Shown here piece by piece: positions 1-51,215 of a stretch of DNA of 51,215 nt; positions within the stretch are counted from its first letter, which is position 1, and each line of letters opens with the position of its first letter. A program made the position numbers and the translations under genes. Location of the stretch: the IMG/VR virus record IMGVR_UViG_3300032227_000383, positions 1-51,215 of that record; one strand, given 5' to 3'. Under the pieces are notes generated by a model that saw only the letters and a program-made list of their open reading frames with translations, had not been told where the DNA came from and did no database searches. Origin of the DNA: a virus. Taxonomy: Duplodnaviria; Caudoviricetes.

Positions 1-237
1 AGCGTCGAGGTCAGTCTTGAAATACTTACCAAACGTGTTGCGAAGCCCTTTGGCGCTGTAGTTGAGGTTCTCGCTGAACGTCTTGAAGCCCCCGCTTTCA
101 TGCGCCGTTTGAGCAAAAAAATGTGCAGCGCGATTTGGTGATAGCTTATAAAAAGCAGCACCGCGCTTGAAAGTTCCCGGACCAAACGCACCATCTGCTG
201 TCACTCCGATCTTTTTCTGAAGTTCAATCAGGCTCAC
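1..237 (-). CDS. Endolysin, glycoside hydrolase family 19 (chitinase-like); 3' part truncated by window edge
   Basis: Manual translation from GTG at 237: MSLIELQKKIGVTADGAFGPGT...RAAHFFAQTAHESGGFKTFSENLNYSAKGL. HFxAQxxHESGGF/ENLNYS is the phage GH19 signature. N-terminal LQ..IG..ADG.FGPGT resembles a short peptidoglycan-binding motif. Not in ORF track. Confidence 0.9.
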   Translation of the reverse strand, partial: MSLIELQKKIGVTADGAFGPGTFKRGAAFYKLSPNRAAHFFAQTAHESGGFKTFSENLNYSAKGLRNTFGKYFKTDLDA

Positions 238-404
238 TTGTCGTCCTTCCGACTATTCCAAAGCTCAAAGAGCGTCTTGATCTTTTCCTCAACGACAGCA
301 AGGCGCACGTCCATCTTCGCGAGGATGATCACCAGCGAGATGAACGCAAGAACGAGCGGCCAAAGCTGGCCGATTAGTTCAACGGTGGAAAGGTTGCCTG
401 CCAT
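234..404 (-). CDS. Small single-TM membrane protein, holin/antiholin-like (56 aa)
   Basis: Manual translation MAGNLSTVELIGQLWPLVLAFISLVIILAKMDVRLAVVEEKIKTLFELWNSRKDDK; stop overlaps endolysin start (GTGA); TM followed by coiled coil. Confidence 0.7.
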   Translation of the reverse strand: MAGNLSTVELIGQLWPLVLAFISLVIILAKMDVRLAVVEEKIKTLFELWNSRKDDK

Positions 405-887
405 TTACGCCGCCGAGTTGCGCCAGTCGGGGAAGTCGTCCTGATCGACCACGCCGTCGCCGTTGGTGTCCCAGCGCAGGTCGTGACGATACTTCTCCCA
501 AGGGGCCATGTCGTCGTCTTCGACTTCCGGCAGCGGAGGTTCATGCGTCGGCGGTGCGATAGGTTCCGGCAGCGGGGGCTGCGGTTCTGGCTCAGGGGCA
601 ACCTGCGTCAGCTCCAGTGGCGCTTCCTTGTCACGCGCATTGGCGTTGAGGCTCAGACCGCCCAGCAGGCCGACGAACGCGCCGACAACCGTGTTGAAGG
701 CGGGGCCGATGATCTCGAACACCTTATCGCTGTCCACAACGTCTTTGGGCATGAACAGGCCGACAACCATCGCAATGACAACCACAAGGATGACGCAGGC
801 CAGTGTGGTCACGGCCATGCGGATCGTGAACTCAATGGTGTCCTCAACGCCGTCGCGGGTGCTTTCAAACCTATCCCAGAAGCTCAT
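405..887 (-). CDS. Two-TM membrane protein with Pro-rich linker and C-terminal EF-hand-like loop (holin-like)
   Basis: Two hydrophobic segments; DTNGDGVVDQDD loop; located in lysis cluster. Confidence 0.65.
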   Translation of the reverse strand: MSFWDRFESTRDGVEDTIEFTIRMAVTTLACVILVVVIAMVVGLFMPKDVVDSDKVFEIIGPAFNTVVGAFVGLLGGLSLNANARDKEAPLELTQVAPEPEPQPPLPEPIAPPTHEPPLPEVEDDDMAPWEKYRHDLRWDTNGDGVVDQDDFPDWRNSAA

Positions 888-1117
888 TACCTGTCTGCCT
901 TATTATCTAGTTTGTCCTCGATGCGGCGAAGGTGGATCATCACCTCGTCAAACTTCTTGTCGATGGCGTTGAACTTCTCGTCTCCAAAGCCAAGCCGGGC
1001 CTCAAGGAGTGTCAGCTTGTTGGTGAGGTTGACCCAAACGGTTATCAGCGCCCCGATGAAACTGAGGGCAGTGATGATAAAGCCAAGAATGGTGAAGGTT
1101 GTGGTGGCGTCCATCAC
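887..1117 (-). CDS. Small single-TM plus coiled-coil protein (XhlA/holin-like)
   Basis: N-terminal TM, C-terminal RRIEDKLDNK coiled coil; lysis context. Confidence 0.6.
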   Translation of the reverse strand: MMDATTTFTILGFIITALSFIGALITVWVNLTNKLTLLEARLGFGDEKFNAIDKKFDEVMIHLRRIEDKLDNKADR

Positions 1118-1473
1118 TTGAGGTTCCTCAGCTTGTAGATGGTGGAGAGGTACACAGCCGTCAGCGTGTCGATCAGGTTACCCACTGCACGGTTTCCCTT
1201 GCAGATGGCTTCGTGATTTTTTTCAATCCAATCCGCATCCCCCTGAAGGATCGACAAGATGTCGCCGCCAGTCTCCGGGGCAGGGATGGTCCCGATGAGA
1301 TCGAACGCGCCTTGATAGGCCTCGACCAGAGGGTCCAGCGCATCGATTACATCATCGTAGAACGAGCCCAGCGCCTGATGTAGGGAGAAGCTGCCAGCGC
1401 CGGTCGCGCGCCAGTGAAAGAAGTGTGCTGCGTTGCGGGCGTGAAACACGCGACAGATGAGCTGCTCGATCAT
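1114..1473 (-). CDS. Ferritin/Dps-like four-helix bundle protein (DUF5856-like)
   Basis: H-x-x-HW...SFSLHQALGSFYD...D.LVEAYQG...YKL pattern resembles Dps ferroxidase ligands. Confidence 0.7.
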   Translation of the reverse strand: MIEQLICRVFHARNAAHFFHWRATGAGSFSLHQALGSFYDDVIDALDPLVEAYQGAFDLIGTIPAPETGGDILSILQGDADWIEKNHEAICKGNRAVGNLIDTLTAVYLSTIYKLRNLK

Positions 1474-2168
1474 TATGCGATCCGCATCACAGGACAGATG
1501 ACTGATGGAATGGCAGGCGCAATAGCACCGGCTGCTGTAGCCTCGACTGTTACCGCCACGTTTTCAGGGAGCCACATAATTTCAATATACTGACCTGCTG
1601 TAACAGTATCAAAAAACGTCAAGCTGAACAGGTGGGCCCCGCCATCCGCCACTTTTGGAACTGTAATGACTGTAGCCGAGTTGGCGATATTGGTTCCATT
1701 CTTGCGGAACCAGAGGGTAGCATCATGGTCGGCTGCAGCCGAGTTCGCAAGCTGGATGGACGGGCAGAACATATAGGTTCCAGCCTCAGCCAATGTGATC
1801 CGCGTACTGGAGGCGACACTGACCCCAGTGCCTGTTAAATCAGTATTAAACGTAACAGCAGTGGCTGCGGCTGTGTTACCAGTCTGATCAGCGGTGCTTA
1901 TCGGCTGACCGAAGGCGCGGCCAGCAAGGTCCAAGAATGGGACAGTCGCAGCAGCCGTCATCGCCGACGTGCCGTTACCCTTGACGTAGCCTGTGAGCGT
2001 TGCAGCACCAGTGCCTCCAGTGGCAACGGTACGGACGTTGATAGCTGAAGCGGCAACGTCGCGTGCTAAAACTTTGCTGCTTACGCCAGATTGCACCAAC
2101 TCAAGGAGTTCAGTGCCTCCTAATGGGGTTGATGCAGCAGGAAGCGCTGAAATTTTTACATTTGCCAT
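1473..2168 (-). CDS. Short tail/head fibre protein with C-terminal C1q/BclA-like beta-sandwich
   Basis: N-terminal MANVKISALP motif typical of phage fibres; GGTGAATLTGYVKG repeat; C-terminal G.Y....I.L...W.RKNG..I..S pattern. Confidence 0.65.
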   Translation of the reverse strand: MANVKISALPAASTPLGGTELLELVQSGVSSKVLARDVAASAINVRTVATGGTGAATLTGYVKGNGTSAMTAAATVPFLDLAGRAFGQPISTADQTGNTAAATAVTFNTDLTGTGVSVASSTRITLAEAGTYMFCPSIQLANSAAADHDATLWFRKNGTNIANSATVITVPKVADGGAHLFSLTFFDTVTAGQYIEIMWLPENVAVTVEATAAGAIAPAIPSVICPVMRIA

Positions 2169-2518
2169 TATGCCAATCCGTACAAAATGTTGAGAATGTC
2201 CGACTGAATATCAGCCGCAGCAGTCTGCGCGTTGGTCGTCGCATCCTGCGTATCGGGACGCGGATTCTTTAACGGGACAGGATCCGGGCGAAGCAGCAAA
2301 CGACGATAATATGGCTGCGGAACATCATCGCACGAAGCGCAAACGCGCAGGCTCAGGCCGACAGGAGTGCTGCCGCCACGATAGTCCTTCTTCTCGCGAA
2401 GCTCAGTGTGCTGGACCATGAAGCCGCAGCCGTCGCAGATCGCAAGACCGTGCGGCGACTTCGCGTCGAAGGTGGGCTGGTCCCTGTATTTTTTCCCGCG
2501 TCCAAAGCCGTACTGCAT
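2168..2518 (-). CDS. Conserved phage protein with CxxC...CxxC zinc ribbon
   Basis: ICDGCG...VCASCDD..P; ATG at 2518 coupled (TGATG) to upstream stop. Confidence 0.65.
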   Translation of the reverse strand: MQYGFGRGKKYRDQPTFDAKSPHGLAICDGCGFMVQHTELREKKDYRGGSTPVGLSLRVCASCDDVPQPYYRRLLLRPDPVPLKNPRPDTQDATTNAQTAAADIQSDILNILYGLA

Positions 2519-3201
2519 CAGTAGCTCCAAGGATCAATGGTGATGCGCAGTGGAACCTTCTCGCGGTCCTCAGCCTTGGCACGGGTGTAAGAGACATCGG
2601 CCTCACCCCGGAGATATTGAAGGCGATCAGGTGCGAACTTGGTCGCCAGCTTGGCCGCAACGCCTGCAGCAATGGCTTCCATCCAGCGATTCGGCGCGTC
2701 GAGCGAGTTCGTCATCGCGCCGGCGTCCTGCTGAATCTTCATACGATAGTAGCGAAGCGTGACGCTGGTATCCTGAGGAACCTGCCACAGGAACAGTGTC
2801 GGAATGGACGTGCGCTGAAAGTAATACTGGAATGGCCGAGCCCCGGACTGAGCCTTGTTCGGGATCGCCGCGTATTCGCTGCGGCTGATTGGCTGGATCA
2901 GGATGTCGTTGTTGATCCCACCAGAAGTGACGCGAGTGTACGCCTGAAGGATCGACACAGTCTCGACATCGAGTGTGTAGCTCTGTACCCCGGCAAGCAG
3001 CGGCAGGACGACGAGGTCGACTTCCCACAGGTTGGGCCCGTCGTTCGACCAGTCCGCAAAAAGGTAATTGATCGAGCGGCGCGCACTCTCAATGTCCTGA
3101 GATGACAGGGACGCAGGGTTACGGCCAACGCGCTCAAACGCCTCAGTGATGATATCGATCTGCTCAGAGGAGCCAAAATCGTATGTTCCGCTGGTTGTCA
3201 T
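2518..3201 (-). CDS. Head-tail adaptor / tail tubular protein A-like
   Basis: 227 aa; MTTSGT..F...DIITEAFER.G...ARRS.N.LF.DW.N pattern recalled from podovirus adaptors; position downstream of capsid. Confidence 0.6.
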   Translation of the reverse strand: MTTSGTYDFGSSEQIDIITEAFERVGRNPASLSSQDIESARRSINYLFADWSNDGPNLWEVDLVVLPLLAGVQSYTLDVETVSILQAYTRVTSGGINNDILIQPISRSEYAAIPNKAQSGARPFQYYFQRTSIPTLFLWQVPQDTSVTLRYYRMKIQQDAGAMTNSLDAPNRWMEAIAAGVAAKLATKFAPDRLQYLRGEADVSYTRAKAEDREKVPLRITIDPWSY

Positions 3202-3264
3202 CTATGCCTCACTGCAAGCTTCCGCCCGTATACACCGGGCTGGAATGATTTACAATCATGCTGA

Positions 3265-4335
3265 TCACGGCCACAAAAGACGGAAGAAGGCACCTGTGTT
3301 TGCAGATACAGGTGAGGCCACGGTGTATATGACAATGACACACCCTTGTGCGCCATTGCCACCGTTGCCAGTCACGCCAGCACTTGGGCGGCTACCACCG
3401 GAGCCACCGCCACCGGCACCATAAAGACCGCCATTGCCACCATTACCAGAACCGCCGCCTGAAAGGGTGCTGGCATAGCCACCAGAACCGCCGCCGCCGC
3501 CGCCAGAACCTGCTGTTCCGCCTGCCGTAATGGCAATTTCCGTCCCAGCACCGCCTGCGCCACCAGCGCCGCTTGCTGCTGCGTTGCTTGTTGTGCGGCC
3601 CAATGAGCCGCCGCCTCCGCCGCCGTTTGTGCCTGCTACGCCAGCAGTTCCCCATACCGTGCCAGCAGCGCCGCCAGCCCCACTTGAACCATTGCCGCCT
3701 GCTGTTGCCGTGGTTCCAGTGGCGTTTGCTGATGATCCTGCGACACCACCACCACCTGATGCACCTGTGGCCGTGTGCGAACCACTGGACCCGCCTGTAG
3801 ATGTTACGGTCCCGTTCCAACGCGCAGCAGCACCGCCGCCAGTTCCGCCGCCTACAGTTAGACCAGCGTTTCCGTTACCACCATTTGATCCACCAGAAGC
3901 ACTTGATGAGTAAAAGCCACCACCGGACCCAGTGCCAAGTGGTCCACTAGCAGCAGTGTAAGCTACACCACCAAACCCGCCCTCCCCAATGCAACCAACG
4001 CCGCCTGCTGCAATATTAGATGGGTAAACCGGCGCTATTGGGTCGAAATATGAAAACCCACCATTATCTGCAAAAGGTGTGATTGCTGCATAGCCTCCAC
4101 GGCCACCTGCGCCAATAACGATGTAGCACGTTTGACCGGGCGAAACGGTCCCTTCCCAAATACCCGCACCGCCACCGCCGCCGCCACCGCCGCCATAGTA
4201 TGTTGTGCCAAAGTGGCCTTTACCGCCACCGCCGCCGCCACCAATAGCAATGACTTTGATCGGAACAGTTGGGTCACAATCTGCTGGCATCACAAACGAT
4301 GTCCCAGATGTAAAAAGAAGCGTTTTAGTCGCCAT
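3265..4335 (-). CDS. Glycine-rich virion protein (fibre-associated)
   Basis: FTSGTSF..P...VIAIGGGGGG...GNGAQGCVIV.Y glycine-rich domain; likely start MATK at 4335. Confidence 0.7.
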   Translation of the reverse strand: MATKTLLFTSGTSFVMPADCDPTVPIKVIAIGGGGGGGKGHFGTTYYGGGGGGGGGAGIWEGTVSPGQTCYIVIGAGGRGGYAAITPFADNGGFSYFDPIAPVYPSNIAAGGVGCIGEGGFGGVAYTAASGPLGTGSGGGFYSSSASGGSNGGNGNAGLTVGGGTGGGAAARWNGTVTSTGGSSGSHTATGASGGGGVAGSSANATGTTATAGGNGSSGAGGAAGTVWGTAGVAGTNGGGGGGSLGRTTSNAAASGAGGAGGAGTEIAITAGGTAGSGGGGGGSGGYASTLSGGGSGNGGNGGLYGAGGGGSGGSRPSAGVTGNGGNGAQGCVIVIYTVASPVSANTGAFFRLLWP

Positions 4336-4507
4336 AGATAAATTCCATGCCGTCCCACTTGTAATTTGGACCACAGCGTTGATCGTTCATCACTTCAATC
4401 AATGTGCAACCATCTGGGGGTAAGTCACTAGGCAGGCAGATGATGACGTTGACCACAAGGCCATTTGCATCAACCACAGCACACCGCGTTGCGACTTGAT
4501 CGGTCAT
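4325..4507 (-). CDS. Small fibre-associated protein
   Basis: 60 aa; AVVD.NG.VVNVI....G..WDG..F motif commonly adjacent to Gly-rich fibres. Confidence 0.55.
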   Translation of the reverse strand: MTDQVATRCAVVDANGLVVNVIICLPSDLPPDGCTLIEVMNDQRCGPNYKWDGMEFIYGD

Positions 4508-4516
4508 TTACGCCTC

Positions 4517-5725
4517 CTATGCGGTTGCCACACAACGCCATTTGGATGTGGCTGCATTCCATACAAAACCGACATCAAGGCGGTTGGTAGTCACGGTAGT
4601 GGTTGGTAACGCAATTGTCGATGCTTCAAATGAAGCGCCCCAAGTTATCGCAATCGCGCCAGTTCCCGTAATGGAAATCCAAAGCTTCTGGCCGTTGGTG
4701 GGAGTTCCAGAAAGGTTTGTAGTAAATGACGTGATTGTCACAGTTTGGCCAGTAATCACCATCATGTCGTAATTATTAGTGTTCAGCGTTGGTGTGGCGC
4801 TATCTGCAGTTGAGGCAAGGACGCGAGGCGTTAAGCGCTTATTCGTCAGAGTCTGCGTGTCAGTCGTTCCAACGATGTCGCCTGATGGGGCTGTGACAGT
4901 CGTAAATGCCGATGTGCCGTTGCCGATGACGACCCCAGTCAGAGTAGATGCGCCAGTTCCGCCACGGGCTACCGAGAGCTGTCCGGTCCATCCGGCAGTG
5001 ATCGATGTAGCAGCTAGCAGTGCTGATGCTGGAGTTCCACCTAACGTAAGGGTGACATTGGTGTCATCTGTTTTAGTTAGAGCCGCACCGCTTCCGATGT
5101 CGGACGCTGGGATAGTTGATGATGCCGTAAGAGCAGCAGTGCCAGTTCCCTTAACATAGCCAGTCAGGGTCGCCGCGCCAGTGCCACCGCGTGCCACAGA
5201 AAGTTGCCCTGTCCAGCCAGCAGTAATGGAAGTTGCTGAAAGCAGCGCCGTCGTTGGGCTTCCGCCAAGGGTCAGAGTGACGTTCGTGTCATCAGTTTTG
5301 GTCAGCGCCGCACCGCTACTAATATCTGAAGCAGGAATTGTCGCTGATGCAGTAAGGGCCGTTGTGCCAGAACCCTTGACATAGCCAGTCAAAGTTATTG
5401 CACCTGTTCCGCCATTGGCCACAGGTAGAATGCCAGATACCTGCGTCGTAAGACTGACGCCAGAGAGCGCGCCGCCAAGCGTCAGGGATCCGCTGTTGGT
5501 AACGGTGCCTGTCAGCGTGATGCCATTGACGGTCCCGGTCCCGCTAACCATAGTGACTGTTCCGCCACCCCCACCCGACATTGGAACCCAGCCAGTGGCT
5601 GAGAGGACGTATGTTATCTCTGCAATCAGGGGCGCAGGGACTTCACCCTGAATACCATCCCTGCTGACTGTCGGCGGCGTGAACGTACCAAAGTCAATAA
5701 TGCCGGAGTGCGGCGCAATTGTCAT
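4517..5725 (-). CDS. Tail fibre protein with internal tandem repeat
   Basis: Thr/Gly-rich; L.VA.GGTGA.TLTG repeats; TQTLTNK motif; C-terminal domain ending KWRCVATA. Confidence 0.75.
   Translation of the reverse strand: MTIAPHSGIIDFGTFTPPTVSRDGIQGEVPAPLIAEITYVLSATGWVPMSGGGGGTVTMVSGTGTVNGITLTGTVTNSGSLTLGGALSGVSLTTQVSGILPVANGGTGAITLTGYVKGSGTTALTASATIPASDISSGAALTKTDDTNVTLTLGGSPTTALLSATSITAGWTGQLSVARGGTGAATLTGYVKGTGTAALTASSTIPASDIGSGAALTKTDDTNVTLTLGGTPASALLAATSITAGWTGQLSVARGGTGASTLTGVVIGNGTSAFTTVTAPSGDIVGTTDTQTLTNKRLTPRVLASTADSATPTLNTNNYDMMVITGQTVTITSFTTNLSGTPTNGQKLWISITGTGAIAITWGASFEASTIALPTTTVTTNRLDVGFVWNAATSKWRCVATA
4950..5420 (-). repeat. Tandem ~75-codon duplication within fibre gene
   Basis: GGTGA.TLTGYVKG.GT.ALTAS.TIPASDI.SGAALTKTDDTNVTLTLGG.P..ALL.ATSITAGWTGQLSVAR occurs twice; boundaries approximate. 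Confidence 0.85.
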
Positions 5726-6285
5726 TATGCAAGGCTTTCAATGAAGGCCTTATGTTTTGCCAGAATGTCCTGCTTCGTCTGCTCTGCGTCAGCAGCAGCC
5801 GCGATGGCTTTGTCCTTTTCAGAGGCTGCGTCGGCGATCTGATCTTTAAGTTTGGCTGAAAGATTCCTTGACTCCGTTGCAGCGGCCTTAGCTGATTTTT
5901 CTGCAGCAATAACTGCGGCAGCGTTGGCCTTGGCCGCTGTGTTGGCAGCTTCTGTTTCCAGCGCGAGAGCATCAGCAGCAGCGCGTGCAGCAGATTCAAT
6001 ATTGGCAGCAGCAGCTTCAGCGTCAGAGATAATGCCAGCAGCTTTGTTTTTTGCGTCAGCAATGGCCTGCTTGGCAGCCAGCTTGTCTGAGCGAATTTCT
6101 TCACGAAGCGAAAGGATATCGGAAGCCGGGCCAACAAGGTCGACGACCGCCTGATTTTTTGCAATCAAATCCTCAAGGGCTTTTACCTTCTGAGTGTATG
6201 CGTCAGGGTTCGCAACAAGTGTCAGGAGATCGAGCAACTGGCTGCTGCTATTTGCCGCAGATCCGTCAATGTTGGTGGCGATCAT
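5725..6285 (-). CDS. Ala-rich coiled-coil protein
   Basis: 186-aa ORF, RBS AGGAG, coupled to fibre gene. Confidence 0.7.
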   Translation of the reverse strand: MIATNIDGSAANSSSQLLDLLTLVANPDAYTQKVKALEDLIAKNQAVVDLVGPASDILSLREEIRSDKLAAKQAIADAKNKAAGIISDAEAAAANIESAARAAADALALETEAANTAAKANAAAVIAAEKSAKAAATESRNLSAKLKDQIADAASEKDKAIAAAADAEQTKQDILAKHKAFIESLA

Positions 6286-6296
6286 GCGATAACTCC

Positions 6297-6626
6297 TTAA
6301 TAGCCGGCTTGGATGACAGTGAAGCGGACAGAGCCGCTGCCTGCCGTCTGTTTGATGCGGACGGCTGTAGCCGGGTACGCGAGGTTCGAATCCTTCGTCG
6401 CAGTTTGCGCCGTAAGGCTTGGATGATCCACCCAGTTTCCGGTGGCTGCTGTCCAGTCTGAAGCCTGCACCAGATCAAATGTATACTGCACGGTATACGT
6501 CGCGGTGCCGGTCACAAGAACGCTGAGCGTGATGTTGTTCGGGTTCGCAAAATAATCCAGCGGGATCGGATTGCCGTTAAGGGTTCCGCCCGATGCGTCG
6601 GAGAGAGTTTGAACAATCGGTCGCAT
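6297..6626 (-). CDS. Small all-beta virion structural protein
   Basis: 109 aa, RBS GGAGG; YTVQYT.D...AVRI..T.G.GSV..T..Q.G pattern. Confidence 0.6.
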   Translation of the reverse strand: MRPIVQTLSDASGGTLNGNPIPLDYFANPNNITLSVLVTGTATYTVQYTFDLVQASDWTAATGNWVDHPSLTAQTATKDSNLAYPATAVRIKQTAGSGSVRFTVIQAGY

Positions 6627-6648
6627 TTCAATGGCCTCCAGAATTCAT

Positions 6649-6888
6649 TTATCGAAACTTTGCAGTCTTTTTGGCGATGGCCTTAGGCTGACTTACAAAC
6701 TGTTTGCCCTTTGCCGACCCCTGCTTCTTCGCCCTCGTTGTAGCAGCATATTCAGAAGATGTCAGCGACTTAATGGCAGCCTTCGGAAGGTAGCGCTCAC
6801 CAGTCTTGCTGGACGGCTTTCCGGACTTCGTGGTCCAGTCCTGCTTGGTCCAGTCTTTAAGAGACTGCTGGGGCTTCCTAATCGGCAT
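6649..6888 (-). CDS. Basic protein, C-terminal half of DUF5872-like family
   Basis: MPIRKPQQSLKDWTKQDW.TKSGKPS..TGERYLP...GKQFV; ATG overlaps end of upstream ORF. Confidence 0.65.
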   Translation of the reverse strand: MPIRKPQQSLKDWTKQDWTTKSGKPSSKTGERYLPKAAIKSLTSSEYAATTRAKKQGSAKGKQFVSQPKAIAKKTAKFR

Positions 6889-7066
6889 AGCCGCCACCTT
6901 TTGACTTGTACTGCTTGGCGAGGAGCTGCGCCTTGCGCGCAGACCACTGGCCAGCTTTTGTACCGTGCGTCTCGCGCGCCTTAATGCTTTTAAAAAGGCC
7001 CTCGCGGAGGCCCGGCTTCGTATAGTTACCAGCCTCGTTGACGCGAGATTCCTTTTTTCCACGCAT
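6878..7066 (-). CDS. DUF5872-like basic protein (N-terminal half)
   Basis: NYTKP.LR...GQWSARKAQLLAK.YK.KGGGY signature. Confidence 0.7.
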   Translation of the reverse strand: MRGKKESRVNEAGNYTKPGLREGLFKSIKARETHGTKAGQWSARKAQLLAKQYKSKGGGYAD

Positions 7067-7067
7067 G

Positions 7068-7322
7068 TCAGCAGTTCCAAGCTTTGAGTGATTTGTTGAT
7101 CCGGCTGTCCGGATCGTTCGCCGTCTTAGCGCTCGTCAGCTTGCTCTTCATGCCCTTCATGCGGGCGCAAAAGCTATCACGACGTGATCCGCCTTCAGGC
7201 TGTGGGCGCTTCAGATTACTGCCAGTAGCTGCATTGTACGCCTTGCGTCCAGCCTCATTAAGACCGCCGGCAGGGCTCTTGTGCTTGGCTTTAAATTGGA
7301 AGTCTTTTTTCGCCCGCATCAT
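7068..7322 (-). CDS. DUF6321-like small basic phage protein
   Basis: GGLNEAGR...NLK.P....RR.SFCARM.G......DP.SRINK.L.AW.C. Confidence 0.7.
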   Translation of the reverse strand: MMRAKKDFQFKAKHKSPAGGLNEAGRKAYNAATGSNLKRPQPEGGSRRDSFCARMKGMKSKLTSAKTANDPDSRINKSLKAWNC

Positions 7323-7336
7323 AATCTCCATATGAA

Positions 7337-7358
7337 TGGGGCGACCGAAGCCGCCCCA
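7337..7358 (-). terminator. GC-rich cUUCGg hairpin (terminator or mRNA-stabilising)
   Basis: Minus strand TGGGGCGGC-TTCG-GTCGCCCCA; weak U-tract. Confidence 0.55.
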
Positions 7359-7362
7359 AACA

Positions 7363-8028
7363 TTAGGCTTGTGTCACGCCATAGAGGCCGGTCTGAGTAT
7401 CGTCGTCAGCGACAAATACCCAAAGCGTCAGCCGCTTAGAGGCGTCGGCAGCGTCAGCAGGAGCAAAAGTTCCGCGAACGTCGCCAGTCGTGGTGGTTGC
7501 CGGACTGGTTGTGACTGCCGCTACAAACGTGCCGGTCGTGACAAATGCGCCACCCCAAGCAGTCTGCACATAGTTGCGGCTGTCAGCGCGGATCGGAAGG
7601 CCAAACACGTCACCAGTGCCAACGAAGAAATCGGTGGCAGCAGCCGAGGCTGCGATTTGCGTGATCGTCTTAAAAGCCTTCTTGCCAGCTACGGCGGTCG
7701 TGCCATTCAGTGTAATGGCTTCCGACATTGGAATACCATAAACGTCTGTGCCTGTAACCGTCAGAACAGCCGTGGCTGCACCAGCAGCGTCAATGATGAC
7801 GTTGCGAGGAACGTCAAGAGTAACGGTGCCACCGGAAGCCAACGCGCCATTGAGTAGAGCATTGCCTGCCGCAGCAAGCGTCTGCTGAGCGCAGATCCCA
7901 TCAGCATCCAAGGCGACCGGAACCACGTCGTAGACGTTGATCGGCGACATGAAGACGCCCGGCAGCGAAGCCGTGCCGTTGTTGGCGAAGTTCCTACCTG
8001 CCCGGACACCGTCAGAGAAATGAGTCAT
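7363..8028 (-). CDS. Putative capsid decoration/minor capsid protein
   Basis: 221 aa immediately downstream of MCP; MTHFSDGVR N-terminus; RBS AGGAG. Confidence 0.55.
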   Translation of the reverse strand: MTHFSDGVRAGRNFANNGTASLPGVFMSPINVYDVVPVALDADGICAQQTLAAAGNALLNGALASGGTVTLDVPRNVIIDAAGAATAVLTVTGTDVYGIPMSEAITLNGTTAVAGKKAFKTITQIAASAAATDFFVGTGDVFGLPIRADSRNYVQTAWGGAFVTTGTFVAAVTTSPATTTTGDVRGTFAPADAADASKRLTLWVFVADDDTQTGLYGVTQA

Positions 8029-8045
8029 GTGTATTCTCCTAAGTT

Positions 8046-8069
8046 AGGGGGTGACCGAAGCCACCCCCT
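8046..8069 (-). terminator. GC-rich cUUCGg hairpin after major capsid gene
   Basis: Minus strand AGGGGGTGGC-TTCG-GTCACCCCCT; no U-tract. Confidence 0.55.
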
Positions 8070-8077
8070 GAGTCCGA

Positions 8078-8983
8078 TTACGAAGCGCCCTGCGAACCCC
8101 AGCCTGCGCGGAAGTTCGAAACACCGAAGGAGTAACGCTCAATGGCCTTCGCCTTGAGGTTGTCGGTGTCGAAGTCCGTGTAGACGTCGGTTTCGAGAGC
8201 TTCACGCTCGTAGTACTTGAAGCCGTTCGGCGCGTCCGTCTGCAGATACCAGCTATTGGTATCCGTCAGGAACATATTAACGCGATGACCCTGCGGAACC
8301 GCCGAGTTGTTATAGATCGCGGAAATATCGTTGTTCGCCGTGTCGACGCGGAACTGCGACTGGAGCAGGCGGGTCGCCGTCCACTGCAGTTCAGCCGGAA
8401 CGATCAGCTTCGTCGGCTTCGTCATGATGCGGAGGCCCGCAGCATCACGGAAACGCTGAACGCCAACGATGGCATCCTGAAGCGACGTTTCGTTCAAGTC
8501 AGCCTGCACCGTGAAGGTGTTAGCAACCGTACCGTTGTCGATGGGGTGGGCCGTCGAATAGAGCGGCTGGCCATCGCCAATGGGGAAGTTTGCGCTGAAG
8601 CCGTTGTTGAGAACGGATGCGCCCAGAACTTCCTTGGTCTGTTCCATCGACTGACGAAGAGCCTTCGCCTGCAGAGGGAACGACGACTGGTACAGGTTGT
8701 CCTTGATCGCCTGACGGGTGATGATGAAGCCAATCGACGTGTAGCGGTTGACGTAGTTGGTCACATAACGCTGACCCATTTCGCCATACGCCGTCGAAGC
8801 GCCTTCTGCCTTGATCTGAGCCAGACCAAGCAGCTTGACTTCGACTTCGATTTCCACGGCCTTGTCGGACGTGTGTTTTTCGAAGATTTCCGACCACTGA
8901 CCCGGATACATGGGGTAGTCGCCGAAAACAGCGGCCAAGCCCGGACGGAGCAGGTCGCGGATTGCGGTTGTATTAATAGCCAT
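8078..8983 (-). CDS. Major capsid protein (HK97 fold, Mu gpT-like family)
   Basis: MAI.....DLL.PGL...FG; K.EG; GF.IT......DNLY; GDG..L.S..HP; P..L.VP..L; ERYSFG.S..R motifs. Confidence 0.9.
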   Translation of the reverse strand: MAINTTAIRDLLRPGLAAVFGDYPMYPGQWSEIFEKHTSDKAVEIEVEVKLLGLAQIKAEGASTAYGEMGQRYVTNYVNRYTSIGFIITRQAIKDNLYQSSFPLQAKALRQSMEQTKEVLGASVLNNGFSANFPIGDGQPLYSTAHPIDNGTVANTFTVQADLNETSLQDAIVGVQRFRDAAGLRIMTKPTKLIVPAELQWTATRLLQSQFRVDTANNDISAIYNNSAVPQGHRVNMFLTDTNSWYLQTDAPNGFKYYEREALETDVYTDFDTDNLKAKAIERYSFGVSNFRAGWGSQGAS

Positions 8984-9008
8984 TTCTCAAATCTCCTTGC
9001 TGAGCCGA

Positions 9009-9605
9009 TCAGATGCCGGTCGTGCCACCACGATAGAAGTGGTTGTTGAGCGTCACATGCCAGTTAGCATAGGCGCCAACAGCGTTACCCGGAGTCGGGT
9101 CAAGCTGCAGGATCTTGCAGTTCAGCGTGCTTGTGTCGGCTTCCGTCGCGTTGTTGATCGACACAGCAGACGTACCTGTCGCCGTGGAACCAGCAGTGTA
9201 AAGGAAGTTGATGTTCAGGCCACGATCAGCAAGAGCAAGCGGGGTGCCCGCAGTGCCAGTGCCGCTGGTTTCCTGAACGGAGAACACCGTGTTGGGATCG
9301 TCAATGACGAGAGCCTCAACGGTCGAGCCGGTGAGAACGCCCGGATTGCCCGGCCAGTAGTTCATGAACTTCACAACGCCCGTGCTGTCGGTGTACTTGA
9401 CACCCCAGAACACGCCCACGCAGGTTGCGCCAGCAACGCCGACACCGAGGGTGCCGTCAGCGAGGTTCGTGACAGGATCGCCACGGAAGAGTGCAGTCGC
9501 ATAGGTGTTTGCGATCTGGTAAGGATTTGTCGCGCCGGTCCATGCCGAGCCGTCAAGCTTCTTGACGGGCTGAAAGCCGTTGGGCGCATTCGTGCCATAG
9601 GACAT
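9009..9605 (-). CDS. Capsid-associated (cement/decoration) protein
   Basis: MSYGTNAP.GF.PV; F.GD.V; VGVF.G..Y; V.DDP...F.VQ motifs; start at 9605 with GGAGA RBS; directly upstream of MCP. Confidence 0.65.
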   Translation of the reverse strand: MSYGTNAPNGFQPVKKLDGSAWTGATNPYQIANTYATALFRGDPVTNLADGTLGVGVAGATCVGVFWGVKYTDSTGVVKFMNYWPGNPGVLTGSTVEALVIDDPNTVFSVQETSGTGTAGTPLALADRGLNINFLYTAGSTATGTSAVSINNATEADTSTLNCKILQLDPTPGNAVGAYANWHVTLNNHFYRGGTTGI

Positions 9606-9636
9606 AGGATTTCTCCAAAATGCGGTTAAAGGTTTC

Positions 9637-9717
9637 TGCCGATACGTAACGGCAATCGGTCGCTTCAGTGGGTACGTGACCACCATCGGGTTGTTGGTGG
9701 ATACGTGACCACCATCG
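9637..9717 (-). promoter_or_regulatory. Three tandem hairpins (putative cis-regulatory RNA) in capsid operon leader
   Basis: CGAT-stem5-TYACGTAY-stem5 x3 with ~30-nt period; stems covary. Confidence 0.65.
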
Positions 9718-9726
9718 AGTATCTAT

Positions 9727-9768
9727 AAAAATACCCCCGTTCCCGGACTATGTCAACAGGAACGAGGG
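9727..9768 (-). terminator. Rho-independent terminator-like hairpin overlapping the promoter
   Basis: Minus strand CCCTCGTTCC-15 nt loop-GGAACGGGGG-TATTTTT. Confidence 0.45.
9728..9756 (-). promoter_or_regulatory. Sigma70-type promoter for capsid genes
   Basis: TTGACA (9756-9751), 17 nt spacer, TATTTT (9733-9728). Confidence 0.6.
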
Positions 9769-9814
9769 CAAGTTTGGTCCACAGTCAGGAGCTTGAGCAA
9801 CTGTGGCCGGTCTT

Positions 9815-10294
9815 TTAATCCTTAAACGCCGTTACCCGCTCAACGGATACGCCGCTATCCCGGTCTTCGAAGCGCGGAAGGTTCGGGTCGCTTTGCCCGG
9901 TCCATGCCACGTCCTGAAGCATTTCAATGTTCTCCAGATCGCGGTCCTGACGATACGCCTCAACGTCGCGCGTGGGCCGCTCACAGAGCATCAGGCCACC
10001 GCGCCGGATAACCGTTGTCTCATAGCCCTCATTGCCCGGTAGGGGCGGAGGAACCATCTCTGGGTGACGGCTTGCAGGCACGGGGGCCCAGCCGCGCACC
10101 ATGCGGTCGGTCATGTTGTCAGGATCCGGCTCATTCAGCGTTGTCTCGCGCACCCATGCATACGTCATTTCGGGCGGGATTTTTTGCTGAGGAATAAACA
10201 GCTTTGACTGATAATGCGTCTCAGGCTGAGCGCGCTGTTCAGAGCTGCGGTTATTGGCCGTGCGGCTTTCGGCCATGCGTGATGTACGTGCCAT
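9815..10294 (-). CDS. Conserved phage head-region protein
   Basis: Y.WVR......D..N.......GW.PV...HPE; GGL.LCE.P motif; lies between scaffold and capsid genes. Confidence 0.65.
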   Translation of the reverse strand: MARTSRMAESRTANNRSSEQRAQPETHYQSKLFIPQQKIPPEMTYAWVRETTLNEPDPDNMTDRMVRGWAPVPASRHPEMVPPPLPGNEGYETTVIRRGGLMLCERPTRDVEAYRQDRDLENIEMLQDVAWTGQSDPNLPRFEDRDSGVSVERVTAFKD

Positions 10295-10298
10295 GTGA

Positions 10299-11342
10299 TT
10301 ACTTCCTATTCTGCTTGAGGATGAAGGTGGCGTGATATTTTTCCGCCTCAGAATGCGTCATACGCTGACCATTCGATTTCTTGTACGCGCCACTGTCCGC
10401 CATATTGTGTGCCATCCGACGCTGGTCTGGCGTCAGACGCACCGTGCGAGAATTTGGTGACGGCTGCCCCGGAGCCCCGCTACGGGCAACTGGGGCGACT
10501 GTGTTGTCCCTGCTCATTTTTGGGGTTCCCCTTTTTGGCGTAGCCGCCCCTTCAAATGCTTCCGGAAACTCTCCGCGAACATACTTGTCGATGTCCGAGA
10601 AGTATTGCTTGCTTCCGATTTCCTCAGCGCGGCCCTCTGCCTTAAACCGACGTTCGAGCTTGCGCGCATAGGTCGTTGCCTCTTCGTGCATCTCGCGGTC
10701 AAAGTCTGGAGACTGCGGCTGGAACCAAGTATTTGCCGCGATCCAGTCCCGCGTGCGGGGCTCAAGCGTCGGCTGCTGAGGCGTGGGTTGGGCCACAGGC
10801 TGAACCGGCTCCGCCTGTTCCCGCTCAGCTTCCTTGCGCCATTCCGAAACTCCGGTCAGGTCGTTGCGGACCTGCATGAGTTCAGTCTGGAGGTCGATCT
10901 GCTTTTCAGTGTCCCCCAATGACATGGCTTCGGAAAGCTCTGCGCGGATGCCCTTTTCCTTATTGCGCAGGCCCGTCTCATAATGAGACATCATCGCAAT
11001 GTCGGACTGGCGACGGAGTTCCGCCTCCTTCTGCGCGCGGGCTTCGTACTCAGACGCCCGGCGCTCAGCCTCCTGCGCGCGGCGCGCAAGTTCCTGAATG
11101 CGATTTTCGTCGCGGCGCTTGGGCTTCGGCTCTTCTTCCGGCTCTTCCTCGTATTCGTCTTCAGCCTCACCGACTTCGACTTCAACTTCGCCGTCGTCTT
11201 CAGCCGCTTCCTCGAACTCCTCCGGATCATCGAAGTCGGCAAGGTTCTCGCCGATATCGTCCTCAGTGATTTCGATGTCTACGTCTTCAGTCGGGCCGTC
11301 ATCTGTAAACGGCAGATCATAGTCTTCAGCTTCTTCACTCAC
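10299..11342 (-). CDS. Capsid scaffolding protein
   Basis: Highly acidic N-terminus, coiled coil, W...N.WF motif, C-terminal V.LT..Q...A; position before capsid genes. Confidence 0.7.
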   Translation of the reverse strand: MSEEAEDYDLPFTDDGPTEDVDIEITEDDIGENLADFDDPEEFEEAAEDDGEVEVEVGEAEDEYEEEPEEEPKPKRRDENRIQELARRAQEAERRASEYEARAQKEAELRRQSDIAMMSHYETGLRNKEKGIRAELSEAMSLGDTEKQIDLQTELMQVRNDLTGVSEWRKEAEREQAEPVQPVAQPTPQQPTLEPRTRDWIAANTWFQPQSPDFDREMHEEATTYARKLERRFKAEGRAEEIGSKQYFSDIDKYVRGEFPEAFEGAATPKRGTPKMSRDNTVAPVARSGAPGQPSPNSRTVRLTPDQRRMAHNMADSGAYKKSNGQRMTHSEAEKYHATFILKQNRK

Positions 11343-11353
11343 GATGCTTCTCC

Positions 11354-11821
11354 TTAGTACTTATCAGCCGCGTTACCGGCCATGACGTCTTCTGGGCCCG
11401 GAATGACCGCCATGACACGGTCGTCAGGGAGCAGGGCCATTGCGACACCACGGAACGAAACCATTGTCGATTCATAGCGCGGGATCATGATCCAGTCGCC
11501 GACCTTGCACCAAGGACCGCTGCGCTCAAACTTCTCGCCCTGATAGGCCTCAGGGCCAACGCCGCACACCAATGCCGCAACGGAGGAATACTTGTCCTCT
11601 GCGCGCACCGTGTCGGGCAGGTAGAGCGTCACTTCAGTGCCGTCGTCCTGCGTGATCGTCTTGAGTTCTTCGGGGCGAATGTAGATCTTCACCGCGACAA
11701 GATAGCCAGCAGGGCGCATTTCAAATGGCTTGCCGGTCATCTCGATAAAATGATCATGAATGAGCTTGTGGGCAAGCTCCTCTTCGTGAGGCTCGATGTT
11801 GCTCAATGGAACTCCTGACAT
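11354..11821 (-). CDS. groES: GroES-like co-chaperonin
   Basis: P.GY.V.VK...LYLP......V..VGP.AY......PWCKVGDW....RY......ALL.DD.V.AVI. Confidence 0.8.
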   Translation of the reverse strand: MSGVPLSNIEPHEEELAHKLIHDHFIEMTGKPFEMRPAGYLVAVKIYIRPEELKTITQDDGTEVTLYLPDTVRAEDKYSSVAALVCGVGPEAYQGEKFERSGPWCKVGDWIMIPRYESTMVSFRGVAMALLPDDRVMAVIPGPEDVMAGNAADKY

Positions 11822-12105
11822 CAGTATATTTCCCTTTGGGTTGGCCGTTCTGGCTGTTTATCACCTTCAGTTTCAAACATGGTCCTGTAGGCATTGTTGA
11901 TGGCCTCAATTGCGTGCGTATAGGCACGCGCCATCGCGTTCCCCTCGATGGTTTGGAAAGCGATTTCCTCTGCCGTCGAAGCTGGAATTGAGCGGTCGCC
12001 CATAGTGGCCGGCCGGAATGTTGTGTTGATTGTGCGGTTTACCGCGAGGTCACGCGCCTGATTGATTTGCTCAAGTGCGCGGTGACGCAGTTCGTCTGCT
12101 GACAT
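11821..12105 (-). CDS. Hypothetical protein
   Basis: 94-aa ORF coupled to groES. Confidence 0.6.
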   Translation of the reverse strand: MSADELRHRALEQINQARDLAVNRTINTTFRPATMGDRSIPASTAEEIAFQTIEGNAMARAYTHAIEAINNAYRTMFETEGDKQPERPTQREIY

Positions 12106-12259
12106 TTTTAAGCTCCGGTAGTGATTTATATTTTTGTTTTCGATCAGCAGCGTGGAATTCTTTCCCTACACTGCTTGGGACGCCAACTTTTTTGGCAAAC
12201 TTGGGGTTGGCCGAAACGGCAGCCATAAACCTGAACTGACGTTTCGACCTGCTTGGCAT
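12071..12259 (-). CDS. Small basic phage protein
   Basis: MPS.SK.Q..FMAAV..NP.FAKKVGVP.SVG.EF..AD motif recalled from similar phages. Confidence 0.7.
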   Translation of the reverse strand: MPSRSKRQFRFMAAVSANPKFAKKVGVPSSVGKEFHAADRKQKYKSLPELKNVSRRTASPRT

Positions 12260-13158
12260 TACATGCCACCCCTCTTCGGCTTGACCGCCTGAAGGATGGA
12301 GCCCTGTGGCGACATCATGCCCTTGCGGACTTTGCCTGCGCCGCCCTTGGCCATCATGCGCGGGTCTGGTCCCGTTGCTGGGCTAGAGTATTTTTCTACA
12401 AGCCTTTTATAATCAGCAGGCTTCATTGTTTTCTCTACCTCGCGAAACTTGTGCAAGATAGCTTCAGCTTCTGCCGGGGGCTTGTTGTCCCAAGGCATAA
12501 ACGTACCGCCCGAAGGTTTCGGCGTCGGTCGCGTTGGCGGCTTCGCGACGATTGGCATCGGCGGCTTCGCAACCAATGGCGGCTTTACCGGCGTCGGCTT
12601 CGCGACCGGAGGCGGCGTTGTCTTTCCACGCAATACATCTGCAATTTGCTTCATACTCGGTGACTGCTTTACGCCCCCCGGTATCGTCGGCATCGTCGGC
12701 TTCGTCGGCTTTGCGACCGCTGGCTGCTTCACGGACAACTGCGTAACTCCACCAAGAGTTCCACCGAGAGCCTTCTTCTGAACGCCGCCCTTCTTCATGC
12801 CGCCCATTTCGGTGGCAAGCTTGCGGGCAGTGTCAGACGATGTCTGCACCTTGCCGCCAGCCGCCTTTTTGATCATGTCGCCATAGGCTTTGACTTCGCA
12901 GCCAGACTTTTTGGTGGGACCACCCTTGGCGAGTTTCTCAACCAGACTTTTTTTAGTCTCTGGCTTGTAATTGCCGCCTGAGCCACTGAGTGGTACGTTG
13001 ACTTTAACACCAACGCCGGAGCCATAAGAGCGACCGGGGATGGACAAGCTGTGGACAGGGGTTCCCACACGGCCAAAGCTTACGGACCCACGACCCCTGT
13101 CAGGTTTGTAATTGCTTGCGCCGTAATTCAGGCGGTATTTATCGTTGCTATTGGCCAT
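12259..13158 (-). CDS. Basic low-complexity protein with xxxGG repeats (putative internal head protein)
   Basis: LAKGG, KAAGG, MKKGG, KALGG, MAKGG; Pro/Lys-rich. Confidence 0.7.
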   Translation of the reverse strand: MANSNDKYRLNYGASNYKPDRGRGSVSFGRVGTPVHSLSIPGRSYGSGVGVKVNVPLSGSGGNYKPETKKSLVEKLAKGGPTKKSGCEVKAYGDMIKKAAGGKVQTSSDTARKLATEMGGMKKGGVQKKALGGTLGGVTQLSVKQPAVAKPTKPTMPTIPGGVKQSPSMKQIADVLRGKTTPPPVAKPTPVKPPLVAKPPMPIVAKPPTRPTPKPSGGTFMPWDNKPPAEAEAILHKFREVEKTMKPADYKRLVEKYSSPATGPDPRMMAKGGAGKVRKGMMSPQGSILQAVKPKRGGM

Positions 13159-13160
13159 GA

Positions 13161-14618
13161 TCAGCACATCCCTTTACGAGTCTTGCCTGCGCCACCAACG
13201 GCGCGATTGACTGGCGTCTGGTTAGCGGCAGTGCGCGCTGCTTTCCGGTCGGCAAAAGCCTTCTGGTTGGCTGCGCGCGCTGCCTCATTCGCCGCGATCT
13301 GCTGCTTGTTGGCTTGAATGCTCTGCTTGTTGGCTTGAATGCGCTGCATAAGAGGGCTGGGGCTGGGGTTGGCCCGCGCCTGCTGAACCGCAGCGGCCGT
13401 CCGGTCGGCAAAAGCCTTCTGGTTGGCTGCGTACTTCGCGGAATTGTCCTTAGCCTTCTGCATCAAAGCGGCGCTCTTTGCAGCACTCGCTGCAACTTTC
13501 GCCCGTTTTTCTGTCAACGCCCTCTGCTTTGCAAGCATCTCTGGAGTGTTCCTAGCAGCCATCCGAGCGTTTATACGCGCGTTAGCTGCTGCGGCCATTT
13601 CCGGGGTAGGGCGGTACGCGGGTGCATTAGCCGCAGTTCCACCATTAGACTTCTTCATAACCTTGCCGCCCTTCTTATAGGCGGGGGCAACCGGATTGGG
13701 GTTGGCAACCATCTGCTGCATTGGCTTCGGACCAGCGCCGTATTCGCTATATGCGGGCGCGGCCTGCTGATAACCAGTCTGCTGCACGGAGGCGGGCATC
13801 GCGTCATACTGATCCATGACGCCGCCATCGGCCTTCTTCTTGATCTTGCCACCCTTCTTGTAATTACCGGAGGCGGTGCGCGCTTCAAGGCGCTGAGCTT
13901 CAATGCCGCCGCCTTCAGCGTAGCGGTTGGCCTTACCACCTTTTTTCATTACGCTTGGGTCAAGATTTACGTACTTCCGCTTTTCATTCAAACGAACGTA
14001 CTGCGGCTTTTCATTCAAGCGAACATATTTTTTTTCATCCTCTGGCAAACGGGTAGTCTTCTCCCCCGTTGCCGATGGTTTGACGGTCTGCGTATTCGTT
14101 GCAGATGGGTTCCTTTCCATCCTATTCGAAGAATTGGCGGAAGACGTTTTTTGTGACCGATTAACAGAATTCATAGGCCTGCCATAGCGGTCACGATCTT
14201 CTTCATTCGCTATGTCAGAAAGAAAACGGCCAAAGCTATCTAACAGACCGCCTTCTGATTTTTTCTGAATCTTACCGCCTTCAGCGCGACGTTCAGCTGC
14301 CTTCGGGCCCATTCCGGGGACGCCCATCGGTGCGCGGTTCTTCTCTTCAAGATAGCGCATAACCAAGGCGTCACGCATCGCAGCATCACCGCGTTCGCGG
14401 ATCATCTTCTCTGCGCGGGCCTTTTCGGCTGCCGTGAGAGCGCCGCCGGCCTGCTTCTTCACGACACCGCCAACCTTATAGGTCGGGATTGGACGGGCGT
14501 TGGCGCGCTTCTGAAGCGCAACTGCACCGTTCTTCGCGGGCGCCGGTTCCTTGGTGTTCTCGAAAAACGTCTTGCCGAAGATTGCGCGGGCCTTATCCCG
14601 CATGTTGCTTCCGTTCAT
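13161..14618 (-). CDS. Basic low-complexity protein with ~11 xxxGG repeats (putative internal head protein)
   Basis: YKVGG, KQAGG, RAEGG, KSEGG, MKKGG, YAEGG, YKKGG x2, KADGG, KSNGG, RAVGG. Confidence 0.7.
   Translation of the reverse strand: MNGSNMRDKARAIFGKTFFENTKEPAPAKNGAVALQKRANARPIPTYKVGGVVKKQAGGALTAAEKARAEKMIRERGDAAMRDALVMRYLEEKNRAPMGVPGMGPKAAERRAEGGKIQKKSEGGLLDSFGRFLSDIANEEDRDRYGRPMNSVNRSQKTSSANSSNRMERNPSATNTQTVKPSATGEKTTRLPEDEKKYVRLNEKPQYVRLNEKRKYVNLDPSVMKKGGKANRYAEGGGIEAQRLEARTASGNYKKGGKIKKKADGGVMDQYDAMPASVQQTGYQQAAPAYSEYGAGPKPMQQMVANPNPVAPAYKKGGKVMKKSNGGTAANAPAYRPTPEMAAAANARINARMAARNTPEMLAKQRALTEKRAKVAASAAKSAALMQKAKDNSAKYAANQKAFADRTAAAVQQARANPSPSPLMQRIQANKQSIQANKQQIAANEAARAANQKAFADRKAARTAANQTPVNRAVGGAGKTRKGMC
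13244..13431. repeat. 32-nt exact direct repeat (13244-13275 and 13400-13431) flanking a 21-nt tandem duplication
   Basis: tccggtcggcaaaagccttctggttggctgcg twice (AANQKAFADR); ctgcttgttggcttgaatgc twice (IQANKQ). Confidence 0.85.
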
Positions 14619-16960
14619 GCCTTGCCTCCAAAGGTGAGTTTCATTGCGGCAATGCGCTCACGGCTTGCCCGATCTTCGGCGTCACTCTTATACTCAAGTT
14701 CAGCCTTTTGCAATTCAGTTGCGTTGTCCCGCTGATCCGATGCGTCCTTAATTTCCAACTTCTTCGCTTCAATCTCAATATACGGATCCGGAGCGGGCTG
14801 CTCCGCCTGCGGCTTATACTGTGGCGCCAGTTGCTGCATCGCCTGAGCAACGGCCATTGCAAGCTGATTTTCCATCTCAGGCGGCATTTCCTCACCCAGA
14901 GGCGGAAGCGGCTGACCGATGATCTGCTGAACCTGAACGCGCATCTTGAGCGCCAAGTGTTCGTTGATGTGCGCCTGCAGCTCAGGGTTGTCCGCTGCAA
15001 TCGGAGCGTGCGCCGCGATGTGCGCATCGTGGTCCTGATACTCGCCAGCCTTGAGCGGTATCTTCATCAGAGCGTTCTGGTTTTCCGACAGCGGGTCGAG
15101 CGGCTTCGCTTCAGCCTGCTTCGGCGGCAAGATCAGATCGATCTTCTCCGGCGCAATGCCCATCTCAACGTACATCTGGCGATAAGCTTCGCGCATGTCG
15201 TGCTGGTCTGGCTGCTGCGTGGCAAAGCGAAGCAATGCCTCTGCGCGCATCATGCGCTGCGCCGACGACGAGATGTTTGGGTCGCTGACGGGGATGATGT
15301 TCACATTGTCAGCGAAATCCTGACGCATGATCACGCCTTCGCCGCCACGAACCGGGAACGGGTAAGGCTCCTCAGGCAGGAACTCAGCGAAGAGTTCGGC
15401 GATCATCTTGAGTTCGCCGTCGAGAGATGTGTGCGCACGCTTGAGCGTTGCCGACTGCACGCGAGTCGCAGCTTCCATTAACGCTACCGTCGTTCCGACC
15501 GGCGCGTCCTGCCTCCCATCGCCAACAGCAATCTCAGCCGTGTTGGCCAGATTGCGCGCACCCTCATATGTTTCTTTGAGCAGCTCCAAGGACACCTGCG
15601 ACGGTTCCTTGTACGGCATCGGCATAATGGCGTTCTGGATCGGCAGACCACCAGTGTCGATTTCGCGGAACTCAGTCGGCCCAATGCCGAGGTTGTTGTC
15701 ATCGATCCGCATCCCCTTGACGCGCAAGCCGCCGGGGAAGTTGTTCAGCGTGCCGGCGTCAATCAACTGGCGCCGGATCGACGTCGCCGTCTTCGCCGAG
15801 TTGCCCAGAATGTGCGCATAGCCAAGGCCGTAGAAGCCCAAGCCGGGAATGAACTTATAGTGCGTGAAGCGGTTGATGCGCTGGTAATCCGTGTCATCCT
15901 CGCGCCAGTTCCGGCGGATCGACAGGATTTTGCGGGTCTGGGCCTCAATCGACACGATGTACGGCAGGGGAATGCCATCGTCGTTCTCAAAGCCCTTCAG
16001 GTCGAGGTCGGCATAGACCTCGTAGATTTCGTACTCTTCCGTGCCCTCAGCACCCGGCTGAATGCCCTGCACCTTGTTAACGGCATTGCTCAGCGCGTCA
16101 CCCGAATCGTCGGCCAGATCCTCAGGATCGCCCAAATCAAGGTCGCGGTACGTCCCATTCAGCATTGCCAGCTTGATCTGGCGCTTCGTCATAGGGATGA
16201 TGTGTGCGAACCTTGGCGATGTGCGAAGGTCCGACGTGTTATAGCTGATGATAAAGTTCTTCGGCGTGATGAAACGCGCCACTGGCCGAGCCAAGATCGG
16301 GTCTTGGTAGATTTTCTTGAACGTCGAGCCCACCAGCGGCAGCCACATGAGCATCTGGTCGAACTCTTCGTAATATTCGGGAGCAAGCTCCGTCAAATAC
16401 AGGTTCATCCACGCCTTGATGCGCGCTGCCTTGTCCTGAGTTTCCTGCGTCTCAACTCCAAGGATCTCCGTGTCGACCGGGCCCGACGCAGGCATAAGCT
16501 CACCGCGTGCAGTTGCTTGCCAGCGGATGACAGCTTCCGCCATCAACGGGTCGAATACGCCACAAGCGCCAGCAAACGGAGTTGTGCGGTCCTCAATCGT
16601 GAGGCCAAGCAACTCAATGCCGCGTGTCATGGTGTTTTCCCACTCACTGCGGCTGCGCTTGTCGTCCTCGACGCCCGACATCAACTGTTCGGCCAGCCCT
16701 GTCAGGTCCATGTCTTTCACGAACTCTGCCAGATTGGCGCTGTGTTCTTCGGCCCCGATGATATCCGGAAGCTCTGGGTCGAAATTGATATCGACAGAAC
16801 CGTCAGGGTTTTCCTGCATCAGCGCGCCATCGAGCATCACATCTTCCTCAAGCGGAACTTCGATATCGATGCCTTCTTCCGGAAGCTCAGCGTCGGGACC
16901 GCCAATGCCCTCAAACTGGGCACGGAATGTGTCGGCGATGCTTGTCGGTTTACGGGCCAT
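14615..16960 (-). CDS. Portal protein (P22-like, with long C-terminal extension)
   Basis: Follows TerL; PF.GA.GV..P.MAEA...Q; GS.FKK; GFYG.G..H; RQL.DAGTL.N.PGG; APVGTT.AL.E motifs. Confidence 0.88.
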   Translation of the reverse strand: MARKPTSIADTFRAQFEGIGGPDAELPEEGIDIEVPLEEDVMLDGALMQENPDGSVDINFDPELPDIIGAEEHSANLAEFVKDMDLTGLAEQLMSGVEDDKRSRSEWENTMTRGIELLGLTIEDRTTPFAGACGVFDPLMAEAVIRWQATARGELMPASGPVDTEILGVETQETQDKAARIKAWMNLYLTELAPEYYEEFDQMLMWLPLVGSTFKKIYQDPILARPVARFITPKNFIISYNTSDLRTSPRFAHIIPMTKRQIKLAMLNGTYRDLDLGDPEDLADDSGDALSNAVNKVQGIQPGAEGTEEYEIYEVYADLDLKGFENDDGIPLPYIVSIEAQTRKILSIRRNWREDDTDYQRINRFTHYKFIPGLGFYGLGYAHILGNSAKTATSIRRQLIDAGTLNNFPGGLRVKGMRIDDNNLGIGPTEFREIDTGGLPIQNAIMPMPYKEPSQVSLELLKETYEGARNLANTAEIAVGDGRQDAPVGTTVALMEAATRVQSATLKRAHTSLDGELKMIAELFAEFLPEEPYPFPVRGGEGVIMRQDFADNVNIIPVSDPNISSSAQRMMRAEALLRFATQQPDQHDMREAYRQMYVEMGIAPEKIDLILPPKQAEAKPLDPLSENQNALMKIPLKAGEYQDHDAHIAAHAPIAADNPELQAHINEHLALKMRVQVQQIIGQPLPPLGEEMPPEMENQLAMAVAQAMQQLAPQYKPQAEQPAPDPYIEIEAKKLEIKDASDQRDNATELQKAELEYKSDAEDRASRERIAAMKLTFGGKA

Positions 16961-17014
16961 GCTGTTTCCTATCACGCCGCTGATGCGCGGTCAATTTCTA
17001 ACCTTTGAACTCTA

Positions 17015-17215
17015 TCAATCGCGCAGATCCATCATCGCATCTGCAAAGCAAAATGCGTCATAGGTCGTTAGCTCGACAAATTCGCTGTCAGCATCCATGC
17101 TGTGAGCGTTCAAACGCTTCGCAATAAGCGCTTGCATCGCAAAGGCCGCGAACCAATCGCGTGGGCGCATCAGATTTTCGTCTATAATTTCAAATTCCAT
17201 GTCGTCACTCCTCAA
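17015..17215 (-). CDS. Small phage protein (RDxFAxxAMQ family)
   Basis: RDWFAAFAMQA...A...ADAMM. Confidence 0.65.
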   Translation of the reverse strand: MRSDDMEFEIIDENLMRPRDWFAAFAMQALIAKRLNAHSMDADSEFVELTTYDAFCFADAMMDLRD

Positions 17216-18735
17216 TAAAACGCAGCCCGCTCACCGGGCGTATCGTATTTCTCTTCCATCGGGTCTTCGGTGTTCGCCACCCAGCCCGACTGCTTAATGC
17301 GCAGGAATGCCATCGTCATCGTGTCGACCCAGTCGCGGCTGTCCGCTGCCGGGAACTGCACGCATTGCTGCAGAAAATCTTCGGCCCACGGCCTGAGCGC
17401 GTCATAGTGCGGGCCCATCGCGGGCAGCCACACGCGGCCATTCTCGATCAGGTCGGACACCAGCCGCACGCGGGCGATCTTGTCGCCAAACTTATCGGGA
17501 TTGAACTTCGTCGCCATGATCCCGGCGCGCGCCAGATCCGATATCAGCATCTGCCCGTTCGCCTTCGCCTCGACCAGCACCGTGTCGGGTGCGCGGTCCT
17601 TCGCGGGCTTGATCGGCGCCGCGTAATTATCGTCCCTGTAATCCCGCGCCATGCGCTGCACCTGCCGACGCAGGATCGGCCATTCGACCCGCCCGCGCCA
17701 CGCCGACAACAGGATCAGGTTCGGCACATCGTTATCGTCATCGAAGACCCCCCACGTCGTCGACGCGCTATACGCCGACGTCTTGTTCGCCGTGAGCGCC
17801 GTATCCCACGACTGCAGGATATACTTCACGACTGGGGGGTCTTTCGACTTCCACCACTTAAACCACGTACCATCCATGATCCCGCCGCTGTCTACGACTG
17901 GGTTCTGCTGGTACAGAGACGACCAAATACGGCTCGTCGTACTGGGCTGCCTCTTAATTTTTTCCAGTTCCTCTGTCGGGAACTCTTCCGGCCACAGTGC
18001 TTGTCCGGGCTCACGGCCCAGAATATCGTTATCGACTGCCAATGCCGGCAGGATAACGCGCTCCCATTTCTCCCCCTGTCCATCGCGCTCCGCCTGATCC
18101 AACCGCCCCATGTGGTCGCCCAAGTGCCAGCGCGTTCCGATCAATATGATCGGCGTGTCCTTATTCTTCCGCCGCGTATAGAAATCGGCGCCGTACCAGC
18201 TCCACAGCTTCTGCCGCGCGCTGTCGCTCTCTGCCGCCTCGATCCCGGACAGCAGGTCATCCCCGATGAGTATGTCCCCGCGCCGCCCGGTCACGTTCGC
18301 GCCGACTGCGGTCGCGTGATACCCGCCGCCCTGTATCGTCATCCACTCGCCCGCGGCTGTTTTATCCGTGCTGATCCCGCTTTCGGGGAACACAGCCCTG
18401 TGTTCGTCCGACTTAATCGTATTCCGCACCTTCAGGCCGAAACTGTCCGACAATTCCTGCTTATGCGTGGCAAAAATCGCGGTCTTCTTCGGGAATTTCG
18501 ACAGCAAATACGCCGGGAAATAGTGCGATGCCGTGAACGACTTCCCGTGACCCGGCGGCATACTGATCATCAGCCGCGTGATCTTCCCCTCCAGCACCTC
18601 ATCCAGCTTATCGCAGACAATCTTCAGGTGCGGCGGCGGCTTCATCCCCGAAACGTACTCGATATACGACGCAAACGACGTCAGCGCCTCTTCACGCGCG
18701 ATCAGCTCCCGGACTGCCTCCTCATACGACGTCAC
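17212..18735 (-). CDS. terL: Terminase large subunit
   Basis: Walker A-like MPPGHGKS, Walker B ILIGDD, GTRWH..D, YQQNP, nuclease SWDTA and D.VD.MT. Confidence 0.95.
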   Translation of the reverse strand: MTSYEEAVRELIAREEALTSFASYIEYVSGMKPPPHLKIVCDKLDEVLEGKITRLMISMPPGHGKSFTASHYFPAYLLSKFPKKTAIFATHKQELSDSFGLKVRNTIKSDEHRAVFPESGISTDKTAAGEWMTIQGGGYHATAVGANVTGRRGDILIGDDLLSGIEAAESDSARQKLWSWYGADFYTRRKNKDTPIILIGTRWHLGDHMGRLDQAERDGQGEKWERVILPALAVDNDILGREPGQALWPEEFPTEELEKIKRQPSTTSRIWSSLYQQNPVVDSGGIMDGTWFKWWKSKDPPVVKYILQSWDTALTANKTSAYSASTTWGVFDDDNDVPNLILLSAWRGRVEWPILRRQVQRMARDYRDDNYAAPIKPAKDRAPDTVLVEAKANGQMLISDLARAGIMATKFNPDKFGDKIARVRLVSDLIENGRVWLPAMGPHYDALRPWAEDFLQQCVQFPAADSRDWVDTMTMAFLRIKQSGWVANTEDPMEEKYDTPGERAAFY

Positions 18736-19271
18736 TGCGCGTTCCGCCGCGCCGCAAATTCCAGCAGACTGGGCATCTCGATGACCTCAACCGGCTTCTC
18801 AATAACACGCGCAGGAACCGCATCATCCCCCGGCTGCGGCCCCTGCGCAACCAGCGCGCGCAATTCCTGAAGCGACAGGCCCTTGGCCCCCACCGTGTGG
18901 TTGATGTTAACCGTCTGGTCCATCATCCCCATCATAGCAGCCTGCGTCTTCAGTGCGTTTATCGCGCTGGCAAAATTGCTGACCGAAACCGCCCGGTCGT
19001 GGATCGCCTGCAACTCATCCAAAATCAAATCGCGACTATACTCCACCCGCTCAGGCTTCTGACCACTCTCCGCCGCCTCCGCAATCCGCCTCTGGATCTC
19101 CGGACGCGCCATCTGCCGGTCGGCAATCACCTTGATGGGATACTCAGGATTGATCAACCCTGCGCGCACGCACGCAACGTCAGAACGACCGCTGCGCACA
19201 TATTCGCGGACAAAAATCTCGTCCCGCTCAGTGCTGCCCTCGCCCTCAAAGTCGAATATGTCATCACTCAT
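18732..19271 (-). CDS. terS: Terminase small subunit
   Basis: FVREY......A...AG...; A..ALK...GM; directly upstream of terL with overlapping stop/start. Confidence 0.75.
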   Translation of the reverse strand: MSDDIFDFEGEGSTERDEIFVREYVRSGRSDVACVRAGLINPEYPIKVIADRQMARPEIQRRIAEAAESGQKPERVEYSRDLILDELQAIHDRAVSVSNFASAINALKTQAAMMGMMDQTVNINHTVGAKGLSLQELRALVAQGPQPGDDAVPARVIEKPVEVIEMPSLLEFAARRNAQ

Positions 19272-19297
19272 GATACACATACATAATCACACAAAAA

Positions 19298-19306
19298 ATT
19301 ATAGCA
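19298..19306 (-). promoter_or_regulatory. Extended -10 promoter for late (terS) operon
   Basis: Minus strand TGCTATAAT about 25 nt upstream of terS. Confidence 0.5.
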
Positions 19307-19710
19307 AGGGGGACTTTTAACCCCCACCCCTACCGGGCCTATTTCAGGGGGTGGGGTCAGCAGTTATATTCAGCAAAATGTCCCGCAGGATATTTTTGGG
19401 AAATGTGGGTGAGAGTGGGTATAATAAGATATAAAACGCGGCCGCTCCTCAAAAAGTGGGTGGGTGGGGGTCTCCAGCTGTCGCGTCGGATCGATCCCCA
19501 GCTGGAATTCCCGCGCGGATCACATCACAATGTGCGGCGCCAGAAACCCTGGCTCACATTGCAATGTCCATCGATCAGGTCGACCAGCTGCTGAACAGTG
19601 ATGACCTAGGCGATGACATAAGCGTTGACGATCGGCGGAATATCTGAGAGACAGAGAACGGGCAGCAGCCCACCGGCTTTGACGTGCCGGCAACATTAAA
19701 AGGAAAGCAT

Positions 19711-20025
19711 ATGACTAAGATCACACCACATCGCGCGTTCGACATCATCCGTCCGGACGAAGTGGCCGAGTGCTGGGACGGCGTCCTTGCGGCCGGTCTC
19801 TATCAGCCGCTCTGGGATTGCGTGAACGACTACACGGCCCCGTCACCTGAAGAGAGCGAGGAACCGTGCTGGGGCATGGACTGCGTTGCGGACTTCTGGG
19901 ACCGCTTCAGCCCTGAGCAGCAGCACCAGCTGAACCAGTTGGCCGATGAGAACGACGAATACGGCGACGGCGGATCCGATGCCGAGGAGCGCGCCGAAGA
20001 GCGCCGCCAGCTGGGAGGCTTCTGA
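19711..20025 (+). CDS. Early hypothetical protein, acidic
   Basis: ATG 19711 with AAGGAAA RBS. Confidence 0.65.
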   Translation: MTKITPHRAFDIIRPDEVAECWDGVLAAGLYQPLWDCVNDYTAPSPEESEEPCWGMDCVADFWDRFSPEQQHQLNQLADENDEYGDGGSDAEERAEERRQLGGF

Positions 20026-20026
20026 C

Positions 20027-20278
20027 ATGACCGTCAAAGAAACCCTCGCCAAGCTGAAGGCCCTTGGCTGCAAGGCGCGCTGGGACATGGACTGGCGCGA
20101 ATACCGCGTCACCCTCCCGAACCTGAGCCATGAGCGTGAGGAGGCGATTGCCTACTACACCAGCGACCCAGAGGACGCGCTGGCGACCGGCGAGGCCCTA
20201 GCCAGCAACGCCGCAAAGATCGAAGCGCAAGAGCGCTGGCTTGCCCATGAGGCAGCCGACACCCTCGACCTGTATTGA
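20027..20278 (+). CDS. Early hypothetical protein
   Basis: MTVKETLAKLK..., GGAGG RBS. Confidence 0.65.
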   Translation: MTVKETLAKLKALGCKARWDMDWREYRVTLPNLSHEREEAIAYYTSDPEDALATGEALASNAAKIEAQERWLAHEAADTLDLY

Positions 20279-20295
20279 AACCGAAAGGAACACCC

Positions 20296-20487
20296 ATGAC
20301 CCAATGGACCGAAGACCAGATGGACCTGTGGAATGATGCAGCCCTTGCAGCGATGCGAGGGCAACCACTGCCCGCAAACGACCCTTACAGCATCGAGGGC
20401 TATGCCCACGGGCTTGAGGCCCGCAAGATCCGCCCCGTCATGCCTGAGCGGCCTGAGGGCTATTACCACCTGCCATTGGAGGACTGA
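20296..20487 (+). CDS. Early hypothetical protein
   Basis: MTQWTEDQ..., AAGGA RBS. Confidence 0.6.
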   Translation: MTQWTEDQMDLWNDAALAAMRGQPLPANDPYSIEGYAHGLEARKIRPVMPERPEGYYHLPLED

Positions 20488-20490
20488 AGC

Positions 20491-20673
20491 ATGACCCGCA
20501 AAGACTACCAGCTCATCGCTGGCGCCCTGAAGGACGCTCTAGGCGCCTTCGATCACCCCAAGCGCGCTGGCGCTGTCCTTGCAGCGCAGGAGCTGGCCTA
20601 TCGCCTGAGGGATGACAACCCGCGCTTCGACCGCAAGAAATTTCTTGAAGCCTGCGGCCTCGACCTCGCGTGA
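20491..20673 (+). CDS. Early hypothetical protein (MTRKDY..IA / DNPRFD..KF..AC family)
   Basis: Motif recalled from many phage early genes; GGAGG RBS. Confidence 0.75.
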   Translation: MTRKDYQLIAGALKDALGAFDHPKRAGAVLAAQELAYRLRDDNPRFDRKKFLEACGLDLA

Positions 20674-20762
20674 CCGGCCTATTCCACATCGCAGTGCTGG
20701 CGCTCCTCTTCGGGCTGCTGGCGTTTGCCGCAATCATCGACCAGAAGGACACCAACGCATGA
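20670..20762 (+). CDS. 30-aa single-TM peptide
   Basis: MTGLFHIAVLALLFGLLAFAAIIDQKDTNA; overlaps both neighbours by 4 nt. Confidence 0.5.
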   Translation: MTGLFHIAVLALLFGLLAFAAIIDQKDTNA

Positions 20763-21031
20763 GCATCATCCGAACCCGTTACCGCCCCGCCACCGACCGC
20801 ACCTGCAGCCGGATCCGAGCGACCCTTGGCCGCGACAGCCTGACTGTCCCCTACGACTATATGTTGAGCGGACCTGAGAACCACCGAGACGCCGCCAAGG
20901 CTCTTGCGCTCAAACTGGGCCTGAAGAACCACAACTGGGCGCGTGTTTGGGATCCGCACCAGTCCGATGGCCTTACCTTCGTCAATGCCGACGAGATGAG
21001 GCACTATGACGGTTTCGGCACCCACAGCTGA
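20759..21031 (+). CDS. Early hypothetical protein
   Basis: I.TRY...T....SRI.A...; NH..AA.AL...L motif. Confidence 0.65.
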   Translation: MSIIRTRYRPATDRTCSRIRATLGRDSLTVPYDYMLSGPENHRDAAKALALKLGLKNHNWARVWDPHQSDGLTFVNADEMRHYDGFGTHS

Positions 21032-21053
21032 CCGGCCGCAAGATCGACCAACT

Positions 21054-21083
21054 GGGGAGGGCTTCGGCTCTCCCCTTTTTTTT
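21054..21083 (+). terminator. Rho-independent terminator
   Basis: GGGGAGGGC-TTCG-GCTCTCCCC followed by T8. Confidence 0.9.
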
Positions 21084-21189
21084 GCCCCGACGATCCGCCT
21101 GCGCGCGCGCCTTGGGTTGAAGCTGATAGGCTGGCGCACATTCCCGCGCCCGCGTCCGATTGAAAATGATAGGCTGGCCTGCATTTTCA

Positions 21190-21630
21190 CCCATGTAACA
21201 GGAAAAAACGTCAGAAAACCGCCATTTATTGGCATTTTGTAACGGACTTTTGAGAATTCCAAAAATCCTGTTACATCGGAGACCCGCAGAAAACCGCCGT
21301 TTTTGCCCCCTATATATATATAATAACAAAAATAAGTAGATATATATATATATAGAGAGGGAGCTGGGCCTATGGGTAGGGTTAGGGGCTAACCCCTTAC
21401 TCTATAGGGCTGTTTTTTCCTGTTCTGTTACATTTTGGCTTTCTTAAGAACCTATAGCTAACCCATTGAAATTGCTCACGTTTTCGCACTGCAATGACGT
21501 GTAACAGCCGTTTTTTTTATCGTTGTTTTTCAATCACTTACGCCCGATTGATGAGGCGTTTTTTTGTAACAGCCATGCTCGACCCTGTTACAGTTGACGG
21601 TTTTCTGCGGGTTTGCGTGTAACAGAAAAC
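21190..21630. other. Candidate replication origin (iterons plus AT-rich unwinding element)
   Basis: Non-coding; TGTWACA-type boxes at 21194, 21238 (variant TGTAACG), 21269, 21426, 21500, 21565, 21586, 21618; (TA)n tracts 21311-21354; 14-bp inverted repeat 21283-21296 / 21598-21611. Confidence 0.65.
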
Positions 21631-21739
21631 GCCATTGTGCAGTGCAGCATTGAAATTAGTGTTTGATTGTATCGTTTTAATATGAGATGACGCGCTGACG
21701 CACTGGTTGACGCAGTGCTGACAAGCGAAGGGAATTGAT

Positions 21740-21946
21740 ATGTTGATCTTTGATTATCCGTCTAAAAAGGCGCTGAAAGAGTGCATTGGGCAACGGTTGA
21801 AGTATACCGAAACGTCAATCTTTGGACCTGAGTATAGCCCTAATGGCGTTTTGACGGGCTGCAATCGCCCGCACATCACGGGTCACAGCAGAGAGTTTTT
21901 CGCTAACGTCACAATGGCCGATGGCCGCATTGCAGGGGTGAAGTAA
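21740..21946 (+). CDS. Hypothetical protein
   Basis: YPSKK.LKE.IG..L.Y.ETS.FG.EY...R.FFA.VTM..G.I..VK motif; RBS. Confidence 0.7.
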   Translation: MLIFDYPSKKALKECIGQRLKYTETSIFGPEYSPNGVLTGCNRPHITGHSREFFANVTMADGRIAGVK

Positions 21947-22110
21947 TGGGAATTAATGAGATGGTCGCAGCGATTGCGCAGGACGCATACGAGAACGCGA
22001 CAGAAGATGAATTGCGGCACCTATTCACCGATACGGTTTCGGTTAACCTTGCAGGCCTATCGGACGATGAGATTAGGGAAATCTATAACGAAATCGTGGG
22101 AGACGCATAA
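21946..22110 (+). CDS. Small acidic protein (54 aa)
   Basis: MGINEMVAAIAQDAYENATEDELRHLF...EIVGDA; TAATG coupling at both ends; not in ORF track. Confidence 0.65.
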   Translation: MGINEMVAAIAQDAYENATEDELRHLFTDTVSVNLAGLSDDEIREIYNEIVGDA

Positions 22111-22832
22111 TGCCAAACGGATATGTAATCTACGACGGTCCAAGCATGATCGACGGCGAGCGCATTGTGGCAATCGTTGTCGGGCTGGATGGCAGCAAGA
22201 ACGTCAAGACGGGCGCAATGGTCCAGACGTATATCATCAGGCCCGATATGGCGCCGATTGAAGCTGTGCGCAGTGGCGCTGACGCTTCAATCTGCGGCGG
22301 CTGTAAGCATCGCGGCGATGGCATGGGTGGCGCGCGTTCCTGCTATGTCACGCTGATTCACGGGCCGCACAATGTCTATGGCGCGTTCTTGCGCGGTCTC
22401 TATCCGGACGCATCGCCTGAGGCGGTGGCGCACATAGTGGCAGGTCGCATGATCCGTCTAGGCACATATGGCGATCCGGCCGCAGTGCCATTGCCAGTCT
22501 GGCAAGCTCTGCTGCGTTGGGCCGCAGGTCACACGGGCTATTCTCACCAGTGGCGGACGCTGACAGAGGCGTGGAGCCGTTTGGTTATGGCGTCGGTCGA
22601 CAGCATTGAAGAGATGGACGAAGCACACGCTGAGGGCTGGAGGACGTTCCGCGTCGGGTCCGAGCCGATGTTAGGCGTCGAGATCAATTGTCCCGCGTCG
22701 AAGGAGGCAGGGGAGCGGACGCAGTGCATTGACTGCCTGCTATGCATGGGAACCACCAGCCGGTCGCCTAGGTCGATACAGATTGCGCCGCATGGGACAG
22801 GCGCGAAATATGCGATGGAGATTGCAGCATGA
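22110..22832 (+). CDS. Cys-rich conserved phage protein, possibly Fe-S/radical-SAM-like (gp88-like)
   Basis: N.KTG.M.Q; ICGGC...CYV; RLG.YGDP; TGY.HQW; ASVD; CPAS...C..C.LC. Confidence 0.6.
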   Translation: MPNGYVIYDGPSMIDGERIVAIVVGLDGSKNVKTGAMVQTYIIRPDMAPIEAVRSGADASICGGCKHRGDGMGGARSCYVTLIHGPHNVYGAFLRGLYPDASPEAVAHIVAGRMIRLGTYGDPAAVPLPVWQALLRWAAGHTGYSHQWRTLTEAWSRLVMASVDSIEEMDEAHAEGWRTFRVGSEPMLGVEINCPASKEAGERTQCIDCLLCMGTTSRSPRSIQIAPHGTGAKYAMEIAA

Positions 22833-23038
22833 CGCAGAGAAGCATTGATGAGTTGCCAGCATATGCACAGGAAGCAGTGCTGGCCTTTGCAGCGAAGCAC
22901 GGACGCGGCTGGAAGGCGGCGCTGGGGCTGGCATGGAGCAATGGCACGGACACGCGAGAGCGAGACGGCTACGCCTTGCGCGATATCCGCAACAATCCGC
23001 AATGGGGCCACGATTGGCTGGATGGGGTGAAGCTATGA
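22829..23038 (+). CDS. Hypothetical protein
   Basis: FA..HGR.WK..L...W..G; L..IRN..G..WL motif. Confidence 0.65.
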   Translation: MTQRSIDELPAYAQEAVLAFAAKHGRGWKAALGLAWSNGTDTRERDGYALRDIRNNPQWGHDWLDGVKL

Positions 23039-23292
23039 CATATAGAGCAGCAACGGATGCAGCGCCACCAGAGGCGGAATTCATTTCCTATCAGGATGTC
23101 ACGGGCTGGGTCATTATCCGCCGCCATTGCGATGGGACGTTTAGCGTTTGCGCGAATATGGATGGCATGGGCTACATGGTTTTCGCGGCAGGCGTCAGCG
23201 CGCAGAAGAAAACGCTGTGGTCCCATGACAGCCGCATATTCATTTGTGGGCCGCTTGAATTGATGTTCAGGGAACAGGAGCAGGAAGCATGA
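23035..23292 (+). CDS. Hypothetical protein
   Basis: ATGA overlap with neighbours. Confidence 0.55.
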   Translation: MTYRAATDAAPPEAEFISYQDVTGWVIIRRHCDGTFSVCANMDGMGYMVFAAGVSAQKKTLWSHDSRIFICGPLELMFREQEQEA

Positions 23293-23486
23293 ACGGGTTT
23301 CAGGAATTGGTCGAAGCAGAGCGCGCGCGTTACGAGCGGGCAGCCATGCACGAATTGCGGAACGTGAGGCTGGCGCTGTCGATTGGCAGTTGGGGCAACA
23401 CGTTAGAGGAAGAAGCGCGGCTTATAGCGGTCGATATGATTGTCCACGATAGGCTGGCGCGTCGGATGAAGGAGCGGGTGGCATGA
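23289..23486 (+). CDS. Hypothetical protein
   Basis: ATGA overlaps; L.N...AL....W.NT.EE..RL.A motif. Confidence 0.6.
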   Translation: MNGFQELVEAERARYERAAMHELRNVRLALSIGSWGNTLEEEARLIAVDMIVHDRLARRMKERVA

Positions 23487-23644
23487 AATGTCCGCAGTGT
23501 GGCGACGAAACGCACCTATACCGAGATGCTGAGATGCGCTGGGTGCCTGATCTGGGCGAGTGGCAGCTAACCTATGTGCATTGCGTGGTGGATTGCACCG
23601 AGTGCGATGCATCATTCGATTATGAGGGAGATTTTCATGGATAA
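23483..23644 (+). CDS. Small zinc-ribbon protein (53 aa)
   Basis: MKCPQCG...DCTECD; GGAG RBS; not in ORF track. Confidence 0.65.
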   Translation: MKCPQCGDETHLYRDAEMRWVPDLGEWQLTYVHCVVDCTECDASFDYEGDFHG

Positions 23645-23783
23645 ATACGACTTCACGCTGGGGTTTTCGATCATGGCAGCAAATGAGATCGATGCCCGCA
23701 TTAGGCTGGCCGACCTGTTGCTGTCGATCAGCAAGGAGGACATCATGGAAGCCATGCAATTGGAGAAGAAAGATGATGAGTAA
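23637..23783 (+). CDS. Hypothetical protein
   Basis: MDKYDFTLG; GGGAG RBS. Confidence 0.5.
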   Translation: MDKYDFTLGFSIMAANEIDARIRLADLLLSISKEDIMEAMQLEKKDDE

Positions 23784-24009
23784 GGATATTTTCAGGACGG
23801 TTCGTGAGTTGCTCGACCACCGAGATGGTGTGACGTGGAGCAACGCCGTCAATCTGGACGGCCACCTGTATGAGGATTCGGTCGAGAACCTGAATGCGTT
23901 GCGTATGCTGGAGCCTTCTCTGATCGAGCTGGTCCGCCTGTGCGTCGATGGTGGCATAGAATGGGAATGCCTTGACGAGGTTATTGAGCTGATCGGGTTC
24001 GAAGGATGA
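23773..24009 (+). CDS. Hypothetical acidic protein
   Basis: MMSKDIFR; GGAG RBS. Confidence 0.55.
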   Translation: MMSKDIFRTVRELLDHRDGVTWSNAVNLDGHLYEDSVENLNALRMLEPSLIELVRLCVDGGIEWECLDEVIELIGFEG

Positions 24010-24248
24010 CGATTTATCACATCAAGGGCATGAGGATTTACGGTGATCCGGGCGACGTGCGCGTTCCCAAGCCGAGCAGCGTCGATGTCGCTATGCGTCG
24101 GGGCTATGGGGCTGGCCAGTATGGGGGCGACAATCCCTATGAGGCTGGCACCGAAGAGCATGAGACGTTCGAGCATTACAAGGCGAAGATGCAGGAATAT
24201 CAGGCGGCGAAGGCTGCCAATGGTGGCAACATACCGGAGGGTTGGTGA
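24006..24248 (+). CDS. Hypothetical protein
   Basis: ORF track; ATGA overlap. Confidence 0.55.
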   Translation: MTIYHIKGMRIYGDPGDVRVPKPSSVDVAMRRGYGAGQYGGDNPYEAGTEEHETFEHYKAKMQEYQAAKAANGGNIPEGW

Positions 24249-24249
24249 C

Positions 24250-24444
24250 ATGATGAGTATTGAACATAGCGCGAGGGCGCGTGAGAAATACGTCGATGCG
24301 TATGTGGAGCATCTCCGCAAGACGGTGACGGCCAGTGACACGCCATCCTTTGATGAGAAGGTGATAGATACGCTGGCGAGTATGTATCGCTCAGGCTGGG
24401 ATGATGCGGACATGATGTTCCGCGAATGGGAGATGGATCAGTGA
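24250..24444 (+). CDS. Hypothetical protein
   Basis: MMSIEHS; GGAGG RBS. Confidence 0.55.
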   Translation: MMSIEHSARAREKYVDAYVEHLRKTVTASDTPSFDEKVIDTLASMYRSGWDDADMMFREWEMDQ

Positions 24445-24755
24445 ACACCAGTATCGCAAAGACGAAGACAGGCTGGCAGGGCAACACCCGCATCGATCTT
24501 GGCAACGACATAGTCCTGCGCATCACCACCATGAAAAGTGTGGTGCGGGGTGGTGTGGTGACTGACGCCGTCGTCCACAGGGTCGAGCGCGTTCAGGGCT
24601 ACGCGATGGAGACGTACACGCTGCGCGATTTCCACAAGCGGCTGATCCACTGGGACTTGAGGGCGACCGAGAAGAACGTCAGGGCGCAGCACCAGCTAGC
24701 GTTGGATATGCTGGACCGGATCAAGGCGGAGATAGAGCAGCACTATGCCAAATAA
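24441..24755 (+). CDS. Hypothetical protein
   Basis: GTG start overlapping upstream stop; GW...T......L.I.T.K...RATEK.V..QH motif. Confidence 0.6.
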   Translation: MNTSIAKTKTGWQGNTRIDLGNDIVLRITTMKSVVRGGVVTDAVVHRVERVQGYAMETYTLRDFHKRLIHWDLRATEKNVRAQHQLALDMLDRIKAEIEQHYAK

Positions 24756-24942
24756 GGACGTGCGGCAGCAATTCGCTGAGATCATCCGCGAGAAGAACCG
24801 CAAGACAGCCGCGCTGGATGAAGCGCGGACGCTGATCGGGTCGATGGTGGATGAGAGGGCCTTCAGGATCGGCTTTGGCACAGGCTGGGGTGCTGCGAAG
24901 GGCATCTATGAGCCGATCACGCCAATGAAAGACGATGCCTGA
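24745..24942 (+). CDS. Hypothetical protein
   Basis: ORF track; gene packing. Confidence 0.5.
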   Translation: MPNKDVRQQFAEIIREKNRKTAALDEARTLIGSMVDERAFRIGFGTGWGAAKGIYEPITPMKDDA

Positions 24943-25012
24943 TGTGGCTGGGCGCAGTGATGCTGGCCGCGATGCCGGCATTGTATGGAATTTTCATTTT
25001 GATGGAGAAAAG

Positions 25013-25336
25013 ATGATGGACAGACAGGATATGGAGCGCGCGATAGCGGGGCGCTTTGCGCAGACAGTGGTTGATGCTGGGTTGAAGATCAGTGTTGACA
25101 ATGGCGAATATATATCGTTGTATAAATCAGATGACGTTGAGGCAATCGTCGCAGACCTGATGGCCTGTGACATGGACTGGCTCCACGTATTCGATGGACA
25201 GAAGAGGGTCGGCACCCTGCTGCTGGTCTACGGCAACGACGGCTATGATGTGATCTGCGATTACTCAGTGTCGTTGGAGGCGTATGTCAGTGACGCAGAT
25301 AGGCTGGCCGAAGAATTGGAAATGAGGGTTGCATGA
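25013..25336 (+). CDS. Hypothetical acidic protein
   Basis: MMDRQDME...LVYGNDGYDVICDYS; GGAG RBS. Confidence 0.65.
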   Translation: MMDRQDMERAIAGRFAQTVVDAGLKISVDNGEYISLYKSDDVEAIVADLMACDMDWLHVFDGQKRVGTLLLVYGNDGYDVICDYSVSLEAYVSDADRLAEELEMRVA

Positions 25337-25692
25337 TCCATCCATACGCGAACCGGATAACCGACAAGGGCATTGAGCCCTTCGAGGTTGTCGAGGTGGT
25401 GAGCGGGCGCGAGTTGACGATCCGCGAGATGGCAGCCGACCGCGTCAAGGGATGGGTTCCCAAGATGCTGATGGGTCACTGCACCAATGAGAAAGAGCAG
25501 TGCTGGGACATCGCTTCCGATGCGACCGCACCAAGGTTTAGGATTAGGAGATCGAAGAATGGTCAATGGAAAGATGTTAGCGGAAACCTCTACCGGCTTG
25601 AGCAAAAGCCAGTCAGGTTCCACAGATTTAGTGTGCTTGGCGGTGTCTACGACGGAGATGAGCCTTATGGAGATGGCGGCGAGGTTGTTTGA
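25333..25692 (+). CDS. Hypothetical protein
   Basis: 119 aa; ATGA overlap. Confidence 0.6.
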   Translation: MIHPYANRITDKGIEPFEVVEVVSGRELTIREMAADRVKGWVPKMLMGHCTNEKEQCWDIASDATAPRFRIRRSKNGQWKDVSGNLYRLEQKPVRFHRFSVLGGVYDGDEPYGDGGEVV

Positions 25693-25837
25693 AGAAAGAG
25701 ATAGGCTGGCTCATGATATGCGCATGGTTGACGATGCTATTCGTGCCGCCTGCCTTGAGTTTAGCAATCAAAGCAAGATGTGGTGCGTGTCCCCTGTCAT
25801 ATTGCGCCGTGAGTTGCGCATGAGGGGCCTTGCGTAA
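25667..25837 (+). CDS. Hypothetical protein
   Basis: MEMAARLFEERD; GGAG RBS. Confidence 0.45.
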   Translation: MEMAARLFEERDRLAHDMRMVDDAIRAACLEFSNQSKMWCVSPVILRRELRMRGLA

Positions 25838-25906
25838 AGCAAATCGCTCTGTCAGTTTGGAAGTTTGTTGCGTTTGACGGCGCACAGTGAAGGGAATAGA
25901 ACAATT

Positions 25907-26299
25907 ATGACCGGAAAATGTGGTTATGTCCAAGGCTCTCAGCCCAAAAGCCACAAGCCTGCGCAGGATCGAGTCAATCCTTCCTCTCCTCGCAGGTCGT
26001 CAAATTTCCGGTCAAATATCATTGGCGAAATCAAGTCGCGTCTAGGCGCTGGTCAGATCGAGATGCTCTGCAAGGAATGGCTACCCGATGGGAAGCGGCA
26101 GGGCGGCTGGTATGTGGCCAAGAACCCTTGGCGCAGCGATAACAATCCGTCCCTTGGCGTGTCGTTTTCCACAGGGAAATGGCGTGACTTCGCGACGGGA
26201 GAGAGTGGAGATATGATTGATCTTTCGATGCGCCTGTTTGGCGATAACTTGCAGGACACGCTGGTCGGGTTCGCTGAGATGCTTGGCATTCAGTCATGA
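25907..26299 (+). CDS. Stand-alone primase N-terminal (degenerate CHC2-like) domain protein
   Basis: WLPDGK..G.....NPWRSD..PSL.V....GKW.DFATGE.GD.IDL......A..LG; directly upstream of the TOPRIM gene. Confidence 0.65.
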   Translation: MTGKCGYVQGSQPKSHKPAQDRVNPSSPRRSSNFRSNIIGEIKSRLGAGQIEMLCKEWLPDGKRQGGWYVAKNPWRSDNNPSLGVSFSTGKWRDFATGESGDMIDLSMRLFGDNLQDTLVGFAEMLGIQS

Positions 26300-28698
26300 A
26301 GAAGGTTGACCTGACCAAGGCTCCGTCAGGGGATGTCACCGATACCATCTCCATTGTCACACCCATGCCAGAACCGATTGTGGTTCCGGCGTTCTTGACG
26401 CGGGCGATGGGTGATCCTGACACGACATGGACATACCGGATGCCTGACGGCAATGCCTATGGCGCCGTCTGCCGCTGGGATCCTGAGGGTAAGCGAAAAG
26501 AAATCCGACCCATCGTCTGGAACGGCAAGGAACACGTCACGTCAGGGTTCGGGGCGGATCGACCACTGTATAACAGCGACCGCATGGCCCTGTCGCCATC
26601 GTGCCCAGTGCTGATCGTCGAGGGCGAGAAGACCGTCGATGCGGCGCAGCAGTACGTGCCGGAGGGGTGGATCGTCACGACGTGGCAGGGCGGATCGTCT
26701 GCCGCGCTTCAGGCAGACTGGTCGGCAATGGCCGGTCATGCCTGCGTGTTCTGGCCTGACAATGACGATGCCGGAATTGGGGCTGCCGCTGATGTTCAGA
26801 TTAGACTGGCGCAGATTGGCGTGGCCTGCTCCATCGTGGCGCTGGGCGAGGCGTTCCCTGAGAAGTGGGACTTGGCCGACCCGCTGCCGGAGAAGTTCAA
26901 GGCATCACAGATCACAGCGCTGCTGAAGCGTGAGTTGAAGCGCGCTGCCGTCGCCAAGATCGATTTGCCACCACCTGAAAAGGTTGAGCCGCAAGACCCA
27001 GACGAAAGCGCGGAGCGTGAGTATCGTTGCCTTGGGTATGACCGGGACTTCTATTATATCATGTCGCAGCAGAATTTCATCATCAAGCAGTATGCATCGT
27101 CGGCGCTGATGACTGAGCGCGGATGCCGCGCGATCTATCCGGACGCTGGCTTCTGGGGTGCGCCGCAGGGCAAGCCTGAGGGCAAGGGCGTGAACTGGAT
27201 CGAGGCTGGCCTGTCGGTGATGGACAGGTGCCACAAGGTGGGCATCTATGATCCGCGCCGTCTGCGTGGACGTGGTGTCTGGATCGACAAGGCGGAGGAC
27301 AGCGTTGATCGTGTCATCCTGAACACCGGCAACAAACTAATGATCACCCGACCCAATACGCCGGTCAAGGAAGCGTCCTTCGTGCGTGTCCGCAGCAAGT
27401 GGATTTACGAGAAGGCCGAGAACCTGATCATCGATGTCGATGACTATCAGACCAAGGCGACGGACGAAGACGGGCGCATGATCCGTGAGCTGTGCAACAG
27501 GGTCCGCTGGGATGCGCCGATCTATGGCGACCTGTTGGCTGGCTGGATTGCGACGGCTGTCGTATGCGGCGGGTTGCAATGGCGCACGCACTGCTGGGTC
27601 ACCGGCAACCAAGGGTCAGGCAAGTCGACCGTCGTCAACGAGGTGGCCGCTGCGTGCCTTGGGGACTTGGCGCTCTACCCGCTGGGCGCAACGACCGAGG
27701 CTGGCATTCGTCAGGCTGTCGAGAATGACGCCATGCCAGTGGTGTTCGATGAGAGCGAGTCGGATGACAAGGCGAAGATGCAAGCAGAGGCGCGGCGCAA
27801 GGCCGTCCTCGACCTGATGCGTCAGTCATCCAGCGAAGGGCGTGGCCGCATCCTGAAGGGGTCGGCGAACCACAGCGCGCGCGCCTTCACGATGCGGTCA
27901 TCGTTCCTCATGTCATCGATTGGCGTTGGCTTGAAAGAGGCTGCCGACCTGACGCGAACAGCGGTGCTAACCATCCGCCCTATTGAAAGCTTCAGTTTTC
28001 AGGAGCGCAAGGCGAAGGAGCAGCTATTCAAGGACTTCGTGAGCCTTGCTGCAGAGATGCCACTCGATATGCCGCAGCGGCTGCTGTCGAGACAGGTCGG
28101 CAACCTGTTCACGCTCCGTCACAACATCGAGGTCTTCAAGGAAACAATTGCCGTGTCGCTGGCTAACCGCCGGATCGGGGATCAGTTAGGTACGCTGTTG
28201 GCCGGATGCCACAGCCTGTACTCATCGCAGCGGCTGACGCCAAAGAAATGCGAGGCATACATCGAGCGCTATAACTGGGACGAGTTCACCAGCGTCAAGG
28301 CAGAGCGCGAAGACATGGCTCTGCTGCATCACATCGCTGGCTCGATGATCCGCGCCGAGACGAACCACGGGGTGCAGGACCGGACCATCGGCGAGATCTT
28401 GGAGATTGTCTTCAAGCGTCAAGAGTTTGGCGACATCTCCCTGAAGGTTGCCGAGGAGACGCTCATGCGCTTCGGCTTGCGGATGGAGCGTGAGCGCGGG
28501 CAATTGAAGGGGGTTTGGATTGCGACCAGTGTCGCGGCCCTGAACAGGCTTATGCAGACGTCCGTTTATTTTGAGGGGTGGACCGGCGTCCTGCTGCGCC
28601 ATCCGTATGCCAAGAAATCAGAGGGTGCGATCCGCTTTAAGGGGATCAACAGCAGGGCGATTTATATGCCGATGCAGGAGTGGCCGATAGACCTATGA
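26296..28698 (+). CDS. Primase-helicase (TOPRIM plus C-terminal P-loop ATPase)
   Basis: PLY...VLIVEGEK..DA; WPDNDDAG; WDLAD (TOPRIM); GNQGSGKS Walker A; VVFDESE Walker B. Confidence 0.88.
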   Translation: MKKVDLTKAPSGDVTDTISIVTPMPEPIVVPAFLTRAMGDPDTTWTYRMPDGNAYGAVCRWDPEGKRKEIRPIVWNGKEHVTSGFGADRPLYNSDRMALSPSCPVLIVEGEKTVDAAQQYVPEGWIVTTWQGGSSAALQADWSAMAGHACVFWPDNDDAGIGAAADVQIRLAQIGVACSIVALGEAFPEKWDLADPLPEKFKASQITALLKRELKRAAVAKIDLPPPEKVEPQDPDESAEREYRCLGYDRDFYYIMSQQNFIIKQYASSALMTERGCRAIYPDAGFWGAPQGKPEGKGVNWIEAGLSVMDRCHKVGIYDPRRLRGRGVWIDKAEDSVDRVILNTGNKLMITRPNTPVKEASFVRVRSKWIYEKAENLIIDVDDYQTKATDEDGRMIRELCNRVRWDAPIYGDLLAGWIATAVVCGGLQWRTHCWVTGNQGSGKSTVVNEVAAACLGDLALYPLGATTEAGIRQAVENDAMPVVFDESESDDKAKMQAEARRKAVLDLMRQSSSEGRGRILKGSANHSARAFTMRSSFLMSSIGVGLKEAADLTRTAVLTIRPIESFSFQERKAKEQLFKDFVSLAAEMPLDMPQRLLSRQVGNLFTLRHNIEVFKETIAVSLANRRIGDQLGTLLAGCHSLYSSQRLTPKKCEAYIERYNWDEFTSVKAEREDMALLHHIAGSMIRAETNHGVQDRTIGEILEIVFKRQEFGDISLKVAEETLMRFGLRMERERGQLKGVWIATSVAALNRLMQTSVYFEGWTGVLLRHPYAKKSEGAIRFKGINSRAIYMPMQEWPIDL

Positions 28699-28883
28699 GC
28701 AAGAAGACAAAAGTTGGCGCCAAAAATCTTGAACTGGCTGGCCAGATGGCAAACAGCTGGAGCGATGAGGTTCTCGCGGCCAAGACAGCCGAGCAGTTCG
28801 CTGCGTCGTTCGGCATCCCCCTGCTGAGGGCTGAGGAAATGCTCACCAACATCCGCAATAGGCGTAAAATAAGTGTTGAATAG
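28695..28883 (+). CDS. Hypothetical protein
   Basis: MSKKTK; ATGA overlap. Confidence 0.55.
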   Translation: MSKKTKVGAKNLELAGQMANSWSDEVLAAKTAEQFAASFGIPLLRAEEMLTNIRNRRKISVE

Positions 28884-28930
28884 CACGGCGGGTGTGATAA
28901 ATTTAATTATTGATTTGAATTGGAGATTGA

Positions 28931-29161
28931 ATGTCGGATTATCAGATTGAGCGGGATCACGTTATCCCTGCCATGCGTGCGCACAAAGGCCGTAAAGAGA
29001 AGTATCCTTGGTCTGGCCTTGAGGTTGGCGACAGTTTCTTTGTCGACGGCGGTGACGCCCGCTCGATGACCAGCACGGCATCGCACGCCGGTCGGCGCAA
29101 TGGGAAGAAGTTTATTGCCCGCGCAGAGCTGGGTGGTGTTCGGGTCTGGCGGTACGAGTAA
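28931..29161 (+). CDS. Small putative DNA-binding protein (KYPW..LEVGDSF family)
   Basis: KYPW..LEVGDSFFV...KF..R....GVRVWR. Confidence 0.7.
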   Translation: MSDYQIERDHVIPAMRAHKGRKEKYPWSGLEVGDSFFVDGGDARSMTSTASHAGRRNGKKFIARAELGGVRVWRYE

Positions 29162-29167
29162 GCCGAC

Positions 29168-29386
29168 GTGGACGCCGACCTAAGAAAGATGGTTGAGCAG
29201 GAACTCAGAGATCGCGCCGGCGTGCGGTTCGACTTTGAGTGCCGAAAGACGCATGACCGCATCATCCTGTCATTTGAGAATAAGAGCAAGTTTGTCACGG
29301 TGTCCAAGAGCCCGTCCGATTACAGAGCGATGATGAACAGGCGTCGGGATATCAGAAAAGTTTTAAAGGAGTTTGAAAATGGGTGA
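29168..29386 (+). CDS. Hypothetical protein (HicA-like fold possible)
   Basis: H......V..SKSPSDYRA..N.R.DIR motif. Confidence 0.55.
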   Translation: MDADLRKMVEQELRDRAGVRFDFECRKTHDRIILSFENKSKFVTVSKSPSDYRAMMNRRRDIRKVLKEFENG

Positions 29387-29666
29387 ACTACCAACGCCAC
29401 AGGCGACTGAATTGCTTGGCCGCGCCGCCGCGCTATTGGCGGAACGCGGCAGGGATTACGACCACCATGAGGGTGAAAGGTCAGTGAGCAAGACCGTTGA
29501 TGTATTTAATGCGATCACTGGCAAAAAGATGACGAAGACGGAAGGCTGGTTGTTTATGATCTGCCTCAAGCAAGTGCGTGCGTTCACCACCTTCCCACAC
29601 CATGAGGATAGCCTGCATGACCTGATCGCATACTCTGCCTTGATGGCGGAGGAGGCTCTGTCGTGA
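29379..29666 (+). CDS. DUF6378-like protein
   Basis: L..AA.L..ERG.DY...ERS....FNAITG......GW.FM..LK.VR.....H.DS..D..AY.AL..E. Confidence 0.75.
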   Translation: MGELPTPQATELLGRAAALLAERGRDYDHHEGERSVSKTVDVFNAITGKKMTKTEGWLFMICLKQVRAFTTFPHHEDSLHDLIAYSALMAEEALS

Positions 29667-29959
29667 TGCTCACGCCGCGAGAACGGAGGCGGATGATTAT
29701 CGCTCAGGTGTGCGATCATCACGGCGTTGCGGTCGAGGAGGTAATGGGCAGGAGCAGGTTTAAGCGGATCTGCACCGCGCGCAAAGAGGCATACGCCATG
29801 CTCCGAGAGGAGAGGCTATCTTACCCAACGATTGGGAGGATGTTTGGCCGTGACCACACAACGGTGGTCGATGGCGTACAAAGATACAGAAGGGATCAGA
29901 ATGAAGACGATAAACAGGAATCCGACCGTGGGCAACCAGAGCAAGCTTGTTACGGATGA
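29663..29959 (+). CDS. DnaA C-terminal (domain IV) helix-turn-helix protein
   Basis: II..VC....V....V.G.SR...I..AR..A..M......SYP.IGR.FGRDHTTV. Confidence 0.85.
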   Translation: MMLTPRERRRMIIAQVCDHHGVAVEEVMGRSRFKRICTARKEAYAMLREERLSYPTIGRMFGRDHTTVVDGVQRYRRDQNEDDKQESDRGQPEQACYG

Positions 29960-30140
29960 GTCTTACACAGATCCCAAGATGACGGCGCACATTGAGTCTT
30001 GCGTAAAAGGATCAAGGGAACTGTGCGCTGCGATACTGAAGACGGGAAAGCTTTACCGGAAGATGACACCGGCTGAGCAGTTGGACGCAAGGGCATACGC
30101 TTACGGCCCTGATCTAGTTGATAAGAGGACATGGAAATGA
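29901..30140 (+). CDS. Hypothetical protein
   Basis: MKTINRNP; gene packing. Confidence 0.5.
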   Translation: MKTINRNPTVGNQSKLVTDESYTDPKMTAHIESCVKGSRELCAAILKTGKLYRKMTPAEQLDARAYAYGPDLVDKRTWK

Positions 30141-30364
30141 CTGACCAATTTACATATCGGAAAGAGTACAAGCTGACCAAGGGGTACACCGTTGAGTTCT
30201 CGCTGAGCGCCATCGCAGGGCCGGTGACTTCATTGGAGGCGGTGTGGTCACCGCGCGTGCCGCCGTCGAAGATTGTGAAGGGTAAATTCTTGGAGGCGTA
30301 TCGAAACGCCCGTAACGATTTCGTCGGATCCCTTGGTATGAACTCGATGGTGGTTGAGGCATGA
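30137..30364 (+). CDS. Hypothetical protein
   Basis: WSP.VP......L.AYR.ARN.F motif. Confidence 0.6.
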   Translation: MTDQFTYRKEYKLTKGYTVEFSLSAIAGPVTSLEAVWSPRVPPSKIVKGKFLEAYRNARNDFVGSLGMNSMVVEA

Positions 30365-30489
30365 CCGGCCCGGACCCCCTGCTGTTCTTCACGGTGATCG
30401 CGATGATGGTCGCCACCGTCTACCTGATCCTCACCGCGCCGAATTTGACGGCGGAAGAGCGCAAAGAGATGGAGGACGATTGGCCATGA
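30361..30489 (+). CDS. 42-aa single-TM peptide
   Basis: MTGPDPLLFFTVIAMMVATVYLILTAPNLT...; ATGA overlaps at both ends. Confidence 0.55.
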   Translation: MTGPDPLLFFTVIAMMVATVYLILTAPNLTAEERKEMEDDWP

Positions 30490-30773
30490 CCGACCAAACA
30501 CCAGAAGACTGGGTGCTGATCGAAGCCGCGAAGCGGTGCGGGTGGGAGTGTGGCACCGCCGAACTCTACTATGATAACCCCGTATACGGCGCACTCTGCG
30601 ACATGATCGCCAAGCACGAACAGAAGCCGGTTGATCGCAAGCTGCTGTGCGCGCAAGCCGCCCTTACTGGCGCGCTGATTGAATTGGATGCGTCACGTTT
30701 CCCAAAGAAGGAATGTATGTGGGATGCTTGCGTCCGCGCCATCGAACTTTGGGAAGAGGGGTTTGGGAAATGA
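30486..30773 (+). CDS. Hypothetical protein
   Basis: MTDQTPEDWVLIEAAKR; GGAGG RBS. Confidence 0.6.
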   Translation: MTDQTPEDWVLIEAAKRCGWECGTAELYYDNPVYGALCDMIAKHEQKPVDRKLLCAQAALTGALIELDASRFPKKECMWDACVRAIELWEEGFGK

Positions 30774-31051
30774 GCGACATCGACAAGGCGCTGGTGGAGC
30801 GTCTGCGGGGCGACTTGCCCGATAAGAAGGTGGAGAGCCACTGGATTACGGATTACACCGCTGTTGAGATGCAGAACCGTGAAGCCGCCGACCGCATCGA
30901 AGCCCAAGCGGCAGAGATTGAGGATTTGAAAAAGTCGCTAGAGATTTGGATATTCCACACTCAACGGGCGATGGGGCAGAAGCCTGACGATGCCCGCGCC
31001 TATGCCAAGGCTTGGCTTTTCCGCAATGCGAACGGGGAGGAGCCGGAATGA
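30770..31051 (+). CDS. Hypothetical protein (LVERLR...EAADRIE family)
   Basis: Motif recalled from phage early proteins. Confidence 0.6.
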   Translation: MSDIDKALVERLRGDLPDKKVESHWITDYTAVEMQNREAADRIEAQAAEIEDLKKSLEIWIFHTQRAMGQKPDDARAYAKAWLFRNANGEEPE

Positions 31052-31371
31052 GCGACCGGACAAAGGCAATGGACAGCCTGATTGCACAGGACGCAGACTT
31101 GATTGACGTCCCCTCTGGGGTGACGGAGACAGATCGGGAAGTGCTTATCCGCATCAGCAATCCAGATGACGAAACTGCCCAGCGTATTCGGCGCGGACTG
31201 ATCTATACTTGGGAGGCTAGGCAGATCGCCAACCACCGCGAACAGGCAGCAGTAGAGGAGCGCGCCAAGATCGTTGCGTATCTGCGGAACGGTAAGATCG
31301 TGCTGAGTATGGACGGAAGCAAGGAAGATGTAGCCGCCAGCGCCATCGAAGCAAAGGAGCATTTGAAATGA
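31048..31371 (+). CDS. Hypothetical protein
   Basis: ERA.IVAYLR...AIE..EH motif; GGAGG RBS. Confidence 0.6.
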   Translation: MSDRTKAMDSLIAQDADLIDVPSGVTETDREVLIRISNPDDETAQRIRRGLIYTWEARQIANHREQAAVEERAKIVAYLRNGKIVLSMDGSKEDVAASAIEAKEHLK

Positions 31372-31535
31372 GCGCATTGGGAATAACATTCGTGGCCTTG
31401 GCGCTGTCGTGGTTGGTCGGTCGCATCACGTCGGTGATCGACCACCCAATAGCCGACGCGATCCACATCATCTGCGTCCTGATATTCTTCGTCGCACTGG
31501 TGACCGGCGTTGTGCTGGTGGGGATGATGCTATGA
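31368..31535 (+). CDS. 55-aa two-TM membrane protein
   Basis: MSALGITFVALALSWLVG...IICVLIFFVALVTGVVLVGMML; AGGAG RBS. Confidence 0.55.
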   Translation: MSALGITFVALALSWLVGRITSVIDHPIADAIHIICVLIFFVALVTGVVLVGMML

Positions 31536-31566
31536 TCGAGGAGCGCATCGTGGAGGCTGGTGACGA

Positions 31567-33051
31567 ATGAAACTGAGGGATTATCAGGAAGATGCCATTC
31601 AGGCGGTGCGCGACAGCTTTCTGTCCTCGCACCGTCGAACCCTGCTGGTCAGCCCGACCGGCTCAGGCAAGACGCTGATGTTCAGTTACATCTCCGCCGG
31701 CATGGCGAAGAACAACAAGCGGATCCTGATCATCGCTCACAGAAGGGAGTTGCTGAAGCAGATCAGCGCCGCGCTCAAGCGCGTCGGCGTGTCGCACTCT
31801 GTGCTAGCTGCGGGAACGCCCGGCATCCCCCGCTCGAACGTGGTCGTTGCCTCCGTCTTCACGCTGGCCAACAGGCTTAAATTCTTTCCTGCCCCAGACC
31901 TGATCATCGGGGATGAGGCTCATCACTTCACGCCCAACTCGACGTGGGGCAAGGTGGTTGCGGCATTTCCGAAGTCCCGCGTCCTTGGTGTTACGGCCAC
32001 GCCAGAGCGCCTCGATGGCAAGGGGCTGGGCCTTATGTTCGATGACATGGTCATGGGCCCGACAGTGTCTGAGCTTACGGCACAGGGCTTCCTGTCACGC
32101 GCAGTGGTCTATGCACCAAGCGTTCCTGACCTTGGCTCAGTGAAGAGCCGGATGGGTGATTACGTTCAGTCCCAACTGGAAGACGCGATGGACAAGCCGG
32201 TGATCACCGGCAGTGCGGTTACTCACTACACCAAGTACGCCGCAGGGAAACGGGCGATTGCGTTCTGCGTCAGCGTCAAGCACGCCAAGGATGTGGCCGA
32301 AGACTTCAGGGCTGCTGGCTACACGGCAAGCCATGTCGACGGCGGCATGGATGAGAGGGAGCGCGACGGCGTTCTCAAGGCGTTCGAGGATGGCCGCATT
32401 CAGATTCTGACCAGCTGCGATCTAGTGAGCGAGGGCTTCGACCTTCCTGCAGTTGAGGTGGCGATCCTTCTGCGGCCGACGAAGAGCCTGTCGCTGTACC
32501 TGCAGCAATGTGGGCGGGCGATCAGGCCGCATGACGAGAAGGAGTATACGATCATCCTCGATCACGCTGGCAACACGATGCGCCACGGCTTCATCGATGA
32601 TGAGCGCGACTGGGTTCTCACTGACGGTGAGGCGCGGAGGGGCGGTAAGAAGGATGATGTGGCCTCCATTCGCACCTGCACTCAGTGCTTTGCAGTTCAC
32701 AGGCCAATGCCACAATGCCCTATGTGTGGCTTCTCATACCCCTTGAAGAGCCGTAAGGTGATGCAGCAGGATGGTGAGCTTCACGTTCTGAACAAGTCTG
32801 GTCAGGCCGGTGAGCGCACGCAGGATGATGTTCTCAATGAGAAGTTCCGCGTGCTTGTGAACGTGGCAAGGAAGCGTGGATACTCCAACCCAAGCAAGTG
32901 GGCGTTCAATGTGATCTGCGGGCAGGAGAGCGCCCGACTTGCCAAGCGGCGCAGCGCGCAGGGACTCAAAACAGTCGACGGAATAACCGACAGTGAAAGG
33001 CAAGAGATATGGAAAGCGACGATTGGGAAGGCGACGGCTACGTCGAAGTGA
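31567..33051 (+). CDS. SF2 DEAD/DEAH-box helicase with C-terminal zinc ribbon
   Basis: LRDYQ; PTGSGKT; DEAHH; TATP; EGFD; QQCGR..R; CTQC...CPMC. Confidence 0.95.
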   Translation: MKLRDYQEDAIQAVRDSFLSSHRRTLLVSPTGSGKTLMFSYISAGMAKNNKRILIIAHRRELLKQISAALKRVGVSHSVLAAGTPGIPRSNVVVASVFTLANRLKFFPAPDLIIGDEAHHFTPNSTWGKVVAAFPKSRVLGVTATPERLDGKGLGLMFDDMVMGPTVSELTAQGFLSRAVVYAPSVPDLGSVKSRMGDYVQSQLEDAMDKPVITGSAVTHYTKYAAGKRAIAFCVSVKHAKDVAEDFRAAGYTASHVDGGMDERERDGVLKAFEDGRIQILTSCDLVSEGFDLPAVEVAILLRPTKSLSLYLQQCGRAIRPHDEKEYTIILDHAGNTMRHGFIDDERDWVLTDGEARRGGKKDDVASIRTCTQCFAVHRPMPQCPMCGFSYPLKSRKVMQQDGELHVLNKSGQAGERTQDDVLNEKFRVLVNVARKRGYSNPSKWAFNVICGQESARLAKRRSAQGLKTVDGITDSERQEIWKATIGKATATSK

Positions 33052-33227
33052 GCGTGCCGACCGAGCTGATCAAGCGATTGATCAATGCAATTAGCGGCGT
33101 GATGCAGGAGTGGGAGAAGGAATCCAAGGGCGAGTTCACTGCCCTCATTGGCAACACGGCAATGCACATAGCCGCCGACTTCATCGATGCCAGCATGGAG
33201 CGCGTTCAGGGTGAGACGATGCAATGA
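33009..33227 (+). CDS. Hypothetical protein
   Basis: 72-aa ORF between helicase and nuclease. Confidence 0.5.
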   Translation: MESDDWEGDGYVEVSVPTELIKRLINAISGVMQEWEKESKGEFTALIGNTAMHIAADFIDASMERVQGETMQ

Positions 33228-33547
33228 GCAGTGAAGCTGCGATCCAGCAGGAGATACGCCTCGCCCTTGGTATGCGCGAAGACATCATGATGTTCCGCAT
33301 CAACGTCGGGAAATTCAGGCCGCTCGATGGCGGACCCCGTGTGATCCAGTCGGCGCCTGAAGGTACGCCTGATCTGTTGGGTGTCATGTCACCCGGTCGC
33401 GCCTTCGCTATCGAGGTGAAGGCCGAGAAGGGGAGGCAGCGCACGGCGCAGGTTGCGTGGCAGAACGCATGGGAGAAGCGCGGCGGCATATATATTTTGG
33501 CGCGCTGCGTTGAGGATGTTTACAAAGGTCTTGACATCCAACCATAA
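33224..33547 (+). CDS. VRR-NUC domain nuclease (putative Holliday junction resolvase)
   Basis: E..IQ..I; R.NVG; G.PDL; IEVK...G.....Q..W. Confidence 0.9.
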   Translation: MSSEAAIQQEIRLALGMREDIMMFRINVGKFRPLDGGPRVIQSAPEGTPDLLGVMSPGRAFAIEVKAEKGRQRTAQVAWQNAWEKRGGIYILARCVEDVYKGLDIQP

Positions 33548-33558
33548 CCGCATACATT
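33531..33558 (+). promoter_or_regulatory. Sigma70-type promoter for recombination operon
   Basis: TTGACA-16 nt-TACATT upstream of AGGAG RBS. Confidence 0.5.
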
Positions 33559-33590
33559 CGTAGAGCAATAACAATCAGGAGCATAACAAT

Positions 33591-34529
33591 ATGGCGCACA
33601 TACAAGTACGCGACGAGGCCCATTGGCATGAGCTTCGCGCAAAGCACATCGGCGGCAGCGACATCGCTGGCCTGTTCGGTCTATCGAGCTTCACCACCCG
33701 CTGGAAACTGTGGATGGAGAAGTCTGGACGCATGTCACCGGAGGACATCTCTGGCAACAAGTCCGTGCAGGCTGGGACATTCCTTGAAAGCGGCATCGCT
33801 GCATGGGCGGCACACCGCTGGAAGATGCCGGTCACCAAGGTCAGCGACTATTACACGGTCGATGACTGTCCGGGCATGGGGGCGTCGTTCGACTTTGTCA
33901 CTGAAGGCGGTCACCCTGTCGAGATCAAATGGTCATCGACGTTCGCGGATGGCTGGGAGTACGAAGGCGACGTGATCACTGACGCGCCGGAGAACTATAT
34001 CCTTCAGGTCCAGCACCAGTTGGCTTGCACGGATGCTGAGTATGGCTGGCTGGTCGCACTGCTGCGTGACGAGCCGCGCCGCATGAAGATCCCGCGCAAT
34101 GAGAACATCATCAATGCAATCAAGGCTGAGGTGCGCGCATTCTGGCAGAGCATTGAAGATGGCTTTGAGCCGGAGGTCGATTACTCTGCTGACGCTGAGG
34201 CCATCGGTCGCCTGATGGAGCAGACGCCGATCACTGACATCACCCTTGGTGGTGAGTATGAGCAGTTGTTCATCGACTATGTCAAAGCGTCTGAAGATGA
34301 GAAGGTGGCGAAATCCATCAAGGATTCGACCAAGGCTGAGATCCTTCTCGTTACAAGGGCCGAGATGCTGAAGCAGAACACATCTCAGGAGAAGGCGAAG
34401 GTTGCTTGCGGTGCGCGCAAGATGTCGATCAGCACGGTGAAGCCCAACTTTGGGACAACGATCACCGAGGAGATGGTTGGAGAGGTTATCAACACCCGCA
34501 AGGGATATCAGACAGTGAGGATTTCATGA
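33591..34529 (+). CDS. YqaJ-like viral recombinase exonuclease
   Basis: W...R...IGGSD.A...G; G..LE; ASFD; VEIK; Y..QVQHQL. Confidence 0.92.
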   Translation: MAHIQVRDEAHWHELRAKHIGGSDIAGLFGLSSFTTRWKLWMEKSGRMSPEDISGNKSVQAGTFLESGIAAWAAHRWKMPVTKVSDYYTVDDCPGMGASFDFVTEGGHPVEIKWSSTFADGWEYEGDVITDAPENYILQVQHQLACTDAEYGWLVALLRDEPRRMKIPRNENIINAIKAEVRAFWQSIEDGFEPEVDYSADAEAIGRLMEQTPITDITLGGEYEQLFIDYVKASEDEKVAKSIKDSTKAEILLVTRAEMLKQNTSQEKAKVACGARKMSISTVKPNFGTTITEEMVGEVINTRKGYQTVRIS

Positions 34530-34684
34530 CGGACACGGTCATCAGGGTGGACACCAAGAAGCTTGTGGAGTTGCGCGCAGCGTGCGCCAGCCATCCACTC
34601 AAGCCCACAATTAAGGCCGCGACAGAGCGCGGCATCAGCCTCGTTATTAAGGAGATAGAAGATGGAACAAGGAACGCCAAGTAA
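34526..34684 (+). CDS. Small protein, possibly ribbon-helix-helix
   Basis: MTDTVIRVD...; ATGA overlap. Confidence 0.45.
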   Translation: MTDTVIRVDTKKLVELRAACASHPLKPTIKAATERGISLVIKEIEDGTRNAK

Positions 34685-35732
34685 CCTTCCCGCCAAGCCG
34701 ATTGATCGGTTCAAGCAGGAGATCGCGCTGCGCAAGGAGTCTGTTATGAACAGGCTGCCGCAGCACTATAGCTGGGACCGCTATCAGGGTGTCGTTGAAG
34801 GCGCGGTCATGAACAACATGGACCTGCTGGAGTGCGACCGTAAGAGCCTGCTGCTGGCCTGCCTCGATGCGGCTGCACTGGGCCTCGATCTCAACAAGTC
34901 GATGGCTGAGGCTGACATCCTCAAGGTCTGGAACAACAAGACCAAGCGGTATGAGGCGCAGTTCCGTCCACGCTACAAGGGCCTGATGAAGTTGGCGCTG
35001 CAGACTGGCGAGGTTCTGAAGATCGAAAGCCGCATCGTGTACGAGAACGATGAGTTCGAGATCATCGAAGGCACCACCGGCAGCATCGTCCACAAGCGCA
35101 AGCTCAGTGGCCGCGGCAGCATGATCGGTGCGTATTGCGTATGGACCCTGCGTAATGGCGAGACGCAGTTCGAAGTGATGAGCAAGGAAGAAATCCACGC
35201 CATCCGCGACCGCTCCTCATCGAAGACCAAGGAAGGTAAGGTCGTTGGCCCTTGGGTCACTGACGAAGCCGAGATGTGGCGGAAGACTGTGGTGCGCCGC
35301 GCCACAAAGTATATGCCTATGTCGCCTGACGCAGCGCGCGCAGTCCACAAGGACAACGTGGCGGAGGGTGTGTTCGAAGCCGACGAGTATGACGGCGATA
35401 CGTTCGACATCACAGACTTCGAAGAGGTTCAGGTGGTGACAGAAGACGAGCCTGAGCCCGCCGCCGAGAAGGTGTCGACGCTTGAGGAGAAGCTTGCCAA
35501 GGTGCGCAGCGTCGAGCCAGCGCAGCACGTCGAGATCGAAGTCCTTGAGTGTGTTGAGGACGAAGACGGCATCCCTGACTGGGATATGTGGGGCGAGAGC
35601 GCCATCCGCATCGTGTCGGACCTCGACCCAGCCGTGCGCAAGCAATGGCGCAAAGTTCATGCATCCATGATGGATGAAGCCGAGCTGATGTCACCCAATG
35701 CGGTGAACAAGCTTTTGAAACTGTTCAACTAA
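34662..35732 (+). CDS. recT: RecT family single-strand annealing recombinase
   Basis: L.EC...SL......A.LGL; AQF...YKG...LA; VYEND.F; PW.TD..EM..KTV.RR..KY.P.S. Confidence 0.93.
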   Translation: MEQGTPSNLPAKPIDRFKQEIALRKESVMNRLPQHYSWDRYQGVVEGAVMNNMDLLECDRKSLLLACLDAAALGLDLNKSMAEADILKVWNNKTKRYEAQFRPRYKGLMKLALQTGEVLKIESRIVYENDEFEIIEGTTGSIVHKRKLSGRGSMIGAYCVWTLRNGETQFEVMSKEEIHAIRDRSSSKTKEGKVVGPWVTDEAEMWRKTVVRRATKYMPMSPDAARAVHKDNVAEGVFEADEYDGDTFDITDFEEVQVVTEDEPEPAAEKVSTLEEKLAKVRSVEPAQHVEIEVLECVEDEDGIPDWDMWGESAIRIVSDLDPAVRKQWRKVHASMMDEAELMSPNAVNKLLKLFN

Positions 35733-35745
35733 GAGGAGCTTACCA

Positions 35746-36033
35746 ATGGCGAAGAAGTACGATCTGTCCGTGAAGACGGGCGAATACACGGATGGTCAGG
35801 GCCAGACCAAGGGCCGGTACATGAACATCGGCGTGATGATGGAAACCGATAAGGGTCCGTACATCCTGCTGAACCGCACGTTCAATCCGGCTGGCGTGCC
35901 CGGTAACAATGACCGCGACAACATCATCGTGTCGCTGTTCGAGCCGCGCGACAATCAGGGCCAGTCACAGGCGCCAGCGCAGCAGCGTCAGGCTCCGGCC
36001 CAGCGCCCGATTGACGACGACGTTCCGTTCTAA
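35746..36033 (+). CDS. Single-stranded DNA-binding-like protein
   Basis: YT...GQTK.RY.NIG; Gln-rich linker; acidic DDDVPF tail. Confidence 0.75.
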   Translation: MAKKYDLSVKTGEYTDGQGQTKGRYMNIGVMMETDKGPYILLNRTFNPAGVPGNNDRDNIIVSLFEPRDNQGQSQAPAQQRQAPAQRPIDDDVPF

Positions 36034-39000
36034 GGCTGTTCGGGATAGGGGGAGGATTCGTCCTCCTCCTCTTCCTCGTCTGGAAGCAGGCTGTCTTCAT
36101 CGTCCTCAACCAGAATATCCCGCTGCGCCGCAATCCATGCGGCCCTCTTCAGTTTGCCCACGTTATTGATCCGCATCTCTGGATGAAGCTCAAGTATGAC
36201 AGCCTCCCTCAGCGCCATGCTGGATGGCGGCTTAACCGCATCCTCCATGTTGCCTGACTCGATTTCCTTTTGGAAATTTGAGACAACCATCTCAAGATCC
36301 TTGTCAAACTCAGCGCGGATGCGCTCACCCTCCTTGGCGTTGCCAGCCTCTTCGGCGCGAATTGCGTCCGCCAGCATCTTGCTCAAGCGCAGCGTGACAT
36401 TGCGCTCCGCGTTCTGCGTTGATGTCGCGATCTCCTTACCAGCCTGCACCGCCTGCACCGCACGGGCGATGTCAGCCGTCTGGAAGCCCGCTGCGCGCAT
36501 TATCTGCTCCCCAACGCTGATGTCCTTCGGATCTAGCAGCTTCGTGCCGTAGCGCGTCCTGTAGCCCTCCTCAGGGAACTGGATCATGCCCTTCAGGATA
36601 TCGGAAACAGCCTTGCCCACGAACGGTGACGCCAACGCGATGTTGGCAGCGATTGGCTGGACGCCCGATGCCTTGCGGTCGAGGTATTCCTTGAACTTTC
36701 CGACAGTCCCAGACAGGGCCGGGATGGCGGACACCGGATCCCCCAGCTCTGGCATCATCGACGTGGAGCCAATGCGCTCACCGATGTTCAGGTTAAGCAG
36801 CGACCGGAATGGGCCGCGCATGATTGTCTCAGCATCACGGCGACCTTCCTCGCCGCCCCCAAGGTAATCAGCCAACACCTGTTGCGTCTCAGTGCGGAAG
36901 TCGCGCTTCTTGCCTCCAATCTTCTCAGTCAGCCACTCAAAAATATTAATGGCGTCATCGCCAAACGGAATGGCGAACAGGAGCCCGGACACTGTGAACA
37001 TCGTCGTCAGCGTAAACATGCCAGCAATGCGTCCGCGCGCACCCTGCTTGGCAAAGTTCTGATACAGGAGATTGGCAAGCTGAAGGGGATATTGCGAAAA
37101 CTGAAGGATCACGCCGCCGGCACCGCGCATGATCGGAGGCTTTTCAATCTGACCACCCATGAAGGTGTTTGTCTCGACCATGAACTCAGCGACATCGAAC
37201 GGGTCGGAACCCCTTTCCATGATCGTCTTGGCGCGTTCATTGTCGGCGAAGGCCTTCTTCCAATTGGCAAGCGCGGTGCGATCCTTGGCATAGCGATACG
37301 CCACGATAAACGCTGCCGCCTTGTTCATCTCTTCGGTGACCGAAACAACGCTGGCGCCGTACTGGAAATAGCGGCCCGCGGTTTTCTTGAGGGCGCTTGC
37401 CTTGCTCATGTTCATGCCAGCTTCGACACCCATCAGCTCAGGGTTCATCTGAGCGCGAACGGTGCCGCGTTTATTGGCAAGGATTAAGGCATCGCGCTCA
37501 TCTTTCGAAATGCCGGGAATGGCGTATGGGTCAACGTGCAGGCCATACCCAACGGCCCCGCGAAAGCCTGCCGTGACTTGCACTGCCGTCTTATAAATAT
37601 CCAGACCAGCCGATGCTTTCATGATCGTCATCTGCGGCGCGGTCACCGTCCAAACCGACATCGCGTTCACGGCTGACGACGAGAAGCTGCCCCACATCGA
37701 ATTGAAGAAGCCAATGGTGCGCATCGCACGCCAGATCGCATTCTCCGGGCTATCGACGTATTCGTCCCATTTCTCAGCATAGCGGCGCTCAGGCTCTGCA
37801 ACTTTACGCTTCAGATCATCATACGCCTTTGAGTACTCTTCGCGGTACATCCGATGAGACACGGTCGTGGCGACGATCCGATTGTAATCGAGCAGCTTGT
37901 CCGTGAAGTTCGTGTCGTAGCCGGGAATGTTGCGCGACTCCTTCATGAACCCAACAATCAGGTCTTCCATCAGGACGGAGCGCACGTTCTTGTCCAGATC
38001 ACTGACGAAGCCTTTGGCCAACATCGTGGCCTCACCACTGCTCAGGCGCTCAAGCGTTTCGGCATCGAACATCCCGCCAAGAGTCTTGTCAAAATAGTTC
38101 TTGATCATGTCACCAGAGCGGGCGTCCATGAGGTTGAGCAGCTTGTCGAGATTGGTCAGGTCATCAATAGTCAGGCGCTTGTCAACGTCACCCTCACGGC
38201 GTGTGACAACGACCTTGAACCCGTTCGCAGCCGGGAACTTTTCTTTGATTTCCTTAATCTTTGCGTCGATGTTGGGATCAGGTATCTTGGACGCGAGGGC
38301 GGGCCCGACCAAGTCCTTGGCCCAGTTCATGCTGTCGAGCATCACAAATGCGCCGCTTTCAATCGTGCCGTCTGGTCCATAGACCATGATGCGCGTATCG
38401 CCTGAGCGCATGAACGGGATGTAGGATGTCAGGCGCTTGCGCTCGATAGCATCGAACAGGCGCAGCAGCTCGTTACGGAATACCTCATCCTCGACTTCAT
38501 TTGTAATTGCGTCGGCGCTGTACTCACCAGTGTAGCCGACTGCTGCCAGCATCGACTTGCCGTTCAGCGTGTAGCGGTTGTCGAGGTACTTGCGGATCTC
38601 ATGGAGCTTGACTGTCTCCGCCTTAGTCAGGGAAAGAACGTCGCCCGGCGTGGACAGTGCGGGCATAACCGAGCGCGTAATACCATCACGACCCTTCTGC
38701 TCGATGTCACGGGTCTTGATCGAGAACGACCGGCCAGTGTCCCGTACATCCGTCTCAGATAGGCGCAGGTACTCAAGGACGGCGTTCAGCCTATCCTTAG
38801 ATTCCTGCGGCAGCCGGTTCACTTCCTCCAGCATATCCTCATGTTCAGCCATGAGGAAGTTGCGCATCTTGACCTTGTCATTTGTGGCTTGATGCATCCG
38901 CTGGAAGTATTTGCTCTTCCGCGCCAGCGACGTGCCGGTCGTGACGATGGATCCAATCGCGCCCATGTTGCGAACCATGTCAACATTGCGCAGGCTGTCA

Positions 39001-39065
39001 TCAACCTCATCCTGCTTGTCGAGGATGTTGTCAGTCATGTCGATTGAGCAGTTAGAGCCAATCAT
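36030..39065 (-). CDS. Large internal virion/ejection protein, PLxRFG-domain-like
   Basis: SYIPFMRSGD (degenerate PLxRFG); E..N....F..AYR.A; QFSQYP; hydrophobic segment; last gene of ejection cluster. Confidence 0.65.
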   Translation of the reverse strand: MIGSNCSIDMTDNILDKQDEVDDSLRNVDMVRNMGAIGSIVTTGTSLARKSKYFQRMHQATNDKVKMRNFLMAEHEDMLEEVNRLPQESKDRLNAVLEYLRLSETDVRDTGRSFSIKTRDIEQKGRDGITRSVMPALSTPGDVLSLTKAETVKLHEIRKYLDNRYTLNGKSMLAAVGYTGEYSADAITNEVEDEVFRNELLRLFDAIERKRLTSYIPFMRSGDTRIMVYGPDGTIESGAFVMLDSMNWAKDLVGPALASKIPDPNIDAKIKEIKEKFPAANGFKVVVTRREGDVDKRLTIDDLTNLDKLLNLMDARSGDMIKNYFDKTLGGMFDAETLERLSSGEATMLAKGFVSDLDKNVRSVLMEDLIVGFMKESRNIPGYDTNFTDKLLDYNRIVATTVSHRMYREEYSKAYDDLKRKVAEPERRYAEKWDEYVDSPENAIWRAMRTIGFFNSMWGSFSSSAVNAMSVWTVTAPQMTIMKASAGLDIYKTAVQVTAGFRGAVGYGLHVDPYAIPGISKDERDALILANKRGTVRAQMNPELMGVEAGMNMSKASALKKTAGRYFQYGASVVSVTEEMNKAAAFIVAYRYAKDRTALANWKKAFADNERAKTIMERGSDPFDVAEFMVETNTFMGGQIEKPPIMRGAGGVILQFSQYPLQLANLLYQNFAKQGARGRIAGMFTLTTMFTVSGLLFAIPFGDDAINIFEWLTEKIGGKKRDFRTETQQVLADYLGGGEEGRRDAETIMRGPFRSLLNLNIGERIGSTSMMPELGDPVSAIPALSGTVGKFKEYLDRKASGVQPIAANIALASPFVGKAVSDILKGMIQFPEEGYRTRYGTKLLDPKDISVGEQIMRAAGFQTADIARAVQAVQAGKEIATSTQNAERNVTLRLSKMLADAIRAEEAGNAKEGERIRAEFDKDLEMVVSNFQKEIESGNMEDAVKPPSSMALREAVILELHPEMRINNVGKLKRAAWIAAQRDILVEDDEDSLLPDEEEEEDESSPYPEQP

Positions 39066-42000
39066 CAGTCGCAGCCCCTGTTCTTTTTCTGGATGTCAGC
39101 ACGCTCATCCATGATCTTGTTATCAGGCTTTTGCGCCTCCGCAATCGCCTGCTTCATTTTGGCGACATCACCATCGATGAGGGTCCGGAAAACCCGCTCC
39201 GCCTGCCGCTCTGGGCTTAGGCTTTTTCCAGCCGCTTCGCTAGGTGTCCGATCTTCACCCCGTTTTGCAGGTCCGCGACCGCCTTGTCCAGAACCGCTGA
39301 GTACTGGTTGCCCGGTGCCTCCTGCTCCGCCAGCGCCGACATCGCCTTCAGCCTTCCGAGCGCGAACTCCTTTGGATGTCGACTCTGGAGAGCCGTCTTT
39401 AAAACGGTTGCCGCGATATTCGATGCTAATGTTTGGGTTTTTGCCATTGAAAAGCTCCACGCCTGCCTTGATGATGTCGCTATAGTCTGCCGCTATCGTG
39501 TCTGCAAAATTATCTTCAAACTGCTGAAATGGAAATACCTTGTCGGACTTCATCTTCAGTAGAATGCGTTGCATTTCCGCAGGGAAGCGATGATCATGGC
39601 TGCGTACTTTGTGGTGCGCAAGCTCATGGATCATGGTTCCAAACAGGCCATAGCCCGCTTCGAAGGGTCCGTCAAACTCAGGGACAAGCGGATTTACAAA
39701 GCTGCCGCCAAACGGAATAGTGATGGACACGCCCCGATATTCCGGATCCATCGAGATGCCAACAGCCTCATTGAGAAGGTCGGGATAATTCATGACGCGC
39801 GACACTTCCTGACGAAGCTTCATGAACGTGCCGCCAACATAATTCATATATTCATCAAAGCGTTCACCAAACTTATCCCGCATAAATTCTGAGATGTATG
39901 GCGGGGTCTTGTTGTTGCCGCCAACGGTGACGACACTGGTGTTGTCATGAACCATAACGGCATCGAAGTTGATCATGCTAGGATCAACCTTGAGTTCCGA
40001 AGCGCTAGGAATTCCAGACTTTAGCTGATCCGGCGTGAGTTCAGGCATCAGCTTTCCGTTGACAAGGAGATCCCCATCAGCATTAAGCGTTATCTCATCG
40101 CCCTCAGAAATCCTCGTAAAGGCCGTGTCCTGAGCCGGAATGTCTGGCGTCAGGTCAATGACAGGGCCAAGCTTTCCATCCGCGCCAAAATACTGGATGC
40201 TGCCAAAGCTCGTCGCTTCCCCGGCCCTGCTCTTGTAGGCATAGATCGCATCTATGTAGTCCTTCACCTTCCTGAAGTCGGCCTTACCTTCTTCTGTGAA
40301 GCCCTGACGGTTAAAATCAAATGGGTATCCGTACTCGTCAGGCTTTACCGATGGGACAATGTCCACGTAAAATGTGTACGGCACTGGGTTTCCGTACACT
40401 TTGCTTGGATCAGTTTGAACAATAGTGGAGAACTGCCACAGCCCGTTTGATAGGATGTGCATGTTGTCGCCATATTTTTGGCCGGTCTGGTTCCTCGTTA
40501 CGTAGACCTTCGCGGTGCCCCAAGGGAACTTGACGCCAACAAACTGGGTGTAATCCTGAATTGGGAAGTTAGACCCAATTTCAACAGTATCCGGAAGATC
40601 CTTGTAATGCTCATCGACAAAAGTAACATCGATGTTTGCGAACAATGGGCTGCGCACCAACGGCGTGGCCGAATGAACGTAGCCGGGAAGCGGCTTGATA
40701 TCAAACGTCCTGCCCTTTTCCTTGATCGTTTCATGCAGAGTTAGCTGGATGACGGTGCCATGACCATTTGGAAACAGGTCGCTGTCGGTTGCCTGAATTT
40801 CACGGACATTGATATAAGGCGCGTTCTCAGGGTTTCCGAGGGAGCTGAAGAGCCGATCGCCAGTGACCTCAAGCTCAGCAACCTTTCCGTCGCGTGCGGT
40901 GATAACCCGGACATTCTTATTGGCGTAAAGGAACAACATCTTGGCAATGCCAAAGCCGCCGGCGTTCTTCTCACCCTCTTTGGCAGTACCTGCAATCTCA
41001 AGAAACTTGCCGCCAAGAATTCCGGGCGTCATGCCGGTCCCGTTATCTTTAACCGTCAGGGTGCGGCCATCGGTCGACACCGACACCTCGATCTTGCCCT
41101 GCTCGATCTGGCCGTCGTTTATTGCAGACCGAGTTGCGTCAAATGAGTTCTGTAGAACTTCCTTGATGCAGGTCTGGCCCATGTTTGTTGGGTCGCCATA
41201 AATCTGCCAGCCAACCATATTCGCCATGCGCTCGACATTCATGCCGGGCGTCGAGCGAATGGTTTCATACTGCGCATCGTATGGCGTGATCTGATCAATG
41301 ATGTCCTTCTTCGGGGTCTGATCGTACTGGGCCTTCGCCAAGCTAAAGACTTTCTCAGCGGCGGTCTCTCCCGGCTGACGATCAATCGTCTCCTTCAAGG
41401 TTGCGGCATCCTCAGCCTGAGCTGGCTTTATCTGATACAACTCTGGCTGCTGAACCCCCTCACCGGCATCAACCCGCTTCCAAATGTCCCGCGCAGATGG
41501 CGTCTCCGCCTTGCCAAACATGTCAGGCTCAGCCTGCTGATTGGCCGCAATATCAGTATAGCTTTGGAGCTTCTCAGCGATAGCCTTCTTGCTGAGCATA
41601 CGGGTCAGATTGTCGTTGTGGAAAGCCATAAGGATTTCTTTAACAAACGGATCCATTGGCGTGATCATGTCTTCGCTGCGCAACGCACCTGAGACGCTGT
41701 TGCCACTGGTCTTGATGTCAGACACAGTGCCAACCGTTTCCATCAACTTGCCAGTGATGTCGTACTTTTTGTCAACCTCTCCATTCTTGACAGCCTGCTG
41801 GAACTTGATCCAGTCCTTTGCGACATCAACCAGAGCGTTGGTCAGCGTCTTGGTGTCATCGTCGCTGCGCTCCATCGCCTTGCTGATGAAGATGTTAGAC
41901 GCCCGACCAGCCTGACCATACGCCTTGTACAACAGCGCGTTCTCAATGCGCTTAAGAGCCTGAGAGCTGATGTTGCCCTTGTCGTCCATTGCGTTTTCGC

Positions 42001-44737
42001 GCTGCTGCGGGCTCATCTCCGCAAGGAAGGCAGACACGAAGGCGTCGTTCTTTGCAGCCTTCAGATCACCGCCGTTGTACTTTGCCAGAACCGCAGGCTT
42101 GAGGATGTCCTGCGCGTCCTGCGCAGCCTGCTCCGGCGGAGACAGGGCCGCGATGTCTGCCTCGTTGGAGCCAGTGACGAACTCACGTTCATCGACGTCA
42201 GACAGGAGGCGCCGGGCCAAAAAGGGGCGTTCGATGCCCTCGATGTTCCAGCCGTTATCCCGTAGGAACTGGCGATACTTCTCAGCCTGTTCTGGGTACT
42301 TCTCGTAAATCTCTTCAAGGCCCATCGTGCGGCCATTGCCACTGAGGATCACGTTGTCCTTGTTGATAATCGGCGCACCGCGATCTGTTGACCTGTCCTC
42401 GCCCAGACCTTCCGGATCAAACTCACTGGTGAACCGGCGCAAGAACTGCTGCGTCTGCGGGCGACTGCGATCACGGTTCTGAAGCTCACCCTCAGCGAAC
42501 TTCACGTCAGCCAGATCGAGAAGCTCATCCTGAACCTCGACCTTGTTGCGGGTCGCCGGGATAGTGACGGTGGCTTTGTTGCCGACAGCGCGAGGCGCGG
42601 CGGGCGCAGGTGCAGGCGGTAGCGGCTGGATCGTGAATTTTTCTTTTGGTTTCTCCGGCGTCTTGAAGCGCGCATCGTCAAACGCAGTAGCTGCCTTAAA
42701 CATGTCCTCCTTTGAAACGCTCTGCGCGCCGCGTGCGGCTGCGATCTTACGGGCATCGTTCTCAATCTGGCTCTTCTGAGCAGATGTGCGAAACCTGTCA
42801 TACTCCTGCATGTAGGGCCCGACATCTTCGTCGATGGGCATCTGCTCTGGCGGCGCGATGGATTCGGCGGGCGGTGCAGGTGCTGGTGCGACCTCGACCC
42901 CATAGCGCTGCTGAAGCCCAGAGATATGGCTATTGTCATATTGGGACATCGAATTGTCGATCTCACCAATTTTATAACGGCGGTCAGCCTCATCAATCAG
43001 CGCGTAGGCCTCATAATCCCCGCTCTCATTCTTGGGAATGCCAGCCTCTTCAAGGGCCATGACCTCCGGTTGAGAGAGTGAACCAGCAGGAATGAGTCCC
43101 CCCGGCTGCTCACGCGCGGCCATTAGAAGTTGCTGGGGAAGCGTTTGAACTGTCATTGGCGCAGGTGCAAACGACGAGATCGGCTTACCTGCGGGCTCTT
43201 CGACCTCAGCCGTGAAGCTTGAGATTGGCTTACCTTTGGGCTCAGGCGCAGGCGCTGAAGCAGAAGGCGCAGCATCTTCATCTAGTTCATCACTAAATTT
43301 AAATACCTTGCGTCCGTTTTCTATGCGAAATCCGCCGCCACTAGCGGGCGCAGGCTCAGGCTGCGATACTGGCTTGTTTTCCGCCTCCGCCTTCAACCTC
43401 AGTGCCTCTTCACGGAGTTCGTTCAGCTTCGCTTCTTCAGCATCTAGACGCGCATTAAAATCGACTTCCCTTGCATCGACCTTGGCTGCCAATGCAGCGG
43501 CTTCATCTGCCACAGGCTCGCCAAACGCAACGCCCGGAACAAACGGTTCAGTCGGCACAACTGCGCCAACGTCGATGGCGGCATTGATTTCAGCCGGGTC
43601 TTCGGCGAACATCGAGCCATCTTCAGCCTCGATGATGACGCGACCACCCTCATCCATGCCGCGATAGATGTACTCGTTGGCACCGCCGGGTTCGTTGAGG
43701 ATAATCTTGGATCCGACCTCACCCAGCTTCTGAGCAAAGTCAGCGGGCGGTGGTGGTGGGGGCGCCTGTTCAGCAGCGCGCTTTGCGGCGGGCGCTTCCT
43801 CTGTAGGCTCCTGTGCGCCTGTGATGCGCTTGGCAATGGCCCCAGCGCCAGCCAGAGCGCCGCCTGTGAGCAGCGTCGAGCCAGCCGTCTCCACCATCTG
43901 CATGGGGAGTTCATTGACGTAATCACCCCACGTCTTGTCTGGGTTCGCAATGGCAGTGTCGATTGCGCCTTGCGTGATCGTGGCGATTTCCTCACCGATC
44001 AGCTCACGACCAAGAAATTCCTTGAGGAATTTGCCAAAGCCAACCTTGCCAAGCTGCTTGACGACCACACCAAGGGGAAGCATCTCTGTCGCAATTTCGG
44101 TAACGGTTTCTGCCGTAGCCCCGGTAAGCGCCTCCTGCGGAGCCCCGCCACGCTCTTCATACCGCTGGTATGCCTCAGGAAATGTAATCGCGCCGATGTT
44201 GGCCACGGCTGGAATTGGGTTTCCGGTGGCCACTGATGCAATAATGCCCGGCGCATTCTGAGCCAAAGAACTTGCAGCGATATACGCCATACGACCAACA
44301 GGGCTTTCAATGTTCGGTGCGGCAGCTTCAGCCCTCGCCCGCGCACTAAGAGCGGCCTGCTTTTCAGGTGTGCGTGCAGCGACTGCACCAAAGCGCTCTG
44401 CGCGTGCGGCGCGCTCTGCACGATCAGGCCCATAAATATCAGGGAAGACGGCGTCTATGGCTGCGCCGACGCCCTTTTTCCCTGTAGCAAACTCAGCAAT
44501 ATCGCCCGCAGAAATATCTTGAACGGTCGCCAGAAACGCAGAAGGGGCGGCAGCTAAATCCGCACCAATTCCCTTGATGGCATTCCATATCGTGCTTTCA
44601 GGCTGCTTCGGCGCACTGATAGTATCCGGCTTGCGATTGGGGATAATCTCCCGCTCAATGGTAAGCTGGATCTGATACGGGGTCATGTCATCCGGAAACT
44701 GGATGTTACCCTTACCCGGAACAAATACGACTGGCAT
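39065..44737 (-). CDS. Polyvalent virion/ejection protein: DdrB-like ParB, GHKL ATPase and zincin-like metallopeptidase modules
   Basis: LQNRDRSR...GAPII.....LSGNGR (ParB-like); KEVLQNSFDA, DNGTGM, GGFGIAK, GTVI (GHKL boxes); HELAHH. Confidence 0.8.
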   Translation of the reverse strand: MPVVFVPGKGNIQFPDDMTPYQIQLTIEREIIPNRKPDTISAPKQPESTIWNAIKGIGADLAAAPSAFLATVQDISAGDIAEFATGKKGVGAAIDAVFPDIYGPDRAERAARAERFGAVAARTPEKQAALSARARAEAAAPNIESPVGRMAYIAASSLAQNAPGIIASVATGNPIPAVANIGAITFPEAYQRYEERGGAPQEALTGATAETVTEIATEMLPLGVVVKQLGKVGFGKFLKEFLGRELIGEEIATITQGAIDTAIANPDKTWGDYVNELPMQMVETAGSTLLTGGALAGAGAIAKRITGAQEPTEEAPAAKRAAEQAPPPPPPADFAQKLGEVGSKIILNEPGGANEYIYRGMDEGGRVIIEAEDGSMFAEDPAEINAAIDVGAVVPTEPFVPGVAFGEPVADEAAALAAKVDAREVDFNARLDAEEAKLNELREEALRLKAEAENKPVSQPEPAPASGGGFRIENGRKVFKFSDELDEDAAPSASAPAPEPKGKPISSFTAEVEEPAGKPISSFAPAPMTVQTLPQQLLMAAREQPGGLIPAGSLSQPEVMALEEAGIPKNESGDYEAYALIDEADRRYKIGEIDNSMSQYDNSHISGLQQRYGVEVAPAPAPPAESIAPPEQMPIDEDVGPYMQEYDRFRTSAQKSQIENDARKIAAARGAQSVSKEDMFKAATAFDDARFKTPEKPKEKFTIQPLPPAPAPAAPRAVGNKATVTIPATRNKVEVQDELLDLADVKFAEGELQNRDRSRPQTQQFLRRFTSEFDPEGLGEDRSTDRGAPIINKDNVILSGNGRTMGLEEIYEKYPEQAEKYRQFLRDNGWNIEGIERPFLARRLLSDVDEREFVTGSNEADIAALSPPEQAAQDAQDILKPAVLAKYNGGDLKAAKNDAFVSAFLAEMSPQQRENAMDDKGNISSQALKRIENALLYKAYGQAGRASNIFISKAMERSDDDTKTLTNALVDVAKDWIKFQQAVKNGEVDKKYDITGKLMETVGTVSDIKTSGNSVSGALRSEDMITPMDPFVKEILMAFHNDNLTRMLSKKAIAEKLQSYTDIAANQQAEPDMFGKAETPSARDIWKRVDAGEGVQQPELYQIKPAQAEDAATLKETIDRQPGETAAEKVFSLAKAQYDQTPKKDIIDQITPYDAQYETIRSTPGMNVERMANMVGWQIYGDPTNMGQTCIKEVLQNSFDATRSAINDGQIEQGKIEVSVSTDGRTLTVKDNGTGMTPGILGGKFLEIAGTAKEGEKNAGGFGIAKMLFLYANKNVRVITARDGKVAELEVTGDRLFSSLGNPENAPYINVREIQATDSDLFPNGHGTVIQLTLHETIKEKGRTFDIKPLPGYVHSATPLVRSPLFANIDVTFVDEHYKDLPDTVEIGSNFPIQDYTQFVGVKFPWGTAKVYVTRNQTGQKYGDNMHILSNGLWQFSTIVQTDPSKVYGNPVPYTFYVDIVPSVKPDEYGYPFDFNRQGFTEEGKADFRKVKDYIDAIYAYKSRAGEATSFGSIQYFGADGKLGPVIDLTPDIPAQDTAFTRISEGDEITLNADGDLLVNGKLMPELTPDQLKSGIPSASELKVDPSMINFDAVMVHDNTSVVTVGGNNKTPPYISEFMRDKFGERFDEYMNYVGGTFMKLRQEVSRVMNYPDLLNEAVGISMDPEYRGVSITIPFGGSFVNPLVPEFDGPFEAGYGLFGTMIHELAHHKVRSHDHRFPAEMQRILLKMKSDKVFPFQQFEDNFADTIAADYSDIIKAGVELFNGKNPNISIEYRGNRFKDGSPESTSKGVRARKAEGDVGAGGAGGTGQPVLSGSGQGGRGPAKRGEDRTPSEAAGKSLSPERQAERVFRTLIDGDVAKMKQAIAEAQKPDNKIMDERADIQKKNRGCD

Positions 44738-44752
44738 CGCGGACCCTTTGTG

Positions 44753-46045
44753 CTACCTTACGGGCTGCAGCCCCTTACCGGGAACGTATTGCATAGTTGC
44801 CTGCGGAGCGCCACCCCCGGTCGGGGCAGCAGCTTGCCCGCCGGGCAGGCCCATAGACGCCTTCACCCATGCAATTTCCATCCTGACTTTCTTTAGGGCA
44901 GCGCGGGCCTCATCTTTTTGAGCCTTGGGCGTAAGTGGGTCGTTGATCGTGCGCTGGTAAACGCCTTCCTGCCTTATCAGCCCATTCAGTGTGCCCGTGG
45001 CGCCCTTCGCGCCCATACCCCCGCCGCCCCCGCCGCCCCCACCGCCGCTACTGCGGAGGTTCGGATCAGTGCGGCGATCCTTGTCTGCCGCCGCACGGTA
45101 AGCTTCAGCCGCCGCCTCGTCCTTTGCAATCGAAGCCAACGTAACCTTAGGCACCAAATTCGCGGCCTCAACACGCGATTCAGCCGTCTTGCCAGAGATG
45201 GTGTCTGCACGCGCGGCTTCCAGCATTTGCAGGTCTTGCAGGGCAGCCCTGTCACCGCCGCGATATGCATCCAGCGCCTGAGCCCGTGCCGCATCAATTG
45301 CCTTAATCCGCGCAAGCTTTACGTTCTCTGACTGATCCTTCAGCAGGGATTGCTCTTCATCCATCTTGGCCTTGCGCGCATCATACCCCTTGACGCCAGC
45401 CTCCATGCCGGAAGCCAGAGCCTGCATAAAATACGGGCTGTTGCTCTGAGCCATTTTGAAGCCAGCTTCAGCAAGTGCCTTCCACTTCGAACTCTTGCGC
45501 TCCTTCTGAAGCTCAGCAAGCCTCTCACCGGCACGGCTTTCACGGCCAGCAAAGATCTGCTCTTCTTCGGGGCGAATTTGCGCGGCCTGCGTTACGTCAG
45601 CCTCAGCCTGAGCGCGCGCAGCCTTGGCCTTGAGCAGGTTATACGCAGCCACCTGATCAACGGTGGCATTCTCACCCGGCGCAGCCATAGCCTCAAGCTT
45701 CTGCCGTTGCTGACGAGCAAGGAGTAGATAGGGATTTTCGTACTGCTGCGGCGGAGGTGGCGCCTTGATTTCAACGCCCTCCTTCTCCGGCGCGCGCGAA
45801 CCGGGCGTGACAACTACCGGCGGAGGCGCGGTCGCTGGGCCTAACAGCTGCGCGACTTGAGTGGGCGTGGCAGCATTAAAGACGCCGCCGACCCCTTCCG
45901 GCTGAGGATTCGCCGTCTGCCCCGGACCCGCCGGTAGCATGATGTTTTGGACCAACTGCTCAAGGGAAACGCCCGGAGCCTGACCCTGACGCTTCATCTC
46001 AACTGCAAGGCGCATTGCGTCGCTACGACTAATCCGATTGGCCAT
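44753..46045 (-). CDS. Putative DNA ejection (internal virion) protein
   Basis: Ala-rich helical; AL..AG..M...SP.F..AL..G motif; cluster position. Confidence 0.6.
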   Translation of the reverse strand: MANRISRSDAMRLAVEMKRQGQAPGVSLEQLVQNIMLPAGPGQTANPQPEGVGGVFNAATPTQVAQLLGPATAPPPVVVTPGSRAPEKEGVEIKAPPPPQQYENPYLLLARQQRQKLEAMAAPGENATVDQVAAYNLLKAKAARAQAEADVTQAAQIRPEEEQIFAGRESRAGERLAELQKERKSSKWKALAEAGFKMAQSNSPYFMQALASGMEAGVKGYDARKAKMDEEQSLLKDQSENVKLARIKAIDAARAQALDAYRGGDRAALQDLQMLEAARADTISGKTAESRVEAANLVPKVTLASIAKDEAAAEAYRAAADKDRRTDPNLRSSGGGGGGGGGGMGAKGATGTLNGLIRQEGVYQRTINDPLTPKAQKDEARAALKKVRMEIAWVKASMGLPGGQAAAPTGGGAPQATMQYVPGKGLQPVR

Positions 46046-46962
46046 TATTTCACATCCTTCAGCCAGCCGATGCCCATCTTCGGGACACGCTTTTTAATGG
46101 GGCCACCGTCTTTCTTACCAGTAAAGATATCAGCAATCGTACCAGCCGCACCAGCCAGAGCGCCAATCGTCTGGGCTGTCGTGTTCGGGCCGGGGGCGGT
46201 TTGAGTCTTGGTGCCAGCTCCGCTAGCGCTTGGCTGCCCAACAAGGTCGATGTATTTCTTTGCCTCGTTGTAATCATAATCGCGCTGATCTTCGAAGTCC
46301 GACCGTAGCAGACTAAGTGCAGCCTGCTCTTGCAACTGCCGCTGACGCCCAGCCGCTTCAAGCGCCGCCGCATCCTTACCAGCCATGCCCTGAATGCTTG
46401 CGCCAAGCGCTGCGGCCTTGTCTGCAGCCGATAGATAGCGATCAGCTTCGGTGTTGAACTGCCCCATGCCCTTTTCGTAACCCTCACGCAGGGCCTTGTT
46501 CTGTTCAGCAAGCGCCAGCGCATTCGCATCGCGCACCGCACGCGCCGTGAACTCAGCGCTGCGGCTGCCGCCAAACGTACCGCCGCCAACGAAGGTGCGG
46601 TTCACCTGAGGCAGCAGGTTCTCATAGAGATTGCGACCCGCTGCGGATCCAATCCCAGACACGACGTTTTCCGTGTACGGGTTCATGTACTGAGCCACGA
46701 CGCCGGGATCGGTGAAAGATTCGGTTCCACTGGAAATATAATTCCCGGCAGCATTGACGTAGGGCTTATAGTTCCCGACGTTCTTGGAAACCATTTCGTA
46801 AGCTTGAAGCTGCTGCGGCGTGAAAGCGGCAATGCGCGGGCCAGCGGTGTACTTCTTATAGCCCTGACCGACGGATTCACCGGCCTTAGTGAGAGCCTTG
46901 GTATAGGCGTCAACAAGCCACTGAGGGAGACTAGTCTCTGTGACGGTTTTTGTGTCTGCCAT
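46045..46962 (-). CDS. Putative DNA pilot/ejection protein
   Basis: Y..GPRIA.F...Q; YMNPY...V; FGGSR; IGALAGAAG hydrophobic tail. Confidence 0.7.
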   Translation of the reverse strand: MADTKTVTETSLPQWLVDAYTKALTKAGESVGQGYKKYTAGPRIAAFTPQQLQAYEMVSKNVGNYKPYVNAAGNYISSGTESFTDPGVVAQYMNPYTENVVSGIGSAAGRNLYENLLPQVNRTFVGGGTFGGSRSAEFTARAVRDANALALAEQNKALREGYEKGMGQFNTEADRYLSAADKAAALGASIQGMAGKDAAALEAAGRQRQLQEQAALSLLRSDFEDQRDYDYNEAKKYIDLVGQPSASGAGTKTQTAPGPNTTAQTIGALAGAAGTIADIFTGKKDGGPIKKRVPKMGIGWLKDVK

Positions 46963-49115
46963 TACGCTTGCCCTCCAACGGCTTTAAGCATTGTATCTAT
47001 GCCCTTCTGGGGCTTTGCAATCTTTTTTACATCCTTGCGGCCTGCCTGCCGACGAACCATCTGACGCATCTTATCTAGGCGGCGAACCCCCTCATCGGTC
47101 GAGCCATCGCCCAGATCGGCAACATCCTGCGCGCTCCAGACGTATTCGCCATCTGAGAGCCATGCCGGAATAAGATCTTCCTGACCGCTGCCAATGCCCG
47201 TTACCTTGCCCGGACCTTGGTGACCACCGCCTTTCCGATACTCGACAAGATGCTTTACCATGTCATCGTTGATTTCACCACCTTCTTTCCGTCCGGGCGC
47301 GGCGGCTGGGGTGGTAACAGGAGCTGCGACAGGATTGGCCCGCGAACGGGTGAAGAATTCGTACTCAGTCTCTTGATCGCCGCCAGCAATACCATAGGTT
47401 GTCGGCGTGTATGGATAGCGACCGCCGACTCCATCAACGGCGCCAATGCCACCGTCCGGGATTGTTGGGGTCAGCACATTTGGGTTGAGTGTGAGGCCGG
47501 GGCCGCTGTTACCGCCACCGCTACTGCCGCCATCGCTGCCGGAGCCAGCAACTGCGCCTGCAACTGCGGCCACGGCACCAACAATCTTGGACGCATCCTT
47601 GGCAATGTCGAGGATTGATTTGTCGTCCTTATCAGCCTCTTCTTCTGCGACCTCCCGCTGGAAGTCATCGCTGTTAATGAGATCACCGACATCCGTCATA
47701 TTGGTTGAGAGGGGCCCGCCGCCAATGCCAGCCGTGTCCTCGCCGCCCTCAACGACAATCTCATCCACAGCGGTGTCAGCACCAGTGTCGACGTTGGTGT
47801 TCGTGTTTGTGTTTAAAGGAATATCTGGTCCACCAATGCCAGCTATATTTTCAGTGCCCTCAACAACGATATTATCCACAGCGGTATCGGTGTTGGTATC
47901 GACGTTGGCGTTCGTGTCGGTGCTGATGGGGGTGGTGCCACCAATGCCAGCCATATTGCCAGTGCCCTCAACAACGATATTATCCACAGCGGTATCGGCT
48001 TCCGCATCATCAGCAGGCACATCCTGAACTTCAGGAATGTCGTTAACCTCAAGAGAAAGAGGGTCTAGATTGGAGAGTCCCGGAACCGTAATGAGCCCCC
48101 CAATGCCCGGCGTCGACCCGGCGGTAACCACAATTTCGCCAGCGGAATCCGTGGCTGAAGACCTTGGAGGAGTGTTCGAGGTCGGGCCGGAGAAGCCAAT
48201 GCCGGGGGTGACATTGCCGGTGACCACAATTTCGCCACCGCCACCGCCACCGCCACCGCCACCGCCGCTGCTGCTGCCGCTGCTAATTCCGCCATCGCCC
48301 TTGAGTAGGTCTTTAATTTCAGGTGCAAGCGCCGTGGTAACTCCAGATATCACGCCAGACTTGATTGCATCTCCAAGATCCTGACCCGTCAAAAGCCCGG
48401 CTGTTGTTGAGCTAAGGCCTGCGCCAAGCGCCTTGCCGACCGTTGCTGAGGCCGTGTTTAGACCCTTGTTAATTATAGGGCCAAGCTTATCAGCGCCGAG
48501 AACTGGGGCTGCCGCCATGACGCCAGCTTTAATTGCATCCTCAAGGCTGCCGCCCTGAGCGATGGTAAAAGCAGCGGCGGTGCCGCCCGCTGCGGCCATC
48601 TGGGCTGGCAGTGACCACCCTCCCGTGGCCGCAGCAACGCCGATCTGCGCGGCGACACTGAGAACTTGAAGCCCAATTTGAGCGGTGGTCAGGTTTACCT
48701 TCTCATGGGCAACGGAATTAAACCCTGCATTTCCGCCATATTGCTCAATACCCGGCGTGTTAACCATGATATCCCATGTCGCCTTATTCCCGCCCGTGTC
48801 CGACAGGCCCTGAGCAACCTCATTCGCCTTTGCGGCGGCGTCATATCCGATGCCTGAATAAACAACCTTACCCGTCGCGTTGTCGACAACGATGACGGCG
48901 CTATCCGGAGTGACTTCGTAGATGTTGTTCCTATTGAGCGTGGACGTCGCATTGCCCTTATTCGATAGCGGGGCTGTGAACGACCGCGTCTCGCCGCCAT
49001 AAACACCAGCGCCACTGACGGGGCCAACACTTCCAATGCCAGCCAAGTTTAGATTGGACGGATTGAACGCATAAAGAGAGGCGAGGTCTGCGTCAGAAAT
49101 TCCTGCAATCGCCAC
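46962..49115 (-). CDS. Putative DNA pilot/ejection protein with TM-like Gly/Ala segments and IVV repeats
   Basis: C-terminal G.G.G..D.IPA.LSDGEYV..A..V..LG.GS...G...L domain; five IVV-GIG repeats. Confidence 0.7.
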   Translation of the reverse strand: MAIAGISDADLASLYAFNPSNLNLAGIGSVGPVSGAGVYGGETRSFTAPLSNKGNATSTLNRNNIYEVTPDSAVIVVDNATGKVVYSGIGYDAAAKANEVAQGLSDTGGNKATWDIMVNTPGIEQYGGNAGFNSVAHEKVNLTTAQIGLQVLSVAAQIGVAAATGGWSLPAQMAAAGGTAAAFTIAQGGSLEDAIKAGVMAAAPVLGADKLGPIINKGLNTASATVGKALGAGLSSTTAGLLTGQDLGDAIKSGVISGVTTALAPEIKDLLKGDGGISSGSSSGGGGGGGGGGGEIVVTGNVTPGIGFSGPTSNTPPRSSATDSAGEIVVTAGSTPGIGGLITVPGLSNLDPLSLEVNDIPEVQDVPADDAEADTAVDNIVVEGTGNMAGIGGTTPISTDTNANVDTNTDTAVDNIVVEGTENIAGIGGPDIPLNTNTNTNVDTGADTAVDEIVVEGGEDTAGIGGGPLSTNMTDVGDLINSDDFQREVAEEEADKDDKSILDIAKDASKIVGAVAAVAGAVAGSGSDGGSSGGGNSGPGLTLNPNVLTPTIPDGGIGAVDGVGGRYPYTPTTYGIAGGDQETEYEFFTRSRANPVAAPVTTPAAAPGRKEGGEINDDMVKHLVEYRKGGGHQGPGKVTGIGSGQEDLIPAWLSDGEYVWSAQDVADLGDGSTDEGVRRLDKMRQMVRRQAGRKDVKKIAKPQKGIDTMLKAVGGQA
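47720..48233 (-). repeat. Five [DEN]IVV[TE][GA]-x4-GIG repeats; two are a near-exact DNA duplication 108 nt apart
   Basis: EIVVTG 48216-48233, EIVVTA 48120-48137, NIVVEG 47964-47981 and 47856-47873, EIVVEG 47745-47762. Confidence 0.9.
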
Positions 49116-49117
49116 GT

Positions 49118-49354
49118 CTATTCCCCTTGACTCAAAGCTTCATTGAACAGCATGACCCACTCACGCCAATCATCAAACATATACGTACTGGGCGCTCCGG
49201 TCTGAGCTATCCCGTTAAGCGCCAATATCCCAGATCCCCAGATTTTCCAATCGTCTCCGGGCATGAACTGCGTAATAACGCCATATTGCTCCAGCAAAGG
49301 GTAGCTGAAGTCTGCCCAGAGGTCGAACGTGGGTATGCCGTGTGGATCAATCAT
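49118..49354 (-). CDS. Small Trp-rich virion protein
   Basis: DP......WA...W..W.....P..Y.FDDW.EW motif; follows tail hub gene. Confidence 0.65.
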   Translation of the reverse strand: MIDPHGIPTFDLWADFSYPLLEQYGVITQFMPGDDWKIWGSGILALNGIAQTGAPSTYMFDDWREWVMLFNEALSQGE

Positions 49355-50955
49355 GACTGGTAACGACGATCTGTCGACTCAATGTGCGCGATAACATCAC
49401 CCATCTGATAGTTCCCACCAACCGTGTTGCTGACAAATTTAAAGCGCAGTTCGCGGCGCTGCTCCTTGAAGAACACCTGTTGCTCTTCCGGTGTGTTGGC
49501 CACAGCCGGGAAGAAGCGAACCTCTGAATTAACCTCAGGCGCGCGGGCGTTGATACGGCCCGTGATCTGCACGGACATGTCGCCGGTCTGCACGAAGTCG
49601 GGCTCAATCATACTGATGCGGATCGCGGCATTGTTTGGCGTCTCTGCGGTAAGGTTGCTGACGTCGCCTGTTTCGAAATAGCTCTCGATTGCGTTGATTG
49701 ACGTGCCATCAATTTCATCGCTGCCAACTTCATGGCGCCAGATTTTATAGCCGTTGTAGCCAGTGTCGGTGATGCGCTGGTTATCATCCTCTGTGATGCG
49801 GAGGTCACTAGCCTCCGTTATGCGAGGCGAGCCATCAATCGGCAGCACTGGTAGGATGCCAGCCATGACGGGAGAATGAAACACCTGCGCATAAATGCCG
49901 GCTGAGCGACCGTCGTTGGGAAGCTCAGTATCGTACCATGTGTTTTCCCGGACGTTGTAAACCACCGCGTGCGTGCATTCCGTTGCCGAGCCGCGTGGAT
50001 AGCACCACCAGATCTCGCCGTAGCGCGGAACCTTGTATGCAAATACCTTGTTCGACTGCTCCTCATTGAGGCCGTCAAAAAAGTAATTGATGTTCAGATC
50101 GTTTGGAACCTCACGCACGACGCCGTTGTACATCAGGAAGCGGTCAATGCCGCACCAGTAATAGATGCCGTCATACTCGATGACGCTGTTGGCAGAGAGG
50201 ATCGATGAGGACGAGCTGATCGTGTCGAACGAGAAGACGTCCGTGCCGCCTGTGTAACTTGCACGGATGATGCTATCGAGCGTCCAGAACAGGCCAGCAG
50301 GCGTCTGACCACCGCCGCGCAGAGGCAGGCCCTTCACCACCTTGGACGCTGAGATGAACGCATCACCCGCATCGCCAGTCGTGAAGTTGGTTGGGTCGTT
50401 GGCGTCAGACCATTTGACGAGGCCGTTCGTGCCAAAGGCAAACAGGTAAGGATGCAGCACGCAGACGCCACCTGATACTGTCAGGCCTGAGATGGCCGTG
50501 AGAGCAGTCGTCGCGTAAATGTTCCCGATGTAGACCTGCTTTGCATCCGCGTTCGAAATGTCGTTTGCCGTATTGGTGGCAACGCCAATGATCACTGAGC
50601 CCCCGCCAGCGCCATCGTTCATGGCATCGAACGACCACATGTAATTGTCGCCACCGGAATACCCGGATGGGGTGCGGACCACTGGCGCGCTGGCATTGCC
50701 GAGCGAGTCAATCGTCATCGTCTGAAGTCCGTCGCCATAGCCCATGTGGGTGTACACGAAGTTGTTCAGGGCCTGCGTGTGGAACTGGCGAACGACACCC
50801 AAGGCGAAGTTGCTGATCTGACGATAGCCACCCATCTTCCTTGGCAGGCCACGCTGAAAACGGCACCACTGACCATCAACGTAGTTCGCGCCTTCGAACT
50901 TCGTGCCATCCCGCTTGATGCCGGGCTTAGACCTTATGTTGATGGGGGTGAGCAT
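49351..50955 (-). CDS. Tail hub/nozzle protein (P22 gp10 / tail tubular B-like)
   Basis: PGI.RDGT; Y.DG.W.RF.RG.P.KMGG; KWSD; YW.G.D.F..Y.G.V; EIWW.YP.G...EC...V.YN..E..W. Confidence 0.75.
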   Translation of the reverse strand: MLTPINIRSKPGIKRDGTKFEGANYVDGQWCRFQRGLPRKMGGYRQISNFALGVVRQFHTQALNNFVYTHMGYGDGLQTMTIDSLGNASAPVVRTPSGYSGGDNYMWSFDAMNDGAGGGSVIIGVATNTANDISNADAKQVYIGNIYATTALTAISGLTVSGGVCVLHPYLFAFGTNGLVKWSDANDPTNFTTGDAGDAFISASKVVKGLPLRGGGQTPAGLFWTLDSIIRASYTGGTDVFSFDTISSSSSILSANSVIEYDGIYYWCGIDRFLMYNGVVREVPNDLNINYFFDGLNEEQSNKVFAYKVPRYGEIWWCYPRGSATECTHAVVYNVRENTWYDTELPNDGRSAGIYAQVFHSPVMAGILPVLPIDGSPRITEASDLRITEDDNQRITDTGYNGYKIWRHEVGSDEIDGTSINAIESYFETGDVSNLTAETPNNAAIRISMIEPDFVQTGDMSVQITGRINARAPEVNSEVRFFPAVANTPEEQQVFFKEQRRELRFKFVSNTVGGNYQMGDVIAHIESTDRRYQS

Positions 50956-50958
50956 CAG

Positions 50959-51215
50959 CTATCCTTGGGGGGCTACTGGCCAGATGACTGAAAACGGATC
51001 AAATTGAAGCGTGATGTCCCGCAAGGCTTGGCGATACTCAGCCCATGCTGTGGCATTAACTGGCGCATCGGGCAGTTGCGTCCAGTCACTGGACGCGAGA
51101 ATGGCATTGCGCTCTTGGCGAACGGCTGCCCACTGCACATTCGGTGCCTCAAATTGCAGCGCCTGCCACGCAGCTAGTTCCGCAGCAGACAGAGGCAACT
51201 CCACACCGTCAACGA
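50959..51215 (-). CDS. Tail fibre assembly chaperone-like protein; 5' end beyond window
   Basis: R.ERN..L..SDWTQL.DAP....WA.YRQALRDIT.Q..P..V.WP; frame stays open to the window edge (VDGVELPL). Confidence 0.85.
   Translation of the reverse strand, partial: VDGVELPLSAAELAAWQALQFEAPNVQWAAVRQERNAILASSDWTQLPDAPVNATAWAEYRQALRDITLQFDPFSVIWPVAPQG

Follow-up and report, generated by a model that had tools for sequence, protein, structure and literature searches.

A candidate phage tape-measure/ejection-type protein carries an array of TonB-box-like motifs in a predicted disordered region

A 717-aa phage protein of the tape-measure/ejection type carries five copies of the short peptide that bacterial outer-membrane transporters use to dock onto the TonB energy motor. 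They lie in a middle region without predicted structure, which suggests that the phage borrows that motor during cell entry. We found no description of such an array in print. The gene lies in a metagenomic virus contig (IMG/VR record IMGVR_UViG_3300032227_000383), of which we analyzed positions 1 to 51,215, hereafter the window. No tRNA and no TonB gene were found in it. The features discussed below are as follows.

46962..49115, minus strand: ORF of 717 aa, candidate tape-measure/ejection-type virion protein
48705..48986, minus strand: N-terminal alpha/beta domain, aa 44-137
48303..48686, minus strand: Gly/Ala-rich hydrophobic helices, aa 144-271
47685..48317, minus strand: predicted disordered acidic middle region, aa 267-477, holding the motif array
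48216..48236, minus strand: TonB-box-like heptad 1, aa 294-300, GEIVVTG, after a Gly run
48120..48140, minus strand: TonB-box-like heptad 2, aa 326-332, GEIVVTA
47964..47984, minus strand: TonB-box-like heptad 3, aa 378-384, DNIVVEG
47856..47876, minus strand: TonB-box-like heptad 4, aa 414-420, DNIVVEG
47745..47765, minus strand: TonB-box-like heptad 5, aa 451-457, DEIVVEG
47745..47999, no strand assigned: 108-nt tandem repeat that makes copies 3-5
47550..47615, minus strand: second hydrophobic Gly/Ala/Val helix, aa 501-522
46965..47288, minus strand: conserved C-terminal module, aa 610-717 (G-x-G-x-G-x-x-D-x-I-P-A-x-L-S-D-G-E-Y-V ... L-G-D-G-S), shared with tape measure proteins
46045..46962, minus strand: downstream overlapping gene, 305 aa, phrog_4287 'DNA ejection protein' (E 2.3e-15), homologue of gp065 of Caulobacter phage RLK
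49118..49354, minus strand: upstream 78-aa ORF, same size and position as RLK gp067
49351..50955, minus strand: upstream gene, 534 aa, phrog_3287 'virion structural protein' (E 5.5e-38)

The array had first been noticed in a sequence-only reading, and that observation is confirmed. The ORF starts with a GTG codon that abuts the stop of the upstream 78-aa ORF. Its five heptads fit [DG][EN]IVV[TE][GA], each with GIG downstream. Two details are corrected here. GIG had been placed four residues after every heptad, but it follows after 4 residues in copies 1-2 and after 5 residues in copies 3-5. A 108-nt-spaced duplication had been attributed to two copies, but Tandem Repeats Finder gives a period of 108 nt, 2.3 copies, and 79% matches at 47745-47999, and the duplication therefore covers copies 3-5. 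In copies 3 and 4, only 3 of 20 codons differ across the motif-plus-GIGG part (aa 374-393 against 410-429), while the tails are fully diverged. Copy 5 differs from copy 3 in the conserved part by four synonymous changes and one amino-acid change, which indicates selection on the motif, while the linkers diverge freely.

The middle of the protein (aa 272-472) is acidic and rich in Gly, Thr, Val, and Asp, with a pI of 4.1, 29 D+E, and 2 K+R. AlphaFold2 leaves aa 267-477 at a pLDDT of about 33 with no secondary structure, a prediction only, and we therefore rejected the reading of the array as a self-contained repeat fold. The Gly/Ala-rich hydrophobic stretches noted previously are real: Kyte-Doolittle peaks start at aa 142-151 and 504-511. 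Predicted helices are confined to aa 144-271 and 475-522, and the long alpha-helical rod typical of tape measures is thus absent from the model. The N-terminal domain has a pLDDT above 90 in the full-length model and of 70-85 when folded alone (mean pLDDT 69). Searches for a related fold or a solved relative gave nothing informative. A profile search against PDB sequences had a best E of 0.18. VIA-align against 48,161 chains gave a best Z of 6.5, with only weak likeness of the hydrophobic helices to membrane helix hairpins. Foldseek against the PDB found no hit at E<=0.001 with the full model and a best E of 0.19 with the N-terminal domain. In BFVD, only uncharacterized phage proteins were retrieved, five at E<=0.001. 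A search of the ESM Atlas with aa 1-290 gave a best score of 0.88, below the threshold for a lead. No Pfam family matched at E<=0.01, and in the absence of receptor-binding or cytotoxic domains we rejected the possibility of a bacteriocin-like toxin.

The protein belongs to a large metagenomic family, with 399 relatives at E<=0.001 and 2626 at E<=0.001 among 50%-identity representatives. Loss of the motif among homologues had been proposed beforehand as grounds for rejecting the idea, but the motif is conserved family-wide. The strict form [DENQGST][DENQT][IV][IVT]V[TSE][AG] occurs in 111 of 244 homologues, with 206 copies in all, whereas 200 composition-preserving shuffles gave a mean of 2.2 and a maximum of 9. 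These counts over homologues are not phylogenetically independent. The logo is [EDG][ED]-I-V-V-T-[GA] with Pro/Ala/Thr/Glu-rich flanks, and 80% of the copies lie at 0.36-0.65 of the protein length. Among the 116 representatives of 50%-identity clusters of at least 450 aa, 59 have the strict form, 90 a relaxed form, and 64 two or more relaxed copies. The motif occurs in both deep subfamilies, in 38 of 83 and 17 of 26 members. Of 106 instances, 99 have distinct 10-mers, and the motif is therefore not one inherited copy. Copy number varies from 0 to 6 among close and distant relatives. Close relatives have 5, 5, and 2 strict copies, the last with 3 further variant copies. The motif is also specific to this gene. 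In 106 related loci, we counted 47 hits in 76,518 aa of the homologous ORFs, against 8 in 999,079 aa of all other six-frame segments of at least 100 aa, an approximately 77-fold higher density.

Conservation is nevertheless not universal. The strict motif is lacking in 133 of 244 homologues, many of which carry variants. Among those inspected, some have only looser forms such as QEILVKA, TIVEAT, or PIVSTA. Phage DSL-LC04 has a different five- to six-fold repeat, and the homologue of the cyanophage Pag-Yong1 has no repeat.

As an independent yardstick, we read 25 TonB boxes upstream of 28 Plug domains in a Caulobacter sp. MAG that also has an exbB-exbD-tonB operon. This MAG was used as a stand-in, not as the host. 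These boxes show T-x-V-[ED]-x-[IVL]-[IV]-V-T-[AG], with T at position 5 in 19 of 25 and a G:A ratio of 12:13. In the phage family, T is found in 165 of 206 copies and the G:A ratio is 108:98. A 7-mer matrix built only from the transporter boxes ranks the five copies first in the protein (15.9, 15.7, 14.0, 8.0, and 8.0 bits; next best 5.8), heptads 1 and 2 scoring 15.7 and 15.9 bits, respectively. It finds 284 hits of at least 10 bits in the family against 15.6 expected, in 147 of 244 proteins. With a 10-mer matrix made from real TonB boxes, a six-frame scan of the whole window gives only three hits above 12 bits, and these are copies 3, 4, and 5 (12.9, 12.9, and 19.4 bits, the last being the best hit in the window). 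A position not used to define the motif agrees: R/K two residues after T-[AG] occurs in 43 of 99 distinct instances against a 5% background (p 1.7e-29), and in 16 of 25 transporter boxes. However, the window's own copies lack this R/K, and copies 3-5 have E where most TonB boxes have T, as does only 1 of the 25 transporter boxes. A complex prediction pairing the C-terminal domain of the MAG's TonB (aa 140-240) with aa 312-347 of the phage protein gave a score of 0.02 against a mark of 0.32, in a run without controls, and counts neither for nor against binding.

Assignment to expelled virion proteins is supported only indirectly, by kinship and gene order, and presence in virions is inferred from family names and gene order alone. 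The C-terminal module matches phrog_5448 (E 4.5e-4), the same module in relatives matches 10 families named tape measure, and it lies in the annotated tape measure protein of phage Faja. Only the last 80-110 residues or so are shared. The gene is embedded in the structural block, among overlapping genes between phrog_3287 and phrog_4287, and the gene order is the same in Caulobacter phage RLK. No tail tube, sheath, or tubular-protein family was recognized in the window, and even the tail type is therefore inferred from kinship. Cultured relatives infect Caulobacter vibrioides (Caulobacter phages such as RLK, or RW, first described in PMC9391073). The only cultured relative (RLK) has one near-canonical box, DEIVVTP, ending in P and not in A/G.

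Searches for a host of this phage were negative. A first scan of genome contigs found nothing. A second found 29 loci, 27 of them MAG contigs from many phyla, probably binned phage contigs, and 2 Streptomyces genomes matching over only 39 residues. Among cultured relatives identified by portal similarity, Pelagibacter phage HTVC023P, Roseobacter phage CRP-901, and the Alcaligenes phage have no detectable homologue of this protein, and therefore say nothing about hosts with or without TonB. The host-linked set is too small for a correlation: the only positive is one species of Caulobacter phage, with a near-strict box, and the negatives are Arthrobacter phage Faja, a Streptomyces ORF, DSL-LC04, Pag-Yong1, and MW202545.

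We propose that the gene encodes a virion protein of the tape-measure/ejection kind that leaves the particle ahead of the DNA, and that its acidic linker of roughly 200 residues carries mimics of the TonB box, the beta-strand peptide by which TonB-dependent transporters dock onto the periplasmic domain of TonB. In this view, once the unfolded linker reaches the periplasm, host TonB would capture a box by strand addition, and the ExbB-ExbD motor, driven by the proton-motive force, would pull on it. Boxes spaced 32-52 residues apart would allow repeated capture, helping to draw the protein, and with it the channel-forming segments and perhaps the DNA end, out of the virion and towards the inner membrane. 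We consider a TonB-box mimic array in an expelled virion protein about as likely as not. The analysis establishes the motif, its predicted disordered context, its family-wide conservation and variation in copy number, its specificity to this gene, and its match to real TonB boxes, while presence in virions, entry into the periplasm, TonB binding, pulling, and dependence on TonB, ExbB, ExbD, and the proton-motive force are inferred. The sequence-only reading, which had suggested that a virion protein engages TonB-ExbBD repeatedly like a ratchet to power its own translocation and genome entry, is thus partly supported.

A bolder version, which we hold only tentatively and consider rather unlikely, is that this phage family uses the TonB-ExbB-ExbD motor as a winch acting directly on a viral protein, converting proton-motive force into stepwise extraction of that protein, and of the DNA end behind it, across the periplasm. 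The middle of the protein would then be a swappable adaptor cassette. Most lineages would carry TonB-box mimics tuned to their hosts' transporter consensus, whereas other lineages carry different repeats, such as the five- to six-fold repeat of DSL-LC04, or a Cys-rich insert, which could address other host machines. The box sequence could then serve as a host predictor for uncultured phages.

How tailed phages pay for moving proteins and DNA across the periplasm is largely open. A TonB box carried by the phage's own expelled protein, in multiple copies and conserved across hundreds of environmental phages, would be a new way for a virus to tap a host motor, extending to viruses the parasitism of TonB by bacteriocins. 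It would explain one class of energy-dependent entry, predict a resistance route through tonB or exbBD mutations, and offer a sequence feature for host assignment.

The best-surviving alternative, possible but less likely, is that the repeats are beta-strand motifs for a partner other than TonB: another phage protein (portal, tail channel, or a neighboring ejection protein), other copies of the protein itself in an intermolecular sheet or tube in the periplasm, or another periplasmic host protein that binds by strand addition. The likeness to TonB boxes would then reflect what any exposed edge-strand peptide looks like, and beta-branched I-V-V-T has high strand propensity. In the window's lineage, the conserved unit is indeed longer than a TonB box, D-T-A-V-D-x-I-V-V-E-G plus A-G-I-G-G about five residues later, and could be a small hairpin with another partner; a TonB box does not need GIGG. 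Across the family, GIG follows within 12 residues in only 35 of 206 copies. GIGG, GIGS, and AGIG are the commonest 4-mers outside the C-terminal 200 residues (155, 126, and 115 of 244 proteins). As other lineages put unrelated repeats in the same place, the middle may simply be a variable assembly or spacer module. However, a generic strand motif does not predict the acidic pair before the strand, T-[AG] after it at the same roughly 1:1 G:A ratio as in transporters, or R/K two residues further on. The motif is flanked by Pro-rich, non-conserved linkers rather than by a repeating fold, and AlphaFold2 builds no structure from the array, though this is weak evidence.

It is unlikely that the boxes bind TonB for another purpose, as a decoy shutting off transporter-dependent uptake or excluding other TonB-dependent phages and bacteriocins, or in competition with the receptor's own box while a TonB-dependent transporter is used as the entry port. 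Multivalent boxes would compete well with transporter boxes of the same consensus, infection by phages T1 and phi80 depends on TonB through the receptor FhuA (PMC11658791), and TonB-box peptides were designed against TonB as an antibiotic target (PMC9841981). Yet, if only a few molecules per virion are delivered, they could hardly titrate cellular TonB, the gene sits in the structural and ejection block and not among early genes, and no receptor is known. Equally unlikely is a duplication-prone, low-complexity spacer setting the length or flexibility of the protein and carrying the motif along by descent and repeat expansion: copies 3-5 did arise by tandem duplication, copy number and linker length vary widely, and some relatives do without the motif, but the heptad is kept while everything around it changes, its flanks lack a consensus, it recurs in two subfamilies only about 30% identical overall, synonymous changes outnumber amino-acid changes within it, and it far exceeds the number expected from composition.

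Compared with known systems, the heptads share with the transporter TonB boxes the consensus [ED]-x-[IVL]-[IV]-V-T-[AG] and an extended, unstructured context. Heptad 2 is identical to the box of the transporter on one locus (L049), copies 3-5 share the upstream T-x-V-[ED], and across the family the downstream R/K is shared. They differ in being five internal copies instead of one, not at the N-terminus of a plug domain and with no barrel following, in the E of copies 3-5, and in the GIGG that follows in this lineage. In the translocation regions of TonB-dependent bacteriocins, group B colicins and pyocin S2, a foreign protein likewise carries its own TonB box in or next to an acidic disordered region and uses it to be pulled inward. 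The box of pyocin S2 engages TonB, and its acidic disordered N-terminus (pI 3.67) enters the pore first (PMC10994204). A preprint reports colicin B carrying single-stranded DNA through FepA (10.1101/2021.05.11.443673). Those proteins have one box near the N-terminus plus receptor-binding and killing domains, whereas the array here is internal and multi-copy, and its carrier is a phage structural-module protein.

With tape measure proteins of long-tailed phages and ejection proteins of short-tailed phages, which form a trans-periplasmic conduit (PMC8402733; PMC8954989), our protein shares the C-terminal module of families named tape measure, hydrophobic segments, and a neighbor of a 'DNA ejection protein' family. 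It has no long coiled coil, about 30% of it is predicted to be disordered, no solved ejection protein or tape measure matched by sequence or fold, and the two Gram-positive relatives examined (Faja and the Streptomyces ORF) have 0 strict motifs. In phages T1 and phi80, entry is also coupled to TonB and the proton-motive force, but TonB is understood to act on the receptor FhuA, and a TonB box on a phage protein is not mentioned in the text consulted (PMC11658791). The g3p of filamentous phages, a virion protein that binds TolA, similarly engages a periplasm-spanning host system linked to the proton-motive force (Tol) during entry, but through a folded domain rather than an array of short linear motifs, with a different host system and in a different type of virus.

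The 51,215-base virus record, which derives from a metagenome, was judged 93% complete and harbors no tRNA gene. On its minus strand, positions 46962-49115 correspond to an ORF of 717 aa, whose GTG start abuts the stop of a 78-aa ORF and whose stop overlaps the start of the next gene. The observation made in the sequence-only reading holds, as the five motifs that it named are present in this protein. That reading had placed a GIG four residues after every copy; we found this spacing in copies 1-2, whereas in copies 3-5 GIG follows after five residues. It had also described two copies as a duplication with a spacing of 108 nt. The tandem repeat has indeed a period of 108 nt, but it includes copies 3, 4, and 5. 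The features of this region are as follows:
aa 294, copy 1, GEIVVTG.
aa 326, copy 2, GEIVVTA.
aa 378, copy 3, DNIVVEG.
aa 414, copy 4, DNIVVEG.
aa 451, copy 5, DEIVVEG.
47745-47999, tandem repeat of period 108 nt, with 2.3 copies and 79% matches, to which copies 3-5 belong.
48237-48269 (minus strand), run of 11 glycines directly preceding heptad 1, corresponding to a perfect CGCCAC hexamer repeat on the plus strand (48233-48266).
Within the tandem repeat, the part formed by the motif and GIGG is kept: 3 of 20 codons differ between copies 3 and 4, and four synonymous changes and one amino-acid change separate copies 3 and 5. Conversely, the tails have diverged completely.

According to the AlphaFold2 model, obtained with a 38-row alignment, the protein is predicted to comprise a confident alpha/beta domain (aa 44-137), helices (aa 144-271), a region without any structure (aa 267-477, pLDDT about 33), further helices (aa 475-522), and a moderately confident C-terminal module (about aa 650-692). 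The middle region is acidic, with a pI of 4.1 and 29 D+E against 2 K+R, and hydropathy peaks start at aa 142-151 and 504-511. No Pfam family was found, the only PHROGs hit was a weak match of aa 618-692 to a family named tape measure, and no solved structure matched by sequence or by fold.

The gene lies in a run of overlapping minus-strand genes, given here in the direction of transcription:
A 534-aa protein of phrog_3287, 'virion structural protein'.
49118-49354, a 78-aa ORF without family match.
46962-49115, the 717-aa protein carrying the motifs.
A 305-aa protein of phrog_4287, 'DNA ejection protein'.
44753-46045, a 430-aa protein, which also has a run of 11 glycines.
39065-44737, an 1890-aa protein combining a ddrB-like ParB domain (aa 731-844), a GHKL ATPase domain (aa 1188-1293), and an H-E-L-A-H-H zinc-protease-like motif near the C-terminal third, which looks like a large multi-enzyme virion protein.
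A 1011-aa protein.
Genes for the terminase, the portal, a major head protein, and tail-fibre-like proteins lie on the same strand at positions 1-19,280; on a circular map, the block would therefore follow the tail-fibre genes. The head module also contains a match to a GroES-like co-chaperonin (11354-11821, minus strand; phrog_3188, E 7.4e-7), and the replication module a RecE-like exonuclease and RecT-like annealing protein pair (33591-34529 and 34662-35732, plus strand). The portal is 31-41% identical to those of Pelagibacter phages HTVC023P/027P, Roseobacter phages CRP-901/902, phage DSL-LC04, and four Caulobacter phages. The HTVC023P type has been assigned to the Podoviridae (PMC9599517). 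Three cultured portal relatives have no detectable homolog of the 717-aa protein.

Caulobacter phage RLK shows the same gene order, with proteins of 510, 78, 580, 333, and 435 aa. The 78-aa ORF directly upstream of the gene is conserved in size and position with RLK gp067, and the RLK homolog, gp066c, carries DEIVVTP and two looser copies. RLK and its three near-identical sisters infect Caulobacter vibrioides (PMC11053796). The C-terminal module (46965-47288, minus strand; G-x-G-x-x-D-x-I-P-A-x-L-S-D-G-E-Y-V ... L-G-D-G-S) is also found near the end of the annotated tape measure protein of Arthrobacter phage Faja, and in a Streptomyces ORF (locus L030, 7973-10333, plus strand) it matches 10 PHROG families named tape measure. 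It is a widespread, unnamed module of tape measure proteins in phages of both Gram-negative and Gram-positive hosts and has no Pfam family. We therefore consider the protein as one of the tape-measure/ejection kind, although the likeness covers only the last 80-110 residues and its presence in virions is inferred.

A word-index search identified 399 relatives of this protein, and an exhaustive search 2626 at E<=0.001 and 103 at E<=1e-30. Among 244 of these relatives, the window's own protein being left out, the strict pattern [DENQGST][DENQT][IV][IVT]V[TSE][AG] occurs in 111, with 206 copies in all: 56 proteins have one copy, 29 two, 16 three, 7 four, 2 five, and 1 six. In comparison, two hundred shuffles gave a mean of 2.2 and a maximum of 9. 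The logo is [EDG][ED]-I-V-V-T-[GA], in Pro/Ala/Thr/Glu-rich flanks without consensus. When only the 150 listed representatives of 50%-identity clusters were considered, 64 had the strict pattern and 100 a relaxed one. Among the 116 representatives of at least 450 aa, 59 have the strict form and 90 the relaxed form, with 64 carrying two or more relaxed copies. The motif is carried by both deep subfamilies (38 of 83 and 17 of 26), and 99 of the 106 instances are distinct 10-mers. Of 109 related loci, 106 have a recognizable homologous ORF; the pattern occurs 47 times in the 76,518 aa of these ORFs and 8 times in the 999,079 aa of every other six-frame segment of at least 100 aa.

Homologs without the strict pattern often carry variants, such as four copies of QEILVKARP, four or five of R-T-I-V-E-A-T, and E-D-I-I-A-T-A-Q-R-D, whereas some carry nothing comparable. 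Besides variants resembling the transporter sequence just after the box (I-I-A-T-A-Q-R-D), two close homologs (proteins P0006 and P0009) carry in their middle region a second repeat, N-F-L-P-D-L-T-S-T-A-Q-R-D, in two or three copies. The homolog of phage DSL-LC04 (OR003939.1, about 43170-44690, minus strand) has, at the place of the TonB-box-like array, a different repeat of about 17 residues (Y-A-G-M-D-L-S-S-A-Q-G-T-L-G-G-P-S) in five to six copies. The middle of the family therefore looks like a swappable repeat cassette. A cyanophage homolog is short and has no repeat, and a spring-water phage has a Cys-rich middle; together with the DSL-LC04 homolog, these relatives speak against, or limit, the reading as a TonB-box mimic. 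The homolog in MW202545.1 (locus L155, 1968-3887, plus strand) has a Cys-rich middle region and two tandem copies of the C-terminal D-G-[DE]-Y-V ... L-G-[DG]-G module. The two Gram-positive relatives examined have no strict motif, which fits the hypothesis of a TonB-box mimic, but two are far too few.

To compare the motif with genuine TonB boxes, we used a Caulobacter sp. MAG that holds a distant homolog on one contig and has an exbB-exbD-tonB operon and 28 Plug-domain hits. The MAG labels of related contigs span many phyla and probably reflect the binning of phage contigs. Upstream of 25 of these Plug domains, at a distance of 10-20 residues, lies T-x-V-[ED]-x-[IVL]-[IV]-V-T-[AG]. T follows the strand in 19 of 25 boxes, and G:A is 12:13; in the phage family, these figures are 165 of 206 and 108:98. 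A 7-position matrix derived from these boxes ranks the five copies first in the protein and finds 284 hits of at least 10 bits in the family against 15.6 expected, in 147 of 244 proteins. A 10-position matrix gives only three hits above 12 bits in all six frames of the window, namely copies 3-5. One position played no part in the definition of the pattern: R/K two residues after T-[AG] is found in 43 of 99 distinct phage instances, against a 5% background, and in 16 of 25 transporters. However, copies 3-5 have E for T, and the conserved unit of this lineage includes GIGG after the strand. The latter feature has no counterpart in TonB boxes and is not general in the family, as GIG follows within 12 residues in 35 of 206 copies.

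The best-supported reading is a TonB-box mimic array in a disordered, acidic linker of a protein that would be expelled from the virion. In this view, TonB would capture a box by strand addition in the periplasm, and the ExbB-ExbD motor would pull; the multiple boxes, which are 32-52 residues apart here and about 30-60 in relatives, would allow repeated capture. The interpretation in the sequence-only reading, a virion protein engaging the host TonB-ExbBD repeatedly, like a ratchet, to power its own translocation and genome entry, is partly supported. Our analysis establishes the motif, its conservation in the family, and its likeness to transporter boxes, within a region predicted to be disordered, whereas the expulsion of the protein, its arrival in the periplasm, the binding to TonB, and the pulling are inferred. 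Among the alternatives, the repeats might be a strand motif for another partner or for self-assembly; they might also act as a TonB decoy rather than as a handle. The array might finally be a functionless spacer.

Literature searches on TonB boxes in phage virion proteins and on Caulobacter phages and TonB returned no description of a TonB box in a phage virion protein, although an earlier description cannot be excluded, as only open-access papers and bioRxiv, without supplements, were covered. The papers returned that mention the TonB box, phage, and tape measure together concern FhuA and phage T5, and a 2024 review treats the TonB dependence of T1 and phi80 through the receptor (PMC11658791). 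The nearest worked-out precedent is pyocin S2, whose own TonB box engages TonB after its acidic, disordered N-terminus enters the opened transporter (PMC10994204). TonB-box parasitism is known from bacteriocins; what differs here is the multi-copy form of the putative box and its location in a phage structural protein family.
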